From Candidatus Pacearchaeota archaeon (lineage in GTDB: Archaea > Nanobdellota > Nanobdellia > Pacearchaeales > GW2011-AR1), in contig JAGVXD010000019.1 in assembly GCA_018303945.1 (NCBI GenBank), forward strand, positions 2,975-66,974: a stretch of DNA of 64,000 nucleotides, read 5' to 3'. Shown piece by piece: positions 1 through 64,000 of the stretch (position 1 is its first letter; every line of letters begins with the position of its first letter). The position numbers and the translations under genes were made by a program. A model generated the notes under the pieces. The model did no database searches, was not told the DNA's origin, and saw only the letters and a list, made by a program, of their open reading frames with translations.

Positions 1-1
1 G

Positions 2-196
2 CCTCGTGATGAGATACCTAAAGATTGGAGATATAAAGGAGAATTCCATAACTGGTATAAAAGTTATAATGTCAGAGAAATTAATATTGAAAATACAGCG
101 CACCCGGTTAATTTAATGGTTCCGTTCAATGAAGACATTCAATTATTCTGGAATAAAGCAAAAGAATTAAACTGGAAAGTGGAGAAATTAAAATGA
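2..196 (+). CDS. hypothetical protein, C-terminal fragment (5' end outside window)
   Basis: Open frame from the window edge to TGA at 194-196. Its stop overlaps the ATG of the next gene (ATGA). Confidence 0.4.
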   Translation, partial: PRDEIPKDWRYKGEFHNWYKSYNVREINIENTAHPVNLMVPFNEDIQLFWNKAKELNWKVEKLK

Positions 197-519
197 AGAT
201 AAAAAAAGACAAATACTTAAGAGAAAGAGGAGGCACGACTAAAATAATAAAAGTCTCTTGTATGAAATGCAATTCCCCAATATTTATTTATCAAAAAGAC
301 GGGCCTGGATGGCTGAAAAGATGTTACCTAAATAGAATTATAGAATCGGAAAATTATCCGCATCTTATCAATAATATAAAAGACATCTCAAACCTTCATA
401 ATCTGAAATGTAAATGTGGAAATATTATAGGATATCCAATAAGGCATAAAGATGGAAGGCTGGCATTTTCATTAATCAGAGGAAAATTTAAACGCTCTCC
501 TTATAAGGTGAAAAAATGA
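193..519 (+). CDS. small zinc-ribbon-like protein, function unknown
   Basis: 108-aa ORF with the Cys pairs CMKC and CKC. It is translationally coupled to both neighbours. Confidence 0.55.
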   Translation: MKIKKDKYLRERGGTTKIIKVSCMKCNSPIFIYQKDGPGWLKRCYLNRIIESENYPHLINNIKDISNLHNLKCKCGNIIGYPIRHKDGRLAFSLIRGKFKRSPYKVKK

Positions 520-968
520 ACTTTAGATTTATAACATCTTCGGAAAAGAAGCAGATTATTGAAAAGCTCAATGAGCAGTTTGGAATAGAAGAACTGCCAT
601 ACTTGCTTGGAGAGACGGGCAAGGAGAAAATACGCGCATTTTCAGGTTCATTCTCAAAAGATGAGATACTTCAGTTAGCCCAGATAGCAAATATTGAGAT
701 TATAGGGATGTATATTATAAAGCGTGAACACGGCCTGCGTTTAAGCTTTGACGCTACACAGATTTTGAGCAAAGAAATTAAAGATAATATAGTGGATATA
801 ACTCCTGACCAAAGAGAAGCCTGGCTTAGAGGAGAAGACCTTGATATTTCTGCCCAACATGGAACTGTTCTTATACGTCAGAATAACGACTTCTTGGGAT
901 GTGGGAAATCCACAGGAGTAAAAATAATAAATCATGTGCCGAAAGAAAGAAGAAGAAGACATAGATAA
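516..968 (+). CDS. NIP7-like / PUA-domain RNA-binding protein (tentative)
   Basis: 150 aa. The C-terminal GTVLIRQNNDFLGCGKSTG...INHVPKERR resembles the end of a PUA domain in NIP7-type proteins. Confidence 0.45.
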   Translation: MNFRFITSSEKKQIIEKLNEQFGIEELPYLLGETGKEKIRAFSGSFSKDEILQLAQIANIEIIGMYIIKREHGLRLSFDATQILSKEIKDNIVDITPDQREAWLRGEDLDISAQHGTVLIRQNNDFLGCGKSTGVKIINHVPKERRRRHR

Positions 969-1003
969 CTGCATTTATTATATCTCGCAGAATGGCAGTT
1001 ATC
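964..1003. repeat. hairpin repeat, family R1 copy 1 (GATAACTGC...GCAGTTATC)
   Basis: Inverted repeat that starts in the stop codon of the upstream gene. The same stem sequence occurs at 7990 and 60284. Confidence 0.7.
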
Positions 1004-1008
1004 TCTAG

Positions 1009-2964
1009 CTACCAGTAAGTTCCCTGCTTCTTCTTATACCATAATGTGGTAATTATGCCAATTAATGCGATAAAGAATATTAAAGCAGCAAGTATCTTTT
1101 TTGGATAAGTGCTTCCAATAATTGCTCCAGTAATTGGTAAATTTGTATTATTAGTTGAATTTAATAGCTCATTATTAGGAATTGAATTAAATCCTGCTAA
1201 TGTGAGATTTTGAAAACTTGTATTGCTGCCCACATTAGAAATGTTTGTACCAACTATGCTTGCCGGAGTCTGTGAAGATGAGCCTCCCTGATTTGAAGAA
1301 CTAGAACTGCTTGTAGAGGGCGGTTGTGTCGGAGCTTGAGGAGATAAAAGCAAAACAAAAGAAAGTTTGTATATTCCTGTGCCTGGAACACTAAACTTTA
1401 CAATACTGCCGTTTAATTCTGTGCTGTTAAGGCAAACTGAAGAAAGACACTCTTCGCCATCTTTCAAAAGTGTATGGTTGCTTGCATTTAAAGGCAAATC
1501 AGTAAAGGTGACGTTTGCTGAAACATTCATTCCTGATGATGTAGACTTAAGTTCTATAGTTGCATTGTCGAGAAATATATCTAAAGATAGATTGCTTCCG
1601 GAGCCGTCTAGAGAAGATAAAAATACTATCTCTCCAATGCCCGTACGCCCTAGACTAAGCATGCTTTCAATAAAAGTATATCTTCCGAGCAAAACATCCC
1701 ATAAAATTATACCTTTCACACCTGCACTAGCAGTCCTTATGTCGTCAAATCCATTTGCTGTATTTGAGACTTGCATGCCGTAAATTGAGATATTTTCACT
1801 CCCCAAATTTAATAAGACTGCTTCTTTTTGGGAAGAATTGATAAAGCTTCTGTTCAATAAAATGTTTGTGCTTCTTTCTGTATATATTCCGTTTCTGCCG
1901 TCATATATATCATTATTCTCTAAAATTATAAAAGAAGAATTGTGAACTATATGAAAACCAGAGCCATTGTTCGACATTATCTTGCTGTTGAATATGGAGT
2001 TTCTCGGACTCTTCTCAAAATAAACCCCGTGTCCATTATTATTTATAGAAGAAATGTTTGATATTGAGTTGTTTGAGCTTGTCAATAAAACAATTCCTAT
2101 TCCATGATTATTGCTGATTTGAATGTTTCTGGCAACTAAATCATCTGATAATTCTACCCTTATTCCCTGAGCCATGTTGTCTCTGCTGACTATATCTTCA
2201 AGCACACTTCGGTTGCTTCCCAACAATAAAATTCCTTGTCTGGAGTTGTTCTCTGTAATTATATCTCTTAAAATAGCTTTATTACTGTACTCTGCCCTGA
2301 TTCCGTAATTTTTATTATTACTGGCACTGCTATTGTAAATTGTTGTTCTATGTGAGCCTAAATGAACATATATTCCATTATTTTCATTGTTGCGGCTTTC
2401 TATTCCTCCAATTCTAATGTTCTCGCTTGTTTTAAGGCGCACACCGTATTCAAACCCATTCTCTATTAAGCTATTGCCTATAAAGCCCTCATCTATTGTA
2501 TAGAAAAATATCCCGCTATTATTATTTCCTGATGCGTTTGCATGCAAGACCGACAAGTTTTGCGAGAAATCTCCTTGTATGCCACTGTCAGTATTATTTA
2601 TTACCTGAACGCTGTCAACTATTACGCTTTTAGAATTCTTTACATATATCCCTCTTGAAAAACTATCTGCTGTTATATTGACAACTTTTACATAATTTGA
2701 ACCGCTTACATAAACCCCATAGCCGCCCCCCGTACCAGTTATAGAGAAATTCTTCCCGTCAAGAACTATGTCCTCCCCATCTATAATGAGACATGTCCCG
2801 TTTGTAGAAATGCTATTGTTTAATGAGTAATTGCCTGCACTGCTTATTTTCTGGCATTCGTTTATTAAAACTTCGGCTTCTGCCCCGCTTATCATTACTG
2901 CTAGAAATAAAAACGGAAGAAGATATTTCACTTTAGAAAAAGTGTTCATGTTAAAAATAACCAA
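1009..2964 (-). CDS. secreted right-handed beta-helix (PbH1/NosD-like) surface protein with Ser/Thr/Pro-rich stalk and C-terminal TM anchor
   Basis: N-terminal signal-like segment, many repeated NxxGI / N-rich beta-helix turns, an STP-rich linker, and a terminal hydrophobic helix followed by KKKQ. Confidence 0.75.
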   Translation of the reverse strand: MVIFNMNTFSKVKYLLPFLFLAVMISGAEAEVLINECQKISSAGNYSLNNSISTNGTCLIIDGEDIVLDGKNFSITGTGGGYGVYVSGSNYVKVVNITADSFSRGIYVKNSKSVIVDSVQVINNTDSGIQGDFSQNLSVLHANASGNNNSGIFFYTIDEGFIGNSLIENGFEYGVRLKTSENIRIGGIESRNNENNGIYVHLGSHRTTIYNSSASNNKNYGIRAEYSNKAILRDIITENNSRQGILLLGSNRSVLEDIVSRDNMAQGIRVELSDDLVARNIQISNNHGIGIVLLTSSNNSISNISSINNNGHGVYFEKSPRNSIFNSKIMSNNGSGFHIVHNSSFIILENNDIYDGRNGIYTERSTNILLNRSFINSSQKEAVLLNLGSENISIYGMQVSNTANGFDDIRTASAGVKGIILWDVLLGRYTFIESMLSLGRTGIGEIVFLSSLDGSGSNLSLDIFLDNATIELKSTSSGMNVSANVTFTDLPLNASNHTLLKDGEECLSSVCLNSTELNGSIVKFSVPGTGIYKLSFVLLLSPQAPTQPPSTSSSSSSNQGGSSSQTPASIVGTNISNVGSNTSFQNLTLAGFNSIPNNELLNSTNNTNLPITGAIIGSTYPKKILAALIFFIALIGIITTLWYKKKQGTYW

Positions 2965-3052
2965 CTGTAAAATATAAAGCGACGTTGTATCTTATAAGAC
3001 TACTATAGCCCTACTGCACAAAGCTATTTAAATATCTACCCTCTAAAAAATT

Positions 3053-3973
3053 ATGGACAACAAAGAAATTCTAAATCTGGAAAAAGCAGGAAAGATAGCT
3101 AGCCAAACAGTCAAGTATGCCAGAAATTTTATAAAAAGAGACATGTTCTTGCTTAATATAGCGGAAGAGATAGAAGATAAAATAATTCAACTTGGAGGAT
3201 CTCCAGCTTTTCCCATAAATCTCTCTATAAATGAAGTGGCGGCTCATTCTACGCCTGCATATAATGATAGTGCAAAGGCGCATGGACTCTTGAAAATAGA
3301 TATTGGGGTGCACATTAACGGCTATATTGCTGACACGGCTTTCTCACTTGACCTGGACAATTTAGAAGAGAATAAGAAACTTATTAACGCTGCAGAAGCG
3401 GCGCTTTTATCTGCAGTAGAATTGGTAAAAGAAAAGAAGATAGTGAAAGTAAGAGAGATTGGAGCAGTAATATCTAAGACTATAGAAAAGTACGGATTGC
3501 AGGCAGTGCGCAACCTTTCGGGACACTCAATAGAAAAGAACGAGATACATGCAGGCATAACCATTCCAAATTATGATAATGCACAGGAAAAAATTCTTGA
3601 AAAAGGCATCTATGCCATAGAGCCATTTGTAACAAATGGTGTAGGTACTGTTCGTGATGGCAAGCCATCTGGAATTTATGCCTTGACAAAAGAAGGAAAT
3701 GTAAGAGATCAGTTTGCGCGAGAAGTCCTTACATACATTAAAGAAAACTATCTTACCAGACCATTCTGCTCCCGCTGGCTCTATAAAAAATTCGGCTCTC
3801 GTGCTCTTATAGCATTAAAGCGGATTGAAGAATCCGGGCTTTTGCATAATTACCCTCAATTAATAGAATCTTCCGGCAAACCGGTCGCCCAAGCCGAGCA
3901 CACTATAGCCATAACATCAAAAGATGTAATTATTTTAACAGATATAATAGATAGTCTAAATATTTATAAATAG
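3053..3973 (+). CDS. map: methionine aminopeptidase, type 2 (archaeal)
   Basis: 306 aa with metal-ligand context: DIGVHINGYIADTA, SGHSIE, EPF and AEHT. Confidence 0.9.
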   Translation: MDNKEILNLEKAGKIASQTVKYARNFIKRDMFLLNIAEEIEDKIIQLGGSPAFPINLSINEVAAHSTPAYNDSAKAHGLLKIDIGVHINGYIADTAFSLDLDNLEENKKLINAAEAALLSAVELVKEKKIVKVREIGAVISKTIEKYGLQAVRNLSGHSIEKNEIHAGITIPNYDNAQEKILEKGIYAIEPFVTNGVGTVRDGKPSGIYALTKEGNVRDQFAREVLTYIKENYLTRPFCSRWLYKKFGSRALIALKRIEESGLLHNYPQLIESSGKPVAQAEHTIAITSKDVIILTDIIDSLNIYK

Positions 3974-3991
3974 ATTGTTATCTAAAAAATA

Positions 3992-4399
3992 ATGTCAATA
4001 GCATATAAATTATTTGGAGTCCCTAAAACACTTGATGAATTTTTAGATAAAGTCAAAAGAAAAGGATATAATAAAGTAAATATAAATTTATGGAGTTATG
4101 ATAACGATGACGGTTTTGGACCATTTAATTATCATACTGTCGTTGATATTCGGGCTGGAAAAATAAAATTGAAACTTAATGAATATACTTATGTGAGAAC
4201 TTGGAATTTAAATGACACAATAATAGGCAAAGCTAAAATTGAGCTGGCTGCTCTAAATGAAGCAGCAGAAACTGCAGACAAATTAAAAATTCATGGTTTG
4301 GAATCAACTATTAACAATAAATCAACAGACGAATTAAAGAAAGAAATTAGTAAATATGCTGGAGAAATACTAGAAAAAGAGCGGGAATTTAATAAGTAA
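3992..4399 (+). CDS. hypothetical protein
   Basis: 135-aa ORF in an intergenic-free context. No recognisable motif. Confidence 0.55.
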   Translation: MSIAYKLFGVPKTLDEFLDKVKRKGYNKVNINLWSYDNDDGFGPFNYHTVVDIRAGKIKLKLNEYTYVRTWNLNDTIIGKAKIELAALNEAAETADKLKIHGLESTINNKSTDELKKEISKYAGEILEKEREFNK

Positions 4400-4508
4400 G
4401 TCGCTCTCTAGATTATATAATTCTGCCTTGGATTGAGTGGGGGGAATATGCTTTTTAATTACTTATGTCTTGCTTTGTAAATGCGAAGTGAGTGATAGAA
4501 TTTTTTAT

Positions 4509-6800
4509 TTACCCTGTATAAATAGGTCCAACTTCAAGCGTTCCTGCCTTTGCATTCTTTATATAATACTCTTCCATCTTCTTATATCGCTTTGCAGTCT
4601 CTGGAGATACAGAAGGTTTAACTCTATTAAACGCTTCTTCAAAATCCTTGCGTGAAACGTTTTTGCTTGTTATATCGCGTCGGAGTGCACTCATTGCTGC
4701 TTCTCTTACAAGTCCCTCTATGTCAGCACCAACAAATCCTTCAGTCTGTTTTACCAATTCATCTATGCGTACATCTTCAGCAAGAGGAGTGTTCTTTGTA
4801 TGTACCTCAAATATCTTCTTCCTGCTTTGCGCATCAGGAACATCTACAAGTATTACTCTGTCAAATCTTCCCGGACGCAAAAGGGCTGGGTCCAGCATAT
4901 CAGGTCTGTTAGTAGCTCCCACGACTGTTACATCTTTAAGTCCTTCAAGACCATCCATCTCTGCAAGAAGTTGATTTAAAACTCTTTCTGTGACTTTTGT
5001 CCCGCTTTCAAAACCCCTCCTTCCTGCAAGTGAGTCAATCTCATCAAAGAAAATAACGCAGGGAGATACCTGCCTTGCTCTTTCAAACACTTTCCTGACT
5101 CCCTCTTCACTCTTTCCCACCCACATGCTCAACAAGGAAGGTCCTTTGACTGAAATAAAGTTTGCCTCACTTTCCTTAGCTACTGCTTTTGCCAATAATG
5201 TCTTTCCTGTTCCCGGAGGACCATATAACAAAATGCCTCTTGGAGCTCTCACCCCTAGACGCTTGAAGCTTTCAGGACTTTTCAATGGCCACTCAATCGC
5301 CTCACGCAAGTCTCTCTTAGTATTATCTAAACCTCCAATATCTTCCCAGCTTACATTCGGAGTCTCAACAAGAACTTCACGCATTGCGCTTGGTCTGACA
5401 ACCTTCAGCGATTCCTCAAAATCATCTCCGCTAATGACTATCTTATCAAGAACTTCTTGCGGAATTGCTTCATCATCTTCTAATTTTAATTCTGGAAGTA
5501 ATTTTCTTAGTAAATTCATTGCCGCTTCTTTCGTTAATGCTGATAAATCTGCTCCTACAAATCCGTGAGTCTTTGCAGCAAGGGCTTCAAGATTTACACT
5601 TTTGTGCAAAGGCATATTTCTAGTATGAATTTTTAAGATATTAAGGCGTGCTTGCTTGTCCGGAACAGAAATTTCAACTTCCCTGTCAAATCTTCCAGGA
5701 CGTCTTAAAGCAGGGTCAATAGAATTGACTCTGTTAGTTGCACCTATAACTATTATTCTTCCTCTTGACTTCAAACCATCCATCATAGTCAGGAGCTGTG
5801 AAACAACTCTTCTCTCAACTTCTCCCTGAACTTCCTCACGTTTTGGAGCAATAGCGTCAACTTCGTCTATGAATATAATTGAAGGCGCATTCTTCTCCGC
5901 ATCTTCAAATATATCTCTTATTTTCTTTTCAGACTCTCCGTAAAACTTGCTCATTATTTCTGGACCATTAAGCAAAATAAAATGTGCTTCTGATTCGTTA
6001 GCTACTGCTTTTGCCAATAATGTCTTTCCTGTTCCAGGAGGACCATGGAGCAAAACTCCTTTAGGGGGCTCTATACCCAGTTTATCAAATATCTCTGGAT
6101 GCTTGAGGGGCAACTCAACCATTTCTCTTATCTTCTTGACTTCATCTGTTAATCCGCCAATATCTTCATAAGTAACATCAGGCACTGCTTCTTCTGAAAC
6201 ATCAACTGATTTTGCATTTACAAAGAGCTCTGTATCCTCTGTAATAATGCATGGTTGGTTTGGAGTAGTAGAAACAACGACAAACTTTAACTGCTGAAAT
6301 CCGGAGAACCCCAACTGTCCACCAAACAATTCATTGAAATCGCTTATAATATCTGGAAAATTATCGTGCATCATGTCTCTTCTCCTCTGCACCCCTCCTA
6401 AAGAGATAATATCTCCCTTGGCAACTGCTCGTCCTAAAAGTCCGTTCTTGAAAACTTCTGGATCTCCATGTATCATGACTCCTTGTTGAGCCGGGGCTAT
6501 TGAGACTTTAGTTGCCGCTTTTGCATTTACCTTGCTTACTATTACCTGCTCGCCTACTCCAGTTCTGGCGTTTCTTCTTATTAATCCATCAATTCTGATT
6601 ATATGCTCGCCTACATCTGCAGGATAAGCTCTATCAACAATAGCTACAGTTTCACGTGCCCCTTTGATAGAAATAATCTCCCCTCTGCTTAAACCAAGTG
6701 ATTTCATTAATTGAGGATCAATTCTAGCTATGCCCTTATATGCATCATCTTGCAATGCTTCTACAACCTTAAGTCTAATTTCTTGCTGTTTCATTTCCAA
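4509..6800 (-). CDS. cdc48: Cdc48/VCP-type AAA+ ATPase (two ATPase domains)
   Basis: 763 aa with two GPPGTGKT Walker A motifs, two DE Walker B motifs, and an N-terminal double-psi barrel-like region. Confidence 0.95.
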
Positions 6801-7140
6801 ACCTCACACTCAAAGTATCAAAGTCCTCGAAACATAATCTCACCATTTCATCCATTTGTCTACGCGCTTGTCTGTGCTTTTCATTAACAAAATCAAGTAT
6901 TTCCTTGGGAATGCTTATTGCATGGCTATTCCCAACCATGCGTAGCTTTACAGTAAATGTCTTGCTTCGTAATGTATTAAAGGATTCCAAAGCATTTAAA
7001 TCTGCTGGGTGTACAATATTATCGTGGCATGAGGGACATTCTACCGCTCTAAGCTCAAATCCTTCTTTTTTAACGCTTGTCGGTACCATCTCACGCTGAC
7101 AATTTTTGCACAATATCGTCGCATCAAATATATCTATCAT
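6775..7140 (-). CDS. zinc-ribbon plus AbrB/SpoVT-like domain protein
   Basis: CKNC...CPSC ribbon followed by VKLRMVGNSHAISIPKEI (SpoVT-AbrB-like). It overlaps the cdc48 start by 26 nt. Confidence 0.6.
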   Translation of the reverse strand: MIDIFDATILCKNCQREMVPTSVKKEGFELRAVECPSCHDNIVHPADLNALESFNTLRSKTFTVKLRMVGNSHAISIPKEILDFVNEKHRQARRQMDEMVRLCFEDFDTLSVRFGNETARN

Positions 7141-7188
7141 GGAATTACCTTATGTATACATATCTCTGTATACACTAGTATTTAAATC

Positions 7189-7452
7189 TTGCGTTTTTTT
7201 AAGAAATATATGAATGAAAGACTTGAAAAAAACAAGGAATCTATGGCTATTCTTACAAATGACCCTACATACAAAAGAATACAAGAAATAGGCAATCAAA
7301 TAGTACACAATCCCTATCATCCACGTGAACTTGTTTATCTCGAAGACAAAAAAGCTAACAAATATAGTGATTCTCTGGACATGCTAGCTAACCTTACTCA
7401 TGGCATAAATTCATGTGTTCTTACAGGGAAATTGGCTATACTACAACTTTAG
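7189..7452 (+). CDS. hypothetical protein (TTG start; may be the 5' part of a frameshifted gene with 7413..7994)
   Basis: 87-aa ORF that overlaps the next same-strand ORF by 40 nt. Confidence 0.3.
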   Translation: MRFFKKYMNERLEKNKESMAILTNDPTYKRIQEIGNQIVHNPYHPRELVYLEDKKANKYSDSLDMLANLTHGINSCVLTGKLAILQL

Positions 7453-7994
7453 GTTTTTTCTATAGAGAGCACTCAGCACTTCATCTGGGAATAAATTCGG
7501 CTTTCCTCCCGCAACTTCTTGCCAGATTAAGCGAGTATAATATTTATCTTTATTCCCGCCTCTCAATGATGCGTGAATTTGATACAAAAAAACGCGACAA
7601 TTACGAACCAGTCAATGAAACGGAGATAATAAAACTTTCAAGAGGAGAAAGATTGGAAAAAAGAATACTGGGATTTATTGATAAAACAAAAAACCTTCGC
7701 TTAATTCAGGTTAAAAGATATGGCTGGATTGAGCCGCACGAAAATCTAAACAGCTATGTTGATTTATATATTCATCATTATAAAAACGGCCAGCTTTATT
7801 CAAACGATGATAAGCCAAGAGAAATAAATGGATATTTTTCAGGAGCAGTCTATAAAACAAAATCTGGGATTTCTCTACCTATTGTAAATTTGAGATATCT
7901 CTACGAAATAAAAAAAGAGAGATTTGAAAAAAAGATGGGAGAAACTGATGCTTTTGATTTGGCAATGATAACTATATACTTGAAATATGGATAA
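7413..7994 (+). CDS. hypothetical protein
   Basis: 193-aa ORF. Its stop lies inside an R1 hairpin repeat. Confidence 0.5.
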   Translation: MCSYREIGYTTTLGFFYREHSALHLGINSAFLPQLLARLSEYNIYLYSRLSMMREFDTKKRDNYEPVNETEIIKLSRGERLEKRILGFIDKTKNLRLIQVKRYGWIEPHENLNSYVDLYIHHYKNGQLYSNDDKPREINGYFSGAVYKTKSGISLPIVNLRYLYEIKKERFEKKMGETDAFDLAMITIYLKYG

Positions 7995-8082
7995 CTGCAT
8001 TGCTTAGATGACAACGAGTGGCAGTTATTCAGACAGAGAACTGCGTACAAATATGTAATCTAACCTGCGCAGTTCTCTATAT
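7990..8082. repeat. hairpin repeat, family R1 copy 2 (two consecutive hairpins)
   Basis: GATAACTGC..GCAGTTAT followed by CAGAGAACTGCG..CGCAGTTCTCT. Homologous to 60284-60375. Confidence 0.7.
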
Positions 8083-8131
8083 CAAAACTCAAAAAACTAA
8101 CGTTTATTAATCCTGTGTTCATATCCCTAAT

Positions 8132-9478
8132 ATGCAAAAAGAGGAAGGGGCAAATGATAGAAAGAAACAGAAAGCCCTCTCGGTAAGCATAAAGGAAGGA
8201 TGTGCTGCAGGCGTTTCATCAAGCATAGGAGAGACATATATAACTCCTATGGCTCTAGCAGTCAATACACAGCCACTACAGATAGGATTTCTTAATTCAA
8301 TTCCCGGAATAGCCGGACCGCTTGCTCAATTGTTTGGAAGTAAATTAATGGAAAGTCTTTCCAGAAAGAAAATTGTCATGCTTTTTGTTTTAATGCAGGC
8401 ACTTCTCTGGATTCCAATTGGCTTATTGGCTGTTCTAGTGCACTTTAATATTCTGACTTCTAACGCCCCAATATACCTTATTATTGCATATACAATCGTT
8501 GTAATTGCAGGAAGCGTCGCACATCCGGCATGGTTTTCCTGGATGGGAGACCTTGTTCCAGCATCAGATAGAGGCAAATACTTCAGTCTGCGTAATAGAG
8601 CAATAGGGACGACAGGTCTTGTGACTGTCCTGGCAGGTGCATTTATGTTAGATTTATTTAAGACTCAAGGATATATTCTCCTGGGATTTGCATTGTTATT
8701 TGCAATAGCGTCAACTTCGCGTATGATTTCCTACATTCTCTTAAGAAAACAATACTCTCCTAAATTTCGCGTATTGAAAAGAGATTATTTTTCTTTCTGG
8801 CAGTTCATGAAAAAGATGGACAATTATGGAAAGTTCTCTATTTATCTGGCTTTTTTTAATGGTGCAATAATGATTGCTAGCCCTTTCTTTGCAGTATATA
8901 TGCTTCAATATTTGAAATTCAGCTACGTTACATTTATGATAATAAGCATCAGCTCAACAGTTGTTTATTTATTATCTATTCCAATTGCAGGAAAATTTTC
9001 AGACAGATATGGAAATGTAAAATTAATGCATGTGGCGAATGTTCTATTCATATTGACTCCCATCCTGTGGATATTTATCAAGAACCCATTCTGGCTTATT
9101 GGAATACCTCAAGTAATATCTGGACTGGCAAATGCTGCATTCATAATAGCCGCTACAAACTTTAACTATGATGCTGTTTCTCCGGAAAAAAGAGGTCTTT
9201 GCGTTTCATATAATAATATATTGGTGGGGGCAGGCATGTTTATAGGCCCCATTATCGGTGGATTAATAGTTAATTACTACCATCCATCCGCCTTAAATCC
9301 ATACCTCTTTCTGTTTGGAGTTGCTGCATTTTTCAGACTTGTTGTAGGATTGATATTCTTGCCCGGGATAAAAGAAGTTAAGAAAATAAAATATATTCCT
9401 AATTTTTCAATGGAAGTGACTCATCCATGGAAAGCAATTCATAATGATGTATCCTGGCTGAAACATATTGTTAAATAA
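8132..9478 (+). CDS. MFS-type transporter
   Basis: 448 aa with about 12 hydrophobic helices and the MFS-like motif DRGKYFSLRNR between TM2 and TM3. Confidence 0.75.
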   Translation: MQKEEGANDRKKQKALSVSIKEGCAAGVSSSIGETYITPMALAVNTQPLQIGFLNSIPGIAGPLAQLFGSKLMESLSRKKIVMLFVLMQALLWIPIGLLAVLVHFNILTSNAPIYLIIAYTIVVIAGSVAHPAWFSWMGDLVPASDRGKYFSLRNRAIGTTGLVTVLAGAFMLDLFKTQGYILLGFALLFAIASTSRMISYILLRKQYSPKFRVLKRDYFSFWQFMKKMDNYGKFSIYLAFFNGAIMIASPFFAVYMLQYLKFSYVTFMIISISSTVVYLLSIPIAGKFSDRYGNVKLMHVANVLFILTPILWIFIKNPFWLIGIPQVISGLANAAFIIAATNFNYDAVSPEKRGLCVSYNNILVGAGMFIGPIIGGLIVNYYHPSALNPYLFLFGVAAFFRLVVGLIFLPGIKEVKKIKYIPNFSMEVTHPWKAIHNDVSWLKHIVK

Positions 9479-9531
9479 TGTAGCCTTAAAAAATACATAA
9501 AGTTTAAAAATTTAAAAAGCTTCCAGAAAAC

Positions 9532-10179
9532 ATGTTTTTTAAGAAAAAATCGAGAAAAAATGAAGAAATGTGCCCTGAATGCAAGTCAGTCATAAGCAAT
9601 AAATTTAGCTTTTGCCCATATTGTGGAGAAGGCTTGATTGATGAAGAGCAATATGCGCAGGATTTTGGCATATTGGGCAAGAACGATTTAGAAGACGAAG
9701 AAATAATAGAGAACGCTTTTGTAAACAGCATGGGAATTACAGATAAAATAATTGGCACTTTAATGAACTCTCTCATGAAAAATCTTGAAATGCAGTTTAA
9801 AGAGGCAAATAATGCTGAAATGAAAAACACTCCTAACGGAATAAGAATAAGAATTGGTCCTTCACAGCCAAATGCAGATCATGGCAATATGCAAATGAAT
9901 CGCCCTTTAACTGATAAACAGCTCGAAAAGATGTCTAATTTGCCAAGAGTAGAAGCTAAAAGTCAGGTTCGTAGATTAAGTGACAAAGTAGTCTATGAAC
10001 TAAATACTCTTGGAGTAGAATCTTTAAACGATGTGTTTGTCTCTAAATTAGAAACTGGATATGAGATAAAAGCGATAGGCAAAAACAAGGTATATGTGAA
10101 TAACTTTCCGGCTAATCTCCCGCTGAAGAAATTCGCCCTTCGAGATAAGGGTCTTACAGTAGAATTCGGTCTTGCTTAA
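9532..10179 (+). CDS. zinc-ribbon protein with possible HSP20/CS-like C-terminal domain
   Basis: N-terminal CPEC...CPYC. The C-terminal beta-rich region is only weakly reminiscent of HSP20. Confidence 0.5.
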   Translation: MFFKKKSRKNEEMCPECKSVISNKFSFCPYCGEGLIDEEQYAQDFGILGKNDLEDEEIIENAFVNSMGITDKIIGTLMNSLMKNLEMQFKEANNAEMKNTPNGIRIRIGPSQPNADHGNMQMNRPLTDKQLEKMSNLPRVEAKSQVRRLSDKVVYELNTLGVESLNDVFVSKLETGYEIKAIGKNKVYVNNFPANLPLKKFALRDKGLTVEFGLA

Positions 10180-10228
10180 ATATACCAAACGGGAATATTT
10201 TTAAATAGTTAAATCGAATTAAATGTAA

Positions 10229-10381
10229 GATCCCGTAGCTCAGTTGGTTAGAGCGCTGCTCTGATATCAAAAAGTCCTTGCGTTTACCGCACCCTAAAGG
10301 GCGCGGTTTATTTGGGACTTTTGGCAGAAAAAATCAATGTCGGAAAGGCAGAGGTCCCAAGTTCAATTCTTGGCGGGATCA
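10229..10381 (+). tRNA. tRNA-Ile(GAU) with a 79-nt intron (10267..10345) at the canonical 37/38 position
   Basis: Hand-folded. Acceptor GATCCCG/CGGGATC, D arm GCTC/GAGC, anticodon stem CTGCT/GGCAG, loop CTGATA|A, T arm CCAAG-TTCAATT-CTTGG. Confidence 0.8.
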
Positions 10382-10450
10382 TAATTGCCATTTATCACCT
10401 AACTAGAGAAAACCTTAAGATTATTAAACACGCCTATTCTAAAAAATATT

Positions 10451-10864
10451 ATGAAACCCTTTCAAATTTATCTTGCAGCGCTTATTGCAATAAACTTGAT
10501 ATTGTCTCTTTATTTGGTATATTCAGATAGCAGTTCAAACGCTTTCTGCATTATAGGCAAGAACTGCGATAGCGTGCAAAACTCCGCATATGGAAATTTA
10601 TTCGGTGTTAAACTTAGCTGGATTGGCGTTGTGGCATTTACTTTCTTATTGATATTATATTACCTAAGCCATAGATCATATACTCGTTACAAATTATTCG
10701 CCGCTTCTGCGCTTCTGGGAGCTATTCTAGCTGCCTACTTTATCATAATACAAGCATTTGTTCTTAAGCAAGTTTGTTCAAGCTGCATAGTCATAGACGC
10801 AGTAATGCTAATAATAACAGGTATGAGCGTTTACGAGTACTGCCTGCTAAGAAAGTATTATTAA
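10451..10864 (+). CDS. vitamin K epoxide reductase (VKOR) family membrane protein
   Basis: 137 aa, 4 TM helices, loop cysteines (FCIIGKNCDSV) and a CSSC redox motif in the last TM region. Confidence 0.7.
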   Translation: MKPFQIYLAALIAINLILSLYLVYSDSSSNAFCIIGKNCDSVQNSAYGNLFGVKLSWIGVVAFTFLLILYYLSHRSYTRYKLFAASALLGAILAAYFIIIQAFVLKQVCSSCIVIDAVMLIITGMSVYEYCLLRKYY

Positions 10865-10887
10865 CTCTTCATTCATACCGCAGATAT

Positions 10888-10959
10888 GCGGCTTTAGTAT
10901 ATCGGTTAGTATGTGACCTTCCCAAGGTCGAGAGCGGGGTTCGATTCCCCGAAGCCGCA
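10888..10959 (+). tRNA. tRNA-Gly(CCC)
   Basis: Acceptor GCGGCTT/AAGCCGC, anticodon loop TTCCCAA, T arm CGGGG-TTCGATT-CCCCG. Confidence 0.9.
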
Positions 10960-10960
10960 T

Positions 10961-11034
10961 GGGGTTGTGGGGTAGCTTAGTCAGCCTTCGAGCCTCGGGT
11001 GCTCGCGACCCCGATGCGAATCCGGGCAATCCCA
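10961..11034 (+). tRNA. tRNA-Pro(CGG)
   Basis: Acceptor GGGGTTG/CAATCCC, anticodon stem CGAGC/GCTCG, loop CTCGGGT. As folded by hand the T arm has an A:C mismatch at 53:61. The gene starts 1 nt after tRNA-Gly. Confidence 0.75.
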
Positions 11035-11103
11035 CTTCTTGATTTCAAGGAACTTAACACTAAGCATCCAACAATTTAAAAATACCCTTAGCTATTTGTA
11101 TGT

Positions 11104-11673
11104 ATGAAAATTTTAGAAGGGGTTAAAAAAGTCTGGTTATACCTCAAACAAGATACATGGCATTCCTGGCTGGTTTCAATAATCCTTATAATACTATTGA
11201 TAAAATTTATATTGTTCCCTGTTCTCTCTTTTATTACAGGCACACCATTACCATTGGTTGTGGTGGAATCGTGCTCAATGTATCACAACTCAGGTTTTAA
11301 TAATTGGTGGATTTCCAATAGTGCATGGTATGAAAATAGAAATATTGAAGAATCTGATTTCCTATTATTTCCTCTAAAAAATGGTCTAAACAAAGGAGAT
11401 ATAGTTTTAGTCTGGGGAAGAACAGACTATAATCTTGGAGATATCGTAATTTTCTCGGCATCTACCCGATATCCAATAATTCATAGAATAGTAGGAAATG
11501 ACCCTATTTCAACAAAAGGAGACAACAATTCTGACCAGTTAGATATAGAAAGAGTTATAGAAAAAGAGACGATAATGGGCAAAGCAGTAGGAAAAGTGCC
11601 TCTCCTCGGCTGGATAAAACTCTTGTTTTTCGAATCTTTCAAGAGTCCTGAAGAAAGAGGTTTCTGCAAATAA
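11104..11673 (+). CDS. signal peptidase I (archaeal/eukaryal S26B type)
   Basis: N-terminal TM helix, a catalytic-Ser box ESCSMYH, GDIVLV and IHRIV boxes. Confidence 0.8.
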   Translation: MKILEGVKKVWLYLKQDTWHSWLVSIILIILLIKFILFPVLSFITGTPLPLVVVESCSMYHNSGFNNWWISNSAWYENRNIEESDFLLFPLKNGLNKGDIVLVWGRTDYNLGDIVIFSASTRYPIIHRIVGNDPISTKGDNNSDQLDIERVIEKETIMGKAVGKVPLLGWIKLLFFESFKSPEERGFCK

Positions 11674-11712
11674 CGAAACCGCAATATTAAAAAACTCTTG
11701 GTACTTGAAAAT

Positions 11713-12024
11713 ATGATGGAATTTTGTCAAAAATGTGGGGGGATAATTGTAGTCAAAGAACAAAAAGCAGTCTGCGCTGCCTGCGGAACAAAGTATGCTA
11801 AAAAACCAAAATTAGAAGCATCTGAAAAGATTGGGAAGAGAGATATGGTAGCAGTGATAGATGAGGATATGGATAATACGTATCCTATCGTAGATATGAC
11901 CTGTCCAAAATGCAAAAATAAAAAATCGTATTTTTGGACGACTCAAACTCGCGCTTCGGACGAATCAGAGACCAAATTTTATAAATGCACTAAGTGCAAG
12001 CATACCTGGCGAAAGTACAGATAG
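11713..12024 (+). CDS. tfs: transcription factor S (TFS / RpoM-like)
   Basis: N-terminal ribbon CQKCGG..CAAC. The C-terminal TFIIS ribbon is CPKC...TRASDESETKFYKCTKC. The ATG at 11713 is preferred over the TTG at 11698. Confidence 0.9.
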   Translation: MMEFCQKCGGIIVVKEQKAVCAACGTKYAKKPKLEASEKIGKRDMVAVIDEDMDNTYPIVDMTCPKCKNKKSYFWTTQTRASDESETKFYKCTKCKHTWRKYR

Positions 12025-12086
12025 TGTAATTATCCTAAAGTAATAACAGTAGAAAGGTTTAAAAACACCTTTTTTCAACAAACCTT

Positions 12087-12479
12087 ATGAGCTTAAACAC
12101 AATATTGCATGCGGAAGATGATGATTTAATAACTAGATTAATGGAAATGATGATAAATAAATATTTCCCTAGGTTTAAATATAAATCAGTTAAAACTGCT
12201 GAAGAGTTCTTGGAAATTTATAGAAAAGCCCATCAAGAAGGAAAGCCTCCATATATAACAATGACAGACTATAATCTGGATGGGAGGATGAAAGGTGCAG
12301 ATGCGTTGGCTACATTAGCACGGGAAGGTACGTTAAAAGCAGATAGGACTTTACTCTGTTCTGGAGACCCTGGACAAGAAGTTCTAGACCAAATAGAAAA
12401 ATTGGGTATATCATTCATCCCAAAACCTATTCCAATAAATGAAATAAGACTATTTATAGAAAGAGCACAAAAAAAATAG
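12087..12479 (+). CDS. single-domain response regulator receiver (CheY-like)
   Basis: EDDD acidic pocket, phospho-acceptor context TMTDYNLDG, and a conserved PKP near the C-terminus. Confidence 0.7.
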   Translation: MSLNTILHAEDDDLITRLMEMMINKYFPRFKYKSVKTAEEFLEIYRKAHQEGKPPYITMTDYNLDGRMKGADALATLAREGTLKADRTLLCSGDPGQEVLDQIEKLGISFIPKPIPINEIRLFIERAQKK

Positions 12480-12521
12480 GGGGAGATATATTTTTAAACG
12501 CGTTGGATTTTGCTCTATCAA

Positions 12522-12647
12522 GGCTCCGTAGCTCAGCCCGGTTAGAGTACTGGACTCTTACATTTAAAGGCGTAAGTCTTAAATGGCTCATGATTGATAT
12601 ACAATCGAGAAATCCAGGTGTCGCGGGTTCAAATCCCGTCGGGGCCA
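12522..12647 (+). tRNA. tRNA-Lys(CUU) with a 51-nt intron (12561..12611)
   Basis: Acceptor GGCTCCG/CGGGGCC, anticodon stem CTGGA/TCCAG, loop CTCTTA|A, T arm GCGGG-TTCAAAT-CCCGT. Confidence 0.8.
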
Positions 12648-12732
12648 TAATACTTTTTATCCCAAAAAGAGGAGCAGACCACCTATAGGGACTATACAGA
12701 CGCTATATAACAAAGTATAGCTTAAGACGAAT

Positions 12733-13911
12733 ATGAGAATATATCCCTACAATAATAAAGATAGATATCTCTCCTGGAAAGAAGGATTAACAGGCTTCAT
12801 AGAAGGTATAAGTAAAGAAAACTCGGATATTCTACTAAGGTATCTTAATGATATGGAAATAGGTATAAACGTTGCCAGAGGGGTTAAAAAAGGCTCCAGA
12901 AGCTATGTGCACCTTAATTCATCAAGAGACAGACTTATTTCCATGATGAAAAAAATGAGTAGCTCGTATGGAGTTGATGACATAACTACTGTGACTGATG
13001 AGCAACTTCATGTTTTCTTTAATGATATGAGAAACGGCAAGATTACTAAACCTAATGGTCAAAAGTACATATGTGTTAGAGACTTTGTTAAAATGTTCAA
13101 AGCCTTTTGGCACTGGCATCAAAGAGTGAATGCCAAAAAAGGAATCCAAATTCAAGATATTACTGTAGACTTGGATACAAGAGAGGAAAAACCTGACTGG
13201 GTCTATCTTACAGAAGAACAAATAAGGAAATTGGCCGATAATGCTAAATATGAATGGAGAGTATTGATTTGGTTCTTGTACGATACAGGAATTAGAGCAC
13301 CTACTGAACTAATGAATGTTAAGGTTTCAGACCTACATAATGATTTCAAAGAGCTTAATATTAGAGAGGAAATAGTTAAAATTGGTTCATTTGGAAGAAG
13401 AATTAAGCTTATGCTCTACAGTTCATTGTTAAAAGAGTATGTAAAACTGAACAATCTAAAAAGCAGCGATTCTCTCTTTAATATAAACTATAATTCTATC
13501 AATAAGTACCTTAAGAATTTAGCTAAGAAATTGTTTGGAGAAGAAAAAACGCTTGCAGGACAAAGATATTGCGACCTAACACTTTATGACTTTAGACATA
13601 ATTCATGCTGTTATTGGCTGCCAAGATATAAGAGTGAGAGCGCATTAAAGTACAGATTTGGGTGGAAAGAGAGCGATAAGATTCATTATTACTCAGAGCT
13701 CTTGGGCATGAAAGATACTATTTCAGAACAAGATATGTTTGTTGATCTTACAAGAACAGAGATAGAAAAGAGACTGGAAAAATCTGAAAAAGAACGAGAA
13801 ATATTAAATGATAAATTCAGGTTGCTTGAAGAAGAGCAGAACGTCTTAAAGCAAACTGTTGCAGAACTCATCCACAATTTTAATGGAAAAAATATATCAA
13901 CTCCTATTTAG
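12733..13911 (+). CDS. int: tyrosine recombinase / phage-type integrase
   Basis: 392 aa with DTGIRAPTEL (box I Arg), LYDFRHNSCCYW (HxxR-like box II) and HYY near the C-terminus. It lies directly after a tRNA. Confidence 0.8.
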   Translation: MRIYPYNNKDRYLSWKEGLTGFIEGISKENSDILLRYLNDMEIGINVARGVKKGSRSYVHLNSSRDRLISMMKKMSSSYGVDDITTVTDEQLHVFFNDMRNGKITKPNGQKYICVRDFVKMFKAFWHWHQRVNAKKGIQIQDITVDLDTREEKPDWVYLTEEQIRKLADNAKYEWRVLIWFLYDTGIRAPTELMNVKVSDLHNDFKELNIREEIVKIGSFGRRIKLMLYSSLLKEYVKLNNLKSSDSLFNINYNSINKYLKNLAKKLFGEEKTLAGQRYCDLTLYDFRHNSCCYWLPRYKSESALKYRFGWKESDKIHYYSELLGMKDTISEQDMFVDLTRTEIEKRLEKSEKEREILNDKFRLLEEEQNVLKQTVAELIHNFNGKNISTPI

Positions 13912-14088
13912 ATAATAAAGATGAGAGAAAAGAGCTAAGCAATTTCTTGAGTGTTTAGGCAATGGAAAATCAATTTATGAGTGTGAAGCAGAAAATGACT
14001 TGCTTGATGAATATCAAGAAGAAATGGAGAATTCAGAAGAATATGAGAAAAGATAAATACTCAATTAAATACCAAACAGGAGGTCAAC

Positions 14089-14259
14089 ATGGTTACAAAA
14101 TTGCCAGAATTCAAAGGCTATACAGTAGATATGAGACTTAAGCAATTCAGAAAAGCTGATAGAAATAAGCCAAGTATCGAATTTATAGACTTTGATTCTG
14201 AAGAAGGTCAAGAGCTTCTAGCAGAATACGAAGAAAGCTTGGAAGAACAAGAAGAATAA
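14089..14259 (+). CDS. small acidic-tailed hypothetical protein (56 aa)
   Basis: Strong AGGAGGT 6 nt upstream of the ATG. The ORF ends just before a perfect palindrome. Confidence 0.4.
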   Translation: MVTKLPEFKGYTVDMRLKQFRKADRNKPSIEFIDFDSEEGQELLAEYEESLEEQEE

Positions 14260-14267
14260 TAGATAAA

Positions 14268-14285
14268 TGATGTGGGCCCACATCA
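14268..14285. terminator. perfect 18-bp palindrome TGATGTGGGCCCACATCA between convergent genes
   Basis: Read directly from the sequence. It sits between the + strand small ORF and the 3' end of the - strand operon. Confidence 0.5.
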
Positions 14286-14326
14286 CACTTGATTATAAAG
14301 TTCGCTTTTCATTTTATCTCCTAAAC

Positions 14327-14758
14327 TCACGGCTTTTGCGCGGCGGCTACGCCGCTAATGCAAACTACCCGACCATACTCGCCCGAGTCAGCCAAATCAT
14401 CGTCGTTCGAGTTGATATTGAGGTTCCAGTTGAGGAACAACCTCGAAAGTCCTGAATTTCTAGTCCATAATTGTCTGTTCTTACCAGGAACATCAGTATC
14501 ATACACTTTTGTTGGCAAACCTGTTTTAGCATCCATTTCAGAGGAATTAATGTAAGATCCATGTTTGCTGTTAAGAATGGGTGCTTCAAAATAAAGAGGA
14601 GTATCAAGAAGTTCTTTCTTTAAATTAAATGCTAGTTTATTAGGCGCCTTATTTTCTTTCCTCAATGAAAGTCCATATAAAGGTAGCACATAAGCAGTAT
14701 TTTCAAGGCTTGCCAGCGCCTCTAAATTGATCATAGAAATCCAAAGCGAGCCAACCAT
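14327..14758 (-). CDS. unknown protein B1 (paralog of 17156..17557)
   Basis: Shares LENTAYVLPLYGLSLRKENKAPNKLAFNLKKELL and NRQLWTRNSGLSRL...GRVVCISG.AAAQKP with B2. The ATG at 14758 is preferred. Confidence 0.55.
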   Translation of the reverse strand: MVGSLWISMINLEALASLENTAYVLPLYGLSLRKENKAPNKLAFNLKKELLDTPLYFEAPILNSKHGSYINSSEMDAKTGLPTKVYDTDVPGKNRQLWTRNSGLSRLFLNWNLNINSNDDDLADSGEYGRVVCISGVAAAQKP

Positions 14759-15230
14759 TAGGATTTCCTTTCGATCTCCATACAAGTGAAGAATCTTCAT
14801 ATTGATTTTGCAAAGGCAATTTATTTCCTTTTAAGATAGCTTCTAACTCTGCTTGTGTTGCTGTTCTAATATTCTTAGGTTGCAATATTTGATTTGCAAC
14901 TATAACTGCGTATGGGTTAGAGCCCTCTACAACTTTCTTTGTAGAATTCCACTTAAGTATCTTAAGAGCGCTTGCGTCATTATAATCTACTTTTACTACC
15001 CGCTCATATTCTTTCAAGAAATCTTTTCCAAAATCTCCTGATAGAAAGAAAGCTGAGGCGAACGGAATCTGGGGAATTGGAGTATTTGAAGCAGGGGATA
15101 CATCAGGATTTGTTCCAGCATTCTTATCAGGTTCTGGTTCTTTATTTCCTTTACCTTTATCTGGCTTCTCTTGACTTACTCTTTGAGCATAGCGTTCTGC
15201 CCATTGTTTATACAGATCAAAGTTGCTCAT
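14703..15230 (-). CDS. unknown protein A1 (paralog of 17529..18017)
   Basis: Shares MSNFDLYKQWAERYAQRVSQ, a P/K/G-rich linker and a conserved C-terminal domain with A2. Confidence 0.65.
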   Translation of the reverse strand: MSNFDLYKQWAERYAQRVSQEKPDKGKGNKEPEPDKNAGTNPDVSPASNTPIPQIPFASAFFLSGDFGKDFLKEYERVVKVDYNDASALKILKWNSTKKVVEGSNPYAVIVANQILQPKNIRTATQAELEAILKGNKLPLQNQYEDSSLVWRSKGNPNGWLALDFYDQFRGAGKP

Positions 15231-15360
15231 TTTCTGCCTCCAATGATGCTAACAATATATCGAGACCTTGCTCTAAAGCATGCGATTTATTTCTGAATGC
15301 TCCTTTGCGTACATACTCTTCAACTTTCTGTATCTTTTCTTCTTCTACAGTTATACTCAT
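15217..15360 (-). CDS. ribbon-helix-helix (CopG/Arc-like) small protein, 47 aa
   Basis: Not in the ORF track. Sequence MSITVEEEKIQKVEEYVRKGAFRNKSHALEQGLDILL fits the RHH strand-helix-helix pattern. It starts 8 nt after the vWA gene stop and overlaps the A1 start. Confidence 0.5.
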   Translation of the reverse strand: MSITVEEEKIQKVEEYVRKGAFRNKSHALEQGLDILLASLEAENEQL

Positions 15361-15368
15361 TTTCTGCT

Positions 15369-17159
15369 TCATGCTGTAGCTCCTGCAATTTTAGGGCTTT
15401 GCTTATAATAACTTGAAACAAAGGAAACCATGCTTCGTGAAAGATCCTCATCGCCTTTTACGTTAATAACTGGAACTCCCAGATCCTTTAGATACGTTGA
15501 AAACGCTGTGTCGCCACCAATTTGAATATGTGCATAATCAGCAGTTCGTATCTTTTGTTCAAAACTAGTTTTTTGAGAGCCATTCATGCTAAATTCTCCA
15601 TCTGAAATAGACAAGACTAAAGCACTATCTTCGATTTCTTTCTCCAAGCCCTCGCTATCAAAGGTAGTAGTTCCTGAGGGTTTTGTTAGCAAGGATTTGG
15701 CGACTAATTCTGATTTTCCACGCACTGCTGATTCTCCTGAGAATCCCAGAACGCTACTTTCAATGTAAGGAGCTACGCCTTGGCGTTCAAAGAAGTTATC
15801 AATGCCAAAATATCCTTTTAATGCGAAATGATATTTACTATTATCTCCCCATGGGATATATGAAGTATTTCCTACTTCTTTTCCATTATCTGAATTAAGA
15901 GCCATACTTCCTGATCTATCCATAAGTGCAAGCTTGAAGTTAGGAAACTGGTGAGGATGTTTCTTGTAAGCAACAGGGTGTTCAACATGATGTTTAGTTG
16001 TCTTTAAACCCATCTCTCCATCAGATTTGAATCCTACTCCTCTGAACTTAAACTTACGTTCATCTTCCTTAACAAATCGTCTCCCATAGCGTACAAGAGG
16101 CATTGCTTGACTTGCTGAGTAATGAGTAGTTTCTACAGGAATTTCCTTAGAAATTTTCTTATAGAGGTCATATAGTTGCTCTTGTAAATCTCTATGTGCA
16201 AGCGGTGCTTCCCCTCCCTGATATCTGCCAAAGGCAATTTCCTGCCTATTAGAAGGCATTTTCATTTCTCGATCAAAAGGATTCTGCTCCTCTGAATTCT
16301 CATCGCCCTCACTTGATCCAAACATTCTTTGTTGCGGTGGCTGATCTTCCAGCAATTTACCTAGATGAACAGCAAAAGAATATCCGAGATTGCTCCATGT
16401 TTTCGCTCTTTGGCGTATATCTGTAGGATCAAACAGCTTTTGGAATCCAGATTTTTCATGTAACTTAAATATCTTCTCTTCTTGGGTAACTGTTCTCATT
16501 TCTCCGAGAAATTGTCCGACTGCTTCTTTTACTTCTGGTTTATCACCAAAGAATCTCTTAAGAAGACTATAGTCTGCTGCTCTTCCTGCAAGCATAAGGT
16601 TAACTTTGACAAAAGCCTCGTAAAAAAGATTATATTTTCCATCCTGCCCATTCACAAGCCCGTGGTTATTCCAAAAAAGAGTTTGGCCTGCAAAATCGGT
16701 ATGTCTCCTGCAATTAATATTATCAAGTACATCTTCAAAAGCATTAGTAACATACTGCTCAAGACCGTTTTTGCCTATCTCTTGCAGTCCTCGTGTTACT
16801 TTGTCCTTGATTCTCTCGTGAGTTTCTAAATCATAGGGGCAACCATATCGTTCTCCTACCTTATTTTCTCTGTGTCCTGCTTCATGGTCGAGTACATCCT
16901 GTCCCGTTTTAAGCAAGGGATCTTTAATCCCTCTAAGAGATGCAAAACGCTTGCTTTCCTCATCAGGCACTAAATCCAAATCTCTTCCATAAGAAAGACT
17001 AATTTCTTTCCAATCTGTTGTAATATGGCCTGCAAAAGTATTTCCAGCAACTTCATCAACATTTAATCTAATTCCAATTAATCCGATCTTGTTTTTTTGC
17101 TGTTCAAGTGCTTGTTTGATGTTTTGAAGTTCGCTTTTCATTTTATCTCCTAAACTCAC
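15369..17159 (-). CDS. vWA-domain protein with N-terminal HExxH metallopeptidase-like motif (MoxR partner; CobT-like architecture)
   Basis: 596 aa with HEAGH at about residue 84 and the MIDAS motif DRSGS (ALMDRSGSM) in the C-terminal third. GTG start. Confidence 0.8.
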   Translation of the reverse strand: MSLGDKMKSELQNIKQALEQQKNKIGLIGIRLNVDEVAGNTFAGHITTDWKEISLSYGRDLDLVPDEESKRFASLRGIKDPLLKTGQDVLDHEAGHRENKVGERYGCPYDLETHERIKDKVTRGLQEIGKNGLEQYVTNAFEDVLDNINCRRHTDFAGQTLFWNNHGLVNGQDGKYNLFYEAFVKVNLMLAGRAADYSLLKRFFGDKPEVKEAVGQFLGEMRTVTQEEKIFKLHEKSGFQKLFDPTDIRQRAKTWSNLGYSFAVHLGKLLEDQPPQQRMFGSSEGDENSEEQNPFDREMKMPSNRQEIAFGRYQGGEAPLAHRDLQEQLYDLYKKISKEIPVETTHYSASQAMPLVRYGRRFVKEDERKFKFRGVGFKSDGEMGLKTTKHHVEHPVAYKKHPHQFPNFKLALMDRSGSMALNSDNGKEVGNTSYIPWGDNSKYHFALKGYFGIDNFFERQGVAPYIESSVLGFSGESAVRGKSELVAKSLLTKPSGTTTFDSEGLEKEIEDSALVLSISDGEFSMNGSQKTSFEQKIRTADYAHIQIGGDTAFSTYLKDLGVPVINVKGDEDLSRSMVSFVSSYYKQSPKIAGATA

Positions 17160-17557
17160 GGCTTTTGCGCGGCGGCTGCGCCGCTAATGCAAACTACCCG
17201 ACCAGCCTCATACGAGCCGGCGAGAACCCCGCCCCTAGCGAAGAGATCCAAGTCCCTGATGAGGTACAACCTCGAAAGTCCTGAATTTCTAGTCCATAAT
17301 TGTCTGTTCCCTGGAACAGCATTCTCATAGACTTTCTTCGGTAGTCCAGTATTGGTATCAACTTCTCCAGCTTTAACATATAATCCGTCTTTACTCATAA
17401 GTATATGAGCTTCAAAATAAAGAGGAGTATAAAGAAGTTCTTTCTTTAAATTAAATGCTAGTTTATTAGGCGCCTTATTTTCTTTCCTCAATGAAAGTCC
17501 ATATAAAGGTAGCACATAAGCAGTATTTTCAAGCGAGCCAACTATTAGGATCTGCAT
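17156..17557 (-). CDS. unknown protein B2
   Basis: Paralog of B1. It overlaps the A2 3' end by 29 nt and the vWA gene start by 4 nt. Confidence 0.55.
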   Translation of the reverse strand: MQILIVGSLENTAYVLPLYGLSLRKENKAPNKLAFNLKKELLYTPLYFEAHILMSKDGLYVKAGEVDTNTGLPKKVYENAVPGNRQLWTRNSGLSRLYLIRDLDLFARGGVLAGSYEAGRVVCISGAAAAQKP

Positions 17558-18017
17558 TAGATCTCCACACGAGAGAAGATTCTACATAATGATTTCCTTT
17601 GATAGGTAATGTATTTGCCTGTGCAATTTTCTCTAACTCTGCTTGTGTAGCAGTTCTGATTCCACTTTTCTCAAGAATCATGTTAGAAAGAACAACTGCA
17701 AAAGGATTTGAGCCCGTTACTTTTTGATTGGCATCATCCCAATTAAGAACTTGCAAAGCTGAGGCATTATTATAATCTTTCTTAACTCTTGCGTTATATT
17801 CCTTTAGAAAGTCTTTTCCAAATTGTCCTTTCAAAAATGAAGCACTCCCAAAAGTATGGGGAACAACAAGAGGAGTGGTTGCATTTGAATCAGGTTGACT
17901 TCCAGCATCTGGCTTAGAATCTGCTTTTTTTCCTTTTCCACCTTTGTCTGGTTGTCCTTGACTTACTCTTTGAGCATAGCGTTCTGCCCATTGCTTGTAA
18001 AGGTCGAAATTACTCAT
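17529..18017 (-). CDS. unknown protein A2
   Basis: Paralog of A1. It starts 2 nt after the MoxR stop. Confidence 0.65.
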   Translation of the reverse strand: MSNFDLYKQWAERYAQRVSQGQPDKGGKGKKADSKPDAGSQPDSNATTPLVVPHTFGSASFLKGQFGKDFLKEYNARVKKDYNNASALQVLNWDDANQKVTGSNPFAVVLSNMILEKSGIRTATQAELEKIAQANTLPIKGNHYVESSLVWRSNADPNSWLA

Positions 18018-18019
18018 GG

Positions 18020-19336
18020 TTATTTCCTCCCTTGTTCTCTTGCTCTTTCAATAATCTCTCGTAATTTGGCCTTTTCTGGATTTTTATCATTCTTCATGAT
18101 TGATGCATAATCTTGAATTGCTTCTTTTACTGGTGTCCAACGACCCTTAACTGATGCAACATCGTTGAGCAAATCTGCATCAGTTATACCTGCTTCTGCT
18201 AAAGCTACAGCTTCCTCAAGCTTAGAAACTCTCTCGAGTATTTCTCTTCGATTGCCTGAATTTTGGCCGAAAAGAGTATCAAAAGCTGAATAAACATCCC
18301 CATTATGTTCTTGGTCTATGTACATTGGAGCAATAACTCCTGAATAAGGAACAGTCAATCGTAAGGCGTCAAGAAATAAATTAGAAGTGGTTGGCTGTTT
18401 TCCTTTTGCTTCTGCAATCATTTGCAAAGCCCCAGTTAACCCGATAGCAGAAAGTACTCCTCTTGGAGAAAATGGAAATACTTTGTTTTCATCAATATCT
18501 GTTCTAATACCTTCCAAATTTGGCCAGCGAGCATCGCATTTAGCTTTGCTATTGCCTTTTACATTTTCCAAATAATCTAAACCTTCCGTAAAATAAAGTC
18601 CTAAAATAGGAAGAAGAGGATACGTTTCTCGTTCTCCAAATTCCTTATGTAATGCAAGAATATCTTCTTTTGAAACTTGTGCCTCATTAGGCATGTCAGA
18701 TCTAGGATTTTTCTTTCCTTTGAACACACTTAAAAGATTTTGAGGTGTCGGCCTATAATCAGGATGATCCAACTTAACAATCATATGCATTCTATCTTTT
18801 AATGCTCTATCTGAATCTGAAACACCTACATATTCTCCATTTCCAAGATTTCCAGTTGCAAAACCAATGCTATAGCCATCAGTTCCTAAATTGAGAATTT
18901 TTCCATCATGAACTAATTTTCCATCAAAGAAGTCAAAGAAATAGTTCTGGACAATAGGTGGAGCCCTATTTAATTCGTCAATAAAGAAAAGATTTTTTCG
19001 CACGTTTTCAGTTAACTCTACAAGCTCTCGATCGGTTTTTGCATCCTTAAGACTCCCTAACCTCACTTGTTTTAAAAGTTCAGAAGGTTCAAAATCTGGG
19101 CGACCCATTGCATAACAGGCAGAATCATTAAAATAGCTCAAAAGATCATGTCCAAGTTGAGTCTTACCTCTTCCTGTTCCTCCCACATAATAGACATTTA
19201 ATCTTGCAATCAAAGGAGCTTTTACCAAAACATCTCGTGCACTATAGGCAACACCACCAAGAGAGATCTCTCTATCGTTGGAGTATCTTCCTGCCTCTAA
19301 TCGTTCAATTGCCTGCTTTGATTTATCTGATACCAT
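18020..19336 (-). CDS. MoxR-family AAA+ ATPase (CobS-like)
   Basis: 438 aa with Walker A GGTGRGKT and the MoxR-typical Walker B FFIDELNRAPP. Confidence 0.85.
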   Translation of the reverse strand: MVSDKSKQAIERLEAGRYSNDREISLGGVAYSARDVLVKAPLIARLNVYYVGGTGRGKTQLGHDLLSYFNDSACYAMGRPDFEPSELLKQVRLGSLKDAKTDRELVELTENVRKNLFFIDELNRAPPIVQNYFFDFFDGKLVHDGKILNLGTDGYSIGFATGNLGNGEYVGVSDSDRALKDRMHMIVKLDHPDYRPTPQNLLSVFKGKKNPRSDMPNEAQVSKEDILALHKEFGERETYPLLPILGLYFTEGLDYLENVKGNSKAKCDARWPNLEGIRTDIDENKVFPFSPRGVLSAIGLTGALQMIAEAKGKQPTTSNLFLDALRLTVPYSGVIAPMYIDQEHNGDVYSAFDTLFGQNSGNRREILERVSKLEEAVALAEAGITDADLLNDVASVKGRWTPVKEAIQDYASIMKNDKNPEKAKLREIIERAREQGRK

Positions 19337-19428
19337 GTTTTAACTTAAAAATAGTACTTTATACTACTATTTAAACTTTTTTGTTGTTACCATTTTAAAG
19401 TAAAATAAATAAAGAGTGGTTTTATCTT

Positions 19429-19671
19429 TTGAATATTTATTATAAATATACGATAGTGATCCTAATAGCAGTAATTGGAATTAGTTTCATTATTACTCCT
19501 CACGTTATAGCTGAAAAATACATAACTGAAAATCTAGAGATAGGTTTAACTCTCTTGGGTGGAGGAACAGTAATATTTGCTCACTGGAAGAACAGAGTCT
19601 ATTGTATAGCTTGTCAAAAGAAGCCGCTTTCTTGCTTTAATAATTGTAATGAATGTAAAATGAGAGTATAA
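19429..19671 (+). CDS. small membrane protein with C-terminal Cys cluster (TTG start)
   Basis: 80 aa with two hydrophobic helices and CIAC...CNEC. Confidence 0.35.
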   Translation: MNIYYKYTIVILIAVIGISFIITPHVIAEKYITENLEIGLTLLGGGTVIFAHWKNRVYCIACQKKPLSCFNNCNECKMRV

Positions 19672-20135
19672 ATTGCTGTACCTTGTAAGTTGTTGCTGAT
19701 GTTTTTAAAGCTGAGAGCTAGATTCCTTGGTTTTATGAATAAGAAAGAAAAGCAAATTATAAAGAAGATTTACAATGACTGCTTAGAACTTGAGAAAAAG
19801 AAAGATATAACTGAATATGGCAAAGGTCAGAGAGATTTATGCAAACTATTATTAAAAACTGGATGAAAATGAGACAACACTTGTACAATGAATTAATAAT
19901 CTTTAATATCTTAGAAGTTAGAATGTTAAAAGCGCCTACTGTCGAGTTGAAGCTGAAATATATAAAGACAAACCAACATACTTACGTGTATAAAACTTGT
20001 ACTGTGTCTGCTCCTCAAAACAGACAAAAAGTGCTAGAGGGCGCCGGGGCCATCTTATCTTTCAGAGAAACTCTGTAATTATAGTCTAGAACATAATAAA
20101 TTAAACAGTTTTTCCAGACATACTCAAAAGAGAGA

Positions 20136-20417
20136 TTAACTTAATAATCTTCGTATATTCTCTATATTCTCTGCAATTTCTTGCCCTTTCTTTGTCAGCT
20201 TGATAAGCTTAGTGCGTCCTTTCTTCTCAAAAACAACTAAACCTAATTGCTCCAAGCTCTGCAGTATTTTAACTGCATGACTATAAGTGCAATCCACTTC
20301 CTTCGCAAGAATGCTTCCATATCTGGCCCTTGTCATTCTCTTTAGTGCTACAAGCATTAATGCTGGTTTTCTTCTAAAGAAGATATCAAGTGTCTCATGA
20401 TCTGTTTTAGATATCAT
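20136..20417 (-). CDS. winged-helix transcriptional regulator (ArsR/MarR-like)
   Basis: 93 aa. YGSILAKEVDCTYSHAVKILQSLEQLGLV is a typical HTH recognition segment. Confidence 0.7.
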   Translation of the reverse strand: MISKTDHETLDIFFRRKPALMLVALKRMTRARYGSILAKEVDCTYSHAVKILQSLEQLGLVVFEKKGRTKLIKLTKKGQEIAENIENIRRLLS

Positions 20418-20645
20418 TAAATGTTATGTATATGATACAATCTATATATTAAACTCGTATATAGCTTTTAAATTTTTCCGTATGTTTGTTATAGCCAGCA
20501 GTAGCAAAAAAACCCAAGTTATTGACTTTAAAGTGAAGGCAGTATATATAGAAATATATCTCTTGGTCGGCAGTTCAGATTTATCAGAGATAAGAAGCGA
20601 CCCTCCATTGCAAAAACTTAAAAGAGCTCGTCTCTTTTATATAAC

Positions 20646-21257
20646 ATGAGAAAATTAAAGATTTTAGCGGCTTCTGACATAGAAGGAGATTCAAAACTAG
20701 CAAGAAAACTTGCCGAGAAAGCAGAAAGGGAGAAAGTGGATCTTGTAGTATTGTGCGGAGACCTTACAGGCTATGTGGAGACTAAAAACCTCATTAAGCC
20801 CTTTAAGGATAAAAAGAAAAAGGTGCTGATAATACCTGGAAATCACGATTCTTTCGCTACTGTGGACTTCCTTGCTGCAATGTATGGGGTAAGCAACATA
20901 CATGGTTATTCCGTCCAATACGAGCATGTTGGATTTTTTGGAGCTGGAGGGGCAGCAAACACCCCCTTTTTCCCAGGAGCTGTGACAGAAGAAGAAATAT
21001 TCGAGACTTTAAAAAAGGCGCATGCTGGCCTTAAAGGCATAGAAAAAAAGATAATGGTAACTCACATGCATCCTGCAGGCAGTCTCTCGGAATTTTCAGG
21101 AGTTGAGGGAAGCAAGGCTATATCTAAAGCCATAAAGCAATTCAAACCCGATATCCTTTTACATGGTCACATTCACGAAGCTTCTGGCTTTGAGCAGAAA
21201 ATAGGAACAACTAGAGTGATAAATGTAGGCAGAGAAGGTCAGATTATTGAACTCTAA
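20646..21257 (+). CDS. metallophosphoesterase (calcineurin-like)
   Basis: Motifs SDIEGD, GDLTG, GNHD and GHIHE. Confidence 0.8.
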   Translation: MRKLKILAASDIEGDSKLARKLAEKAEREKVDLVVLCGDLTGYVETKNLIKPFKDKKKKVLIIPGNHDSFATVDFLAAMYGVSNIHGYSVQYEHVGFFGAGGAANTPFFPGAVTEEEIFETLKKAHAGLKGIEKKIMVTHMHPAGSLSEFSGVEGSKAISKAIKQFKPDILLHGHIHEASGFEQKIGTTRVINVGREGQIIEL

Positions 21258-21380
21258 ATATAATAAGATTACTCAAATATTGCGTTCTTCCGCTACATAC
21301 GATATTTACAGAAGCCGCTCACCAAACTGAAATTAAAAAATAAGTGGCGATTTGGGCTAATTTCTGTCTTTTATGAGAAA

Positions 21381-21526
21381 AGTTGCCGAAGGCAAAAGAA
21401 ATTACCTCTTAATCTGCTGTTGCTTGACCTGAAGCGAAGCGGAAGGCACGAGTGGAGCAAGAAGCGACCTCGTGAGTGAAAGTTTTGTTCTCAGCCGATT
21501 TCGTAGCGTAGTTGCTGAAGAGAAAC
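21381..21526. repeat. structured element, upstream arm U1 (divergent type)
   Basis: Contains CCTCTTAATCTGCTGTT, GCGAAGC, the hairpin CACGAG..CTCGTG, and GTTCTCAGCCGATTTCG.AGCGTAGTTGCTGAAGAGAAA. Confidence 0.75.
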
Positions 21527-21540
21527 ATATTTAATATTAG
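21527..21540 (+). promoter_or_regulatory. TATA-like box about 20-30 nt upstream of the cassette ORF1 ATG
   Basis: ATATTTAATATTAG. The same spacing is seen for ORF2 and ORF3 and for the peptide gene on the - strand. Confidence 0.35.
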
Positions 21541-21556
21541 GCAAATTATCAATATT

Positions 21557-21922
21557 ATGAAATCCAAGATAAAATCTTTAAGCAGGAATGAGCAACGGAC
21601 AATTATTGTTTTTGAAATGAACAATCAAATTATAAAAATTATTGAAAAAACATTTAAGAAATTAAAGTCCGATTTTGAATTGTCAGATTATAAGAAAAAA
21701 TATGGAGATAAAATTATTGACAATTCTTGGGAGTTAAATAAGAAAGATGAGGACTTTAATTTTAGTCTAGTTGCGAAAAAAGATTTTGTGAAATTGAAAC
21801 TAAAAGCAAGCTTGGATTTCGTAAACAAGTTTTTGAAAATTCTGGAAAATGATACAGAATTTTCCGAATTATTGCCTAAGATTAAAGCAAAATTAGAAAG
21901 GCGAAAATTCAAATTTCTCTAA
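21557..21922 (+). CDS. cassette ORF1, Lys-rich hypothetical protein (121 aa from ATG 21557)
   Basis: ORF enclosed by the U1 and D1 arms. Its last codons and stop pair with U1. Confidence 0.5.
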   Translation: MKSKIKSLSRNEQRTIIVFEMNNQIIKIIEKTFKKLKSDFELSDYKKKYGDKIIDNSWELNKKDEDFNFSLVAKKDFVKLKLKASLDFVNKFLKILENDTEFSELLPKIKAKLERRKFKFL

Positions 21923-22260
21923 AGCAATTTCGTTAAAGCTTTGTTAGACAAAGTTGCATAGCAATTTTGTGAGTTTTCTCTGTGTGGCTTTAACGAAGCG
22001 AGAAATAACAAGGCTGAGAATTGCTCACAGCCAAAAGGACAGGAAGAGGGGAAACTAAAACTCTATGTCGGAAATTGGGGGGAAGGTGAGCAACCGCAGG
22101 CAAAACTTTCATTTTGGGCAACGTCGCGATTAAGGAAAGTTTTTTCTTCCTCGAGGAGCGAAGCGACGAAGAAGTTTTCAAAAATCCGTCATCAAGGGCG
22201 AAGCTCCATAAATTCAAATGTTTTAGAGAGGGAACTTTTATTTTCATTTATTAACTTTAA
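21918..22260. repeat. structured element, downstream arm D1
   Basis: AGCAATTTCGTTAAAGC...GCTTTAACGAAGCGAGAAATAACAAGGCTGAGAATTGC followed by a GCGAAGC-containing tail. Confidence 0.75.
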
Positions 22261-22311
22261 AGTAGTAGATCAATCAAAAGCTTTATAAATAAGTTATGGG
22301 TAACTATTTGC

Positions 22312-22965
22312 ATGAGATTATATCAAAGAATTATTGCGGGTGGATTAGTAGTTGCAGGTTTAGCTGGACTGCTTGGTTGCGATAATGATAGACCGAGAAC
22401 AGAAGAGCCAAAACCCAAATCTGTTGCTGCTGTAGAACTTTATCCGCATGGAAATGCAGGTGTAGCAATTGGAGATATAACAGGCGATAAATTGCCTGAT
22501 CTTGTTATTGCTGCTGAAAAGATTATAGAAAGAGAAGCAGTAGTTTATGTTTCTGACAATAGAGGAAATTATCAATTTGGAAATCCAACATTAATTGCTT
22601 CTGTTCCCCTTTATGGAGGTGGAAGAGAACTAATTTTTGGTGGAGGTTCTCCTGGTCTTGATGTTGCTTTAGGAGACTTTGATAATGACGGAGACTTAGA
22701 TATTTTAGTTGCAGCTGAGAAGCTTGATAAAAAAGAAGCGGCAATATTCAGAATAGAAAATCTAGGAAATAATACTTATTCAAATCCAAAACACGTTGGA
22801 GATGTTCCATTGGCTACTGCCGGAGGATTGAGTATAGCGACACAAGATATTAACCAAGATGGAAGAACAGACATATTAGTTTCTGCCGAGCATCCAAGCA
22901 AAAGAGAAGCAAATATGTATTTTTTTGAAAATGAAGGCAATAATTCTTTTGAAGCTGTAAAGTAA
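22312..22965 (+). CDS. FG-GAP/VCBS-repeat lipoprotein
   Basis: Lipobox-like LLGC, and three repeats of the form GD(I/F)xxDGxxDI(L)V.AE(K/H). Confidence 0.75.
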   Translation: MRLYQRIIAGGLVVAGLAGLLGCDNDRPRTEEPKPKSVAAVELYPHGNAGVAIGDITGDKLPDLVIAAEKIIEREAVVYVSDNRGNYQFGNPTLIASVPLYGGGRELIFGGGSPGLDVALGDFDNDGDLDILVAAEKLDKKEAAIFRIENLGNNTYSNPKHVGDVPLATAGGLSIATQDINQDGRTDILVSAEHPSKREANMYFFENEGNNSFEAVK

Positions 22966-22995
22966 ATTTCTTTTTCGCAGAAAAAGACTATCTGT
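22963..22995. repeat. 33-bp direct repeat DR-left (TAAATTTCTTTTTCGCAGAAAAAGACTATCTGT)
   Basis: Matches 25150-25182 at 32 of 33 positions. It contains the hairpin TCTTTTTC/GAAAAAGA. Confidence 0.85.
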
Positions 22996-23335
22996 CTGCA
23001 GGACTAAAAGTTCCCCCCCTTTCTATTTTTTAGGATTTTTGAAAATTGAAACTAACATCGGCATTAAGAGAAGTTTTCCGAAGGAAAATTTGGGCAAAAT
23101 CCTGCAAGGATTTTCCTCTTAATCGCTGTTATGTCTGGGTGAGCGAAGCGAAAGGGTGCAACCCTTCCCCGAGGATTTTTTCAGCAGAAAAAACCGCAGA
23201 GTTGTGAGATGGCACTTGTATTAATTTTAAAGATGGCACTTCAGGACGGCGGGACGCTGTCCAAATAAATAAGAGCTGTGCGCGTCTTTTTTGCTTCTTT
23301 TTTTCTAAAAAAGAAGATGGGCACTTTTCCGTTTG
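22996..23335. repeat. structured element X (U1-related) with AGATGGCACTT direct repeats
   Basis: Shares AAGTT..CCGAAGG, CCTCTTAATCGCTGTT and GAGCGAAGCGAAAGG with U1. AGATGGCACTT occurs at 23207 and 23231. Confidence 0.65.
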
Positions 23336-23338
23336 TTT

Positions 23339-24349
23339 TTAAAAATCCCTCCATTCAATCCCTAAATCCATAAAGTCTATTTCTGCAAATCTATTAAGAT
23401 TTATTCTGCCTTTTCTTGTAAGATATTTAAAAATTTCCATTGTTTGAATGTTTGCTACTGCTCCCGCAATTGGTCCAAGGTTTCCTGTTTGTCTAATGTC
23501 TCTTATTTTTTCTAAATCTTTTAAGGGGTCCATTCTTTTCTGATATTCTATGAAATCATCAAAAGTTTTAGTAACTCCTGGAATGATGATTGGACCAACC
23601 ATCCCTAAGTGTAGATTATATCCTCCTGCAACACAATAAGCAACTCCATGCTGATTAGCATATCCATCAATTATTTTTGTTGTTTCTACAACTGAAGGAG
23701 AATCAGCGCAATTTACTAAAAAATTACAACCAGAAACAATCTCTTCGAGATTTTGATTTGCATCTACTCTTTTTGTGAATGTCTTAATATTTGCATCTTT
23801 TAATTTTTCTTTTACAACATCAACTTTATACTTGCCAACATCACCAGAATCAAAAAATAATTGCCTGTTAAAATTACTATCATCTACAACGTCAGGGTCA
23901 GTAATTCTTATTTCTCCCGCCCCAATTTGGTATAGCCCATTTACAATCCAAGTTCCAATTCCACCTACTCCAAAGACAGCAACTTTAGAGTTCTCTATTC
24001 TTTTTTGTAGCTCTAAGGTTTCTTCCCTTGAATCTGTAAGTTCGTCCAAAAATAACAATTGCTTGTAATGTCTTCCTTTTTCTAAATCAGATTCATATCT
24101 TCTAATTATCCCTTCTTTTTCTAAAGCATTTAAACAAGCATTTATGTCTTGAGAACTATATTTAGAAGATAATCTTTCAGTTAAATCTTGTTCTGTTTGC
24201 TCAGAATCAAGAGAAGCAATCACATCCTTAACTAAAGAATCTACTTGAAATTTTTTTATTCTTCGTGTTGCAGTTGAAATAAAAATATAATTATCTTCGG
24301 TGTCTCTCAAGATATACGATGAATCTTTGAGTTTTAATCTACTCTTCAT
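23339..24349 (-). CDS. E1-like adenylyltransferase (ThiF/MoeB/MccB family) with N-terminal PqqD/RRE-like peptide-binding domain
   Basis: Nucleotide-binding loop FGVGGIGTWIVNGL plus DPDVVDDSNFNRQ. The roughly 95-aa N-terminal segment fits the wHTH/RRE pattern. No CxxC zinc site is seen. Confidence 0.8.
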   Translation of the reverse strand: MKSRLKLKDSSYILRDTEDNYIFISTATRRIKKFQVDSLVKDVIASLDSEQTEQDLTERLSSKYSSQDINACLNALEKEGIIRRYESDLEKGRHYKQLLFLDELTDSREETLELQKRIENSKVAVFGVGGIGTWIVNGLYQIGAGEIRITDPDVVDDSNFNRQLFFDSGDVGKYKVDVVKEKLKDANIKTFTKRVDANQNLEEIVSGCNFLVNCADSPSVVETTKIIDGYANQHGVAYCVAGGYNLHLGMVGPIIIPGVTKTFDDFIEYQKRMDPLKDLEKIRDIRQTGNLGPIAGAVANIQTMEIFKYLTRKGRINLNRFAEIDFMDLGIEWRDF

Positions 24350-24917
24350 TTGAAATTATCTCGCCATATTTAATCTCGCTGTTGTTTGGTTCAAACAAAA
24401 CTCCTCCATTTTCATCCAATGGAGCGATAATCTTATAGTTTTTTAATTTTTTTCTTAATAAAGAATTTTCTCTCAAATGCCAGCAACCAAGAATAATGAC
24501 TAGGGGTCTTTTTGTTTTTGATTTATATTCTAAAATCTTTGAAAGATGAAGTTTCTCTCTTTCTTCAACTATTTTATTTAATCTTTCTTCATCTTCTTTT
24601 ATAAGTTCTTTTTGATTCTTTATTTTTCTTTGCAGATTTTCGTCAAATCCAAAATTATGAAAATCAATTCCAATTAGTTTAATCTTTTTTTCAAAACACA
24701 ATTTTATCAATTTTTCAACTTCATCAAAAGAAGTCATATCAGAAATAAACTTTTTCTCCAGAATTTCTTTAACCTTATCTTCCGTATCTAATTTTAAATT
24801 TTCTAATTCTTCACTTAATACAAATTCTGGTTTTACTGATTTTATTATTTCCTCTTGTTTTAAAAAATCATCTACAAAAGAATGAGTACTACCTATAAGA
24901 ATAAAAGAAAAATTCAT
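24339..24917 (-). CDS. TraB/PrgY/GumN/Tiki-superfamily protein (putative peptide-processing enzyme)
   Basis: N-terminal ILIGSTHS, then EFVLSEE, then C-terminal ILGCWHL, which match the GxxH..E..GxxH signature. The ATG at 24917 with a GGAG upstream is preferred over 24947. Confidence 0.55.
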   Translation of the reverse strand: MNFSFILIGSTHSFVDDFLKQEEIIKSVKPEFVLSEELENLKLDTEDKVKEILEKKFISDMTSFDEVEKLIKLCFEKKIKLIGIDFHNFGFDENLQRKIKNQKELIKEDEERLNKIVEEREKLHLSKILEYKSKTKRPLVIILGCWHLRENSLLRKKLKNYKIIAPLDENGGVLFEPNNSEIKYGEIISNEE

Positions 24918-24937
24918 TTTTCTACTCCAAAGACAGA

Positions 24938-25087
24938 TTACATCCAATATTTAATACTTGTTCCGCCGGCATAAACCTTGTCTTCTACTTTTCGAAGTCC
25001 TTCATAAAGTGGTTTCTCCGCAAGCAAAGGTCTTGCTTCTTCTGTCCTTATTTCAACTTTTTCCAAAGTTCTTTCAAGGGTTTCCAT
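24938..25087 (-). CDS. 49-aa peptide, candidate precursor/substrate (METLERTLEKVEIRTEEARPLLAEKPLYEGLRKVEDKVYAGGTSIKYWM)
   Basis: Not in the ORF track. It is the first gene of the three-gene unit, has a TATA-like box 23-31 nt upstream, and carries an internal Gly-Gly 7 residues from the C-terminus. Confidence 0.45.
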   Translation of the reverse strand: METLERTLEKVEIRTEEARPLLAEKPLYEGLRKVEDKVYAGGTSIKYWM

Positions 25088-25109
25088 ACAATTGGGATAA
25101 TGATACTCC

Positions 25110-25118
25110 TTTATATAG
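25110..25118 (-). promoter_or_regulatory. TATA-like box (CTATATAAA on - strand) for the peptide/TraB/E1 unit
   Basis: Spacing to the ATG at 25087 is consistent with a leaderless archaeal transcript. Confidence 0.35.
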
Positions 25119-25149
25119 TTTATTGTTCTGAATGCGAAAAGTGCCCAAA

Positions 25150-25182
25150 TAAATTTCTTTTTCGAAGAAAAAGACTATCTGT
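25150..25182. repeat. 33-bp direct repeat DR-right
   Basis: TAAATTTCTTTTTCGAAGAAAAAGACTATCTGT, with one mismatch to 22963-22995. Confidence 0.85.
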
Positions 25183-25206
25183 TTTTCTGAAAGAAAAACC
25201 AAGCAC

Positions 25207-25242
25207 ACATCTCCAATTTAGGGGACATCTCCAATTTAGGGG
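25207..25242. repeat. perfect tandem repeat 2 x 18 nt (ACATCTCCAATTTAGGGG)
   Basis: Read directly. It lies between DR-right and the recombinase gene. Confidence 0.8.
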
Positions 25243-25326
25243 AGGGTGGTCGGGGGTATTGAAATGCCATCTTTAACTATCTTTTAATTCTAAAGTTTAG
25301 TGCCTTCGAACAATTAGACATAACAT

Positions 25327-25358
25327 TATGGTATCATGAATTAACTCATGATACCATA
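25327..25358. promoter_or_regulatory. 13-bp-arm palindrome TATGGTATCATGA-n6-TCATGATACCATA upstream of the recombinase gene (operator-like)
   Basis: Perfect inverted repeat about 55 nt upstream of the ATG at 25411. Confidence 0.45.
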
Positions 25359-25410
25359 CTCCTAGGGAGTATTGGCATAATTATTTAAATTAGTTATCTG
25401 TAATACCTTC

Positions 25411-26220
25411 ATGGATAAAGAAGAGGCATTAAGGAAGCTTGGGCAAGAGATTGAAATACGCAATTTTTCACGGAAAACTCTAAAGGGCTATGTTCATTCA
25501 GTAAGTAAGTTTTGCGATTATCTAAAAGACAAACCTTTTAGTCAGGAAGAGGTTAAGAATTATGTCCAAATGCAGATAAAAAAGCATAATCCCTCTTCTG
25601 TAGCTCACGAGATCTTTGCTATTCAATTTTTCTTTGATAAAGTCCTAGGCAGAAAAATTTATGTTCCAAGGCCAAAAAGAAACAAAACACTCCCAGATAT
25701 ATTAACAAGAGATGAAGCATTGGCATTGGTAAACGCGCCTGTGAACATAAAGCACAGATTGATACTAAAGCTACTCTATGGGTGTGGGCTAAGAGTCTCA
25801 GAGGTAATAAGCCTAAATAAAGACGATTTGAACTTCAATGAAAAGCTAATGCATGTCAGATTAGCAAAGGGTAAAAAAGATAGATTTGTCAGGATTCCAG
25901 ATTCAGTTACAAAAGAATTGGAAAATTACTGCAATTTATTAAATGAAGATGTCCTCTTCCCTTCAAACAGGGGCGGAAGACTGACAACTGCAACAATTCA
26001 GGCAATTGTTGAACAATCTGCTAAAAAGGCAGGTATCACAAAAGAGGTTTATCCTCATCTTTTAAGACATTCGTTTGCAACTCACTTACTAGAATCCGGC
26101 ACCGATTTACGAATAATCCAAAAATTGCTGGGACACTCAGATATAAAAACAACCCAGATTTACACTCGAATATCTCAAGCATCAATCAAAAATATAAAAA
26201 GTCCGCTTGATTCATCATAA
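25411..26220 (+). CDS. tyrosine recombinase, XerA/XerCD-like
   Basis: 269 aa with an N-terminal SAM-like domain, GCGLRVSEV, HLLRHSFATHLL, LGHSDIKTTQIYT, and the catalytic R, HxxR, H and Y. No IntI-type insertion is evident. Confidence 0.9.
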   Translation: MDKEEALRKLGQEIEIRNFSRKTLKGYVHSVSKFCDYLKDKPFSQEEVKNYVQMQIKKHNPSSVAHEIFAIQFFFDKVLGRKIYVPRPKRNKTLPDILTRDEALALVNAPVNIKHRLILKLLYGCGLRVSEVISLNKDDLNFNEKLMHVRLAKGKKDRFVRIPDSVTKELENYCNLLNEDVLFPSNRGGRLTTATIQAIVEQSAKKAGITKEVYPHLLRHSFATHLLESGTDLRIIQKLLGHSDIKTTQIYTRISQASIKNIKSPLDSS

Positions 26221-26221
26221 A

Positions 26222-28477
26222 ATGGCAACCGTAAAGGATTATATCCCTCTGGGAGATGTAAAAATAACGACTGAAAAGGAAGTTAGGCCAAAGCCGACCG
26301 TAGCAGAGCTCACCACAATAGAGTCTCCTGGAAAGCCGGTTCCTGCCTCTAATTTAGTGAAAAAAAGAACACTGGGTAAAAAAGCACCTGAAAAAGAAAA
26401 CAAGATAATTAAAGATTCTATATTGATAATTACAGAAAAACCACAGGCGGCGCAAAAAATAGCGCAGGCACTTGGCACCCCAATTAAACGCTTAGAAAAT
26501 GGAGTTCCTTATTACGAGCTTACAAGAAATGGAAAAATAATAACTGTAGCTTCCGCAGTAGGCCATTTATTCAATCTTACTTACAGCGCTGGACAGAAAG
26601 GCTGGCCAATTTTCAATCTAGAATGGCAACCGTCATATTCAAGAAAAACTGCGGCTTTCACAAAAAAATATTACGAAGTGCTTAAAAGACTCGTGCGTTC
26701 GGCTGAAACATTCATAGTTGCAACAGACTTTGATGTTGAAGGTGAAGTTATAGGATGGAACGTTGTGAGATTTATTGGTAAAAGAACTAATGCCCTGCGC
26801 ATGAAGTTTTCAACTCTCACAAATGATGAATTGGAAAATTCTTATGAAAATCCCATGTCGGAGCTTAATTGGGGCAACGCATATGCAGGAGAGACGCGTC
26901 ATTTTCTTGACTGGCTTTATGGTATCAATCTTTCCCGCGCTCTTATGTCAGCAATAAAGCAGACTGGCTCTTTTAAGGTTCTTTCAATAGGCAGAGTGCA
27001 GGGTCCGGCATTGAAAATAATAGCTGACAGAGAAAAAGAAATATCTGCGTTTAAGCCTGAGCCTTATTGGCAAATATTTGCGCTTGCAGAAAGCATTGAG
27101 TTCAAGCATCCAAAGGATATATTTGACAAATCGCTTCTTGAGCAGTTTAAAGACATAAAGGAAGCAAATGCCGAAACTGAAAAAAACAATGAGAATATCT
27201 CCCCGCCCGTTCCTTTTGACTTGACAACCTTGCAAAGAGAGGCTTATCGCCTTTTCAAGATGAATCCTTCTGAAACTTTAGCCACTACCCAAAAACTATA
27301 TCTTGAGGGAATTATATCCTATCCGCGAACTTCTTCTCAGAAGATTCCTGAAGCAATTCAGCCTAAAAAAATCTTGAAAGCTCTGGCAAAACACTTTCCA
27401 CAGGTAAAAGAAGCCACTAGAGAAAAACCTGTAGAAGGCAAAAAATCAGATCCTGCACATCCATCAATATATCCTACTGGAGAATATAGAAAATTAGTCG
27501 AAAAAGAAGAAAAAATATACAACCTTATAGTCCAGAGATTTATAGCTGCATTTTGTAAAGATGCTGTGGCGGCCAGAAAACACATCATCCTTACAGCGAA
27601 GAACGGCATTACTTTCACAGCAAACGCAACAACTCTGTCAGAAAAAGGATGGATGAAAGTTTATCCTTCATTTATTGAGGAAAGCTCTCTTCCTGACCTT
27701 AATGGTCTGGTTAAAATAGATGAAATTAAAAGTATTGAGAAAGAAACTCAGCCGCCTAATAGATACACTCCCGCCTCGCTCGTAGCAATTTTGGAAAAGA
27801 AAAACCTGGGAACAAAAGCAACACGTTCATCTATTATAGATACATTATTTAATCGTGGCTACTTAGACGGTACAAGCATCAAGGCAACACCTCTCGGAAT
27901 GCAGCTTATTTCTGCTCTTGAAAAATATTCTCCTATTATTATAGATGAAAACCTCACGAGAGAACTGGAAGAAGAATTGGAAAAAATTCAGGAGTCTAAA
28001 AAAGAATTCATGGAACAAGAGCAGAAAGTAATAAAGCATGCGCGGGAAATTATTACTAAAATTTCTGAAGAATTCAAGCAGAAAGAGAAAGAAATAGGAG
28101 AAGAGCTTCTGCAAGGACTTCAGACTCTCAGGCAGGAACAGAATGAATCAAATACTCTCCTTTCTTGTCCAACATGCAAAAAAGGCAACCTTAGGATACT
28201 CTATTCGAAGAAAACAAAGCGATATTTTGTAGCATGTTCTGCTTATCCAGATTGCAAGCAAACATATTCACTTCCCCCAAATGCTTTAATAAAAAAATCG
28301 GATAAACTATGCGAAGCAGACCAGTTCCCTAAACTTCTCGCAATTAGAAAAGGCAAGCGACCCTGGGAGTTCTGCTTCAATCCTAACTGCCCAATAGAAA
28401 AGAAAAAAAGAGAAGAATGGCAGGCACGCAAGGCATCTAATGAAAACCCTAACTCAAATCTGCTGGAAGAAGATTAA
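26222..28477 (+). CDS. topA: type IA DNA topoisomerase (archaeal Topo I/III-like) with C-terminal zinc ribbons
   Basis: Toprim motifs (ITEKPQAA, DFDVEGE), the active-site SYPRTSSQ, and C-terminal CPTC..CSAYPDC. Confidence 0.9.
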   Translation: MATVKDYIPLGDVKITTEKEVRPKPTVAELTTIESPGKPVPASNLVKKRTLGKKAPEKENKIIKDSILIITEKPQAAQKIAQALGTPIKRLENGVPYYELTRNGKIITVASAVGHLFNLTYSAGQKGWPIFNLEWQPSYSRKTAAFTKKYYEVLKRLVRSAETFIVATDFDVEGEVIGWNVVRFIGKRTNALRMKFSTLTNDELENSYENPMSELNWGNAYAGETRHFLDWLYGINLSRALMSAIKQTGSFKVLSIGRVQGPALKIIADREKEISAFKPEPYWQIFALAESIEFKHPKDIFDKSLLEQFKDIKEANAETEKNNENISPPVPFDLTTLQREAYRLFKMNPSETLATTQKLYLEGIISYPRTSSQKIPEAIQPKKILKALAKHFPQVKEATREKPVEGKKSDPAHPSIYPTGEYRKLVEKEEKIYNLIVQRFIAAFCKDAVAARKHIILTAKNGITFTANATTLSEKGWMKVYPSFIEESSLPDLNGLVKIDEIKSIEKETQPPNRYTPASLVAILEKKNLGTKATRSSIIDTLFNRGYLDGTSIKATPLGMQLISALEKYSPIIIDENLTRELEEELEKIQESKKEFMEQEQKVIKHAREIITKISEEFKQKEKEIGEELLQGLQTLRQEQNESNTLLSCPTCKKGNLRILYSKKTKRYFVACSAYPDCKQTYSLPPNALIKKSDKLCEADQFPKLLAIRKGKRPWEFCFNPNCPIEKKKREEWQARKASNENPNSNLLEED

Positions 28478-29727
28478 TTAGATTTTACCAGACGTGTAAT
28501 TAATTCGCTGCTTCTCTTCATCCCTTCAGATATTTTATCTCTAAAAAATTCCTTTGTCTCATAAAATTGCCTTGTATAACTATCACTATCCATTTTCTTG
28601 ACTATTGATGCCCACTGTTTAACGGCATCGTGAAACTCTAAATCATCAGCTCTTATAGACCTATCAAATAGAGCAGCATTTATGGATTCTTCAAGAAGTC
28701 CATTATCTCTAAATAAATATTCAGCAATTCCTAATCTTAATTTAAATAATGGCGTCTGGCATATCAAATTATTATATGGATTGACTCTTAATTTATGCCA
28801 TGCATCCACCATAGTTAGCAAGCTTAAATGAGAGTTCTGTTTTCTCTCATTTCTTGCTCCTAGATTGAAATCCCCCATTATTTTATCTTCTAACATTATG
28901 GGAGAATTTTTATTTCCAAATATCAAATCAGAAGCCTCTTTCAGTCTGCTTCTAAGTGCCTTCTCATCTTCCTTAATCATTAATCTGAATATATCTGCTT
29001 CTGATTTTGCATATTGCCCTATCTGATTTATAGCAAAAGGATTAAGCATTGCAAGTCCAGAATAAACATGAGATTTCCCCCCAAATATTCTTAAAGTCAT
29101 TAATATTTTTACATTATCTATACCTCCGATATATGCCGGATTTTCCCAGGGATAAAACCCTGCATTCATCCAGGCACTGCCCATGCTCTCAAATCCAATA
29201 TGCGTCACTGCTTGAGTATCTGCAGTGATTCTATCATGCACTTTATAATCAGAAATTTCAATTATTCTGGAGCCCAACGTTTCAAAAGTTTCTCGCGCCA
29301 AATTGTAAGCCTCTCTCGAGCTTCTGTGATTAATTAAAACTAGATTTTGTCCGACTGGGCTGACTGAACCACCATGTAAAGAATGGCATGTGACTATATG
29401 CGTCTCTCTTGGAAGATATTTCTCAAATGCTTCTATTTCGGGAGTCTTTACAGATGTTTGGCCTGCAACAATAGCCCCTCTTCTTGTCAATGGACCATAT
29501 TGTCTTACTGTTTCATGAATATTATGTGCTTGAACAGAATAAATTATTAGCTCGCTTTCTCTACATATATCTTCTGCGTTTACAATATTTATTCTTGTTC
29601 CAAATTCCTCTTTTATCCTATCTATATTTTCTGGCAAATCACATCCAGATACTTCATGGCCTATGCTGGAAAACTCTCGGGCATACAACTTTCCCATGTC
29701 TCCTAAACCTACAATGCCTATATTCAT
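28474..29727 (-). CDS. prephenate dehydrogenase, long TYR1-like (NADP-type) form
   Basis: IGIVGLGDMGKLYA, GQTSVKTPEIEAFEKYLP, HSLHG, LVLINHRS and HDRITADTQAVTH match my recollection of the fungal TYR1 sequence over most of the length. Confidence 0.7.
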   Translation of the reverse strand: MNIGIVGLGDMGKLYAREFSSIGHEVSGCDLPENIDRIKEEFGTRINIVNAEDICRESELIIYSVQAHNIHETVRQYGPLTRRGAIVAGQTSVKTPEIEAFEKYLPRETHIVTCHSLHGGSVSPVGQNLVLINHRSSREAYNLARETFETLGSRIIEISDYKVHDRITADTQAVTHIGFESMGSAWMNAGFYPWENPAYIGGIDNVKILMTLRIFGGKSHVYSGLAMLNPFAINQIGQYAKSEADIFRLMIKEDEKALRSRLKEASDLIFGNKNSPIMLEDKIMGDFNLGARNERKQNSHLSLLTMVDAWHKLRVNPYNNLICQTPLFKLRLGIAEYLFRDNGLLEESINAALFDRSIRADDLEFHDAVKQWASIVKKMDSDSYTRQFYETKEFFRDKISEGMKRSSELITRLVKSN

Positions 29728-29867
29728 AAATATCGGATAAAATTACGGTTTATAAAGTATCGCAAATAAACGTTAGACTAGAAATGTTTATGCCTATAAT
29801 GCTTAAAAATACCTCAGTCTTTCACCAGACAACGCATGTATAAATATAAGATTTTCATAAATTAATT

Positions 29868-30020
29868 ATGAAAAACAGACAAAAAACAAACAGGGGAAGA
29901 GGCTCAAACCTCACCCATCACGACCGAGTGATTGGAGGACAAAATTCGGCCGCTGAACAGGAACGTGACGAACGTGGCCGCTTTGCCGGCAAAAACAGGT
30001 CCATGTGGAGTACTTCTTAA
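29868..30020 (+). CDS. small basic/Gly-rich protein (50 aa), KGG/stress-protein-like (tentative)
   Basis: Not in the ORF track. A TATA-like TATAAATATAA lies about 20 nt upstream. The GGQNSAAEQERDERGRFAG segment is the basis for the tentative family. Confidence 0.3.
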   Translation: MKNRQKTNRGRGSNLTHHDRVIGGQNSAAEQERDERGRFAGKNRSMWSTS

Positions 30021-30022
30021 AT

Positions 30023-30595
30023 TTACTTGCCCATTCTGCTCCAGGAACGTAAACTAGGTCTTACCTTTTGATTTGGACTTTTGCTTCTTAATCCACGGGA
30101 CTTTTTGCCGGCGCTCGTCAATCCTCTATGAGCGCGATTCTTATTTGTTGACGAAGAAATCCACGCTAAATTTGGGTCATTTAGTATCTCTGGTTTAGTT
30201 GGATCTATCATGATAATCTCATAAAAATAATACTTCCCATCTTTTGCAAGCAAATAAGAGTTTAATACTTCCAAATTATTGTAAGAGTTTGCCGCCCTTA
30301 ATTCTGCTACCCATCTGTAATTCATTTTCAATATTTTTCTGATATGCTGCTTTCTTGATTTCCTTCCGTGTTTATGCCTTGTACGCTTTCTTCCTCCCCT
30401 CTTGATTCTCACACGCAAGACTATAATCCCTGTTTTTGCTTTGTACCCTAATGAACGGGCCCTGTCAAGTCTTAATGGTTTATCCACTCTTACAACTGAA
30501 TTGCCCTCTCTCCATGCTATAAGTCTCTCCTGAAGCATTTCCCGAGTTGGCTTCTTCCAGGACTGCCGAATGTAATGATACGCTCCTAATGCCAT
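30023..30595 (-). CDS. rpl15e: 50S ribosomal protein L15e
   Basis: MALGAYHYIRQSWKKP start and a highly basic body typical of L15e. Confidence 0.95.
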   Translation of the reverse strand: MALGAYHYIRQSWKKPTREMLQERLIAWREGNSVVRVDKPLRLDRARSLGYKAKTGIIVLRVRIKRGGRKRTRHKHGRKSRKQHIRKILKMNYRWVAELRAANSYNNLEVLNSYLLAKDGKYYFYEIIMIDPTKPEILNDPNLAWISSSTNKNRAHRGLTSAGKKSRGLRSKSPNQKVRPSLRSWSRMGK

Positions 30596-30626
30596 TTCTC
30601 TTGATACAAAAACTGCTTTTTAAACC

Positions 30627-31334
30627 TTATTGCCTGGCAAACTTCCACAAAAGCTCGAAATACTTTCTGTACCCTTCGCTTATTTCCTTGTTTTTTATAA
30701 CAATTGCTAATGGATTTTCCTTGCTCCAAAGTACAAGAGCAACTTTATCCCCATATATATTAACTGCAAGCGGGGAATGGTATTTTTCAGGAAGGAATCG
30801 CACTTCAGAATAAGGAATATTTGGGAGAGTGCGCTGCTTATTAAAAATGATGCGCGCCCTTATCTTACTTTTCGCTCTTCTCTTGTCAAAACACTTGAAG
30901 TAAAATCTTAAGATATCATAAGCAAGAGGGGAAGCTCCTAAAACAAGAATCTCCTTTTTAGTAGAAATCTGGTCCTCAAATACGGTTTTCAATCCATTTC
31001 TGCCTTTATAAAAATTAGTTTCCTCTTTCTCCTTAGTCTTTGTAAAAAGCTCCATCATTCTTGGCAGAGCTTCAGAAACATACTTCTCCTTCTCTCTCAA
31101 CAATTCAACAACTCTCTCCGGACTTACTGCCTGGAAAAGCTTGACATTATTCTCCAGAATATAACCTATTAGCCCTTTTTGTATGAGCATCTCTACAGTA
31201 TCATATACGACTCTTCTGTGTAGCCCTGATTTTCTGGATATTATGCCTGCATGGCTCGGTCCCATTTCAAGCAAGGTCGTATAAACCTTAGCTTCATTTT
31301 CAGTCAAACCCGCTTCTTTTAGCTGTTCCTTCAT
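30627..31334 (-). CDS. TrmB-family transcriptional regulator
   Basis: N-terminal LTENEAKVYTTLLEMGPSHAGIISRKSGLHRRVVYDTVEMLIQKGL. Confidence 0.8.
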   Translation of the reverse strand: MKEQLKEAGLTENEAKVYTTLLEMGPSHAGIISRKSGLHRRVVYDTVEMLIQKGLIGYILENNVKLFQAVSPERVVELLREKEKYVSEALPRMMELFTKTKEKEETNFYKGRNGLKTVFEDQISTKKEILVLGASPLAYDILRFYFKCFDKRRAKSKIRARIIFNKQRTLPNIPYSEVRFLPEKYHSPLAVNIYGDKVALVLWSKENPLAIVIKNKEISEGYRKYFELLWKFARQ

Positions 31335-31447
31335 AATTAAATCAACCTTAGTTTGCTTATATATATTGTGGTGAGTGAAATCACCTCAAAATTTCAAATA
31401 CTGTTATATCATTATTATATTAAGAAATGTAAGGAGGAAAAAACAAA

Positions 31448-31927
31448 ATGGAAAGCGAAATAATACAGCTTATTGCAAGAGACAGGTTAGAAATACCATT
31501 GTCCAGTATGTACCAGAAGGTAAAAAGAGTAAAAAAGAAAGATGCTGGCAATCTGGCAGAAAAGCTTGGCAGTGCACAGTTTGCAGGAGAAAGAACATAT
31601 GCTTTCGTAGAAAGCGAAGACAAAGAACGAGCGCGTGGTATGAAAGAAGCTATTGCAGAGTTTGCACAGGAATTTCCAAAATATGGCCAAATACTGATTG
31701 GCAAAATAGCCGAAAGGAGAGTTATTGCAGAAGAGCACCTGTACTTCGGGGTAAACCCAGGATGCAGACTGACAACTGATGACTATATAACTGCATTGCA
31801 AAGCACAGGCTTATCAGAGAAAGTGTCAAGAGAACTTTATCCTGATTTGATTAAAGTAAGCAGGAAACTTGCAAAGGCTAGCGAAGAGAAAAGAAGCGTA
31901 ATAGTAGGCAAATATGCCCAGGATTAA
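31448..31927 (+). CDS. hypothetical protein
   Basis: 159-aa ORF, preferred over the overlapping Arg/Lys-biased alternative frames. Confidence 0.5.
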   Translation: MESEIIQLIARDRLEIPLSSMYQKVKRVKKKDAGNLAEKLGSAQFAGERTYAFVESEDKERARGMKEAIAEFAQEFPKYGQILIGKIAERRVIAEEHLYFGVNPGCRLTTDDYITALQSTGLSEKVSRELYPDLIKVSRKLAKASEEKRSVIVGKYAQD

Positions 31928-32111
31928 CGCTAAGAATTTTTATTTTTTATTTTTTTAAATTATAAGGATAAGGAAAGGAGATAATTATCTTACGTAGATA
32001 CGAGGGTTAAACTAGATAAGTTATAGTATACATATTAGAAATTATATGCTCTATGCTGACAACTATAGATTATCTTAAATGCAAAGGGCACTAATAGTTT
32101 TATCTAGGATG

Positions 32112-32546
32112 CTATGGGGGAGAACTCCAAACTAAGTCTGAAAGGGGGACTAGGTTGCTAAGAAAATCGCCACCATACTGGCTTACAAGGCATTGTTCAA
32201 CAGATGGCTTAGCACGTTCATTTATACGATAAATATCGGTATTCAGCATATTTCCTTCTTGATAAATCAATCTAACACCTTGGGCAAGTTGTATTGCATT
32301 ATCAAATCCGCTTGTTCTTTCAAGAAGAGAAGTTCCATCGCCCGCAGAATAGCCTTTAAACATTCTTTCCAAATTATGCCTATCGGCAACTCTTTTCAGT
32401 CTTTCTTTGAAATCATTTGATTTAAAAGATGGTCTTCCAGGCTTAAGTATAATGAGGCCGAGAACAAGAGAGCTACAAGATATTTCCTCATTTGGCCTCT
32501 GCATAGTCGCTGTTTCATCAATTTGAGCCATAGTGGTAAATAACAT
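32112..32546 (-). CDS. hypothetical protein
   Basis: 144-aa ORF with no motif recognised. Confidence 0.45.
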   Translation of the reverse strand: MLFTTMAQIDETATMQRPNEEISCSSLVLGLIILKPGRPSFKSNDFKERLKRVADRHNLERMFKGYSAGDGTSLLERTSGFDNAIQLAQGVRLIYQEGNMLNTDIYRINERAKPSVEQCLVSQYGGDFLSNLVPLSDLVWSSPP

Positions 32547-32733
32547 AATTAGTTTATAACTATTTGTATGATTTATAAAAATAAAGAATTGTTAGCTTGG
32601 ATATGATGGCCATTTTCAAGGCTTATAAAAGTATAAAGGATTTATTTCCGACTGGTTGGTTGAGAAGTACGGCTGATATCTGCTTACATCAGCAGATTTT
32701 TATACCTGTTTTATATTGATGGAATGAGGCAAC

Positions 32734-34584
32734 ATGGTAAAAATAAACAAAAGAAAATTTTATGTAACAACACCGATATATTATCCTAATGATATTCCAC
32801 ATATAGGGCACGCATATACAACTATAGCGGCAGATATACTGGCAAGATGGTATAAATTAAAAGAATATGACTTATTTTTTCTTACTGGAACAGATGAACA
32901 CGGTAAAAAAATGGAGCAAACAGCAGAAAAAGCAAAACGTAAGCCAAAAACATTTGTTGATGGACTCATACCAGAATTTAAGAATGCCTGGCAAAAGCTT
33001 AATGTAAAATATGACCGATTTATAAGAACAACAGATTCAGACCACGAGCAAGTTGTGCAGGTAATTCTGTCAGAAGTCCATAAAAATGGAGATATATATG
33101 AAGGATACTACGAAGGATATTATTGCACCGCTTGTGAAGCATACTATACAGAAAAAGATCTGATAAAAGATTGCTGCCCTATTCATAAAACTAAAATAGA
33201 AAAGCTAAAAGAAGAATCATATTTCTTTAAGCTAAGTAAATATCAAAAGATTTTGCTCGATTTATATGAGAAAAACCCTGACTTTATCTCTCCAAGATAC
33301 AGAAGTAATGAAATAATCAACAGAGTAAAAGAAGGCCTGCAGGATCTTTCAATTTCAAGAACATCTTTTTCATGGGGCATCCCCCTCCCATTTGACAAGA
33401 AGCACGTCTGTTACGTCTGGTTTGATGCTCTGATTAATTACCTGAGTGGTATAGGTTATCTTGAAAAAAGCAAACAATTTAAGAAATACTGGCCTGCTGA
33501 TGTACACCTTGTTGGAAAAGACATTCTCTGGTTTCACGCAGTTATATGGCCTGCAATACTCCTTTCTCTAAAATTACCTCTCCCAAGAAAAATATTTGCC
33601 CATGGATGGTGGACAATTAATGGCGAAAAAATGAGCAAGACATCAGGAAATGTTATAAACATAGAAAAGCTCATAAGCTTTGCAGGAGTAGATTCAGCAC
33701 GCTATTTCCTATTTAGAGAGACGCCATTCGGAAACGATGGTGACTTTTCGGAGTCTGCTTTAATAAAGAGGCACAATACTGAACTCGCAGACAAATTAGG
33801 GAATCTTGTTACGCGTGTCTCTACTTTGGCAGAAAAGTACGGATTAGAGAAAATAAAATCTTCAAAATCATTAGACTCATCAAAAACTATAAATAAAACT
33901 GTGAAATACATTGAAAACTATGAATTTGACAAAGCACTCAATGAAATCTTCGCATTTATAGATAAATGCAATGAATATATCCAAGATAAAAAACCATGGG
34001 AAAGTCACGATAAAAAAGTTATTTATGAATTGTCAAATGGAATAAAAAGCATATCTATATTGCTCTCCCCCTTTATGCCAGAAACTGCAGATAAAATTGC
34101 AAAGAATTTCAATTTTGAAATCTCTTTAAAATCCTTGGGAACTTCCCTGCAAGTGGTAAAGATTAAAAAGTCAGATATACTATTTAAAAAGATGGAAGAA
34201 ACAACGACAGTAAATAAAAAGCAATCTTCACCTCATGCTCAAGCTAAGCAAGAAAATAAAATCCCCTATGAAGACTTTGTAAAATTAGATTTAAGAGTGG
34301 GAAAGATTATAAAAGTTGAAGACCATCCTCAGGCTGACAAACTCTATGTCCTGACTGTTGATTTGGGAGAAGAAAAACCAAGGACTATTATTGCTGGTTT
34401 AAGATTAAAATATAAAAAAGAGGACTTGAATGGAAAATTAGGTATATTTGTGGCAAACCTAGAGCCGGCAAAGCTTAGAGGAATTGAAAGCGATGGCATG
34501 ATTCTGGCCGCGGGTGACAACTATGACTCCATTGTAATCCTTAAACCTGAAAAAGAAGTGAAGCCTGGAAGCAAGATTAGATGA
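32734..34584 (+). CDS. metG: methionyl-tRNA synthetase with C-terminal EMAP/Trbp111-like tRNA-binding domain
   Basis: HIGH (PHIGHAYT), KMSKTSGN, a zinc knuckle CTAC..CCPIH, and a C-terminal OB domain. Confidence 0.95.
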   Translation: MVKINKRKFYVTTPIYYPNDIPHIGHAYTTIAADILARWYKLKEYDLFFLTGTDEHGKKMEQTAEKAKRKPKTFVDGLIPEFKNAWQKLNVKYDRFIRTTDSDHEQVVQVILSEVHKNGDIYEGYYEGYYCTACEAYYTEKDLIKDCCPIHKTKIEKLKEESYFFKLSKYQKILLDLYEKNPDFISPRYRSNEIINRVKEGLQDLSISRTSFSWGIPLPFDKKHVCYVWFDALINYLSGIGYLEKSKQFKKYWPADVHLVGKDILWFHAVIWPAILLSLKLPLPRKIFAHGWWTINGEKMSKTSGNVINIEKLISFAGVDSARYFLFRETPFGNDGDFSESALIKRHNTELADKLGNLVTRVSTLAEKYGLEKIKSSKSLDSSKTINKTVKYIENYEFDKALNEIFAFIDKCNEYIQDKKPWESHDKKVIYELSNGIKSISILLSPFMPETADKIAKNFNFEISLKSLGTSLQVVKIKKSDILFKKMEETTTVNKKQSSPHAQAKQENKIPYEDFVKLDLRVGKIIKVEDHPQADKLYVLTVDLGEEKPRTIIAGLRLKYKKEDLNGKLGIFVANLEPAKLRGIESDGMILAAGDNYDSIVILKPEKEVKPGSKIR

Positions 34585-34588
34585 AAAC

Positions 34589-34969
34589 TTAATTGTGATT
34601 TGCTCTATCAAGAGAAGCTCTACCCAGTTGAAGTCGGCGTTCGGAAAGGCGAGTGTTGAATTCATGTAGTGCTTGAGCAAATTCTTGATCCTCTGCTTTA
34701 TTAATTAGTTCATCAAGCCTGCTCTCTGGATGATTTAATGGGTTGACCAAAAAGCGACAATATTTTTTTATGGTAGAAACTGATTTACTAATCATGGGCT
34801 TGATTGCAGCATATACTGCAAATTCTCTAAACTGGTAAAGTCCAATCTTTGCGGAGCTGTTAGCAAAATAGAAGCCGACCAAATTTGCAAGAGGCTCTTC
34901 AGATAATCCATATTCATTGTACAATTTTCTGCAGAGAAAATCCTGCATAACACTTGACCAGTCGTTCAA
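34589..34969 (-). CDS. hypothetical protein
   Basis: 126-aa ORF. Confidence 0.45.
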   Translation of the reverse strand: MNDWSSVMQDFLCRKLYNEYGLSEEPLANLVGFYFANSSAKIGLYQFREFAVYAAIKPMISKSVSTIKKYCRFLVNPLNHPESRLDELINKAEDQEFAQALHEFNTRLSERRLQLGRASLDRANHN

Positions 34970-35127
34970 TAAACTTCTCTCCTTTGCCGATACTTTTATT
35001 TTTGCTTCCTTTCGAGAGCACTTATACCTGATTGTGCTCTCGGTTAATCAAGCTACACATTGTAAATATAAATACTTATCCATGTCCAAGCTAGAATTGA
35101 GGACTGGCATCTTTCCAGATTAGAAAA

Positions 35128-35773
35128 TTACCTCCCTAGTAGTCTTTCCCACAAAGAAACATTCTCGCGATAATTTCCATTGCCTATTATTCTGGCCGCT
35201 ATAAGACGGTATGCCTTTGCTGCCTTGCTCTTTGGATGAGTATGAATAAGTGCATCTTTCATAACCAAAGCAGACTGCACAGCTGAATCTTCAGGAATAA
35301 CACCCAGAATGGGAAGCTCAAGCATATCACGTACATTAGCGATGGGCATTTCAGTTCTTGTACCTCTTACGCGAGTAACAATTACTCCCCTGACTTCTTT
35401 TCCCATTTCCTCAATTACCTTGCTAGTTTTCAACGCGTCAGTAACTGCGGGAATCTCTGGATTAGTAACTATAATAAGCTCATCGCCAGCCTCAATTGCA
35501 GCTATAGCTTCCTCTCCAAGTCCGGCAGCAGAATCATAAATAATATAGTCTGCCATTTTTCTTAACTTCTTTCCAACTTCTTTGAGCTTTGAATGATTGA
35601 GGCGCTTCAGCTCTTTAACAGACAATGAACTGGGAATAATCTTAGTCCCGGACTCATGTTCATATATGGCATCTGCAATACGCGCTTTTCCCAACAAGAC
35701 ATGATTTAAGCTTACTGGAACAATAGGTGCCAACACCCCCTTTACCAGATGTTATTGTAATAAGTTTAGCCAT
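35128..35773 (-). pseudogene. MinD/ParA-family ATPase, disrupted (frameshift plus loss of the Walker A Lys-Thr and about 35-40 aa)
   Basis: The ATG at 35773 encodes MAKLITITSGKGGVG and then leaves the frame. The 202-aa ORF resumes at a region equivalent to ...LNHVLLGKARIADAIYE of archaeal MinD. Confidence 0.55.
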
Positions 35774-35810
35774 GATTTTTAGTGCGATACCAACGACACA
35801 ATACAAAACT

Positions 35811-36257
35811 TTATTTAAGACTGCTTATAAACCTTTCTAGAAGAGAAGAATACTCCTTTAATTTATCCAAGTTGATATTGATAATCTCGCCATGATATGT
35901 GACTTTTAAATTTACTCCTTTCCTAAATTCATTCTCACGAACCTTTGGAAGAGTTTCTATATCTCTAAAAAGCTCATAAAGTCTTAGAGTCTCGCTTATT
36001 AAAGGGTCATCAGAGTAGACTTGCTTCAGCTGCACCAGCTTAGCGCGGGGTGCATCGGGTACAGCTTTCCATTTCTTCTTCTTCTTCGCCCTAGTTATCA
36101 AATGTTCCATGCCTAAATCTATCATGGTCCTCCACCTTAAAAGAAGGTTAATAATTACATCGCATGTCTTAGTATACTTAAGACTTACATAAAGAAGATG
36201 GTCAGCGCTAATCTTTTCTTTGATAATTTGCTCCATACCTAAACCACTCTTTGACAA
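35811..36257 (-). CDS. hypothetical protein
   Basis: 148-aa ORF. Confidence 0.5.
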   Translation of the reverse strand: MSKSGLGMEQIIKEKISADHLLYVSLKYTKTCDVIINLLLRWRTMIDLGMEHLITRAKKKKKWKAVPDAPRAKLVQLKQVYSDDPLISETLRLYELFRDIETLPKVRENEFRKGVNLKVTYHGEIININLDKLKEYSSLLERFISSLK

Positions 36258-36427
36258 TGAATATAGCTAAATCTTACCAGTATAAATAGTTTTCTAAGAG
36301 GCAGTATCTATTCCCAACGAGTAGTATCTGCTCTCTCTATAAGACTTTCAATCGTTCAGACTAAACGAACTTTCAGCACAATATATTTATTAAGATGGAA
36401 AGCCAGAAATAATTAAAGGAGAAATTA

Positions 36428-36715
36428 ATGAGCAATATATTTGAGATTGTAGATAAAACAGGAAGGAAAATTAGATTGACAAAGAAGCAATTTGAGCACG
36501 TCATCTGCCATAAAGGAATGGAAAATTATATAGAAGAAATTAAAGATACTCTGAAGAATCCTTTAGAGATTATCTCTCACGAGACAGGAGATTTATACGA
36601 CTATTACAACTACTAAAAAAATAGGAAGCAAAAATCAAAATATCTTCAAGTCGTAGTTAAATATTTAAACGGGCATGGCTTTGTACTCACAGCCTACTTT
36701 GTGAGGCATATGTGA
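36428..36715 (+). pseudogene. DUF4258-like toxin gene interrupted by in-frame TAA (36614-36616)
   Basis: After the stop the same frame continues as KNRKQKSKYLQVVVKYLNGHGFVLTAYFVRHM. This is the expected family C-terminus, and it ends next to the partner gene. Confidence 0.5.
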
Positions 36716-36719
36716 TAAT

Positions 36720-36953
36720 ATGACAAAAAATATGGAAATGCACTACGACGAAGAAGCAGACTATCTGGAGATTTTTGTAGGCGAACCTCGTGAGGATTAT
36801 GGAGAACATATCTCAAAAGATATTGTTATCTTTAAGTATGAAGACAACGGTCAATTATATGGGGTGGGTATCTTTAATTTCAAGAAAAGGGCATCTGATT
36901 TGAAAGACGTGCTCAGCAAACTTCCTGTTTCTATAAAGATAGAACCAAATTAA
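36720..36953 (+). CDS. DUF2283-family protein (antitoxin-like partner)
   Basis: HYDEEADYLEIFVGEP... is a signature N-terminus for this family. Confidence 0.6.
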   Translation: MTKNMEMHYDEEADYLEIFVGEPREDYGEHISKDIVIFKYEDNGQLYGVGIFNFKKRASDLKDVLSKLPVSIKIEPN

Positions 36954-37010
36954 TTTCTTCTGTTTGTCAGTATAGAATGAAAATTACAGCGTCTATCGGT
37001 TCAAATTAAG

Positions 37011-37146
37011 AGAACATTTTAGGATAAAATGAATAAGCTGCCGTTTAGCAGTGATTAAGTGACCCTTTAGGGCAAGAGTGGGCTTCGAAAGACCCTCTTG
37101 TGTTTAGATTCGTTCTCAGCCGATTTCTCGCGTAATTGCTAAAACT
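37011..37146. repeat. structured element, upstream arm U2
   Basis: GCCGTTTAGCAGTGATTAAG, CCCTTTAGGG, CAAGAGTGGGCTTCGAAAGACCCTCTTG and GTTCTCAGCCGATTTCTCGCGTAATTGCT. Confidence 0.8.
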
Positions 37147-37170
37147 ATTAAGAGGTAACAAATAGAAAGA

Positions 37171-37178
37171 TTTATAAA
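37171..37178 (+). promoter_or_regulatory. TATA-like box (TTTATAAA) 22 nt upstream of the ORF2 ATG
   Basis: Position and composition only. Confidence 0.35.
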
Positions 37179-37199
37179 GAACGAATTTTGTAGATTTTT

Positions 37200-37484
37200 A
37201 TGCAAACAAACAGAGTATACGTGATTCCAGAAGCAAAAGTCGGCGACGAAAGAAAAACTGTCGTGATGAGAAGCCAATTTGGGGCAAGCCTTGCTTTAGG
37301 AATTTCAAAAGATGTAACTGCTGCTTATGAAGTGGAAGCTAGAAATTGTTCTCATCAAGAATTGTATACTGCAGTTACTAAGGTTGTAAAAAGAAGCAAG
37401 ATTACAGAGTTAGAGGCTTCTCTTCAAGAATTTTGCAATGTTTTTAGTATGTCGGTAACAAAATTAGTCCCAACACAAGCATAA
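37200..37484 (+). CDS. cassette ORF2, hypothetical protein (94 aa)
   Basis: ORF enclosed by U2 and D2. No similarity to ORF1 or ORF3 by eye. Confidence 0.55.
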   Translation: MQTNRVYVIPEAKVGDERKTVVMRSQFGASLALGISKDVTAAYEVEARNCSHQELYTAVTKVVKRSKITELEASLQEFCNVFSMSVTKLVPTQA

Positions 37485-37500
37485 TCTTTCTATTATTTTA

Positions 37501-37728
37501 TTCATCAGCAATTTCGTTTAAGCAAGCGATTGTGCGTTAACGAAGTTCGCACCCAGCGGTTAAGCGGAGCAAGAAATAACAAGGCTGAGAATTGCAAGCC
37601 GAAAGGGGCAAGAGTTTACAGGCAATAATTAATTTGTTACTATGAAAACTCTGAAGGGAAAGGGGCTTGTTTGTCTAGGGGATTTGCAACCCGAGTGCAA
37701 CGAGGGCAAAGCAAAAGTTTGGTTAATC
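37501..37728. repeat. structured element, downstream arm D2
   Basis: About 93 nt are identical to D3 (CAGCAATTTCGTTTAAGC...GGCTGAGAATTGCAA). The distal part is conserved and ends in GGTTAATC. Confidence 0.85.
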
Positions 37729-37809
37729 TATCAGGCTAAAAGAACTTTCAAAGGCAATTATTATCTAAAAATTTTTTGAAAGTTACAAAAAATTATGCTT
37801 CTTACAAAA

Positions 37810-37945
37810 AGAACATTATTGGAAATAATGAATAATTTTCCTTTTAGCAGTGATTAGGCGAGTTGCTTGCAACCTCGAGCTAGCCACAAAGGCTCTCGAG
37901 TTACAAAATCTGTGCGAAATCTTTTCCTGAGTGTAATTTCTAAGC
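37810..37945. repeat. orphan upstream-arm variant U2-prime
   Basis: Same 5' motif (AGAACATT..TTTAGCAGTGATTAGG). The central hairpin is replaced by CTCGAG-CTAGCCACAAAGGCT-CTCGAG. Confidence 0.65.
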
Positions 37946-38028
37946 TATCTTTATTTAGTAAGAAGTTATTGGGTGGGAAATATTCACAGGGCGCGAGGTT
38001 TTTTCGTAAGGGGGCTGACTGTTTTCAG

Positions 38029-38280
38029 TTATTTCTCATAAATATTCTTTCTATGCCCTGCTTTTAAAATATGCAAAATTAGATTAGTTCTGTCAACGTC
38101 AATAATCAGCCTATAGTCTCCAACCCTTAGCTTAAATCCTTCAATATCTTCAAGATGCTCAAGGAAATGAAAAGGATTTAATTTGCATTGTTGTAGTTTG
38201 TCCCAAATTCTCTCTTTATCGTCTTTTTCTAGCTTATTGAGGAAATCAGTAGCTTTCTTATCAAATTTAAGTTGGTACAT
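38029..38280 (-). CDS. RelE/ParE-family toxin
   Basis: 83 aa. KLRVGDYRLIIDVDRTNLILHILKAGHRKNIY is the typical RelE C-terminus. Confidence 0.8.
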   Translation of the reverse strand: MYQLKFDKKATDFLNKLEKDDKERIWDKLQQCKLNPFHFLEHLEDIEGFKLRVGDYRLIIDVDRTNLILHILKAGHRKNIYEK

Positions 38281-38283
38281 CTT

Positions 38284-38520
38284 TTACAAGCCAAGAATCT
38301 TCTTAGCTTCATCTTCTGTATAGAACTCACCTTTCTTAATTCTTTCTCTTGCTTCTTTTATTTCAAGAATAGTTTTTTGGCTAAGCTTAGGCTCTTTTTC
38401 AGTCAATTTAGCCAAATAGATAAGTTTTCTAACCAATTCATCATAGCTTTCGCTTTTGTATTGCTTAAAATTATCAAGTTCCTGCTTTGTCGTTTGATTA
38501 AGTCTTATTGTTGTTTCCAT
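38284..38520 (-). CDS. antitoxin partner of the RelE-like toxin
   Basis: 78-aa ORF ending 3 nt upstream of the toxin start. Confidence 0.6.
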   Translation of the reverse strand: METTIRLNQTTKQELDNFKQYKSESYDELVRKLIYLAKLTEKEPKLSQKTILEIKEARERIKKGEFYTEDEAKKILGL

Positions 38521-38625
38521 ATACTATTGTATACATATGTAGATTTTATAAACCTTTTGATTAATCTTTTATTAGGGAGATTGTTTGGGGGGGCGGGTTT
38601 GCGAAATATTTATATATTCTTTTAA

Positions 38626-39012
38626 ACAACAAACTATAGGGTAAATAAGATACTTGGAGTTATTCTTTTAATCATAGGTTTTATAGGATTATTTTTCATA
38701 TATCAAGGCAATTCTTACATATTTATTGGAGTTATTCTTTTAATCATAGGTTTTATAGGATTATTTTTATTAGTTCGGGGTTCTGGTAGTAAGATTAAAG
38801 GTATTACTCTTTTAATTATTGGATTATTAGGAATGGGCTGGATAGGTCTAGGTTTGTTAATGGCGCAGGCTTTCGCGCAGGCTTTCTCTCCAATGTCTAC
38901 TCAAGAATATTTAGTTCCGGGACTATGGTTTTTATTGCCTTTAGCTATATTTATTTATGGTATAAAGTTATTATTATCTAAGCAAGACAGTATTCAAAAA
39001 CCCTCTCCCTAA
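38626..39012 (+). pseudogene. membrane-protein reading frame without canonical start, containing an in-frame 72-nt-period duplication
   Basis: Open frame with 4-5 hydrophobic helices. There is no ATG, GTG or TTG in frame until late. A 43-nt repeat occurs at 38654-38696 and 38726-38768. Confidence 0.3.
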
Positions 39013-39202
39013 AATCTAACGCTTAAAGAGAAATCTGACATTCACATTAAACTTTCAAGCCAACAAAAAAACTCCTCAAGAGATGAGCCAAGTCTATTGG
39101 ATTGAGTTTGAGTTCCTATAGTCTTGGACTTAAATAACTGAACACATTATGCTTAAAGGACTGTTTCTTCCAATAATTCTGTAAGCTCTCTGACAACTCC
39201 TT

Positions 39203-39361
39203 TTACGAATTATGTGATATGTGGGTTACATTATCTCTCGTCTGTCTCCAGCATTCTTCAACAGGATTAAGGTCTGATGCTCCTGTAGGGAAGAACATAT
39301 AATCGATTTTGTTTTCTTTAAGCCAACTCATCACAAAATTATTTTTAATTTCATCTTCATA
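39203..39361 (-). mobile_element. IS630/Tc1-mariner-family transposase C-terminal remnant
   Basis: Translates to ...SWLKENKIDYMFFPTGASDLNPVEECWRQTRDNV, which matches the third catalytic-acid region (SPxLNPxExxW). No N-terminal part is present. Confidence 0.55.
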
Positions 39362-39402
39362 ACTATCTCCCCTATACCCTGCATTAAGATATGCAAGAAG
39401 GA

Positions 39403-39840
39403 TTAAGAAACAAACTTATCTAAGCTAGTTGTTTTTATAACCCTAACAAAACTCTGCTTTTCAAAATGTTTGTCTTCGCTCCAAATCACTCCATCGCTGC
39501 CCAAACTCAAAGCTGCCGCAACAAAAGGGTAATCTTCTTCATCAATCGTTCTCATTAACTCCTTGGCTTTTATCTTTTGTTCAAGCATTTCTTTCCTAGA
39601 GATAAGTTTGATATGAGAGAACAATTTTGCCAATAACAAGATAAAATCTTCTTCGGTAATTTGTGCCTTTTCAATCATATAATCTTTGTATTTTATGATT
39701 TTATGAAAGGCAATTTCTGGAAAATAGAAATCCAGGCCAGAATTTTTTATAATGCTCCTAGTTTTAGAATTCTTCAATAGGGCAGATATTAAGATATTAA
39801 CATCTATAACTATCTTCACTTTAACCCAAGTCCTGAGCAA
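39403..39840 (-). CDS. PIN-domain nuclease (VapC-like toxin)
   Basis: VIDVNILISALL N-terminus and acidic residues spaced as in PIN domains. Confidence 0.7.
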   Translation of the reverse strand: MLRTWVKVKIVIDVNILISALLKNSKTRSIIKNSGLDFYFPEIAFHKIIKYKDYMIEKAQITEEDFILLLAKLFSHIKLISRKEMLEQKIKAKELMRTIDEEDYPFVAAALSLGSDGVIWSEDKHFEKQSFVRVIKTTSLDKFVS

Positions 39841-40039
39841 CTTCTCTTTTTATTTTACTGCTTATCTCCTCAATATCTTTTGCAGTTATTTTGCTTTTCT
39901 TTAACAGACTTTCCTCAATATCATTCTCTCTTATCTTGTTTTCAAATGCCTGCCTTGCTATCTCGCTCCAACGCATTTCTTTCATTGCCTTCATCCTCTC
40001 AAAGAGAGGTTCTGGTATGGATAAGGTCATGTTTGTCAT
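39821..40039 (-). CDS. RHH/VapB-like antitoxin
   Basis: The MTLSIPEPLFERMKAM pattern. It overlaps the PIN gene start by 20 nt. Confidence 0.6.
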   Translation of the reverse strand: MTNMTLSIPEPLFERMKAMKEMRWSEIARQAFENKIRENDIEESLLKKSKITAKDIEEISSKIKREVAQDLG

Positions 40040-40180
40040 ACTTAATTATGTGTAAACACATATTTAAACATTTCTACTTTTGATTCTGTTAACTTAAGGC
40101 CCCTCATAGGATCTATCTCTTTTATGCAACTCCAGAGGAATCGAGATACCTCAAGAATTTGCAATTCTTGATGACACCCA

Positions 40181-40309
40181 AGAACACAGGGTTCTTGGTG
40201 TTTGCCGTTTACTTGTGATTAAGCGTCCCTTTGGGGCAAGAGCGGGCTTCGAAAGACCCTCTTGTGCTTAGATTCGTTCTCAGCCGATTTCGAGCGTAAT
40301 TGCTGAAAC
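40181..40309. repeat. structured element, upstream arm U3
   Basis: GCCGTTTACTTGTGATTAAG, CCCTTTGGGG, CAAGAGCGGGCTTCGAAAGACCCTCTTG and GTTCTCAGCCGATTTCGAGCGTAATTGCTGAAAC. Confidence 0.85.
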
Positions 40310-40333
40310 TATGGAGAAGTAACAAGAGAAATG

Positions 40334-40341
40334 TTTAAATA
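40334..40341 (+). promoter_or_regulatory. TATA-like box (TTTAAATA) 22 nt upstream of the ORF3 ATG
   Basis: Position and composition only. Confidence 0.35.
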
Positions 40342-40362
40342 TTCCATAAATTATAAGACTAT

Positions 40363-40632
40363 ATGGCTGATAGATTAAAGGTATATGCAATTTATGGGAA
40401 AGGACAAACTAATGAGGCCTCAAAGTCACTTTGTGATTATAGTGTAGGGCATACTGAAGAAGAGGCAGTTGAAAATGCTATAAACTTAAATCCTCGTTTG
40501 AGATTATTACACGATCTAAATGCTACTCAGATTGCCGTTAGAGGATTTAGAATTTCAGCCGAATCATTAGAGCAAGAAGCCAGAAATAATTTTCATGCGG
40601 CAGTTCATCGTGGTCGTGGCACTTGGTACTAA
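40363..40632 (+). CDS. cassette ORF3, hypothetical protein (89 aa)
   Basis: ORF enclosed by U3 and D3. Confidence 0.55.
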   Translation: MADRLKVYAIYGKGQTNEASKSLCDYSVGHTEEEAVENAINLNPRLRLLHDLNATQIAVRGFRISAESLEQEARNNFHAAVHRGRGTWY

Positions 40633-40640
40633 TTTTATTT

Positions 40641-40879
40641 GTTTCAGCAATTTCGTTTAAGCAAGCGATTGTGCGTTAACGAAGTTCGCACCCAGCGGTT
40701 AAGCGGAGCAAGAAATAACAAGGCTGAGAATTGCAACCGAAAGGGAAAGATTTTACGGGCAATAGTTTATTTATTATTATGTAAAATCAGGAGGGAGTGG
40801 GGAAACTCAAAGCATATTAGGGGATAGCAACCCGAATAAAACGAAGTGGAACGAGGGCAAAGAAGAAGTTTGGTTAATC
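40641..40879. repeat. structured element, downstream arm D3
   Basis: It starts with GTTTCAGCAATT, the perfect complement of 40298-40309, contains GGCTGAGAA, the complement of 40277-40285, and ends in GGTTAATC. Confidence 0.85.
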
Positions 40880-40937
40880 CTACGTTTTAACCGAACATTG
40901 TTTGAGCCATACTTTAATCTTAAGGTAAGATGGAATA

Positions 40938-41270
40938 TCAGTCGGAAAGCTTGAGAATAGATTCCGCTATATCTCCATCAGTTTCTTCCAAGGCCTTTTT
41001 AGCCGCTTCCTTGCTCTTTCCTGTTTTTTCAGAAACCATGACTATATCCTCTTCGGATATGCCTGTTTCCGCTGTTTCCTCTCTTGTTGTTCCTGTCACC
41101 TGCCAGCTGTCCTGCCCTTGCATAGTTATCTTCTGGACATTTGCTGGCTCAATTACTATTCTCTTCTCTCTGCCTTCAATTATGACTCTCTCCACTTCAA
41201 CCTCTTCCTGCTTGATTCCCATCTGCTTCATCATAGCCTTCATTTGCCCAGGATTAATGCCTCCAAACAT
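40938..41270 (-). CDS. nac: nascent polypeptide-associated complex protein (archaeal NAC, NAC plus UBA domains)
   Basis: MFGGINPGQMKAMMKQMGI start and a C-terminal UBA-like KSKEAAKKALEETDGDIAESILKL. The ATG at 41270 is preferred. Confidence 0.85.
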   Translation of the reverse strand: MFGGINPGQMKAMMKQMGIKQEEVEVERVIIEGREKRIVIEPANVQKITMQGQDSWQVTGTTREETAETGISEEDIVMVSEKTGKSKEAAKKALEETDGDIAESILKLSD

Positions 41271-41314
41271 ACCGAAGAAAAAGAAGGAGGGTTTAAAGAA
41301 GTTTCTATATTTTA

Positions 41315-41482
41315 TCAAGCAGTAGGCCAGAATATTCTAAGAGCAAAAACAAAAAGAGCCACTAAGACAAGAAAAATTATAACCTGCACCGGAGAAATCA
41401 TGAACCTGCTTTTGTACTCATCATCATATCTGACTAACCCTCCAAAAACTCCCGGCATCTGTATTTTGTTGTCGCTTGCCAT
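41315..41482 (-). CDS. preprotein translocase subunit Sec61-beta (SecG, archaeal), 55 aa
   Basis: Not in the ORF track. Sequence MASDNKIQMPGVFGGLVRYDDEYKSRFMISPVQVIIFLVLVALFVFALRIFWPTA has the GLxRY motif and a single C-terminal TM helix. Confidence 0.65.
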   Translation of the reverse strand: MASDNKIQMPGVFGGLVRYDDEYKSRFMISPVQVIIFLVLVALFVFALRIFWPTA

Positions 41483-41561
41483 AGTTCATAAAGAGAGTGG
41501 AGATATAAAAATCTATCGTACCTCTATTAAATAACCTGTATTATGCATAAGAATTTAAAAG

Positions 41562-43124
41562 GTGCAAAATACGTCGATTTGTATGGAAGAGGTTGGAGAA
41601 GAATGTGGTATCTGTGCAGTATATTTGAAAAACCCTCACGAAAGTTCTTCTCTCGTCCCAGACATACTTGTAAAATCATTATCAATTCTCCAGCCTCGCG
41701 GTCAGAAAAGCGCCGGAATTGCTGTATACAACCCTCGCTTACCCTTGGAAGATAAAAGAAAAACTATTAACAGATATATTGGGTTGGGAAGAGTAAACGA
41801 AGTATTTAGAGTGAGGGACGAAAGAGAATATTGTAAATTGTGCGAAGACTTAAAAGGAATAGCCGGGATAGCCCATAATCGCTACGCCACTTCGGGAAAA
41901 AGAAACACTGACTTGATTAATCTTGCAGAAACTCAACCATTTATTAAAGAGCACCCTCGCTCTTGGAAAAGGTTTGCGATGGCTTTTAACGGAAACTTAG
42001 CCAATTACGATTCTCTTTGTGAAGTAATGGAATATTCAGGATACGATTTAGAGACTAATGTAGATACAGAAATATTAGTTAACCTCTGGGCCTTGGCTCT
42101 AAGAGAAAACTCCTTGCACAAAGATGATAAATTGCCTCAAAAGCCCTCACTATTTGATGTAAGCAAAAAAATCATGGATAAAGCTGATGGAGCCTATAAT
42201 ATTCTTACCCTATCAGGCGATGGCTCGCTTGTAATAATGAGAGACAAGCACGGCATTAGACCTCTTGTTTATGGAGAAAATGAAGAATATTATATTGCTG
42301 CTTCAGAAAGTATAGTTCTTGAGAAAATGGGTATAAAAGAATACCGCGATGTTCTGCCAGGCGAAGTTATAATATGTACTTCAAAAGGAGCAGAAAATAG
42401 AAGAATAATTGAAGAACAAAAAAGATTTTGCCATTTTGAGCTTGTATATTTCGCAAGACAATATTCTACCATGGAGGGTGTAAAAGTAAAGGAATGTAGG
42501 GAGAATTTAGGAAGAGAATTGGCTATGATAGAGCCCCTCAAGGATAAACTGGATTCAGACTTCGTTGTCGTGCCTGCTCCAAAAACAGCAATTACTGCAG
42601 CTAAATCATATGCTCATGAACTAAATCTTCCTATAAAAGACGCTCTTGAGAAGGGTGATGAGAGAGGATTCATAAATGGACTATCTGAAAGAACAAGGAT
42701 AATGGGCGAATATTTAGTCTATGAGTCAGATGTAAGAAATAAGAAAATAATTCTTGTAGATGACAGCATAGTAAGAGGAGAAACTTCAAAGGTATTGATT
42801 AAAATACTTAGGAATAATGGTGCTTTAGAAATTCATCTGCGTTCGACAGAACCGGCAATCTTAAATCCTTGTTTTTATGGAATAGATTTCCCTGATAAAA
42901 AAGAATTAATAGCGGCACGATTAAAAAATAAATTTCCGGATTCGCAATTAGAGGAAATTCTCGCCAAAGAGATTGGAGCAGACTCTATAGTCTTTCAGAC
43001 TCTAAATGGATTAATAAGAGCAACCAAAATGCCTGAAAAAGAACTCTGTCTTGCCTGTCTTAATGGAGATTATCCTACCCAAGCAGGAAAATTGCTCTAT
43101 GAGAAGCAGATAAATTGTGCCTAA
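41562..43124 (+). CDS. purF: amidophosphoribosyltransferase-like (class II glutamine amidotransferase plus PRTase)
   Basis: CGICAV nucleophile context and the PRPP loop IILVDDSIVRGETS. The true start may be the ATG at 41583. Confidence 0.8.
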   Translation: MQNTSICMEEVGEECGICAVYLKNPHESSSLVPDILVKSLSILQPRGQKSAGIAVYNPRLPLEDKRKTINRYIGLGRVNEVFRVRDEREYCKLCEDLKGIAGIAHNRYATSGKRNTDLINLAETQPFIKEHPRSWKRFAMAFNGNLANYDSLCEVMEYSGYDLETNVDTEILVNLWALALRENSLHKDDKLPQKPSLFDVSKKIMDKADGAYNILTLSGDGSLVIMRDKHGIRPLVYGENEEYYIAASESIVLEKMGIKEYRDVLPGEVIICTSKGAENRRIIEEQKRFCHFELVYFARQYSTMEGVKVKECRENLGRELAMIEPLKDKLDSDFVVVPAPKTAITAAKSYAHELNLPIKDALEKGDERGFINGLSERTRIMGEYLVYESDVRNKKIILVDDSIVRGETSKVLIKILRNNGALEIHLRSTEPAILNPCFYGIDFPDKKELIAARLKNKFPDSQLEEILAKEIGADSIVFQTLNGLIRATKMPEKELCLACLNGDYPTQAGKLLYEKQINCA

Positions 43125-43126
43125 AT

Positions 43127-43738
43127 CTATCGTATTTCACTGATGCTTTCTAAAATTGAGCTCTTCTGCTTTCTGCTGATATATGTCTTCCCAAACCTGA
43201 CTAAATAAGGATTGATTATGTTCCAATATTTTCTAGGAAACAATTTTCTTAATTCCATTTCAATTTTATATGGATTATTGCTCTTAACCCACCTAAGTTT
43301 TTGAGAAATATAAGAAACATGCGTATCTACTCCTATCGCATCATGCTCGTGTTCTGCCAAAAAAACATTGGCTGTTTTTCTTCCTACTCCTGGCAATGAG
43401 ATAAGCAAATCAATATCGTGAGGCACTATCCCATTAAAACTATCTCTAAGGTTTTTTGAGCAATTAATTATGTTTTTAGACTTATTCCTGTAAAAATTAA
43501 CAGGTCTTATAATTTGAGAAACCTCTTCCAATTTAGCGCCTGCAAGCTCATTAAGCGCCTTATATCTGCTAAAGAGCTTCTTGCATACCTCTATTGTAAC
43601 CTCATCCCTGGTCCTGGCAGACAAAATGATAGCTGTGAGTGTTTGCCATTGGCTATCCCAACCTTCAGCCGCCAAACGCATATTTCGCCCGTATTTTCCA
43701 ATTTCTATTAATTGTCTTATTGCTATTTTCTTATCCAT
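43127..43738 (-). CDS. nth: endonuclease III-like HhH-GPD DNA glycosylase, apparently lacking the C-terminal 4Fe-4S cysteines
   Basis: HhH LPGVGRKTANVFL and catalytic VDTHV. There is no Cx6Cx2Cx5C at the C-terminus. Confidence 0.75.
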   Translation of the reverse strand: MDKKIAIRQLIEIGKYGRNMRLAAEGWDSQWQTLTAIILSARTRDEVTIEVCKKLFSRYKALNELAGAKLEEVSQIIRPVNFYRNKSKNIINCSKNLRDSFNGIVPHDIDLLISLPGVGRKTANVFLAEHEHDAIGVDTHVSYISQKLRWVKSNNPYKIEMELRKLFPRKYWNIINPYLVRFGKTYISRKQKSSILESISEIR

Positions 43739-43853
43739 TATAAATAGGGCATCATCTCCGCAAAAACCCTTGAAGACATATACTTCAAAATCTTAACTTT
43801 CATATAATTCCTATAACCGCCAGCTTTTTAACCTCTTTGTTCCTAGCAAAATC

Positions 43854-46241
43854 ATGGCAATTAAATATCCTAAAATAAAAGAAATAAAAAACTGGTCTCC
43901 GGAAATAGAAAATAGCATAACTTCGCAATGGAAGAAAAATGAAGAATGGAATTTTAACCTGAAAACACGCAAGCCAATATATTCTATTGACACTCCTCCC
44001 CCATATATCAATTCTCCAATTCACATGGGTCATGCTGTGACATACTGTTTTATGGATATGTTTGCCCGTTATCAGCGCATGAAGGGTGCAGAAGTCATCT
44101 TTCCGCTTGGATTGGATAGAAATGGTCTTCCAATTGAAATGAGTGTAGAAAAAAGATATAATATCTCTGCCTTTTCAGTAGGAAGAGAAAAATTTATAGA
44201 ATATTGTGAGAAATTGCTTGCTGAAACTTCCCTGGAATCTACTAATTCATTCTCAAAGCTGGGCATCTCGTTCACTTCTTATAAACCTGGAGATCACATC
44301 GGGGCACTTTACATGACTGATGCTCCGGAATATCGCTCTCTTACTCAATCAACTTTTATAGAATTATATAAGAAAGGCATGATATATGAAGACAAAAGGA
44401 TAAATAACTGGGACACAAAACTTCAGACAACGGTCGCGGATGCAGAAATTGACTATAAAGATATGCCTTCTGTATTCAACTATATAAAATGGAAAGTTAA
44501 AGAGACGGGAGAAGAGATAATAATTGCAACAACGCGGCCAGAATTAATATGTACGTGTGGGATGATAATATATAATCCGGAAGACGGGCGCTACAAGCAT
44601 CTTGAAGGAAAGACAGCAATATCTCCCGTGTTTGGGAAAGAAATACCTATTTCAGAACATCCCTTAGCAAAAATAGAAAAGGGAACTGGTTTGGTCATGA
44701 TGTGTTCAGCAGGAGACCTGTCAGATATTCAATTTTTCAGAGAAATGAATCTCGTCCCCACAATAGCAATAAACAAAGAAGGACGCATGAACGAGCACGC
44801 CGGTTTGCTTAACAATCTTAAAATAAAAGAAGCTAGGCAAAAGATAATGGAAGAGCTGAAAAAAGAAGGTCTTCTTGCAAAGCAGGAAAACATAATCCAC
44901 AGCACTCCGGTTTCAGAGCGTTCAGGAGCAGAGATAGAATTTATTGAAATGCCTGAATATTACTTAAAACAGTTAGATTTTATTGACTCAATAAAAGATA
45001 TAGCTAATGAAATTAAATTTTATCCTCCTGAATCACGTAAGATTTTAGATTCTTGGATTGATAATATATCAATAGACTGGCCAATTTCACGCCGTAGATT
45101 TTACGCAACTGCGGTTCCTCTTTGGTACAATGAAGAAGGATATGTTGCAGTCCCTCTTCCAGGAGAATATTATCAGCCCTGGAAGGAAAAAGTACCTGAA
45201 AACGCAGAAATATTCAGGAATGGAAAATTAGTCGGCACTTTAAAGCAGAAAGAATTCAAAGCCAAAAAATGGGTTGGAGATGAACGTGTGCTTGATACAT
45301 GGTTCGATTCATCAATATCAGAGCTTTTTATATTGAAATATAAAAAAGATGGCTTGTTTTTCAAAAAAGCATATCCTGCAACTCTTCGTCCGCAAGGCAA
45401 AGAAATTGTGCGTACATGGCTGTACTATACAATTCTAAGAGGATATCTCGAAACAAATAAAGCGTGCTTTAAGGATGTCTGGATTCATCAGCATATTCTT
45501 GACGAAAAAGGCAGAAAGATGTCAAAATCTCTAGGCAATATTATAGACCCGCAGCAAATCCTTGAAGAATATGGTGCAGAAGCAATGCGCATCTGGGCGG
45601 CAACTGAAGGAGATTTATCAAGACAGGATTTCGCATGTTCAAAAGATAAGATTCGCGCGGAGCTGAAAACAATTAACAAACTTGTAAACATGACTAGATT
45701 CATAACACAGTTCAGGAAACCCAGAAAGAAGCCAAAGCTAACTCATATGGATTCAATTTTCATTGAGTTGGTAGAGAAAATTACTTCAGAAACCGATAAG
45801 TCTTATTCTGTATATGACTTCAATCATCCTTCGCAGGAACTTCGCGCTTTCCTGTGGGAGACCTTTGCTTCTCACTATATTGAAATTGTAAAAAGCAGAG
45901 TATATAATGCAGAAAGTAGATTCACTCCTGAAGAAAGCGAATCAGGAAAATACACCCTTTACTATCTTTTAGAGAGATTAATTCAATTACTCTACCCTAT
46001 AATCCCTCAAATAACTTCATCAATTGCGTCAGAATTGAAAATAAATATAGAAAAATTTCCTAAAGCTGGAAAATTTTCAGATAGCAATTTAGTTGATAAG
46101 ATTATGGAGCTTAACAGCAGAGTATGGAAAAGTAAGAAAGAACTGGGAATATCTCTGAGAGAGCCTATTTCCGGAATAGAAATTCCTCCTGAATTGCAAA
46201 AATTTGAGAAAGATATTCGAGCTTGCCATAATCTGCAGTAA
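43854..46241 (+). CDS. valS: valyl-tRNA synthetase (class Ia, short form)
   Basis: PPPYINSPIHMGH and KMSKSLGN, with an editing-domain region. 795 aa. Confidence 0.8.
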   Translation: MAIKYPKIKEIKNWSPEIENSITSQWKKNEEWNFNLKTRKPIYSIDTPPPYINSPIHMGHAVTYCFMDMFARYQRMKGAEVIFPLGLDRNGLPIEMSVEKRYNISAFSVGREKFIEYCEKLLAETSLESTNSFSKLGISFTSYKPGDHIGALYMTDAPEYRSLTQSTFIELYKKGMIYEDKRINNWDTKLQTTVADAEIDYKDMPSVFNYIKWKVKETGEEIIIATTRPELICTCGMIIYNPEDGRYKHLEGKTAISPVFGKEIPISEHPLAKIEKGTGLVMMCSAGDLSDIQFFREMNLVPTIAINKEGRMNEHAGLLNNLKIKEARQKIMEELKKEGLLAKQENIIHSTPVSERSGAEIEFIEMPEYYLKQLDFIDSIKDIANEIKFYPPESRKILDSWIDNISIDWPISRRRFYATAVPLWYNEEGYVAVPLPGEYYQPWKEKVPENAEIFRNGKLVGTLKQKEFKAKKWVGDERVLDTWFDSSISELFILKYKKDGLFFKKAYPATLRPQGKEIVRTWLYYTILRGYLETNKACFKDVWIHQHILDEKGRKMSKSLGNIIDPQQILEEYGAEAMRIWAATEGDLSRQDFACSKDKIRAELKTINKLVNMTRFITQFRKPRKKPKLTHMDSIFIELVEKITSETDKSYSVYDFNHPSQELRAFLWETFASHYIEIVKSRVYNAESRFTPEESESGKYTLYYLLERLIQLLYPIIPQITSSIASELKINIEKFPKAGKFSDSNLVDKIMELNSRVWKSKKELGISLREPISGIEIPPELQKFEKDIRACHNLQ

Positions 46242-46312
46242 TCATTCTAACAAAGCACTAAGACCCTCATCTTTGCTTAAACCATAAACGAAAGAGAAAG
46301 AAATTGAAACTT

Positions 46313-46360
46313 CTTGTCAAGAACCAACCACTAAAGTAGGTGGCGTGTTTGGTTCTTGAT
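46313..46360. repeat. hairpin repeat, family R2 copy 1 (TCAAGAACCAA...TTGGTTCTTGA)
   Basis: Lies 70 nt after the valS stop. A near-identical copy is at 49511-49557. Confidence 0.75.
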
Positions 46361-46522
46361 GTATCAAAAAATTTCAATAAATTAACACGGAAATTTTTGG
46401 ATGCTCATAAATCAATTAGAATAAAGAGATTTCTAACATAACAAAGGTTAAGGAGTTCGTTTCACTCAACACCAATTTTTCCGTTATTTATATTAAAAAG
46501 AGAGATGAAAAATTATCCCAAA

Positions 46523-46750
46523 CTATCTTTTTTTGTATATTATATCTTGATGGTCAAAATCATCAAAGTTTATTGTATCTGTTGTTTTATCATATTGAAA
46601 AACAAGAACAAAATGCCCCCTAACGAAAAAACGGCGCGTGCCCCAAAACTCTAATTTTACTCTGCTTAGCAGTTTTTGATATTTTTTAACTCTCAGAAAA
46701 ATCTTCGGCATTTTTGCTTCGCAAAACCGATTGCATCTATGTCTCGTCAT
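46523..46750 (-). CDS. RelE/ParE-like toxin remnant (solitary, tentative)
   Basis: The C-terminus FVRGHFVLVFQYDKTTDTINFDDFDHQDIIYKK has the RelE-like pattern. No partner gene was seen. Confidence 0.3.
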   Translation of the reverse strand: MTRHRCNRFCEAKMPKIFLRVKKYQKLLSRVKLEFWGTRRFFVRGHFVLVFQYDKTTDTINFDDFDHQDIIYKKR

Positions 46751-46931
46751 TCCAAGTATTCACGAGAGTTGAACAGGCATTAACAGGCTCACTGCGTTGC
46801 ACTTTTTCGACCCAAATCTCTCACTTACTTTATAATTTAAATTTTGGTGAGCGACTTCTATAAATGTATCATGTTATACACAATTTGAGAGCGCTCGCAA
46901 GAACGGAGTGCCTGCACGATATAAGAAGATT

Positions 46932-47285
46932 TTATCTAAACTCCCAACCAATTATATCATTAAGAACATCTCTAACTTTTCTTTTCTCACCTAATGTTAG
47001 ATTATATGGTTTTAACCTTTCTTTTAAACCCTTCCCTGTTTTAAAGGTTACTCCAAAGGGTTTCGATGCTCGGATAACTATAAGGTCATCAATTTCATGT
47101 TGCTCATATGTTTCAATCTCTCCATCTGGAGAATAAAAGGCACACATCCTTACTATTCTTTCCTGCTGATGCCATTCACCTTCATTACTGAATGCTACTT
47201 CTTCATAACCTTCTTGAATTTTTCTTTGGAAAATTTCTCTTGCAGCATATAATGAATAAGGTCTAATTTCTTTTTGTTTTCCCAT
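46932..47285 (-). CDS. hypothetical protein
   Basis: 117-aa ORF. Confidence 0.5.
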   Translation of the reverse strand: MGKQKEIRPYSLYAAREIFQRKIQEGYEEVAFSNEGEWHQQERIVRMCAFYSPDGEIETYEQHEIDDLIVIRASKPFGVTFKTGKGLKERLKPYNLTLGEKRKVRDVLNDIIGWEFR

Positions 47286-47531
47286 AATGTAAATGCATAA
47301 TTAGCAGTTTATAAATATTTATATAATGACAAATAAAATAACGAGCTTTATAGTAGGACATGTCTATGTTCCAAATCCTAGACCAGACCATCCAACATCC
47401 TATAAACACACTGTTGGTGAATTAGCAAAGATGTATATTAAGCTTGATGGGGTTTCCCCCTCCCAGTCGCATATATAGCTTATTGAGAAATATTTTAAAT
47501 GTTAAGGCATAGATATTAATTTATAATCTTT

Positions 47532-48299
47532 TTAGATATAATTTAATTTTATGAATTTGTCTATTTCCTTCCAAAACGCATTTATTAAATGTTCATTTAG
47601 CCCGTGTCCTAAATAATGCTCTATATAAGTGGCTTTGTTAAGATTCGTCAGCATCTCTTTAGTATGTCTAAAAGCAACAACTTTATCATTTGGATCATGT
47701 AAAACTAAAACTGGAAAGTCAATAAGTCCATGTATATAATTTACAGGATTTATGTCTTTAAATTTCATAGCGCGATTTCTAAGATTGTCAAAAGAGAGTC
47801 TGTAACAATTTTTATAGGCTCTTTTAACAAAAGAAGTGAGATGTTCTAAATCCTGTTCATCTCCGTTTTCATTATGTTTTGCAAAATCCCATACTGGAGA
47901 TGCGAGAATTAAGTGGCTAAAACCAGGTTCTTTTGCGACCAGTCCTGAAGCTACAGCTCCTCCAAAACTGCTTGCAACTAAGATAATCTTATTTATCTTG
48001 AAATTATGCTTTTTCATATCCCATAAGCTTTTGGCACTCCCTTTCCGCAGGTTTCTTGTAAACATTGTTAAATCATCTACCGGACTTTTTGATAGAAATG
48101 TACCTGAACTCTGATAGCTCCCCCTATATCTAGGCACAAATACATGATATCCTCTTTCAAAAAAGACTTCTATAATTTCATTGTAATCATTCCTTCCGGG
48201 AAAACCTGGCAGTATAATAACGACATCAGCATTCCTATCCTGTAATACGAACTCAAAAAATATACCACCATAATATGCCTTTAGCACTGGCTTTTTCAT
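47532..48299 (-). CDS. alpha/beta-fold hydrolase
   Basis: Nucleophile elbow VASSFGG and later D and H residues (HDPNDKVV, LGHG). Confidence 0.75.
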   Translation of the reverse strand: MKKPVLKAYYGGIFFEFVLQDRNADVVIILPGFPGRNDYNEIIEVFFERGYHVFVPRYRGSYQSSGTFLSKSPVDDLTMFTRNLRKGSAKSLWDMKKHNFKINKIILVASSFGGAVASGLVAKEPGFSHLILASPVWDFAKHNENGDEQDLEHLTSFVKRAYKNCYRLSFDNLRNRAMKFKDINPVNYIHGLIDFPVLVLHDPNDKVVAFRHTKEMLTNLNKATYIEHYLGHGLNEHLINAFWKEIDKFIKLNYI

Positions 48300-48376
48300 C
48301 CTTAAAACAAGAGTCTCCTGTATAAAAATCTTTCAACCACCCTCACCTTTATTAACTATCATTTTATTATTTTTGT

Positions 48377-49501
48377 ATGGCTTCAGAAACATACATTCCG
48401 ATAACATTGAACGACAAGCAAAAACAACAGCTTCAAGAGCTAGTCAACTTACTTGGGAGTATAAAGGGAAGCCATACTGAACTAGTCACTGTACTTATTC
48501 CTTCTGGCACTAATATACATCAAGTTTCAAGTCAGCTTGCTGCAGAAGCAGGAACTGCAGAGAATATAAAATCAAAGCAGACAAGAACAGCAGTTGTAAC
48601 GGCATTAGAGACAATTATCAGGAAGATAAAAGAATATAAACAGACTCCTCTGAACGGTCTTGCTATTTATTGTGGAAATGTTTCGGAGCGTGAAGGAGGT
48701 CAGGATATTAAATTATGGGCATATGAGCCTCCAAAACCCCTGCGTGTAAGAATGTATCGCTGTGACAAAACATTCGTCATTGAACCGCTTAAAGAAATGC
48801 TGGAAGTCACAGAAATATATGGTTTGCTGGTTATGGACCGCCGTGAAGCAACAATTGGAGTTCTTGAAGGAAAGCAAATCAAAGTAATTCGTGTGCTCAC
48901 ATCCGGAGTTCCAGGAAAAATAAAGGCTGGAGGACAATCAGCAGCGCGATTTGAACGCCTCACTGAAAGTCTTGCTAAAGAGTTTTTCAAGCGGGTGGCT
49001 ATTGCAATGAAAGAAATATTCTTTGACATGCCTAAATTAAAAGGGATAATTGTAGGCGGTCCAATACCTACAAAAGAAGAGTTCTTAGAATACGGCGAAT
49101 TAGTTACAAAACTAAAAGAGAAAGTGATTGCGGTGAAAGATATCGGCTACACTGATGAACACGGTTTAAAACTTCTTGTAGAATCTTCAGAAGAGGAAAT
49201 ATCACAGCAGGAGTTCATTAAAGAAAAAGAAATAATACAGAAATTTTTCGAGACCGTGGGAAAACACAGGGAGAAAGCAGTGTATGGAATAGAAAAAACT
49301 CGTCTGGCCCTTGAGCGTGGAGCAGTTGAAACTCTGCTTATTTCTAAAGACTTTCCCAGAGAGCAAGCTGAAGAATTAGAATCTGAAGCAGAGCGTATCG
49401 GCTCTGAAGTCTTTATAATATCAAACGAGAATCAGGAAGGAGAGCAATTCTTCAACATGACGAAGGGAGTTGGAGCCATTCTTAGATTTCAAATTGAGTG
49501 A
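48377..49501 (+). CDS. prf1: peptide chain release factor aRF1
   Basis: NIKS motif (TAENIKSKQTR) and GGQ (AGGQSAARF). Confidence 0.9.
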   Translation: MASETYIPITLNDKQKQQLQELVNLLGSIKGSHTELVTVLIPSGTNIHQVSSQLAAEAGTAENIKSKQTRTAVVTALETIIRKIKEYKQTPLNGLAIYCGNVSEREGGQDIKLWAYEPPKPLRVRMYRCDKTFVIEPLKEMLEVTEIYGLLVMDRREATIGVLEGKQIKVIRVLTSGVPGKIKAGGQSAARFERLTESLAKEFFKRVAIAMKEIFFDMPKLKGIIVGGPIPTKEEFLEYGELVTKLKEKVIAVKDIGYTDEHGLKLLVESSEEEISQQEFIKEKEIIQKFFETVGKHREKAVYGIEKTRLALERGAVETLLISKDFPREQAEELESEAERIGSEVFIISNENQEGEQFFNMTKGVGAILRFQIE

Positions 49502-49510
49502 AATAAATGA

Positions 49511-49557
49511 CTTGTCAAGAACCACCCACTAAAATAGGTAGCGTGTTTGGTTCTTGA
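49511..49557. repeat. hairpin repeat, family R2 copy 2
   Basis: Lies 10 nt after the prf1 stop. A second hairpin, GACTTCAAAAATGC..GCATTTTTGAAGTC, follows at about 49558-49593. Confidence 0.75.
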
Positions 49558-49629
49558 CTGACTTCAAAAATGCGAAGATGAGCATTTTTGAAGTCTTCGT
49601 TTCCCGATATAAAAGAATTGCGAATTACC

Positions 49630-49857
49630 TTAGTCACCAATAAGAACTAACCGACCAGACTCGTCGGCGTAAGTCAGATCATAACCGCCGGCACAGATGT
49701 CTAGGACCCCGTTGAGACAAAGTCCCGAGATGTCTACATTATAATTCAAAATCGTTCTTTCTCCGATTGGATTAAGTATTGGTCCTCCAACAGCAGGCTC
49801 AATTCCTGAAAGAAGAACTACAATAGGACATTGCAATTTGGTAAGTTCTGGATTCAT
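49630..49857 (-). CDS. hypothetical protein (frame stays open upstream without a canonical start, so possibly truncated)
   Basis: 75-aa ORF. The in-frame extension to about 49935 lacks ATG, GTG and TTG. Confidence 0.3.
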   Translation of the reverse strand: MNPELTKLQCPIVVLLSGIEPAVGGPILNPIGERTILNYNVDISGLCLNGVLDICAGGYDLTYADESGRLVLIGD

Positions 49858-49997
49858 CCTCTTTATTTGCTCAAGAATATAACTTGTCCGTTCTGTTTCA
49901 TAACGAATTACAATGCCTAAATCTACATAACAATCTTAGCCAAAACATTCTTATAGCGTGGCATAAACCATATAAAGCTTAAAAGCCCCATTTACAC

Positions 49998-52016
49998 ATG
50001 GATAAAAAGAAGAAGCATGAGGATTTAGTCATTGAAGCACAGAAGTTTTTCAATGCTCATAAAAAAGAACTTGGAGTGTCTTTAAGAAGCAGCGAAAGAG
50101 TCATTCATCTTAATTTCATGAGTCTGCAAGAGTTCTCTACACCCTTAGCTGACCATTTAAAAGAAGCCCCTGAAGAAACTATTGGAATACTTGAAGAAGC
50201 TATTGGAGAAAGCGGAATAGGCAAAGACCCAAGAGTCAGATTGACTGAAATACCTAAGGAATCTTTTTTTGTCAAAATAAGGGAAATTAGGGCTAGACAT
50301 CTCGACCAGTTTCTTTGGATAGAAGGAATTGTCCGCCAGGCTTCAGAAGTCCGTCCGCAAGTTGTAAACGCAAAATTTGAATGCCCGAGCTGTGGAGCAA
50401 TACTGTCAGTCCTGCAAATAGACAGGAAATTCCGTGAACCGAGCAGATGCACATGTTCATGGAAGGGAAACTTTAAACTTCTTTCAAAAGAAATGGTTGA
50501 CACGCAGCGCCTAATAATAGAAGAATCTCCTGACAGTTTAGATGGAGGAGAACAACCAAGACGCATAAATGTATTCTTAAAAGAAGACCTTGTTGAGCCG
50601 AAGATGGAAGAACGTACTACTCCCGGAAGCAAAATAAAGATTTATGGAGTGCTTAAAGAAGTCCCTGTACCATTGCCAACGGGTTCCATATCCACTCGTT
50701 TCGATATTGCTGTAGAAGCAAACAATATAGTCCCTCTTGAAGAATCCTTTGAAAGTCTTAATATTTCTGAAGAGGAAATTAAAGATATACTTGAAATTGC
50801 TGCAGATCCAAATGTCTTAAAGAGGCTTTCCGAGAGTATTGCTCCAAGCATATATGGTTTCGATAAAATAAAGGAAGCCGTACTTTTGCAGATTTTTGGA
50901 GGGGTGAAAAAAACTAAATCTGACGGAGGAAGCACCCGTGGAGACATACATATTCTGCTGGTAGGAGATCCAGGAGTAGCTAAATCTGTATTGCTTAAAT
51001 TTACTTCATCCATAGCTCCTAAAGGCCGTTATGTATCGGGAAAAGCAGCTACCTCTGCAGGATTAACTGCGGCTGTAGTGAAAGACGAATTCTTGAAAGG
51101 ATGGTCCCTTGAAGCGGGTGCCATGGTACTTTCAAATAAAGGCATGGTATGTATAGATGAAATTGAAAAAATGAATGAACAAGATAGAAGCGCAATGCAT
51201 GAATCCATGGAACAGCAAACTGTGACTATATCAAAAGCAAATATCCAAGCTACTCTTCGTTCTGAAACAACAGTATTGGCTGCTGGAAACCCTAAATTAG
51301 GGCGATTTGACCCTTATACGCCGATACCACAGCAAATAGACATATCTCCCGCTTTATTAAGCAGATTTGATATAATATTCATTATTCGAGACTTGCCAAA
51401 TAAGATTCAAGATGAAGCAATAGCATCTCATGTCTTGCAGGAACACAAGCAAAATGTTGTCCGGGACATCATAGAACAGCGTCTCCTGCGCAAATACGTT
51501 TCCTATGCTAAACAAAAATGCCGCCCAAAACTTACTGATGAAGCTATAGATGAAATAAAGGATTTTTATGTAAAACTAAGGAACCAATCTACTAAGAGTG
51601 ATAATGAAATAAAGCCAATCCCTATAACTGCCAGACAGCTTGAAGGAGTAATTAGGCTTTCTGAAGCACTTGCTAAAATGCGTCTTGCCCAGGAAGTTAA
51701 AAGAGAAGATGCAAAAAACGCAATTGAACTCTTAAAAACCTCTTTGAAACAAGTAGGTTATGATGAAGAAGCAAAAACTTTTGATATAGATAAGATTACC
51801 ACAGGCATAACTTCTTCAAAAAGAAGTAAAATTGTCGCAGTAAGAGAAGCAATATCCCAGCTTGAATCAAGAATGGGAAAATTAATCCCTCTTGAAGAAT
51901 TAGAAAAGATATTAGAAGGTAAAATTGCTCCTCTTGAACTAGAAGATGCCATAGGCCAGCTTACAAAGTCAGGCGATCTCTTCAGACCTAAGAAAGGATT
52001 TATACAAAGACTCTAA
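49998..52016 (+). CDS. mcm: MCM replicative helicase
   Basis: Zinc motif CPSCGA..CTC, Walker A GDPGVAKS, Walker B CIDEIEKM, arginine finger SRFD, and a C-terminal wH domain. Confidence 0.95.
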   Translation: MDKKKKHEDLVIEAQKFFNAHKKELGVSLRSSERVIHLNFMSLQEFSTPLADHLKEAPEETIGILEEAIGESGIGKDPRVRLTEIPKESFFVKIREIRARHLDQFLWIEGIVRQASEVRPQVVNAKFECPSCGAILSVLQIDRKFREPSRCTCSWKGNFKLLSKEMVDTQRLIIEESPDSLDGGEQPRRINVFLKEDLVEPKMEERTTPGSKIKIYGVLKEVPVPLPTGSISTRFDIAVEANNIVPLEESFESLNISEEEIKDILEIAADPNVLKRLSESIAPSIYGFDKIKEAVLLQIFGGVKKTKSDGGSTRGDIHILLVGDPGVAKSVLLKFTSSIAPKGRYVSGKAATSAGLTAAVVKDEFLKGWSLEAGAMVLSNKGMVCIDEIEKMNEQDRSAMHESMEQQTVTISKANIQATLRSETTVLAAGNPKLGRFDPYTPIPQQIDISPALLSRFDIIFIIRDLPNKIQDEAIASHVLQEHKQNVVRDIIEQRLLRKYVSYAKQKCRPKLTDEAIDEIKDFYVKLRNQSTKSDNEIKPIPITARQLEGVIRLSEALAKMRLAQEVKREDAKNAIELLKTSLKQVGYDEEAKTFDIDKITTGITSSKRSKIVAVREAISQLESRMGKLIPLEELEKILEGKIAPLELEDAIGQLTKSGDLFRPKKGFIQRL

Positions 52017-52072
52017 AAAAGATGTTGGCGCACCAACCAAAAACTTAAAAATACTTAAAACTCCAATTTGAC

Positions 52073-52684
52073 ATGGTTGAGCAATATAAAAGAAATATAG
52101 CCTATAAAATGCGCATTGGTGGCTTGCTTGCCGGCAAACCGTTATTGGAAGGTGATCGCCTTAAGTCTCTTGATGTTGGAGACAAGCAGGTAGTTCGTGT
52201 AAATCTTATCGCGAACATTATAGATAAATATATTCAGGAAGGAGAAAAGAAATTTGGCTCAATTACATTAGATGACGGAACAGGACAGATAAAGGCTAAG
52301 ACATTTGGAGATGATGTGGAAAAATTCACTCAGTTTAATCAAGGCGACACAGTAGTCCTTATAGGTCTGGTTCGTTCCTGGAACAACGAGGTATATCTGA
52401 CTCCTGAAATAATTAAGAAAAAAGACCCAGCTTACCTGCTTTTAAGAAAACTAGAGATAGAATCCAATATGCCCAAAACTCTCCCAACTGAACAGCGCAC
52501 AGCTTTAAAAGACAAAATATTGATAATGGTGAAGGAAGCAGAAAAAGACGGCGGCGTTGATATAGACAAGTTAATTCTTGAATTAAAAGAACATCCTGAA
52601 GTGATTAATCAGGAAATAAAAAAGCTTTTGGAAGATGGAACAGCTTATGAGCCTCGCCCGGGAAAGCTAAGATATCTCGGATAA
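52073..52684 (+). CDS. OB-fold plus winged-helix protein (RPA32/Stn1-like ssDNA-binding candidate)
   Basis: OB-like core VVRVNLIANIID...ITLDDGTGQIKAKTF...GDTVVLIG and a C-terminal wH-like segment. It lies adjacent to mcm. Confidence 0.5.
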   Translation: MVEQYKRNIAYKMRIGGLLAGKPLLEGDRLKSLDVGDKQVVRVNLIANIIDKYIQEGEKKFGSITLDDGTGQIKAKTFGDDVEKFTQFNQGDTVVLIGLVRSWNNEVYLTPEIIKKKDPAYLLLRKLEIESNMPKTLPTEQRTALKDKILIMVKEAEKDGGVDIDKLILELKEHPEVINQEIKKLLEDGTAYEPRPGKLRYLG

Positions 52685-52757
52685 TTTAATTATTGTTCAA
52701 TTAAAATTTCTTAGAGCAAAAATAATTTAAAAATACTTTATCCTGCACAGGAACACG

Positions 52758-53285
52758 CTAATGTTTCTCTACAAAGAAAGCATTCTCTAAAATTAACCTT
52801 ATCTCCTTATCAGTATATAGCGAAAACCACCTGTTTCCTCCCTTTTGAAAATTAAAAAATCCTTCCCCATTTCCTTCTTTTATAGATATTCCAAAATGTC
52901 CTCCATTTGTTAAAATATTATGGATAAGAGAGATAACTCTTGGAACTCTTTCTTTAGGTATATGTAATAAAGAAGTATAAGCCCAGACCATGTTAAAACT
53001 TTCTGGTGAAAATGACATGTTCTCAAAATCCATCTTTACAGTCTTTAAGCCTTTTTCTCTGCATTTCTTAAGTATTGCCTCTGAAAAATCTAGACAGTAA
53101 ACATCAAAACCACAATCCTTAAAATAATGTGCATGATTGCCTGGACCACTTCTCAAATCAAGAATACGCGCCCCTTTAGAAAGTGAATGAGATACATAAT
53201 CTAATTCTTTTCTGATGACGTTATTAGAGTAAGTTCCAAACTTAATATCGAAATAATCAGGATAAGCATCATAAACCTTTTGCAA
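52758..53285 (-). CDS. class I SAM-dependent methyltransferase
   Basis: Motif I ILDLRSGPGNHA plus a downstream acidic motif. Confidence 0.75.
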   Translation of the reverse strand: MQKVYDAYPDYFDIKFGTYSNNVIRKELDYVSHSLSKGARILDLRSGPGNHAHYFKDCGFDVYCLDFSEAILKKCREKGLKTVKMDFENMSFSPESFNMVWAYTSLLHIPKERVPRVISLIHNILTNGGHFGISIKEGNGEGFFNFQKGGNRWFSLYTDKEIRLILENAFFVEKH

Positions 53286-53310
53286 GTCTCTTTATTGTAA
53301 TCCATAATAA

Positions 53311-53955
53311 TTACTTCTTCCAAAACTGCCAGCTCTTCTTCTTTTGAGAATTCAATCTCAATGCAATCCATATCAATAAAACTAGTGATAAAAGCAATAG
53401 CAAAAATCTCCAGATATCACTAAGGTTCTCCCAATTTCTCACAGAACCGTAAAATATAGCGCCTACTCCCGAAGCCATTAAAGCGCTTCCGACAGGTTCC
53501 ATAGACAAAACAAGAAATCCAAGCAAGAGAGTTATGATTCCGGCAATTAACGCAATGATGAAAACTACTTTGGCATGAGCTTGCCTGGCATCATTATATT
53601 CCTTATTGCACAAATCACATTCTCTTACTGCAAGAGCGCACCCCCTCTCATTATATTCGTATATTGGCTGCCCTTCTTGGGCATAACATTGCTGTTCCTG
53701 CTCTCTTAATTTAGATGAGAAAGTGCAATTGGGGTCTCCCGAAACTGGATAAGGTTTGACAGGAGAGCGTTCAAACTCGCTTCCCGGAGTGCAAAAATCA
53801 TTGTATTGTGGAGAAGGATAAAATGCCTCAATGCCATAATTTAACATAAGCAGATAGACTACAAATATACCTATTCCAAGGACTAAATTCTTAACATTCA
53901 TAAAAATAATAAGTGAAAAGAGTTTATAAAGTTTCTTTAAGCAATTTCCAGACAT
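53311..53955 (-). CDS. Cys-rich membrane protein
   Basis: 214 aa with an N-terminal TM helix, an extracytoplasmic Cys-rich region and 3 C-terminal TM helices. Confidence 0.5.
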   Translation of the reverse strand: MSGNCLKKLYKLFSLIIFMNVKNLVLGIGIFVVYLLMLNYGIEAFYPSPQYNDFCTPGSEFERSPVKPYPVSGDPNCTFSSKLREQEQQCYAQEGQPIYEYNERGCALAVRECDLCNKEYNDARQAHAKVVFIIALIAGIITLLLGFLVLSMEPVGSALMASGVGAIFYGSVRNWENLSDIWRFLLLLLSLVLLIWIALRLNSQKKKSWQFWKK

Positions 53956-53997
53956 TCCGACAATAACCTTTAAAACCCCTCATCCTATCTGACTTAT

Positions 53998-54408
53998 ATG
54001 GAATCATATGAAAAACTGCTTGAAGAAGCTTACTCTAAAGTAAACGTAGTCAAAAAAGATAGCGGAAGATTTGAAGTGCCTCTGGTAAAAGGACAGGTAC
54101 AGGGAAAAAACACTATAATAACTAATATTAAAGAAATTGCAGATTACTTAAGGCGCCCTATAGAGCAACTGGCAAAGTTTCTGCAGAGAGAACTGGCAAC
54201 TCCGGGAAAAATAGACAACGAACGTCTTATCTTAAATTCAAAGCTAAATTCATCAAAAGTAAATGAGAAAGTTAATTCATATACGCGAGAATTTGTTATA
54301 TGTAACGAATGCAAAAAGCCGGACACAGAACTGATTATTGAAAAAGGAATTAAATTCAAGCATTGTCTGGCCTGCGGTGCCAAATCCCCCGTAAGAGCAT
54401 CAATATAA
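53998..54408 (+). CDS. eif2b: translation initiation factor aIF2 subunit beta
   Basis: C-terminal ribbon CNECKKPDT...CLACGA, and the size is typical. Confidence 0.9.
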   Translation: MESYEKLLEEAYSKVNVVKKDSGRFEVPLVKGQVQGKNTIITNIKEIADYLRRPIEQLAKFLQRELATPGKIDNERLILNSKLNSSKVNEKVNSYTREFVICNECKKPDTELIIEKGIKFKHCLACGAKSPVRASI

Positions 54409-54409
54409 A

Positions 54410-54703
54410 ATGTTTGTAAAGATTCACAAGTCTTATCGTACAGTAGTCGCAGTATGCGATGATGAAATAATAGGTAAAATATTTGAAGAAGGAATAAAAC
54501 AGCTAGATTGCAGGGAAAATTTCTACAAAGACAGAATTCTTAATCGTGAAGAATTAATAAAATTGCTCAAGATGCAGGCTCTTGAAGATGCGACATTTAA
54601 TATTGTTGGCAAAAATTCAGTGGATGCAGCGATTGAAGCAGAAATAGTAAGAGAAGGGAATATATCAAAAGTTCAGGATATTCCATTTGTGCTTATATTT
54701 TAG
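54410..54703 (+). CDS. DUF424-family protein
   Basis: MFVKIHKSYRTVVAVCDDEIIGK pattern. The position after aIF2-beta is conserved. Confidence 0.65.
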   Translation: MFVKIHKSYRTVVAVCDDEIIGKIFEEGIKQLDCRENFYKDRILNREELIKLLKMQALEDATFNIVGKNSVDAAIEAEIVREGNISKVQDIPFVLIF

Positions 54704-54896
54704 TCATCTGTTGCCTGTGCCGTCTGCCTGCCTTTCTACATAGTCGCATTTTTCACAAAAATCTATTTTACCCATAAATTTAATTTAAAAAGAGTCAATT
54801 ATCTAACATCCGCCTAGAAGGATAGGAAAATTCTATATCGTTGGCAATATCGCTTACAACCGACATATTAAAAAACACTTCTATACATGTAATTGC

Positions 54897-55418
54897 ATGG
54901 AAACAATTTATTTTCAAAATGCCTCTGAAATTAAAAGAGAAAAAGCTAATCTAGAAAAGAAACTTAAAGTCAGTATAAAAATAAATGGCAGGAAAGCAGA
55001 AATTGAAGGCGCCCCAATAGATGAATACGAAGCGACACGCATATTAGAAGCCATGCAATTTGGTTTTTCAGCTGCAAAAGCTTTATTAATGCTGGAAGAA
55101 GACACGATTTTTGTAAAATTGCACATCCGCAGCTATACAAGAAGAAAAAATCTTAAAGACGTACGTTCCAGAATTATTGGAAGAGAAGGAAAAACAAGAA
55201 GGACTGTAGAGGAGATATCTGGATGTCACATACTTGTGAAAGAAAGTGACGTTGGAGTCATAGGTTCCTCGGAAAAGATAGAAGATGCAACAACAGCTAT
55301 AATAAATATAATAAAAGGTACAAAACAAGCCAATGCGTATAGATACTTAGAAAGAAAAAATGTGGAGCGTCACTCCACAGATCTCGGTCTTAAACCTTGG
55401 AAAAACAAAGAAGAATAA
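54897..55418 (+). CDS. KH-domain RNA-binding protein (aDim2p/Pno1-like)
   Basis: GxxG loop IIGREGKTRRTVEEISGC and a two-KH arrangement. Confidence 0.7.
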   Translation: METIYFQNASEIKREKANLEKKLKVSIKINGRKAEIEGAPIDEYEATRILEAMQFGFSAAKALLMLEEDTIFVKLHIRSYTRRKNLKDVRSRIIGREGKTRRTVEEISGCHILVKESDVGVIGSSEKIEDATTAIINIIKGTKQANAYRYLERKNVERHSTDLGLKPWKNKEE

Positions 55419-55672
55419 AAAACAAAACAAAAATTAAAGATAGTATTAACGGCGTTTCTTGCGTTTTACCTTACGAGTCGCCTTTTTTGCTTTTCGTTTT
55501 TTTGCCACTTTACTACCTCTTTATATTTAGAAACATCGCGAGTATATAAAAGTATCCGAAAGAATATCTTTTTCAAGATTTGATAAAAATAATTAAATTT
55601 CCTTGCCGTCGATAAGATTATAGCAGAAAATAAAATGCAAAAATCTATATATTCTCTGAAACTAAATATAAC

Positions 55673-55954
55673 ATGGTTAAATACACTGAACGCCAAGAAG
55701 CAATTTTCAAAATAATTGTTTTAATTGTCTCTGGAGTCATTCTGTACGTCTGGATGTATCTTGCTGCAATCATTGCGCTTATCAACTGGATTTATACATT
55801 GATAAACAACAAGCGCAGTAAAGATTTGGCAGAGTTTGGAGAATTCTGGAATACAGAAACATATCGCTACGTACGTTACATATCTGGTGTTTCAAACGTC
55901 AGGCCATTCCCATTCTCTCCTCTTCAGCGCATAAGTAATTTTGTGAATAGCTAA
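55673..55954 (+). CDS. small membrane protein (DUF4389-like, tentative)
   Basis: Two TM helices followed by YRYVRYISGVSNVRPFPF. Confidence 0.45.
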   Translation: MVKYTERQEAIFKIIVLIVSGVILYVWMYLAAIIALINWIYTLINNKRSKDLAEFGEFWNTETYRYVRYISGVSNVRPFPFSPLQRISNFVNS

Positions 55955-56001
55955 GCTGCCACAGCAACGTTTAAATAAGAACTTTCTATTCGTTTTTATA
56001 A

Positions 56002-56075
56002 GTCCTCGTAGCTCAGCCGGTAGTAGCACCTGACTGTTAATCAGGGGGTCGGAGGTTCGAGTCCTCCCGAGGACG
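56002..56075 (+). tRNA. tRNA-Asn(GUU)
   Basis: Acceptor GTCCTCG/CGAGGAC, anticodon stem CCTGA/TCAGG, loop CTGTTAA, T arm GGAGG-TTCGAGT-CCTCC. Confidence 0.9.
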
Positions 56076-56133
56076 TTTTAAATATTGACTGCCGTATAAT
56101 AAAAAAGTCACAACATCACTTACGGGTTGGTTT

Positions 56134-56370
56134 TTATAAATTTCTTGACACAAAATAAGACACTATTGCCAAAATAATTAATATTACTGTTATTGCAATA
56201 AATATCCTGTGTCTCTTTTCTTTCCCTTTCCGCTCCTCAGCTCTTTCGTAAGCTTCATTTATCTCGCGCTTTTTTTCATCACTTAAACGCAGCTGCTCTC
56301 CCTTGGGATAACGAAAGCTTTTCAGCCCACCAGTTATTACTTCCTCGCTCATGAAGAAGAATACAGTCAA
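56134..56370 (-). CDS. small single-TM protein
   Basis: 78 aa with a charged N-terminal half and a C-terminal TM helix. Confidence 0.4.
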   Translation of the reverse strand: MTVFFFMSEEVITGGLKSFRYPKGEQLRLSDEKKREINEAYERAEERKGKEKRHRIFIAITVILIILAIVSYFVSRNL

Positions 56371-56403
56371 AAGTATTAAAAGATTGTGTTTCGCTCTTTA
56401 TTT

Positions 56404-57516
56404 ATGGATAAAATGTGCGAAAAGAAAAAAACGGTGCTTCTAGGCATGTCTGGAGGAGTAGATTCAAGTGTCGCTGCTCTTCTCTTAAAGAAAAAAGGAT
56501 ATAATGTTATAGGAGCATTCCTGAAGATTTATTCTGATACAAAAAACAAATTAACCGGTCAATGTGCCTATCTTGATGAGTTAAAAATGGCTAGAAAAAT
56601 ATCATCTATTCTTAATATTCCACTCATAGTTCTTGATTATGAAAAAGATTACAAAAAGCACGTTCTTAACCCTATGTTTAAATCATATGCTTCAAGCAAA
56701 ACGCCTAATCCCGACATTTCATGCAATGCGATTATAAAGTTCCCATTCCTCTGGAAAGCTGCAAAGAAATACAAAGCAGACTTAATTGCAACTGGACATT
56801 ATGCAAAAATAAAGAAATACAAAAAAATCTGTACATTATTAATGGGAAAAGACAATACTAAAGACCAATCATATTTTCTTGCAGAGCTTGCTCAAAAAGA
56901 CTTGTCACATACCATCTTTCCCATAGGAAATTATACAAAGAAGCAAATAAGAGATATTGCAAGAAGAAATAACTTCCCAAATTGGAATAAGCATGGAACT
57001 GTTGGAATATGCTTCGTAGGACAGCAGAATATGCAGAATTTCTTGAAGCAGAAAATAAAAGAAAAGCCCGGAAAAGTAATAACTCCGACGGGAGATATTA
57101 TAGGCACTCATAAGGGCATTTCTTTTTACACAATAGGCCAAAAAACAGGTGAACACATAGGAATTAATGTGAAAAAGCCAAGAGAATTTGCACAAAAAAG
57201 ATTCTATGTGGGAGAAAAAAGAAGAAATAACCTTCTGGTTGTTGCTCCCGAAGGGCATCCGGCGTTAAAAAGAAGAAAAGTTTTAATTAAAAATCTGCAT
57301 TTAATAAATGCCAAATCCAAAATTCCAGCTCAACTAAAAGCAAGAATCAGACATCTGGGATTTTTCCATCTGGGCAAATTAAAGAAAACTACTAATGGCT
57401 GGTCGTTCACTTTCAATAAACCATTGGAAGCTCTCGCAGAAGGCCAATACATTGTCTTCTACAAAGGAAGGGAAGTCATGGGCTGTGGAGAGATGTCTTT
57501 GACCTATAGGAAATGA
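56404..57516 (+). CDS. mnmA: tRNA-specific 2-thiouridylase MnmA (bacterial/organellar type)
   Basis: PP-loop LGMSGGVDSSVAA and conserved Cys contexts (PNPDISCN, GICF). The stop codon lies inside the left MITE copy. Confidence 0.85.
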   Translation: MDKMCEKKKTVLLGMSGGVDSSVAALLLKKKGYNVIGAFLKIYSDTKNKLTGQCAYLDELKMARKISSILNIPLIVLDYEKDYKKHVLNPMFKSYASSKTPNPDISCNAIIKFPFLWKAAKKYKADLIATGHYAKIKKYKKICTLLMGKDNTKDQSYFLAELAQKDLSHTIFPIGNYTKKQIRDIARRNNFPNWNKHGTVGICFVGQQNMQNFLKQKIKEKPGKVITPTGDIIGTHKGISFYTIGQKTGEHIGINVKKPREFAQKRFYVGEKRRNNLLVVAPEGHPALKRRKVLIKNLHLINAKSKIPAQLKARIRHLGFFHLGKLKKTTNGWSFTFNKPLEALAEGQYIVFYKGREVMGCGEMSLTYRK

Positions 57517-57568
57517 CTTTAATATAGATAATTCTCCATAATCATACTCTCTTCCGTGATTTCCTATA
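57505..57568. mobile_element. 64-bp foldback MITE, left copy (10-bp TIR TATAGGAAAT/ATTTCCTATA)
   Basis: Exact reverse complement of 58947-59010. The terminal TA dinucleotides are consistent with a TA target. Confidence 0.7.
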
Positions 57569-57598
57569 AATGGCAAACAACACCTTTTTATATCTCCA

Positions 57599-58177
57599 AT
57601 GCTTATGGAAAATATGGAATTTGACAAGGTTGTCGAAAAGAGGCGCTCAATAAGGTCTTTTAAAAAAAAGGCGGCAAATTGGCGAGTGGCGATAGAAGCA
57701 ATAGACTCCATAAGAAACAATCCTTTCGCAGGAAACAAGAATAATCTGCATTTTATTATAGTGGAAGACTCTAAAAAAATAGACAATATATCTAAATGCT
57801 GTGAACAAGATTGGATTCTAGATTCAAATCTCCTTGTCTTAGTATGTTCAGATGAAAGTTTAATAGAAGAAATGTATGGTGAGCGCGGCCGTATTTATTC
57901 AAGACAGCAAGCAGGAGCAGCAATAATGACTCTTCTTCTAAAACTAACAGATGCTGGAGCCGCCGCCTGTTGGGTGGGTGCGTATAATGATAAAGAAATA
58001 AGAGATATTTTGAAGATACCTGAGAAAATAAACATAGAGGCAGTAATACCTATAGGTTATGCTTCTGGAAAAAATGAAAAGCCCAGAAAGAATGAGCCTA
58101 AAATGTATTGGGAATCATGGGGTGAGAGAAAAAGGCCTACAATTTTCACAGAACCGGGAATACACGACAACATATAA
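57599..58177 (+). CDS. nitroreductase-family protein
   Basis: FDKVVEKRRSIRSFKKK N-terminus. Size and pattern are typical. Confidence 0.8.
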   Translation: MLMENMEFDKVVEKRRSIRSFKKKAANWRVAIEAIDSIRNNPFAGNKNNLHFIIVEDSKKIDNISKCCEQDWILDSNLLVLVCSDESLIEEMYGERGRIYSRQQAGAAIMTLLLKLTDAGAAACWVGAYNDKEIRDILKIPEKINIEAVIPIGYASGKNEKPRKNEPKMYWESWGERKRPTIFTEPGIHDNI

Positions 58178-58179
58178 TC

Positions 58180-58533
58180 ATGAATGAATATCATGGAATA
58201 ATTATTGATATAAGTCTCCGCAATCCATTATTTATTGAAAAATTTAACATAATTGGCTCTAAAAAAGGTATGGATTATCAAGCTTACAAAGTTCTTGTTG
58301 AGCGTGAAGATATTAACTCGGTTATGCTCGAAATGCAAAAAAACTTAGTTGAAGGATTTTACTGTCACTTTTATGACAATTCCTCTTTGTTTGTTGTTTT
58401 TTCTGATAAAATATTCAAAGCCATTCCTAACCCTAAAAGCTGGAGCAAGATAATAAAGCATGGTCGGCTTAGGGGAATACCCGAAGAACAGCTTGATTTC
58501 TCTCCATCTAAATTCGAAGAAGAAGAATGGTAA
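58180..58533 (+). CDS. hypothetical protein
   Basis: 117-aa ORF that starts 2 nt after the nitroreductase stop. Confidence 0.5.
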   Translation: MNEYHGIIIDISLRNPLFIEKFNIIGSKKGMDYQAYKVLVEREDINSVMLEMQKNLVEGFYCHFYDNSSLFVVFSDKIFKAIPNPKSWSKIIKHGRLRGIPEEQLDFSPSKFEEEEW

Positions 58534-58612
58534 TTAATGTTTCTGAAATAGAATTAATTTCTAAGTAGTAACTAGATAGAAAGAATTAATAGTATGTATT
58601 TTAACAAGAAAT

Positions 58613-58936
58613 ATGGGAAAGTTAATTGCGATTGTACCGAAAAACCCCGTACCAAATGCTGTTTCAGTTAAAGAAGGATATTTTCCCCTTCCATTGCAGA
58701 GAGTTGGACCAGGTACATGGCATAATATAATGAGAGCAGATTATGGAGTTAATCTTATTGATGGAACTAGACTCGTAAAGCCAACGAATGCCAAAAGTGG
58801 AGAAATTGTTACAAGAGTTCTCGCGTTGTGCGACAGCGGCTTTCACGGCCGGTTTGGTATCATTAATGGCAAAAGGTTTAGTAATTGCTCTTTTGGGTTA
58901 TCTGAAAGTGGCTTAGCCACTCGCGCAAAAAATTAA
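58613..58936 (+). CDS. hypothetical protein (3' end homologous to that of 60580..61041)
   Basis: 107 aa. The last codons and the following 14 nt match 61027-61048 (CGCAAAAAA.TAAGTAGATTTT). Confidence 0.5.
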   Translation: MGKLIAIVPKNPVPNAVSVKEGYFPLPLQRVGPGTWHNIMRADYGVNLIDGTRLVKPTNAKSGEIVTRVLALCDSGFHGRFGIINGKRFSNCSFGLSESGLATRAKN

Positions 58937-58946
58937 GTAGATTTTT

Positions 58947-59010
58947 TATAGGAAATCACGGAAGAGAGTATGATTATGGAGAATTATCTATATTAAAGTC
59001 ATTTCCTATA
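58947..59010. mobile_element. 64-bp foldback MITE, right copy (inverted orientation)
   Basis: Perfect reverse complement of 57505-57568. Identity extends 2 nt further on the inner side. Confidence 0.7.
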
Positions 59011-59060
59011 AAAAAAATAAAAAAGGAAGAGAAAAAAATAAAATAAAATATCTCGTCCTT

Positions 59061-60140
59061 CTATCTAAAGACTTCTATGCCAAGATCAGACATCTCCGAC
59101 TTGATGTGCTGCTCTTCGCGTTGGGATCTTCTTCCTACGATATAAGCCGATTTGACACCAGTCATAATAGTTATAACTCGGACACGATTAGCGAATTCTT
59201 TGTTAATTCTAGCTCCAATAATAACTTGGGCATCTTGGCTGATGTTCTCTGTTACAAGTTCACCTACGCCTGAAAATTCTTCAAGTTTGAAATCAGGACC
59301 ACAAGTAATGTGGATTAACGCTCCGGTTGCTCCCTTGTAATCGACATCCAATAAAGGATGTGTTAAAGCCTGTCTTACTGCCTCATTAACTCTATCAGTT
59401 GTGTCAGACTCTCCAACACCGATAACTGCAACATCTCCGTTCTTCATAATAGCTGAAACGTCAGCATAGTCTAAGTTAATCAATGATGGCAAGGTAATAG
59501 TTTCCACTATGCCTTTAATCATTGTACTTACCAGCTCGTTCGCTACTGCAAAGGCTTGTTCCATTGGCAAATTGCCGGCTATATCTACTAGGCGATTGTT
59601 ATCAATAATTATAACTGTATCTGCAACTTCTGTCAATTCCTGTAATCCGAATTCTGCCTTATCATGTCGTGCCTTTTCACATTCAAAGGGCATTGTAACG
59701 ACTGCAATAACGACTGCGCCTGACTCTTTAGCCAATTGCGCAACCACCGGTGCAGCTCCTGTTCCAGTGCCTCCGCCTAATCCAGTCAATACAAACACCA
59801 TATCTGCCCCGCCAACAGATTTTTTAAGTTCTGATAGCGATTCTTTAGCCGCTTCTCTACCCTTTGTAGGATATCCTCCGCAGCCAAGACCTCGAGTAAG
59901 CTCCTTTCCGATAAGAATTTTCTCATCGCCTTTGGTAATGCTCAAGTGCAAAGCGTCAGTATTTACTCCATAGATTGTAGCACCATTAATGCCTTTGTTG
60001 AAAAGCCACGTAGTCATATTACATCCTGCTCCTCCGCACCCAACAACCTTGATATTTGCCTTTCCGGCTCGTAATTCGTCAAAGTTAATGCTATGTGTAG
60101 AAGCGTTCTGTATGGCCTCTTTTGCAAAATCTAGTACCAT
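59061..60140 (-). CDS. ftsZ: cell division protein FtsZ
   Basis: GGGTGTGAAPVVA tubulin signature and the N-terminal GCGGAGCN. Confidence 0.95.
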   Translation of the reverse strand: MVLDFAKEAIQNASTHSINFDELRAGKANIKVVGCGGAGCNMTTWLFNKGINGATIYGVNTDALHLSITKGDEKILIGKELTRGLGCGGYPTKGREAAKESLSELKKSVGGADMVFVLTGLGGGTGTGAAPVVAQLAKESGAVVIAVVTMPFECEKARHDKAEFGLQELTEVADTVIIIDNNRLVDIAGNLPMEQAFAVANELVSTMIKGIVETITLPSLINLDYADVSAIMKNGDVAVIGVGESDTTDRVNEAVRQALTHPLLDVDYKGATGALIHITCGPDFKLEEFSGVGELVTENISQDAQVIIGARINKEFANRVRVITIMTGVKSAYIVGRRSQREEQHIKSEMSDLGIEVFR

Positions 60141-60283
60141 TTATCTTTACCTCCTTTCAATTATGTACTAAACAACAAAAAACTAGTATTTATATTTGAC
60201 TGTGGTAAAAAATATGGGTTATTCACATAAGAGTTAAGAAAAGGAAGATACATATGAAATTATGAGAAGTTTGCAATATTATG

Positions 60284-60375
60284 GATAACTAAATTGTTTA
60301 TACCTCGCAGAAGAGCAGTTATCCAGACAGAGAACTGTGTAGGTTATAGCTCACATTGTGTGCAGTTCTCTGTAT
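60284..60375. repeat. hairpin repeat, family R1 copy 3 (two hairpins)
   Basis: GATAACT..AGTTATC followed by CAGAGAACTGTG..TGCAGTTCTCTG. Confidence 0.7.
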
Positions 60376-60579
60376 CTTTGAGCAAAGGAATGATGCGAAC
60401 AAGATAGAAAAAATGCAAATTTAGGTGAAGAAGGCATGAGCTTAAACCTCAAGGTTTACTCATGAGTTAAAAATCTGTCAGATGTTAATTTTAAACTATT
60501 ATCAACTGCTGAATCTCTTGCAGTTGCAAGTTATAATTTTCCGAATCTTGCTAAACCTAAGATATTCAATCCAAATTAT

Positions 60580-61041
60580 TTGCAAGCAGGAAGAATTGTA
60601 ATAACTAATGAAGGAGTTTGGATAAATCCTTTAACAGATGATAAAGGAAATATAATGATAGATGATAAAAAACTTGAAAATAGTCTTAATGGAGTAAGAA
60701 AAGTAAATGGAATATACTTGCTTGATGGAGATACTTCTTTTGTTCCATATGGTTCTTTTGAGCGAGGCGTACAAGAACACGGAAAGTTTTTATTATCTCC
60801 TATTGCAAATGATACTGAATATCCTAAAGGTGTTAATGTTTGGGGATTTGATTCAGTTAAAAAGCCTGTTGTGAGGGTTGTTGGCTTGTACTCCTTCAGG
60901 GTTGTTGGCTTGTACTCCTTCAGGGTCCTTGGCGATGGCAGGTTGGATGTCAGCGGCAACGGCTGGCTCGACGACCTCTACGGCTGTGCTTTTGGGAATT
61001 TGGTTTCCCCTGTTTCCGCGCGAGCGAACGCAAAAAAATAA
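60580..61041 (+). CDS. hypothetical protein with internal 24-nt tandem duplication (TTG start; frame open from 60466)
   Basis: Chosen over the antisense 127-aa ORF because its 3' end is homologous to that of 58613..58936. The tandem repeat spans 60875-60922 (VVGLYSFR x2). Confidence 0.4.
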   Translation: MQAGRIVITNEGVWINPLTDDKGNIMIDDKKLENSLNGVRKVNGIYLLDGDTSFVPYGSFERGVQEHGKFLLSPIANDTEYPKGVNVWGFDSVKKPVVRVVGLYSFRVVGLYSFRVLGDGRLDVSGNGWLDDLYGCAFGNLVSPVSARANAKK

Positions 61042-61077
61042 GTAGATTTTATGTCTCTCACTATAAATTCAATAAAG

Positions 61078-61749
61078 CTAGATTTTTTCTAAAACCTTAG
61101 CCGCAATGTTCCTTGATTCACATAAAGACACAAAATGATTTGCATCTTCAACATTTCCAGCTACTCCTGCCCCATAATGCATGGGTATTGCGATGTAAGG
61201 ATTAAGCATGCCTGCTGCATCTGCAGCTTCCTCGGCGTTCATGACATAAGTGCCTGACACGGGAAGAAGAGCTACGAATATATTATCATGTTTTCCATAA
61301 CCGCTAAGTTTTTGCATTTCTGGTATCTTGTCGGTATCGCCTGCATGATAAACTATTACTTTATCCATCTTTATAATATAACCTATACCACCTTCAGATT
61401 TTGGATGAAAATCCTTGCCGATATTATAGGCAGGTACCGCCTCTATCTTTATGTTGCCTAGAGTAATCTCATCTCCTGATTCAATAATTTGCATCTCAAC
61501 ACCTTCAATGTGTGTAATTTTACTCTGCGCATCTGGCGTAGTTAAAATAATTGTGCCGGATTTTGAGATATTTCCTATATCCTTGATGCTGCAATGATCA
61601 GAATGACTGTGAGTAATTAGGATAAAATCTGCAGGTTCAACAACTGGTGAAACATTATATGGGTCTATGATTATTCTCTTTCCTCCGGGAGTAATTATGA
61701 GAAATCCATCATGACCTAAAAATTGTATATCTGCCTCGCCTATATTCAT
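61078..61749 (-). CDS. MBL-fold metallo-hydrolase
   Basis: The HSHSDH motif plus downstream His and Asp ligands. Confidence 0.8.
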   Translation of the reverse strand: MNIGEADIQFLGHDGFLIITPGGKRIIIDPYNVSPVVEPADFILITHSHSDHCSIKDIGNISKSGTIILTTPDAQSKITHIEGVEMQIIESGDEITLGNIKIEAVPAYNIGKDFHPKSEGGIGYIIKMDKVIVYHAGDTDKIPEMQKLSGYGKHDNIFVALLPVSGTYVMNAEEAADAAGMLNPYIAIPMHYGAGVAGNVEDANHFVSLCESRNIAAKVLEKI

Positions 61750-61779
61750 TTTAGAAAAAGTCTCTGGACGCTTATAAGT

Positions 61780-63081
61780 TTAATGGTTAATCAGTTCCGT
61801 CATTTTTGCTATACTAAGCATCCTGGCATCTTTTCCTTTGGCGCACATAATTTGCATCCCGATAGGAACTCCGTCTATTTTCCCAGCCGGAATTGAAATT
61901 GCACATATTCCTCCAAGATTTGCCGGAATTGTCAATGCATCATAAGCATAAATCTCTTCTATCTTCATTTTCATGCCTTCCCCTAATTTCCACGGAAGTC
62001 CTGGACAGGTAGGAAGCATGATGCAATCAACTTCCTTAAATGCCTGCTCAAATTCTTCCGCAATAATCTTCTTTACAGCAAGAGCTTTTTCATAATACGC
62101 TCCTTCAAATTCTGCCTTTGTTATCTCACTTCCTCCTAAAATTCTTCTTAAAACTTCTTCTCCGCACGCCTTCTCTATCTTCTTTCCATATCTTCTGCCG
62201 TCAAATCTTCTAGTTGCAGAGAAAAATTCTGAATAGACAAGAGGATAATATGTCTGAACAGCCAAATCAATGTGATTGATATTAATTTCTTTTTTCTTCC
62301 ACCCGTTATTTTTGCATATCTCGTTAATTCTCATGTCAATTAAATTTTGTATCCTGTCTTCAACACCTTTTATTTTTAAAACTCCCACCTTAATATCTCT
62401 TACTTTCTCAAGACTTATTTTGCCATAATCTTTTGTCATATTATCCCTCTCGTCTTTACCCCTGATAACATCCAGAACTAGAAATGCATCAGAAATATTA
62501 TTTGCCAATGGTCCAATCTGGTCAAGACTCATAGACAAATCAATTAATCCATACCTGCTAACAAGTCCATAGCTTGGTTTCACTCCAACAATTCCGCAAT
62601 GGCTTGCCGGCGTTCTAATGCTTCCTCCAGTATCGCTCCCAAGGGCAACATCGCAAAATCCTGCTGCAACTGCTGCTGCACTGCCTGAACTGCTTCCGCC
62701 TGCAACTCTATCTGGGGCGCGAGGATTATGCGTTGCTCCAAAAGAGCTATTCTCTCCAGACCCCCCAGCAGCAAACTCATCGCAGTTAGTCATTCCTATA
62801 ATAAGCCCGTCCTCTTTCTTTATTTTCTCAATTGCTCTTGCATCATAGCCGGCTCGGTAATTCTCAAGAACTTTTGAAGCGCAATTGCATATCATTCCCT
62901 TAACATTTATGTTGCTCTTAATAGCGAAGATGTAGCCATATAATCTGCCCTTGGATGATTTTTTATCAATTTCCTCCGCTTCCTTTACAATATTATCATT
63001 AATATACAGAAAAGCATTAATTTCCTTGTCCCGCTTCTTTATTTCTGCCAGATATGCCTTGGCTTTTTCAGCAAATTCCAT
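61780..63081 (-). CDS. gatA: Asp/Glu-tRNA amidotransferase subunit A (amidase signature)
   Basis: GGSSSGSAAAVAAG and the Ser-cisSer-Lys context. Confidence 0.9.
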   Translation of the reverse strand: MEFAEKAKAYLAEIKKRDKEINAFLYINDNIVKEAEEIDKKSSKGRLYGYIFAIKSNINVKGMICNCASKVLENYRAGYDARAIEKIKKEDGLIIGMTNCDEFAAGGSGENSSFGATHNPRAPDRVAGGSSSGSAAAVAAGFCDVALGSDTGGSIRTPASHCGIVGVKPSYGLVSRYGLIDLSMSLDQIGPLANNISDAFLVLDVIRGKDERDNMTKDYGKISLEKVRDIKVGVLKIKGVEDRIQNLIDMRINEICKNNGWKKKEININHIDLAVQTYYPLVYSEFFSATRRFDGRRYGKKIEKACGEEVLRRILGGSEITKAEFEGAYYEKALAVKKIIAEEFEQAFKEVDCIMLPTCPGLPWKLGEGMKMKIEEIYAYDALTIPANLGGICAISIPAGKIDGVPIGMQIMCAKGKDARMLSIAKMTELINH

Positions 63082-63130
63082 AAAAAGTACTTATTTTCTA
63101 TATATATGAACTTTTCTTTTTTATATGCCC

Positions 63131-63622
63131 TTACCATGAAATTTTGGAGAATGGCTTCTTAATGTACATAATCTCCTGCAATTCATAAAATTCTATGGTT
63201 GTAGCAACCTGATCGTCAAAATATCTCAATTGATAATCTTTTTCATTCTTTGAATTAAATATTTCTATAGCCATTTCTTTTGTGCTTTCATGATTAATAA
63301 GAACATAATGTGCATCAATATCATATATTACGCCATCAATATCAATTTTATCTCCTCTTTTAAGCTGTGAAATGGGCTTAGAAGCACTCATCGTATAAGT
63401 TCCTTGTTGTACTGACTCATATTTTTCTTCAATGCCGTCAAGTTCTCCATCAAGCTCGTCTTCGCTCAAACCTTTCTTTTTTTTCAGCTTTGATTGTGCA
63501 TAATTTACATCCTCATCATCAGCAAATGCATCGTCTAAAGAAACTCCCCCATCTTTTACATTTTTCTTTGCCAACTTTATTTTCTTCTTAACTACCATTG
63601 TTTCTTCTCCGCAATAATGCAC
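63131..63622 (-). CDS. hypothetical protein located between gatC-like and gatA
   Basis: 163 aa with a charged low-complexity N-terminal half and a beta-rich C-terminal half. Confidence 0.45.
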   Translation of the reverse strand: MHYCGEETMVVKKKIKLAKKNVKDGGVSLDDAFADDEDVNYAQSKLKKKKGLSEDELDGELDGIEEKYESVQQGTYTMSASKPISQLKRGDKIDIDGVIYDIDAHYVLINHESTKEMAIEIFNSKNEKDYQLRYFDDQVATTIEFYELQEIMYIKKPFSKISW

Positions 63623-63852
63623 TCGTCATCGTGTTGAGGTGCATTTTTAAACATGCTCTCCCTAAAATCATCATCTTTAACTATCACTCCGTTTTCTTCA
63701 CGAAATCCCTTGCTTTTAGACATAAATGGCTTACTTTTCTCTATTTTAATATTCACCAATGCCTTGCTAAAATTTTTAAGAATGTCCTGGGCTTCTTTTT
63801 TAATTGATGTCCTCTTCTCTTCTGAAATCATGTTTTTTTGAAATAAAACCAC
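63592..63852 (-). CDS. gatC: GatC-like amidotransferase subunit C (tentative)
   Basis: Small size, ...FREENG....DDDFRESMFKNAP resembling the GatC C-terminal R.D...NAP pattern, and synteny with gatA. Confidence 0.5.
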   Translation of the reverse strand: MVLFQKNMISEEKRTSIKKEAQDILKNFSKALVNIKIEKSKPFMSKSKGFREENGVIVKDDDFRESMFKNAPQHDDECIIAEKKQW

Positions 63853-63876
63853 TTTATAAAGATATTGTGCTCCAAT

Positions 63877-64000
63877 TTATCTGAAAAGAATTAGTTTATA
63901 TCCGCAAGAGCCAAGATTATAGATTTTTGTTCTTCCTGATTTTACTGCGCCCTTGCCTTCATGAATATGCCCGCAAATTACATATTCTGGCTGATATTTA
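63877..64000 (-). CDS. metallophosphoesterase, C-terminal fragment (5' end outside window)
   Basis: Translates to ...PEYVICGHIHEGKGAVKSGRTKIYNLGSCG. Confidence 0.5.
   Translation of the reverse strand, partial: KYQPEYVICGHIHEGKGAVKSGRTKIYNLGSCGYKLILFR

Follow-up and report, generated by a model that had tools for sequence, protein, structure and literature searches.

A split structured element encloses accessory genes in DPANN archaea and may serve as an RNA-structured gene-cassette carrier

Results

Architecture of the element

Within the 64-kb stretch of DNA that was analyzed (the window) lies an element, designated here the 40k element, in which an upstream arm (U) and a downstream arm (D) enclose a small open reading frame (ORF). 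Its parts are as follows.

40203-40896, plus strand: full 40k element, a type A copy (arm alignment and helix mapping)
40161-40210, plus strand: pair of local hairpins that precede the conserved arm, CAAGAATT-TGC-AATTCTTG and a portable hairpin, ACACCCAAGAAC..GTTCTTGGTGT (read directly)
40203-40312, plus strand: U arm, containing the 5′ strand of the closing helix, H1, H2, Pa 5′, Pb 5′, a joiner, and Pc 5′
40215-40226, plus strand: closing helix, 5′ strand, GTGATTAAGCGT
40227-40236, plus strand: hairpin H1
40237-40264, plus strand: hairpin H2, CAAGAG..CTCTTG
40276-40285, plus strand: Pa 5′, GTTCTCAGCC
40287-40291, plus strand: Pb 5′, ATTTC
40292-40298, plus strand: joiner GAGCGTA
40299-40309, plus strand: Pc 5′, ATTGCTGAAAC
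40334-40341, plus strand: TATA box TTTAAATA, 29 nt 5′ of the ATG, a predicted internal archaeal promoter (read directly)
40363-40632, plus strand: cargo ORF of 89 amino acids, an ORFan (ORF call)
40641-40731, plus strand: D core, containing Pc 3′, Pd, joiners, Pb 3′, and Pa 3′
40641-40651, plus strand: Pc 3′, GTTTCAGCAAT
40652-40707, plus strand: branched hairpin Pd, followed by joiner AGCAA
40712-40716, plus strand: Pb 3′, GAAAT
40717-40721, plus strand: joiner AACAA
40722-40731, plus strand: Pa 3′, GGCTGAGAAT
40732-40896, plus strand: 3′ domain of the D arm, with several hairpins that include CC-GAAA-GG and a GGAGGGAGTGGGGAAAC..AGCAACCC block
40870-40881, plus strand: closing helix, 3′ strand, TTGGTTAATCCT

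The hairpins at 40161-40210 stand in place of the 5′ leader hairpins present in other copies, and the portable CAAGAAC hairpin recurs in the joiner between Pb and Pa at loci L032 and L069 and at positions 46313-46359 and 49511-49557 of the window. The 3′ domain of the D arm finishes in a terminal motif, ..TTTTAACCGAAC, that reaches ~40896. A 62-amino acid ORF in the D arm (40639-40827) was rejected as coding, since the arm alignments show indels that are not multiples of three as well as compensatory pair changes.

The original prediction for this locus was correct in every coordinate and sequence it quoted: AATTGCTGAAAC (40298-40309) is complementary to GTTTCAGCAATT (40641-40652), TTCTCAGCC (40277-40285) is complementary to GGCTGAGAA (40722-40730), and the local hairpins are present. 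The arms it described at 40181-40879 are real, but the proposed extent left out a 12-bp end-closing helix (40215-40226/40870-40881) and the 3′ motif to ~40896. Similarly, the outer pair exists but comprises 10 rather than 9 bp (GTTCTCAGCC/GGCTGAGAAT) and is followed by a 5-bp helix (ATTTC/GAAAT), while the hairpin given as CAA-GCGA-TTG is present with a loop that reads GCCA or GCTA in other copies.

The same architecture was said to recur around unrelated ORFs, and indeed the window contains two more full copies (36992-37790 and 21283-22186) together with degenerate relatives (37795-38010 and, on the minus strand, 46880-46300). Each of the two core motifs has three occurrences in the window, where chance predicts 0.14 and 0.56.

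36348-36370, plus strand: lone copy of the type A 3′-terminal motif, TCAATCGTTCAGACTAAACGAAC, marking the start of a hot spot at 36.3-40.9 kb
36992-37790, plus strand: second full type A copy, the 37k copy (arm alignment)
36992-37146, plus strand: 37k copy, U arm
37171-37178, plus strand: 37k copy, TATA box
37200-37484, plus strand: 37k copy, cargo ORF of 94 amino acids without a homologue family
37499-37745, plus strand: 37k copy, D arm, followed by a junction hairpin, ACTTTCAAA..TTTGAAAGT, with a T6 run
37795-38010, plus strand: U arm of a variant class, diverged in sequence and bearing the G-rich motif GGGCGCGAGGTTTTTTCGTAAGGGGGC (sequence similarity)
21283-22186, plus strand: type B copy, with more diverged arms
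21283-21357, plus strand: type B copy, 5′ leader and junction hairpin
21358-21520, plus strand: type B copy, U arm
21530-21537, plus strand: type B copy, TATA-like TTTAATAT, 27 nt 5′ of the ATG
21557-21922, plus strand: type B copy, cargo ORF of 121 amino acids
21923-22186, plus strand: type B copy, D arm
46300-46880, minus strand: diverged relative that runs from a type B-like 5′ leader through the G-rich motif shared with the 37795-38010 arm to a ..GAAACGAAC motif and a CAAGAACC hairpin

Arms of the 37k copy at 37039-37161 and 37490-37606 are 89% and 91% identical to those of the 40k copy. Global identities calculated across the family (82-93% for the arms) are used only qualitatively, because lenient gap scoring inflates them and unrelated cargo scores ~75%. 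The 37k copy contains an additional helix (AATAGAAAGATT/AATCTTTCTATT) that adjoins the TATA box and the stop codon, and a T5 run directly before its ATG that could halt read-through. Next to the variant arm at 37795-38010 is a ParE/antitoxin pair on the opposite strand; a clear D arm for this variant was looked for and not found.

Structure of the arms

The U arm (~110-200 nt) and D arm (~240 nt) are paired by nested helices that comprise, from the outside inward, the end-closing helix, Pa (10 bp), Pb (5 bp), and a three-way junction with Pc and Pd; a multi-hairpin 3′ domain completes the structure. The joiners of the junction (AGCGUA, AGCRA-GAAAU, and AACAA) are invariant, and Pa and Pb show no variation in any of 18 non-redundant elements. 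This invariance leaves Pa and Pb without covariation support and could reflect a sequence-specific protein site or a DNA site.

Across the 18 elements, 93.9% of cells are paired, compared to 33-48% when the partners are slid against each other. Double-sided changes affect 13 pairs (51 cells), compared to 8.2 pairs (14.8 cells) in shuffles, and none of 500 shuffles matches the observed values. Compensatory changes are present in four helices, including Pc (7 of 11 pairs), H2 (4 of 6 pairs), and the closing helix (4 pairs); cells of the closing helix are paired in 90.4% of cases, compared to 26-46% in slid controls, and this helix has acquired a 2-nt co-insertion in L036. Extensions of Pc vary between elements and yet match across each cargo (CCGAU/AUCGG, CCAAAG/CUUUGG, UCGAG/CUCGA, and UGAAAC/GUUUCA), and in the L038 variant Pb (GUUUC/GAAAC) and Pc (AAUCGCA/UGCGAUU) are altered together. 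We did not rely on one further outer helix, "P1" (GCCGUUUACUU with AAGUGGAACGAGGGC), which RNAalifold proposed from three sequences and for which support is inconsistent across 11 type A copies.

These findings bear on the simplest explanation, an ordinary dispersed repeat of the MITE type in which the complementarity is that of terminal inverted repeats and structure is not under selection. The element is multi-copy and intergenic and has degenerate copies, as such repeats do. However, its compensatory changes fall in four helices, shuffles fail to reach the observed values in 500 trials, slid controls collapse, conservation peaks at the internal junction rather than at the termini, and several DPANN lineages carry it. 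We consider this explanation very improbable.

The pairs are also strand-specific. G-U pairs outnumber A-C pairs 55 to 15, which identifies the sense strand as the folding strand, and the predicted fold energy is -175.8 kcal/mol for the plus strand and -139 kcal/mol for the minus strand, an asymmetry of 37 kcal/mol. As the original prediction held, the ORF lies in the loop of long-range helices: Pa, Pb, and Pc are all retained around it in the minimum-energy fold. When the cargo is removed, the spliced arms fold with a z score of -3.1. The segment 5′ of the TATA box pairs with the segment 3′ of the stop codon in 16 of 16 elements (z scores of -1.1 to -8.1, below -2 in 15), so that pairing reaches inward to the TATA box on one side and to the stop codon on the other and the cargo is clamped.

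The generic signature of a structured RNA, compensatory pairs on one strand, was therefore found by covariation, slid and shuffle controls, G-U excess, and fold energies. The U and D arms are the halves of one structured domain of ~350-450 nt that folds on the sense strand. A real and previously unclassified structured element is present, as was originally proposed; the accompanying preference for a role at the level of DNA was not sustained, since the G-U excess, the difference in fold energy, and the multi-junction fold point to a sense single strand, most simply RNA.

Cargo and internal promoter

In every element the loop of Pc is the cargo. An empty loop occurs in none of ~25 elements, the U joiner and the D core are never closer than 328 nt, and the search patterns were equally able to recover empty copies. 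A cargo unit consists of a BRE/TATA promoter and one or more genes that are unrelated between elements; these encode ORFans, membrane proteins, a GNAT protein, an FcoT thioesterase, and toxin-antitoxin modules. The largest cargo (2.7 kb) comprises VapBC, another pair, and TrmB. The 89-amino acid ORF of the 40k element belongs to no Pfam or PHROG family, and a search of 5.8 billion proteins returned only itself, annotated as Candidatus Pacearchaeota archaeon.

The predicted archaeal promoter between the U arm and the ATG was confirmed across the family. Among 16 sense-oriented elements, 10 were scored with a TATA box that begins 29 nt 5′ of the ATG, L064 shows the same distance by eye, and the others fall at 24-30 nt. 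This spacing predicts a leaderless mRNA. The candidate promoter upstream of the U arm, by comparison, is a mere TATA-like stretch inside a hairpin loop. Two of the 18 elements carry both cargo and TATA box in the opposite orientation, so that their sense RNA would be antisense to the enclosed gene.

One reading of this arrangement is that the arms act as elaborate untranslated regions at the 5′ and 3′ ends of an mRNA, which they close, process, stabilize, or regulate by pairing, in the manner of the processing stems around archaeal rRNAs, and that they provide a reusable expression context that is not mobile. Covarying long-range helices that span 0.3-2.7 kb and adjoin both promoter and stop codon fit such a cis-acting scaffold, as does the presence of cargo in every element, and the D arm is necessarily the 3′ region of a transcript begun at the internal promoter. 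But a leaderless mRNA from the strong internal promoter lacks the U arm, and the translated RNA cannot form the clamp in cis; where the cargo is inverted, as in 2 of 18 cases, the sense RNA runs antisense to it. Pc, a perfect 12-bp helix in the 40k copy, contains no bulge-helix-bulge, and a shared, invariant core of 400 nt is hard to explain for unrelated genes whose arms are 82-93% identical (lenient scoring; cargo ~75%) in hosts whose neighboring proteins are 39-68% identical. We regard an mRNA scaffold as unlikely.

Distribution and genomic context

The element family is modular, measures ~0.7 to 3.5 kb, and resides in Pacearchaeota, Woesearchaeota, and Nanoarchaeota, all DPANN archaea. The search for the arms in DPANN genomes and metagenomes that had been suggested recovered, by pattern scans, 16 genomes and 11 metagenome contigs: the U-arm pattern matched 17 genome contigs, of which 16 are DPANN metagenome-assembled genomes, and the D-arm pattern matched 39 metagenome contigs, 11 of which were confirmed with arm HMMs. 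Five patterns gave chance matches or none in IMG/VR, and the D arm had no blastn match among plasmids and phages. An exact 23-mer of the D core was absent from GTDB genomes, where the window's own species is evidently not represented. Neighborhoods of PurF homologues in relatives (49-55% protein identity, 95 kb) contained 0 elements, and synteny was not conserved.

At the gathering threshold, Rfam 15 recognized four tRNAs and nothing else. At E ≤ 10, three regions of the window and seven loci yielded only unrelated chance matches, although insertion of the cargo could hide a split match. No ribozyme or noncoding RNA family in Rfam 15 (OLE, GOLLD, ROOL, HEARO, raiA, RNase P, SRP, hammerhead, twister, and others) matched the element. 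The earlier failure to assign it to attC, group I or II introns, known ribozymes, or large noncoding RNAs was upheld against this database, in which no family explains the arms, and searches of the published literature that included the literal motif sequences found no description of it.

Functional RNAs typically combine peripheral helices that covary with a core that does not change, and the element could be a stand-alone noncoding RNA gene, perhaps a ribozyme or an RNA that binds protein and serves the cell in its own right, with a Pc loop that tolerates insertions and in which passengers accumulate. The position of the type B copy is syntenic in three genomes, and small hairpin modules are inserted at differing permissive places, both in keeping with this idea. 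Against it, 0 of ~25 elements is free of cargo even though empty ones would have been found equally well, and genomes carry several paralogous and degenerate copies each, in arrays. The absence of the element from the sampled relatives indicates that it is not a housekeeping RNA. In our estimation, a stand-alone RNA gene is quite unlikely.

Units are frequently arranged head to tail within hot spots where toxin-antitoxin modules abound and an IS fragment is present; this clustering, the truncated and degenerate copies, and the two inverted cargoes are hints of exchange or mobility. A further hint is that near-identical arms surround different cargo within one genome, and again at a syntenic site by integrase and topoisomerase genes in three genomes with proteins that are 39-68% identical. 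Co-occurrence with toxin-antitoxin modules had been predicted and holds, but the predicted link to tyrosine recombinases is weak. The window contains one, a 269-amino acid Phage_integrase protein (25411-26220) located 3.2 kb from the type B copy; in L060 and L062 a homologue lies directly 3′ of the type B element, and integrases account for 2 of 121 neighboring ORFs elsewhere. Among these 121 ORFs, no gene for a reverse transcriptase, transposase, or recombinase is a consistent neighbor of the element. We rejected retrons, DGRs, and other elements that depend on reverse transcriptase, since this enzyme is absent from the 25 families listed for the 121 ORFs and from the scanned ORFs of the window. 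Transposase signals amount to one ISL3 transposase and one DDE_3 fragment. The absence of TnpA and TnpB proteins nearby led us to reject an IS200/IS605 origin (PATE, TnpB omega RNA).

The idea of a cassette-type mobile or exchange system survives in part: the organization is cassette-like, but we found no empty site, circular junction, target duplication, or flanking direct repeat. The sequence AACAUCGCGAUUAAGAGAAGU, which lies on both sides of some type B copies and was considered as a direct repeat or att site, is the 5′ start of each unit and is missing after terminal elements. Contexts of the 89- and 94-amino acid ORFs (23 contigs each), which represent one strain recovered from many samples, collapse to near-identical neighborhoods that carry no polymorphism information, and no mobility event was seen in the 23 contigs per ORF.

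A recombination structure in DNA must also be weighed. The element could be a single-stranded fold or cruciform, a giant attC- or inverton-like site for a recombinase encoded elsewhere, e.g., a Xer-like tyrosine recombinase. Inverted repeats flank a module of promoter and gene that exists in both orientations, the cargo shows the range characteristic of chromosomal integron cassettes (toxin-antitoxin modules, a GNAT protein, small membrane proteins, and ORFans), tyrosine recombinases lie 3′ of type B in L060 and L062 and 3.2 kb off in the window, and Pa and Pb are invariant in sequence, as protein-binding sites would be. The G-U excess and the 37 kcal/mol asymmetry, however, mean that only one strand folds well, and no known recombination site resembles a structure with three-way junctions, a 3′ domain of 130 nt with multiple hairpins, and helices that reach over up to 2.7 kb. 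There is no GTTRRRY core, the strands of the variable helices meet over the cargo and not over the boundary between units as they would in an attC-type hairpin, the insertion lies in the middle of the palindrome and not between two full core sites, and recombinases make up only 2 of 121 neighbors. We consider a DNA-level structure to have only a small chance of being correct.

Discussion

We tentatively favor a model in which the element is a non-autonomous, RNA-structured carrier of mobile or exchangeable gene cassettes, a proposal that we rate as possible. Such a carrier would resemble integron cassettes in its load and the ORF-containing loops of introns in its build. In this model, a weak TATA-like box 5′ of the U arm would drive read-through of the cargo to generate a full-length RNA in which the paired arms form a clamp and the cargo a passive loop. 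The internal AUG would be unusable by the leaderless route in this RNA, which would therefore be noncoding. Protein would instead be produced from a shorter transcript that begins at the internal promoter and retains the D arm as 3′ sequence. Machinery encoded elsewhere may recognize the folded clamp, including its invariant core, as the unit through which cassettes are propagated or exchanged. In addition, near-identical arms of 100-250 nt per side could allow an incoming copy to replace resident cargo through homologous recombination.

Like integron cassettes, the elements are short, non-autonomous units with variable cargo and a conserved structured element that occur in arrays and hot spots, and the likeness extends to the predominant kinds of cargo: toxin-antitoxin modules, acetyltransferases, small membrane proteins, and ORFans. 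Integron cassettes usually hold a promoterless ORF followed on its 3′ side by attC, one imperfect hairpin of 55-141 nt that has GTTRRRY cores and is associated with an adjoining IntI/attI/Pc platform. The DPANN elements differ in that a structure of ~350-450 nt is split around the cargo and pairs across it, and every cassette brings a promoter with it. The element boundaries carry neither GTTRRRY nor RYYYAAC cores, and integrases of any kind are rare among the neighbors (2 of 121 ORFs). The attC sites described for archaeal integrons are canonical only (Ghaly et al. 2022, PMC9668308). We rejected an attC-like hairpin between the D arm of one unit and the U arm of the next; Pc sequences match across the cargo, and Pc of L038 (AAUCGCA/UGCGAUU) differs from that of its neighbors.

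Group I and II introns with ORFs share with the elements a large, covarying RNA fold and a protein gene looped out of one helix. The loop ORFs of such introns may have their own promoter, in some group I introns lie in either orientation, and encode a homing endonuclease or reverse transcriptase. The elements, in contrast, are without a P3-P7 pseudoknot, domain V, host gene, or exons, and their cargo consists of unrelated accessory genes. A group I intron was rejected on the grounds that Rfam gave no match at E ≤ 10 and the order of helices does not map onto P1-P9; a group II intron, on the grounds that Rfam gave no match, the cargo has no reverse transcriptase domain, and a short upstream with a long downstream arm is the reverse of the group II layout. 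An intron within any host gene is incompatible with flanks that are intergenic or consist of other array units.

The processing stems of archaeal 16S and 23S rRNA, which are cleaved at a bulge-helix-bulge and give rise to circular intermediates, are likewise long-range helices that flank an insert of 0.3-3 kb, but the insert here is a protein gene with an internal promoter and the arms form a complex conserved core rather than a simple stem. In a bulge-helix-bulge motif, the cut sites lie in two bulges of 3 nt with a 4-bp helix between them. We rejected Pc as such a substrate, since its 12 bp are unbroken in the 40k copy and inspection by eye of L038 and L039 showed no more than one 3-nt bulge, with 6-bp spacing. 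Phage morons are also self-contained modules of promoter and gene set between other functions, but lack a bracketing structured element, and the DPANN elements are absent from the phage genomes searched. Invertons resemble the elements in having inverted repeats that adjoin a promoter-bearing segment and in the occurrence of both orientations among family members; here, however, no invertase adjoins, no one element was seen in two orientations, and the repeats are part of a larger covarying fold. With large noncoding RNAs (OLE, GOLLD, ROOL, HEARO/omega RNA, and raiA) the elements share size, many helices, an invariant core, a function that is not obvious from sequence, and sometimes a link to mobile DNA. 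Those RNAs, however, are bacterial or phage-borne and contain no internal protein gene, and none in Rfam 15 matches the elements.

It is tempting to speculate that the carrier represents a novel class of large, ribozyme-sized RNA with a core that is catalytic or recognized by protein and that actively mobilizes or exchanges the gene in its loop, an RNA counterpart of integron cassettes so far confined to DPANN archaea. This stronger version may hold, but we consider it doubtful.

DPANN archaea have tiny genomes, depend on hosts, and possess accessory genomes full of small uncharacterized proteins. To our knowledge, how they acquire and shuffle genes is largely unexplained, and few classes of large structured RNA are known in archaea. 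A structure of ~400 nt that carries a promoter-equipped gene in its loop would amount both to a novel architecture in which accessory genes are packaged and, for archaea, to a new type of large structured RNA. The present alignment and structure are sufficient for building a covariance model. Even as a shared scaffold for expression or insulation, the element would change the annotation of small ORFs in these genomes; if its core is catalytic or is a handle for mobilization machinery, it would provide a directly testable system.

Copies of the element and relatives elsewhere

The window is chromosomal DNA of Candidatus Pacearchaeota archaeon, with genes for aminoacyl-tRNA synthetases, MCM, eRF1, NAC, ribosomal protein L15e and intron-containing tRNAs. 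Two copies of the element sit in a hot spot (36.3–40.9 kb) that also contains PBECR2/DUF2283, ParE/antitoxin and RHH/PIN modules and a transposase fragment. Direct reading of the 40k copy (40203–40896, plus strand) confirmed all sequences and coordinates of the original prediction; its 89-aa cargo ORF occupies 40363–40632. As predicted, the upstream (U) and downstream (D) arms recur at 37039–37161 and 37490–37606 (37k copy; 89% and 91% identical) and, with more divergence, at ~21.4–22.2 kb (21k copy). The top conserved blocks of the U arm, GTTCTCAGCCGATTTC, and the D arm, AACAAGGCTGAGAATTGC, are each present in exactly three copies in the window, versus 0.56 and 0.14 expected by chance. A degenerate fourth U arm lies at 37795–37935.

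A search of GTDB genomes for an exact 23-mer of the D core gave no match. The U-arm pattern TTCTCAGCCGATTTC-N1-4-GCGTA matched 17 contigs, 16 of them from Pacearchaeota, Woesearchaeota, Nanoarchaeota or unclassified archaeal MAGs. The D-arm 18-mer matched 39 metagenome contigs, of which 11 were confirmed by arm profile HMMs; the others, unsupported by the profiles, are chance matches. One contig, L029 (Ga0209749_1004625, reverse complement ~2860–4850), shares the 18-mer by chance within an unrelated tandem repeat, which holds 14 near-matches (0–3 mismatches, most of them GATAAGGCTGAGAATTGC) mostly spaced by 141 nt. Removal of duplicates left a non-redundant set of 18 complete elements, besides many partial or variant ones. 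Type A elements resemble the 40k and 37k copies and type B elements the 21k copy; the core is common to both types and the outer domains differ. A third, more diverged variant class bears G-rich motifs. In the window, 46880–46300 on the minus strand is diverged kin of the type B 5' leader (matching 21295–21340) and is followed by a G-rich motif, GGGGCACGCGCCGTTTTTTCGTTAGGGGGC, common to the variant arm at 37795–38010, which points to a further putative variant class of the same superfamily. The element is absent from IMG/VR and from the phage and plasmid collections searched. Its distribution in DPANN is wide yet patchy, and genomes carry multiple copies, some of them degenerate.

Anatomy of the fold

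The long-range helices Pa, Pb, Pc and the closing helix join the two arms, and H1, H2 and Pd are local hairpins. In the 40k copy (plus strand), the features are, from 5' to 3':

40215–40226, closing helix, 5' strand, GTGATTAAGCGT
next, hairpins H1 and H2
after H2, Pa 5' strand GTTCTCAGCC, a single G and Pb 5' strand ATTTC
then joiner GAGCGTA, Pc 5' strand ATTGCTGAAAC and the cargo
after the cargo, Pc 3' strand, stacked directly on branched hairpin Pd
after Pd, joiner AGCAA, Pb 3' strand GAAAT, joiner AACAA and Pa 3' strand GGCTGAGAAT
after Pa, 3' domain of ~130 nt with several hairpins
40870–40881, closing helix, 3' strand, TTGGTTAATCCT
3' end, terminal motif ..TAAMCGAAC

An additional helix separates Pc from the cargo in many copies; in the 37k copy (AAUAGAAAGAUU / AAUCUUUCUAUU) one side reaches the TATA box and the other starts at the stop codon. 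A portable small hairpin (..CAAGAACC..loop..GGTTCTTG..) lies 5' of the 40k arm (40183–40210, plus strand), within the Pb/Pa joiner of L032 and L069 from other genomes, and in 47-nt copies at 46313–46359 and 49511–49557 (94% identical), each after another gene.

Covariation and strand polarity

In a curated core alignment of the 18 elements, 93.9% of cells form standard pairs, compared with 33–48% when partners are slid by 1–3 columns. Changes on both sides were observed in 13 pairs (51 cells) versus 8.2 pairs (14.8 cells) in shuffles, and none of 500 shuffles attained the observed values. Compensatory pairs fall in Pc, which encloses the cassette (7 of 11), Pd (2 of 9) and H2 (4 of 6); the 10 bp of Pa and the 5 bp of Pb are invariant, so that their complementarity has no covariation support. 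In a variant from contig L038, both strands of Pb (GUUUC/GAAAC) and Pc (AAUCGCA/UGCGAUU) have changed together. The closing helix is 90.4% paired (26–46% when slid) with four compensatory pairs, and in contig L036 both of its strands carry a matching insertion of 2 nt. In a 3-kb variant, the arm pairing GAGAGGGCAC / GUGCCCUCUC spans 2.7 kb of cargo. That the element is a meaningless repeat is scarcely credible.

Three observations indicate that a single strand of sense polarity folds: G-U and U-G cells outnumber A-C and C-A cells (55 versus 15); the folding energy is -175.8 kcal/mol for the 695-nt plus strand, with Pa, Pb and Pc retained around the ORF, versus only -139 kcal/mol for the minus strand; and the arms alone, cargo excluded, give a folding z of -3.1 against shuffles. 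The original prediction preferred a DNA-level role. The branched architecture of the sense-strand fold instead favours RNA over single-stranded DNA of that strand, and a single-stranded-DNA site for recombination or inversion is improbable. The two arms form a conserved, covarying, strand-specific fold that clamps a promoter-bearing gene module.

Rfam 15, searched at gathering thresholds and at E <= 10, contained no match that explains the element, which lacks the defining features of attC sites, group I and II introns, bulge-helix-bulge substrates, retrons, DGRs and IS200/605 elements. The variable helices match from one side of the cargo to the other, which excludes an attC-like hairpin between a D arm and the next unit's U arm. 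What had looked like a flanking direct repeat is the 5' start of the unit that comes next. No description of the element was found in the literature, literal motif sequences included.

Cargo

All ~25 elements carry cargo; U joiner and D core are at least 328 nt apart, and the smallest cargo slice is 251 nt. A single sense-strand ORF of 65–156 aa occupies 16 of the 18 elements. The predicted near-constant promoter spacing was upheld: as scored, 10 of 16 sense elements have a TATA box (TTTAWAWA) whose first base is 29 nt upstream of the ATG. By eye, contig L064 has the same spacing, and in the others it is 24–30 nt; this is the geometry of leaderless archaeal genes. In L032 and L048, the entire module is inverted, TATA included, and the TATA box adjoins the downstream side of Pc. 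The ORFs are unrelated, as had been noted, and comprise ORFans, a GNAT acetyltransferase, an FcoT-type thioesterase and a number of small membrane proteins; the larger variants have VapBC, additional pairs of small genes and regulators of the TrmB family. Sequence conservation ends just past the TATA box and restarts at the stop codon. Cargo is obligatory yet interchangeable. An independent ncRNA with a permissive loop is a doubtful reading.

On the minus strand of L038 (~750–8100, reversed coordinates), four related units form an array of 7 kb. Two of the units are large variants, with VapBC, a second pair of small genes and a regulator of the TrmB family among their cargo. Genes of that family are also found close to elements in contig L073 and in the window (30627–31334).

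Arrangement and neighbours

Head-to-tail units are frequent. At their junctions come, in order, the 3' motif of one unit, a short hairpin (ACUUUCA..UGAAAGU) with an A/T-rich loop that resembles a weak TATA box, and the leader hairpins of the next unit. The proposed association with toxin-antitoxin modules was confirmed in the hot spot and by pairs inserted between units; that with tyrosine recombinases is weak, with two integrases among 121 neighbouring ORFs. No enzyme recurs consistently among these ORFs (TrmB 4, family B DNA polymerase 3, PIN 3, MazE 3), and the 25 families listed for them include no reverse transcriptase.

In L060 and L062, the type B copy is followed downstream by a gene pair for a tyrosine recombinase and topoisomerase IA; the window has a 3.2-kb insertion between its copy and the corresponding pair. 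The three loci carry three different cargos at this syntenic site, and the L060 and L062 recombinase and topoisomerase proteins are only 39–68% identical to those of the window. Immediately upstream of the window's 269-aa recombinase and topoisomerase IA genes (25411–28477) is a 2.2-kb segment with a ThiF-like gene, flanked by a 36-nt direct repeat (22960–22995 and 25147–25182; 94% identical; internal palindrome TTTCTTTTTCG..GAAAAAGA). The segment resembles an element inserted at a Xer/dif-like site.

Other repeats and tRNAs in the window

A perfect 66-nt inverted repeat (57505–57570 / 58945–59010), between a tRNA methyltransferase gene and ftsZ, encloses 1.37 kb with a nitroreductase gene and two small ORFs. 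Direct repeats of ~0.9 kb (14293–15230 and 17122–18017; 74–84% identical; ~2.8 kb spacing) contain minus-strand small ORFs of no Pfam family and are therefore probably paralogous gene pairs. A 62-nt repeat with hairpin GGATAACTGC..GCAGTTATCC occurs three times (960–1021, 7986–8047 and 60280–60341). The tRNA genes at 10229–10381 and 12522–12647 span 153 and 126 nt, which implies long introns; two more tRNAs lie at 10888–10959 and 56002–56075.

Interpretation

The element is real, bigger than the original prediction described and a member of a family for which no fitting known class was found. Its fold would form on read-through RNA, with the cargo as a passive loop. Since internal AUGs would be unusable by the leaderless route, the protein presumably comes from a shorter transcript that starts at the internal promoter; that the fold acts as a cis-acting mRNA scaffold seems unlikely. 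We favour a cassette carrier because the arms are conserved compared with diverged host proteins, the cargo spectrum is integron-like and cargo differs at the syntenic site. No mobility event was observed. The structural description is solid, and we offer the mechanism as a hypothesis. On this favoured reading, the element may be a non-autonomous cassette carrier, in which recognition would act on the RNA clamp as a unit and the arms would double as homology for cargo exchange.
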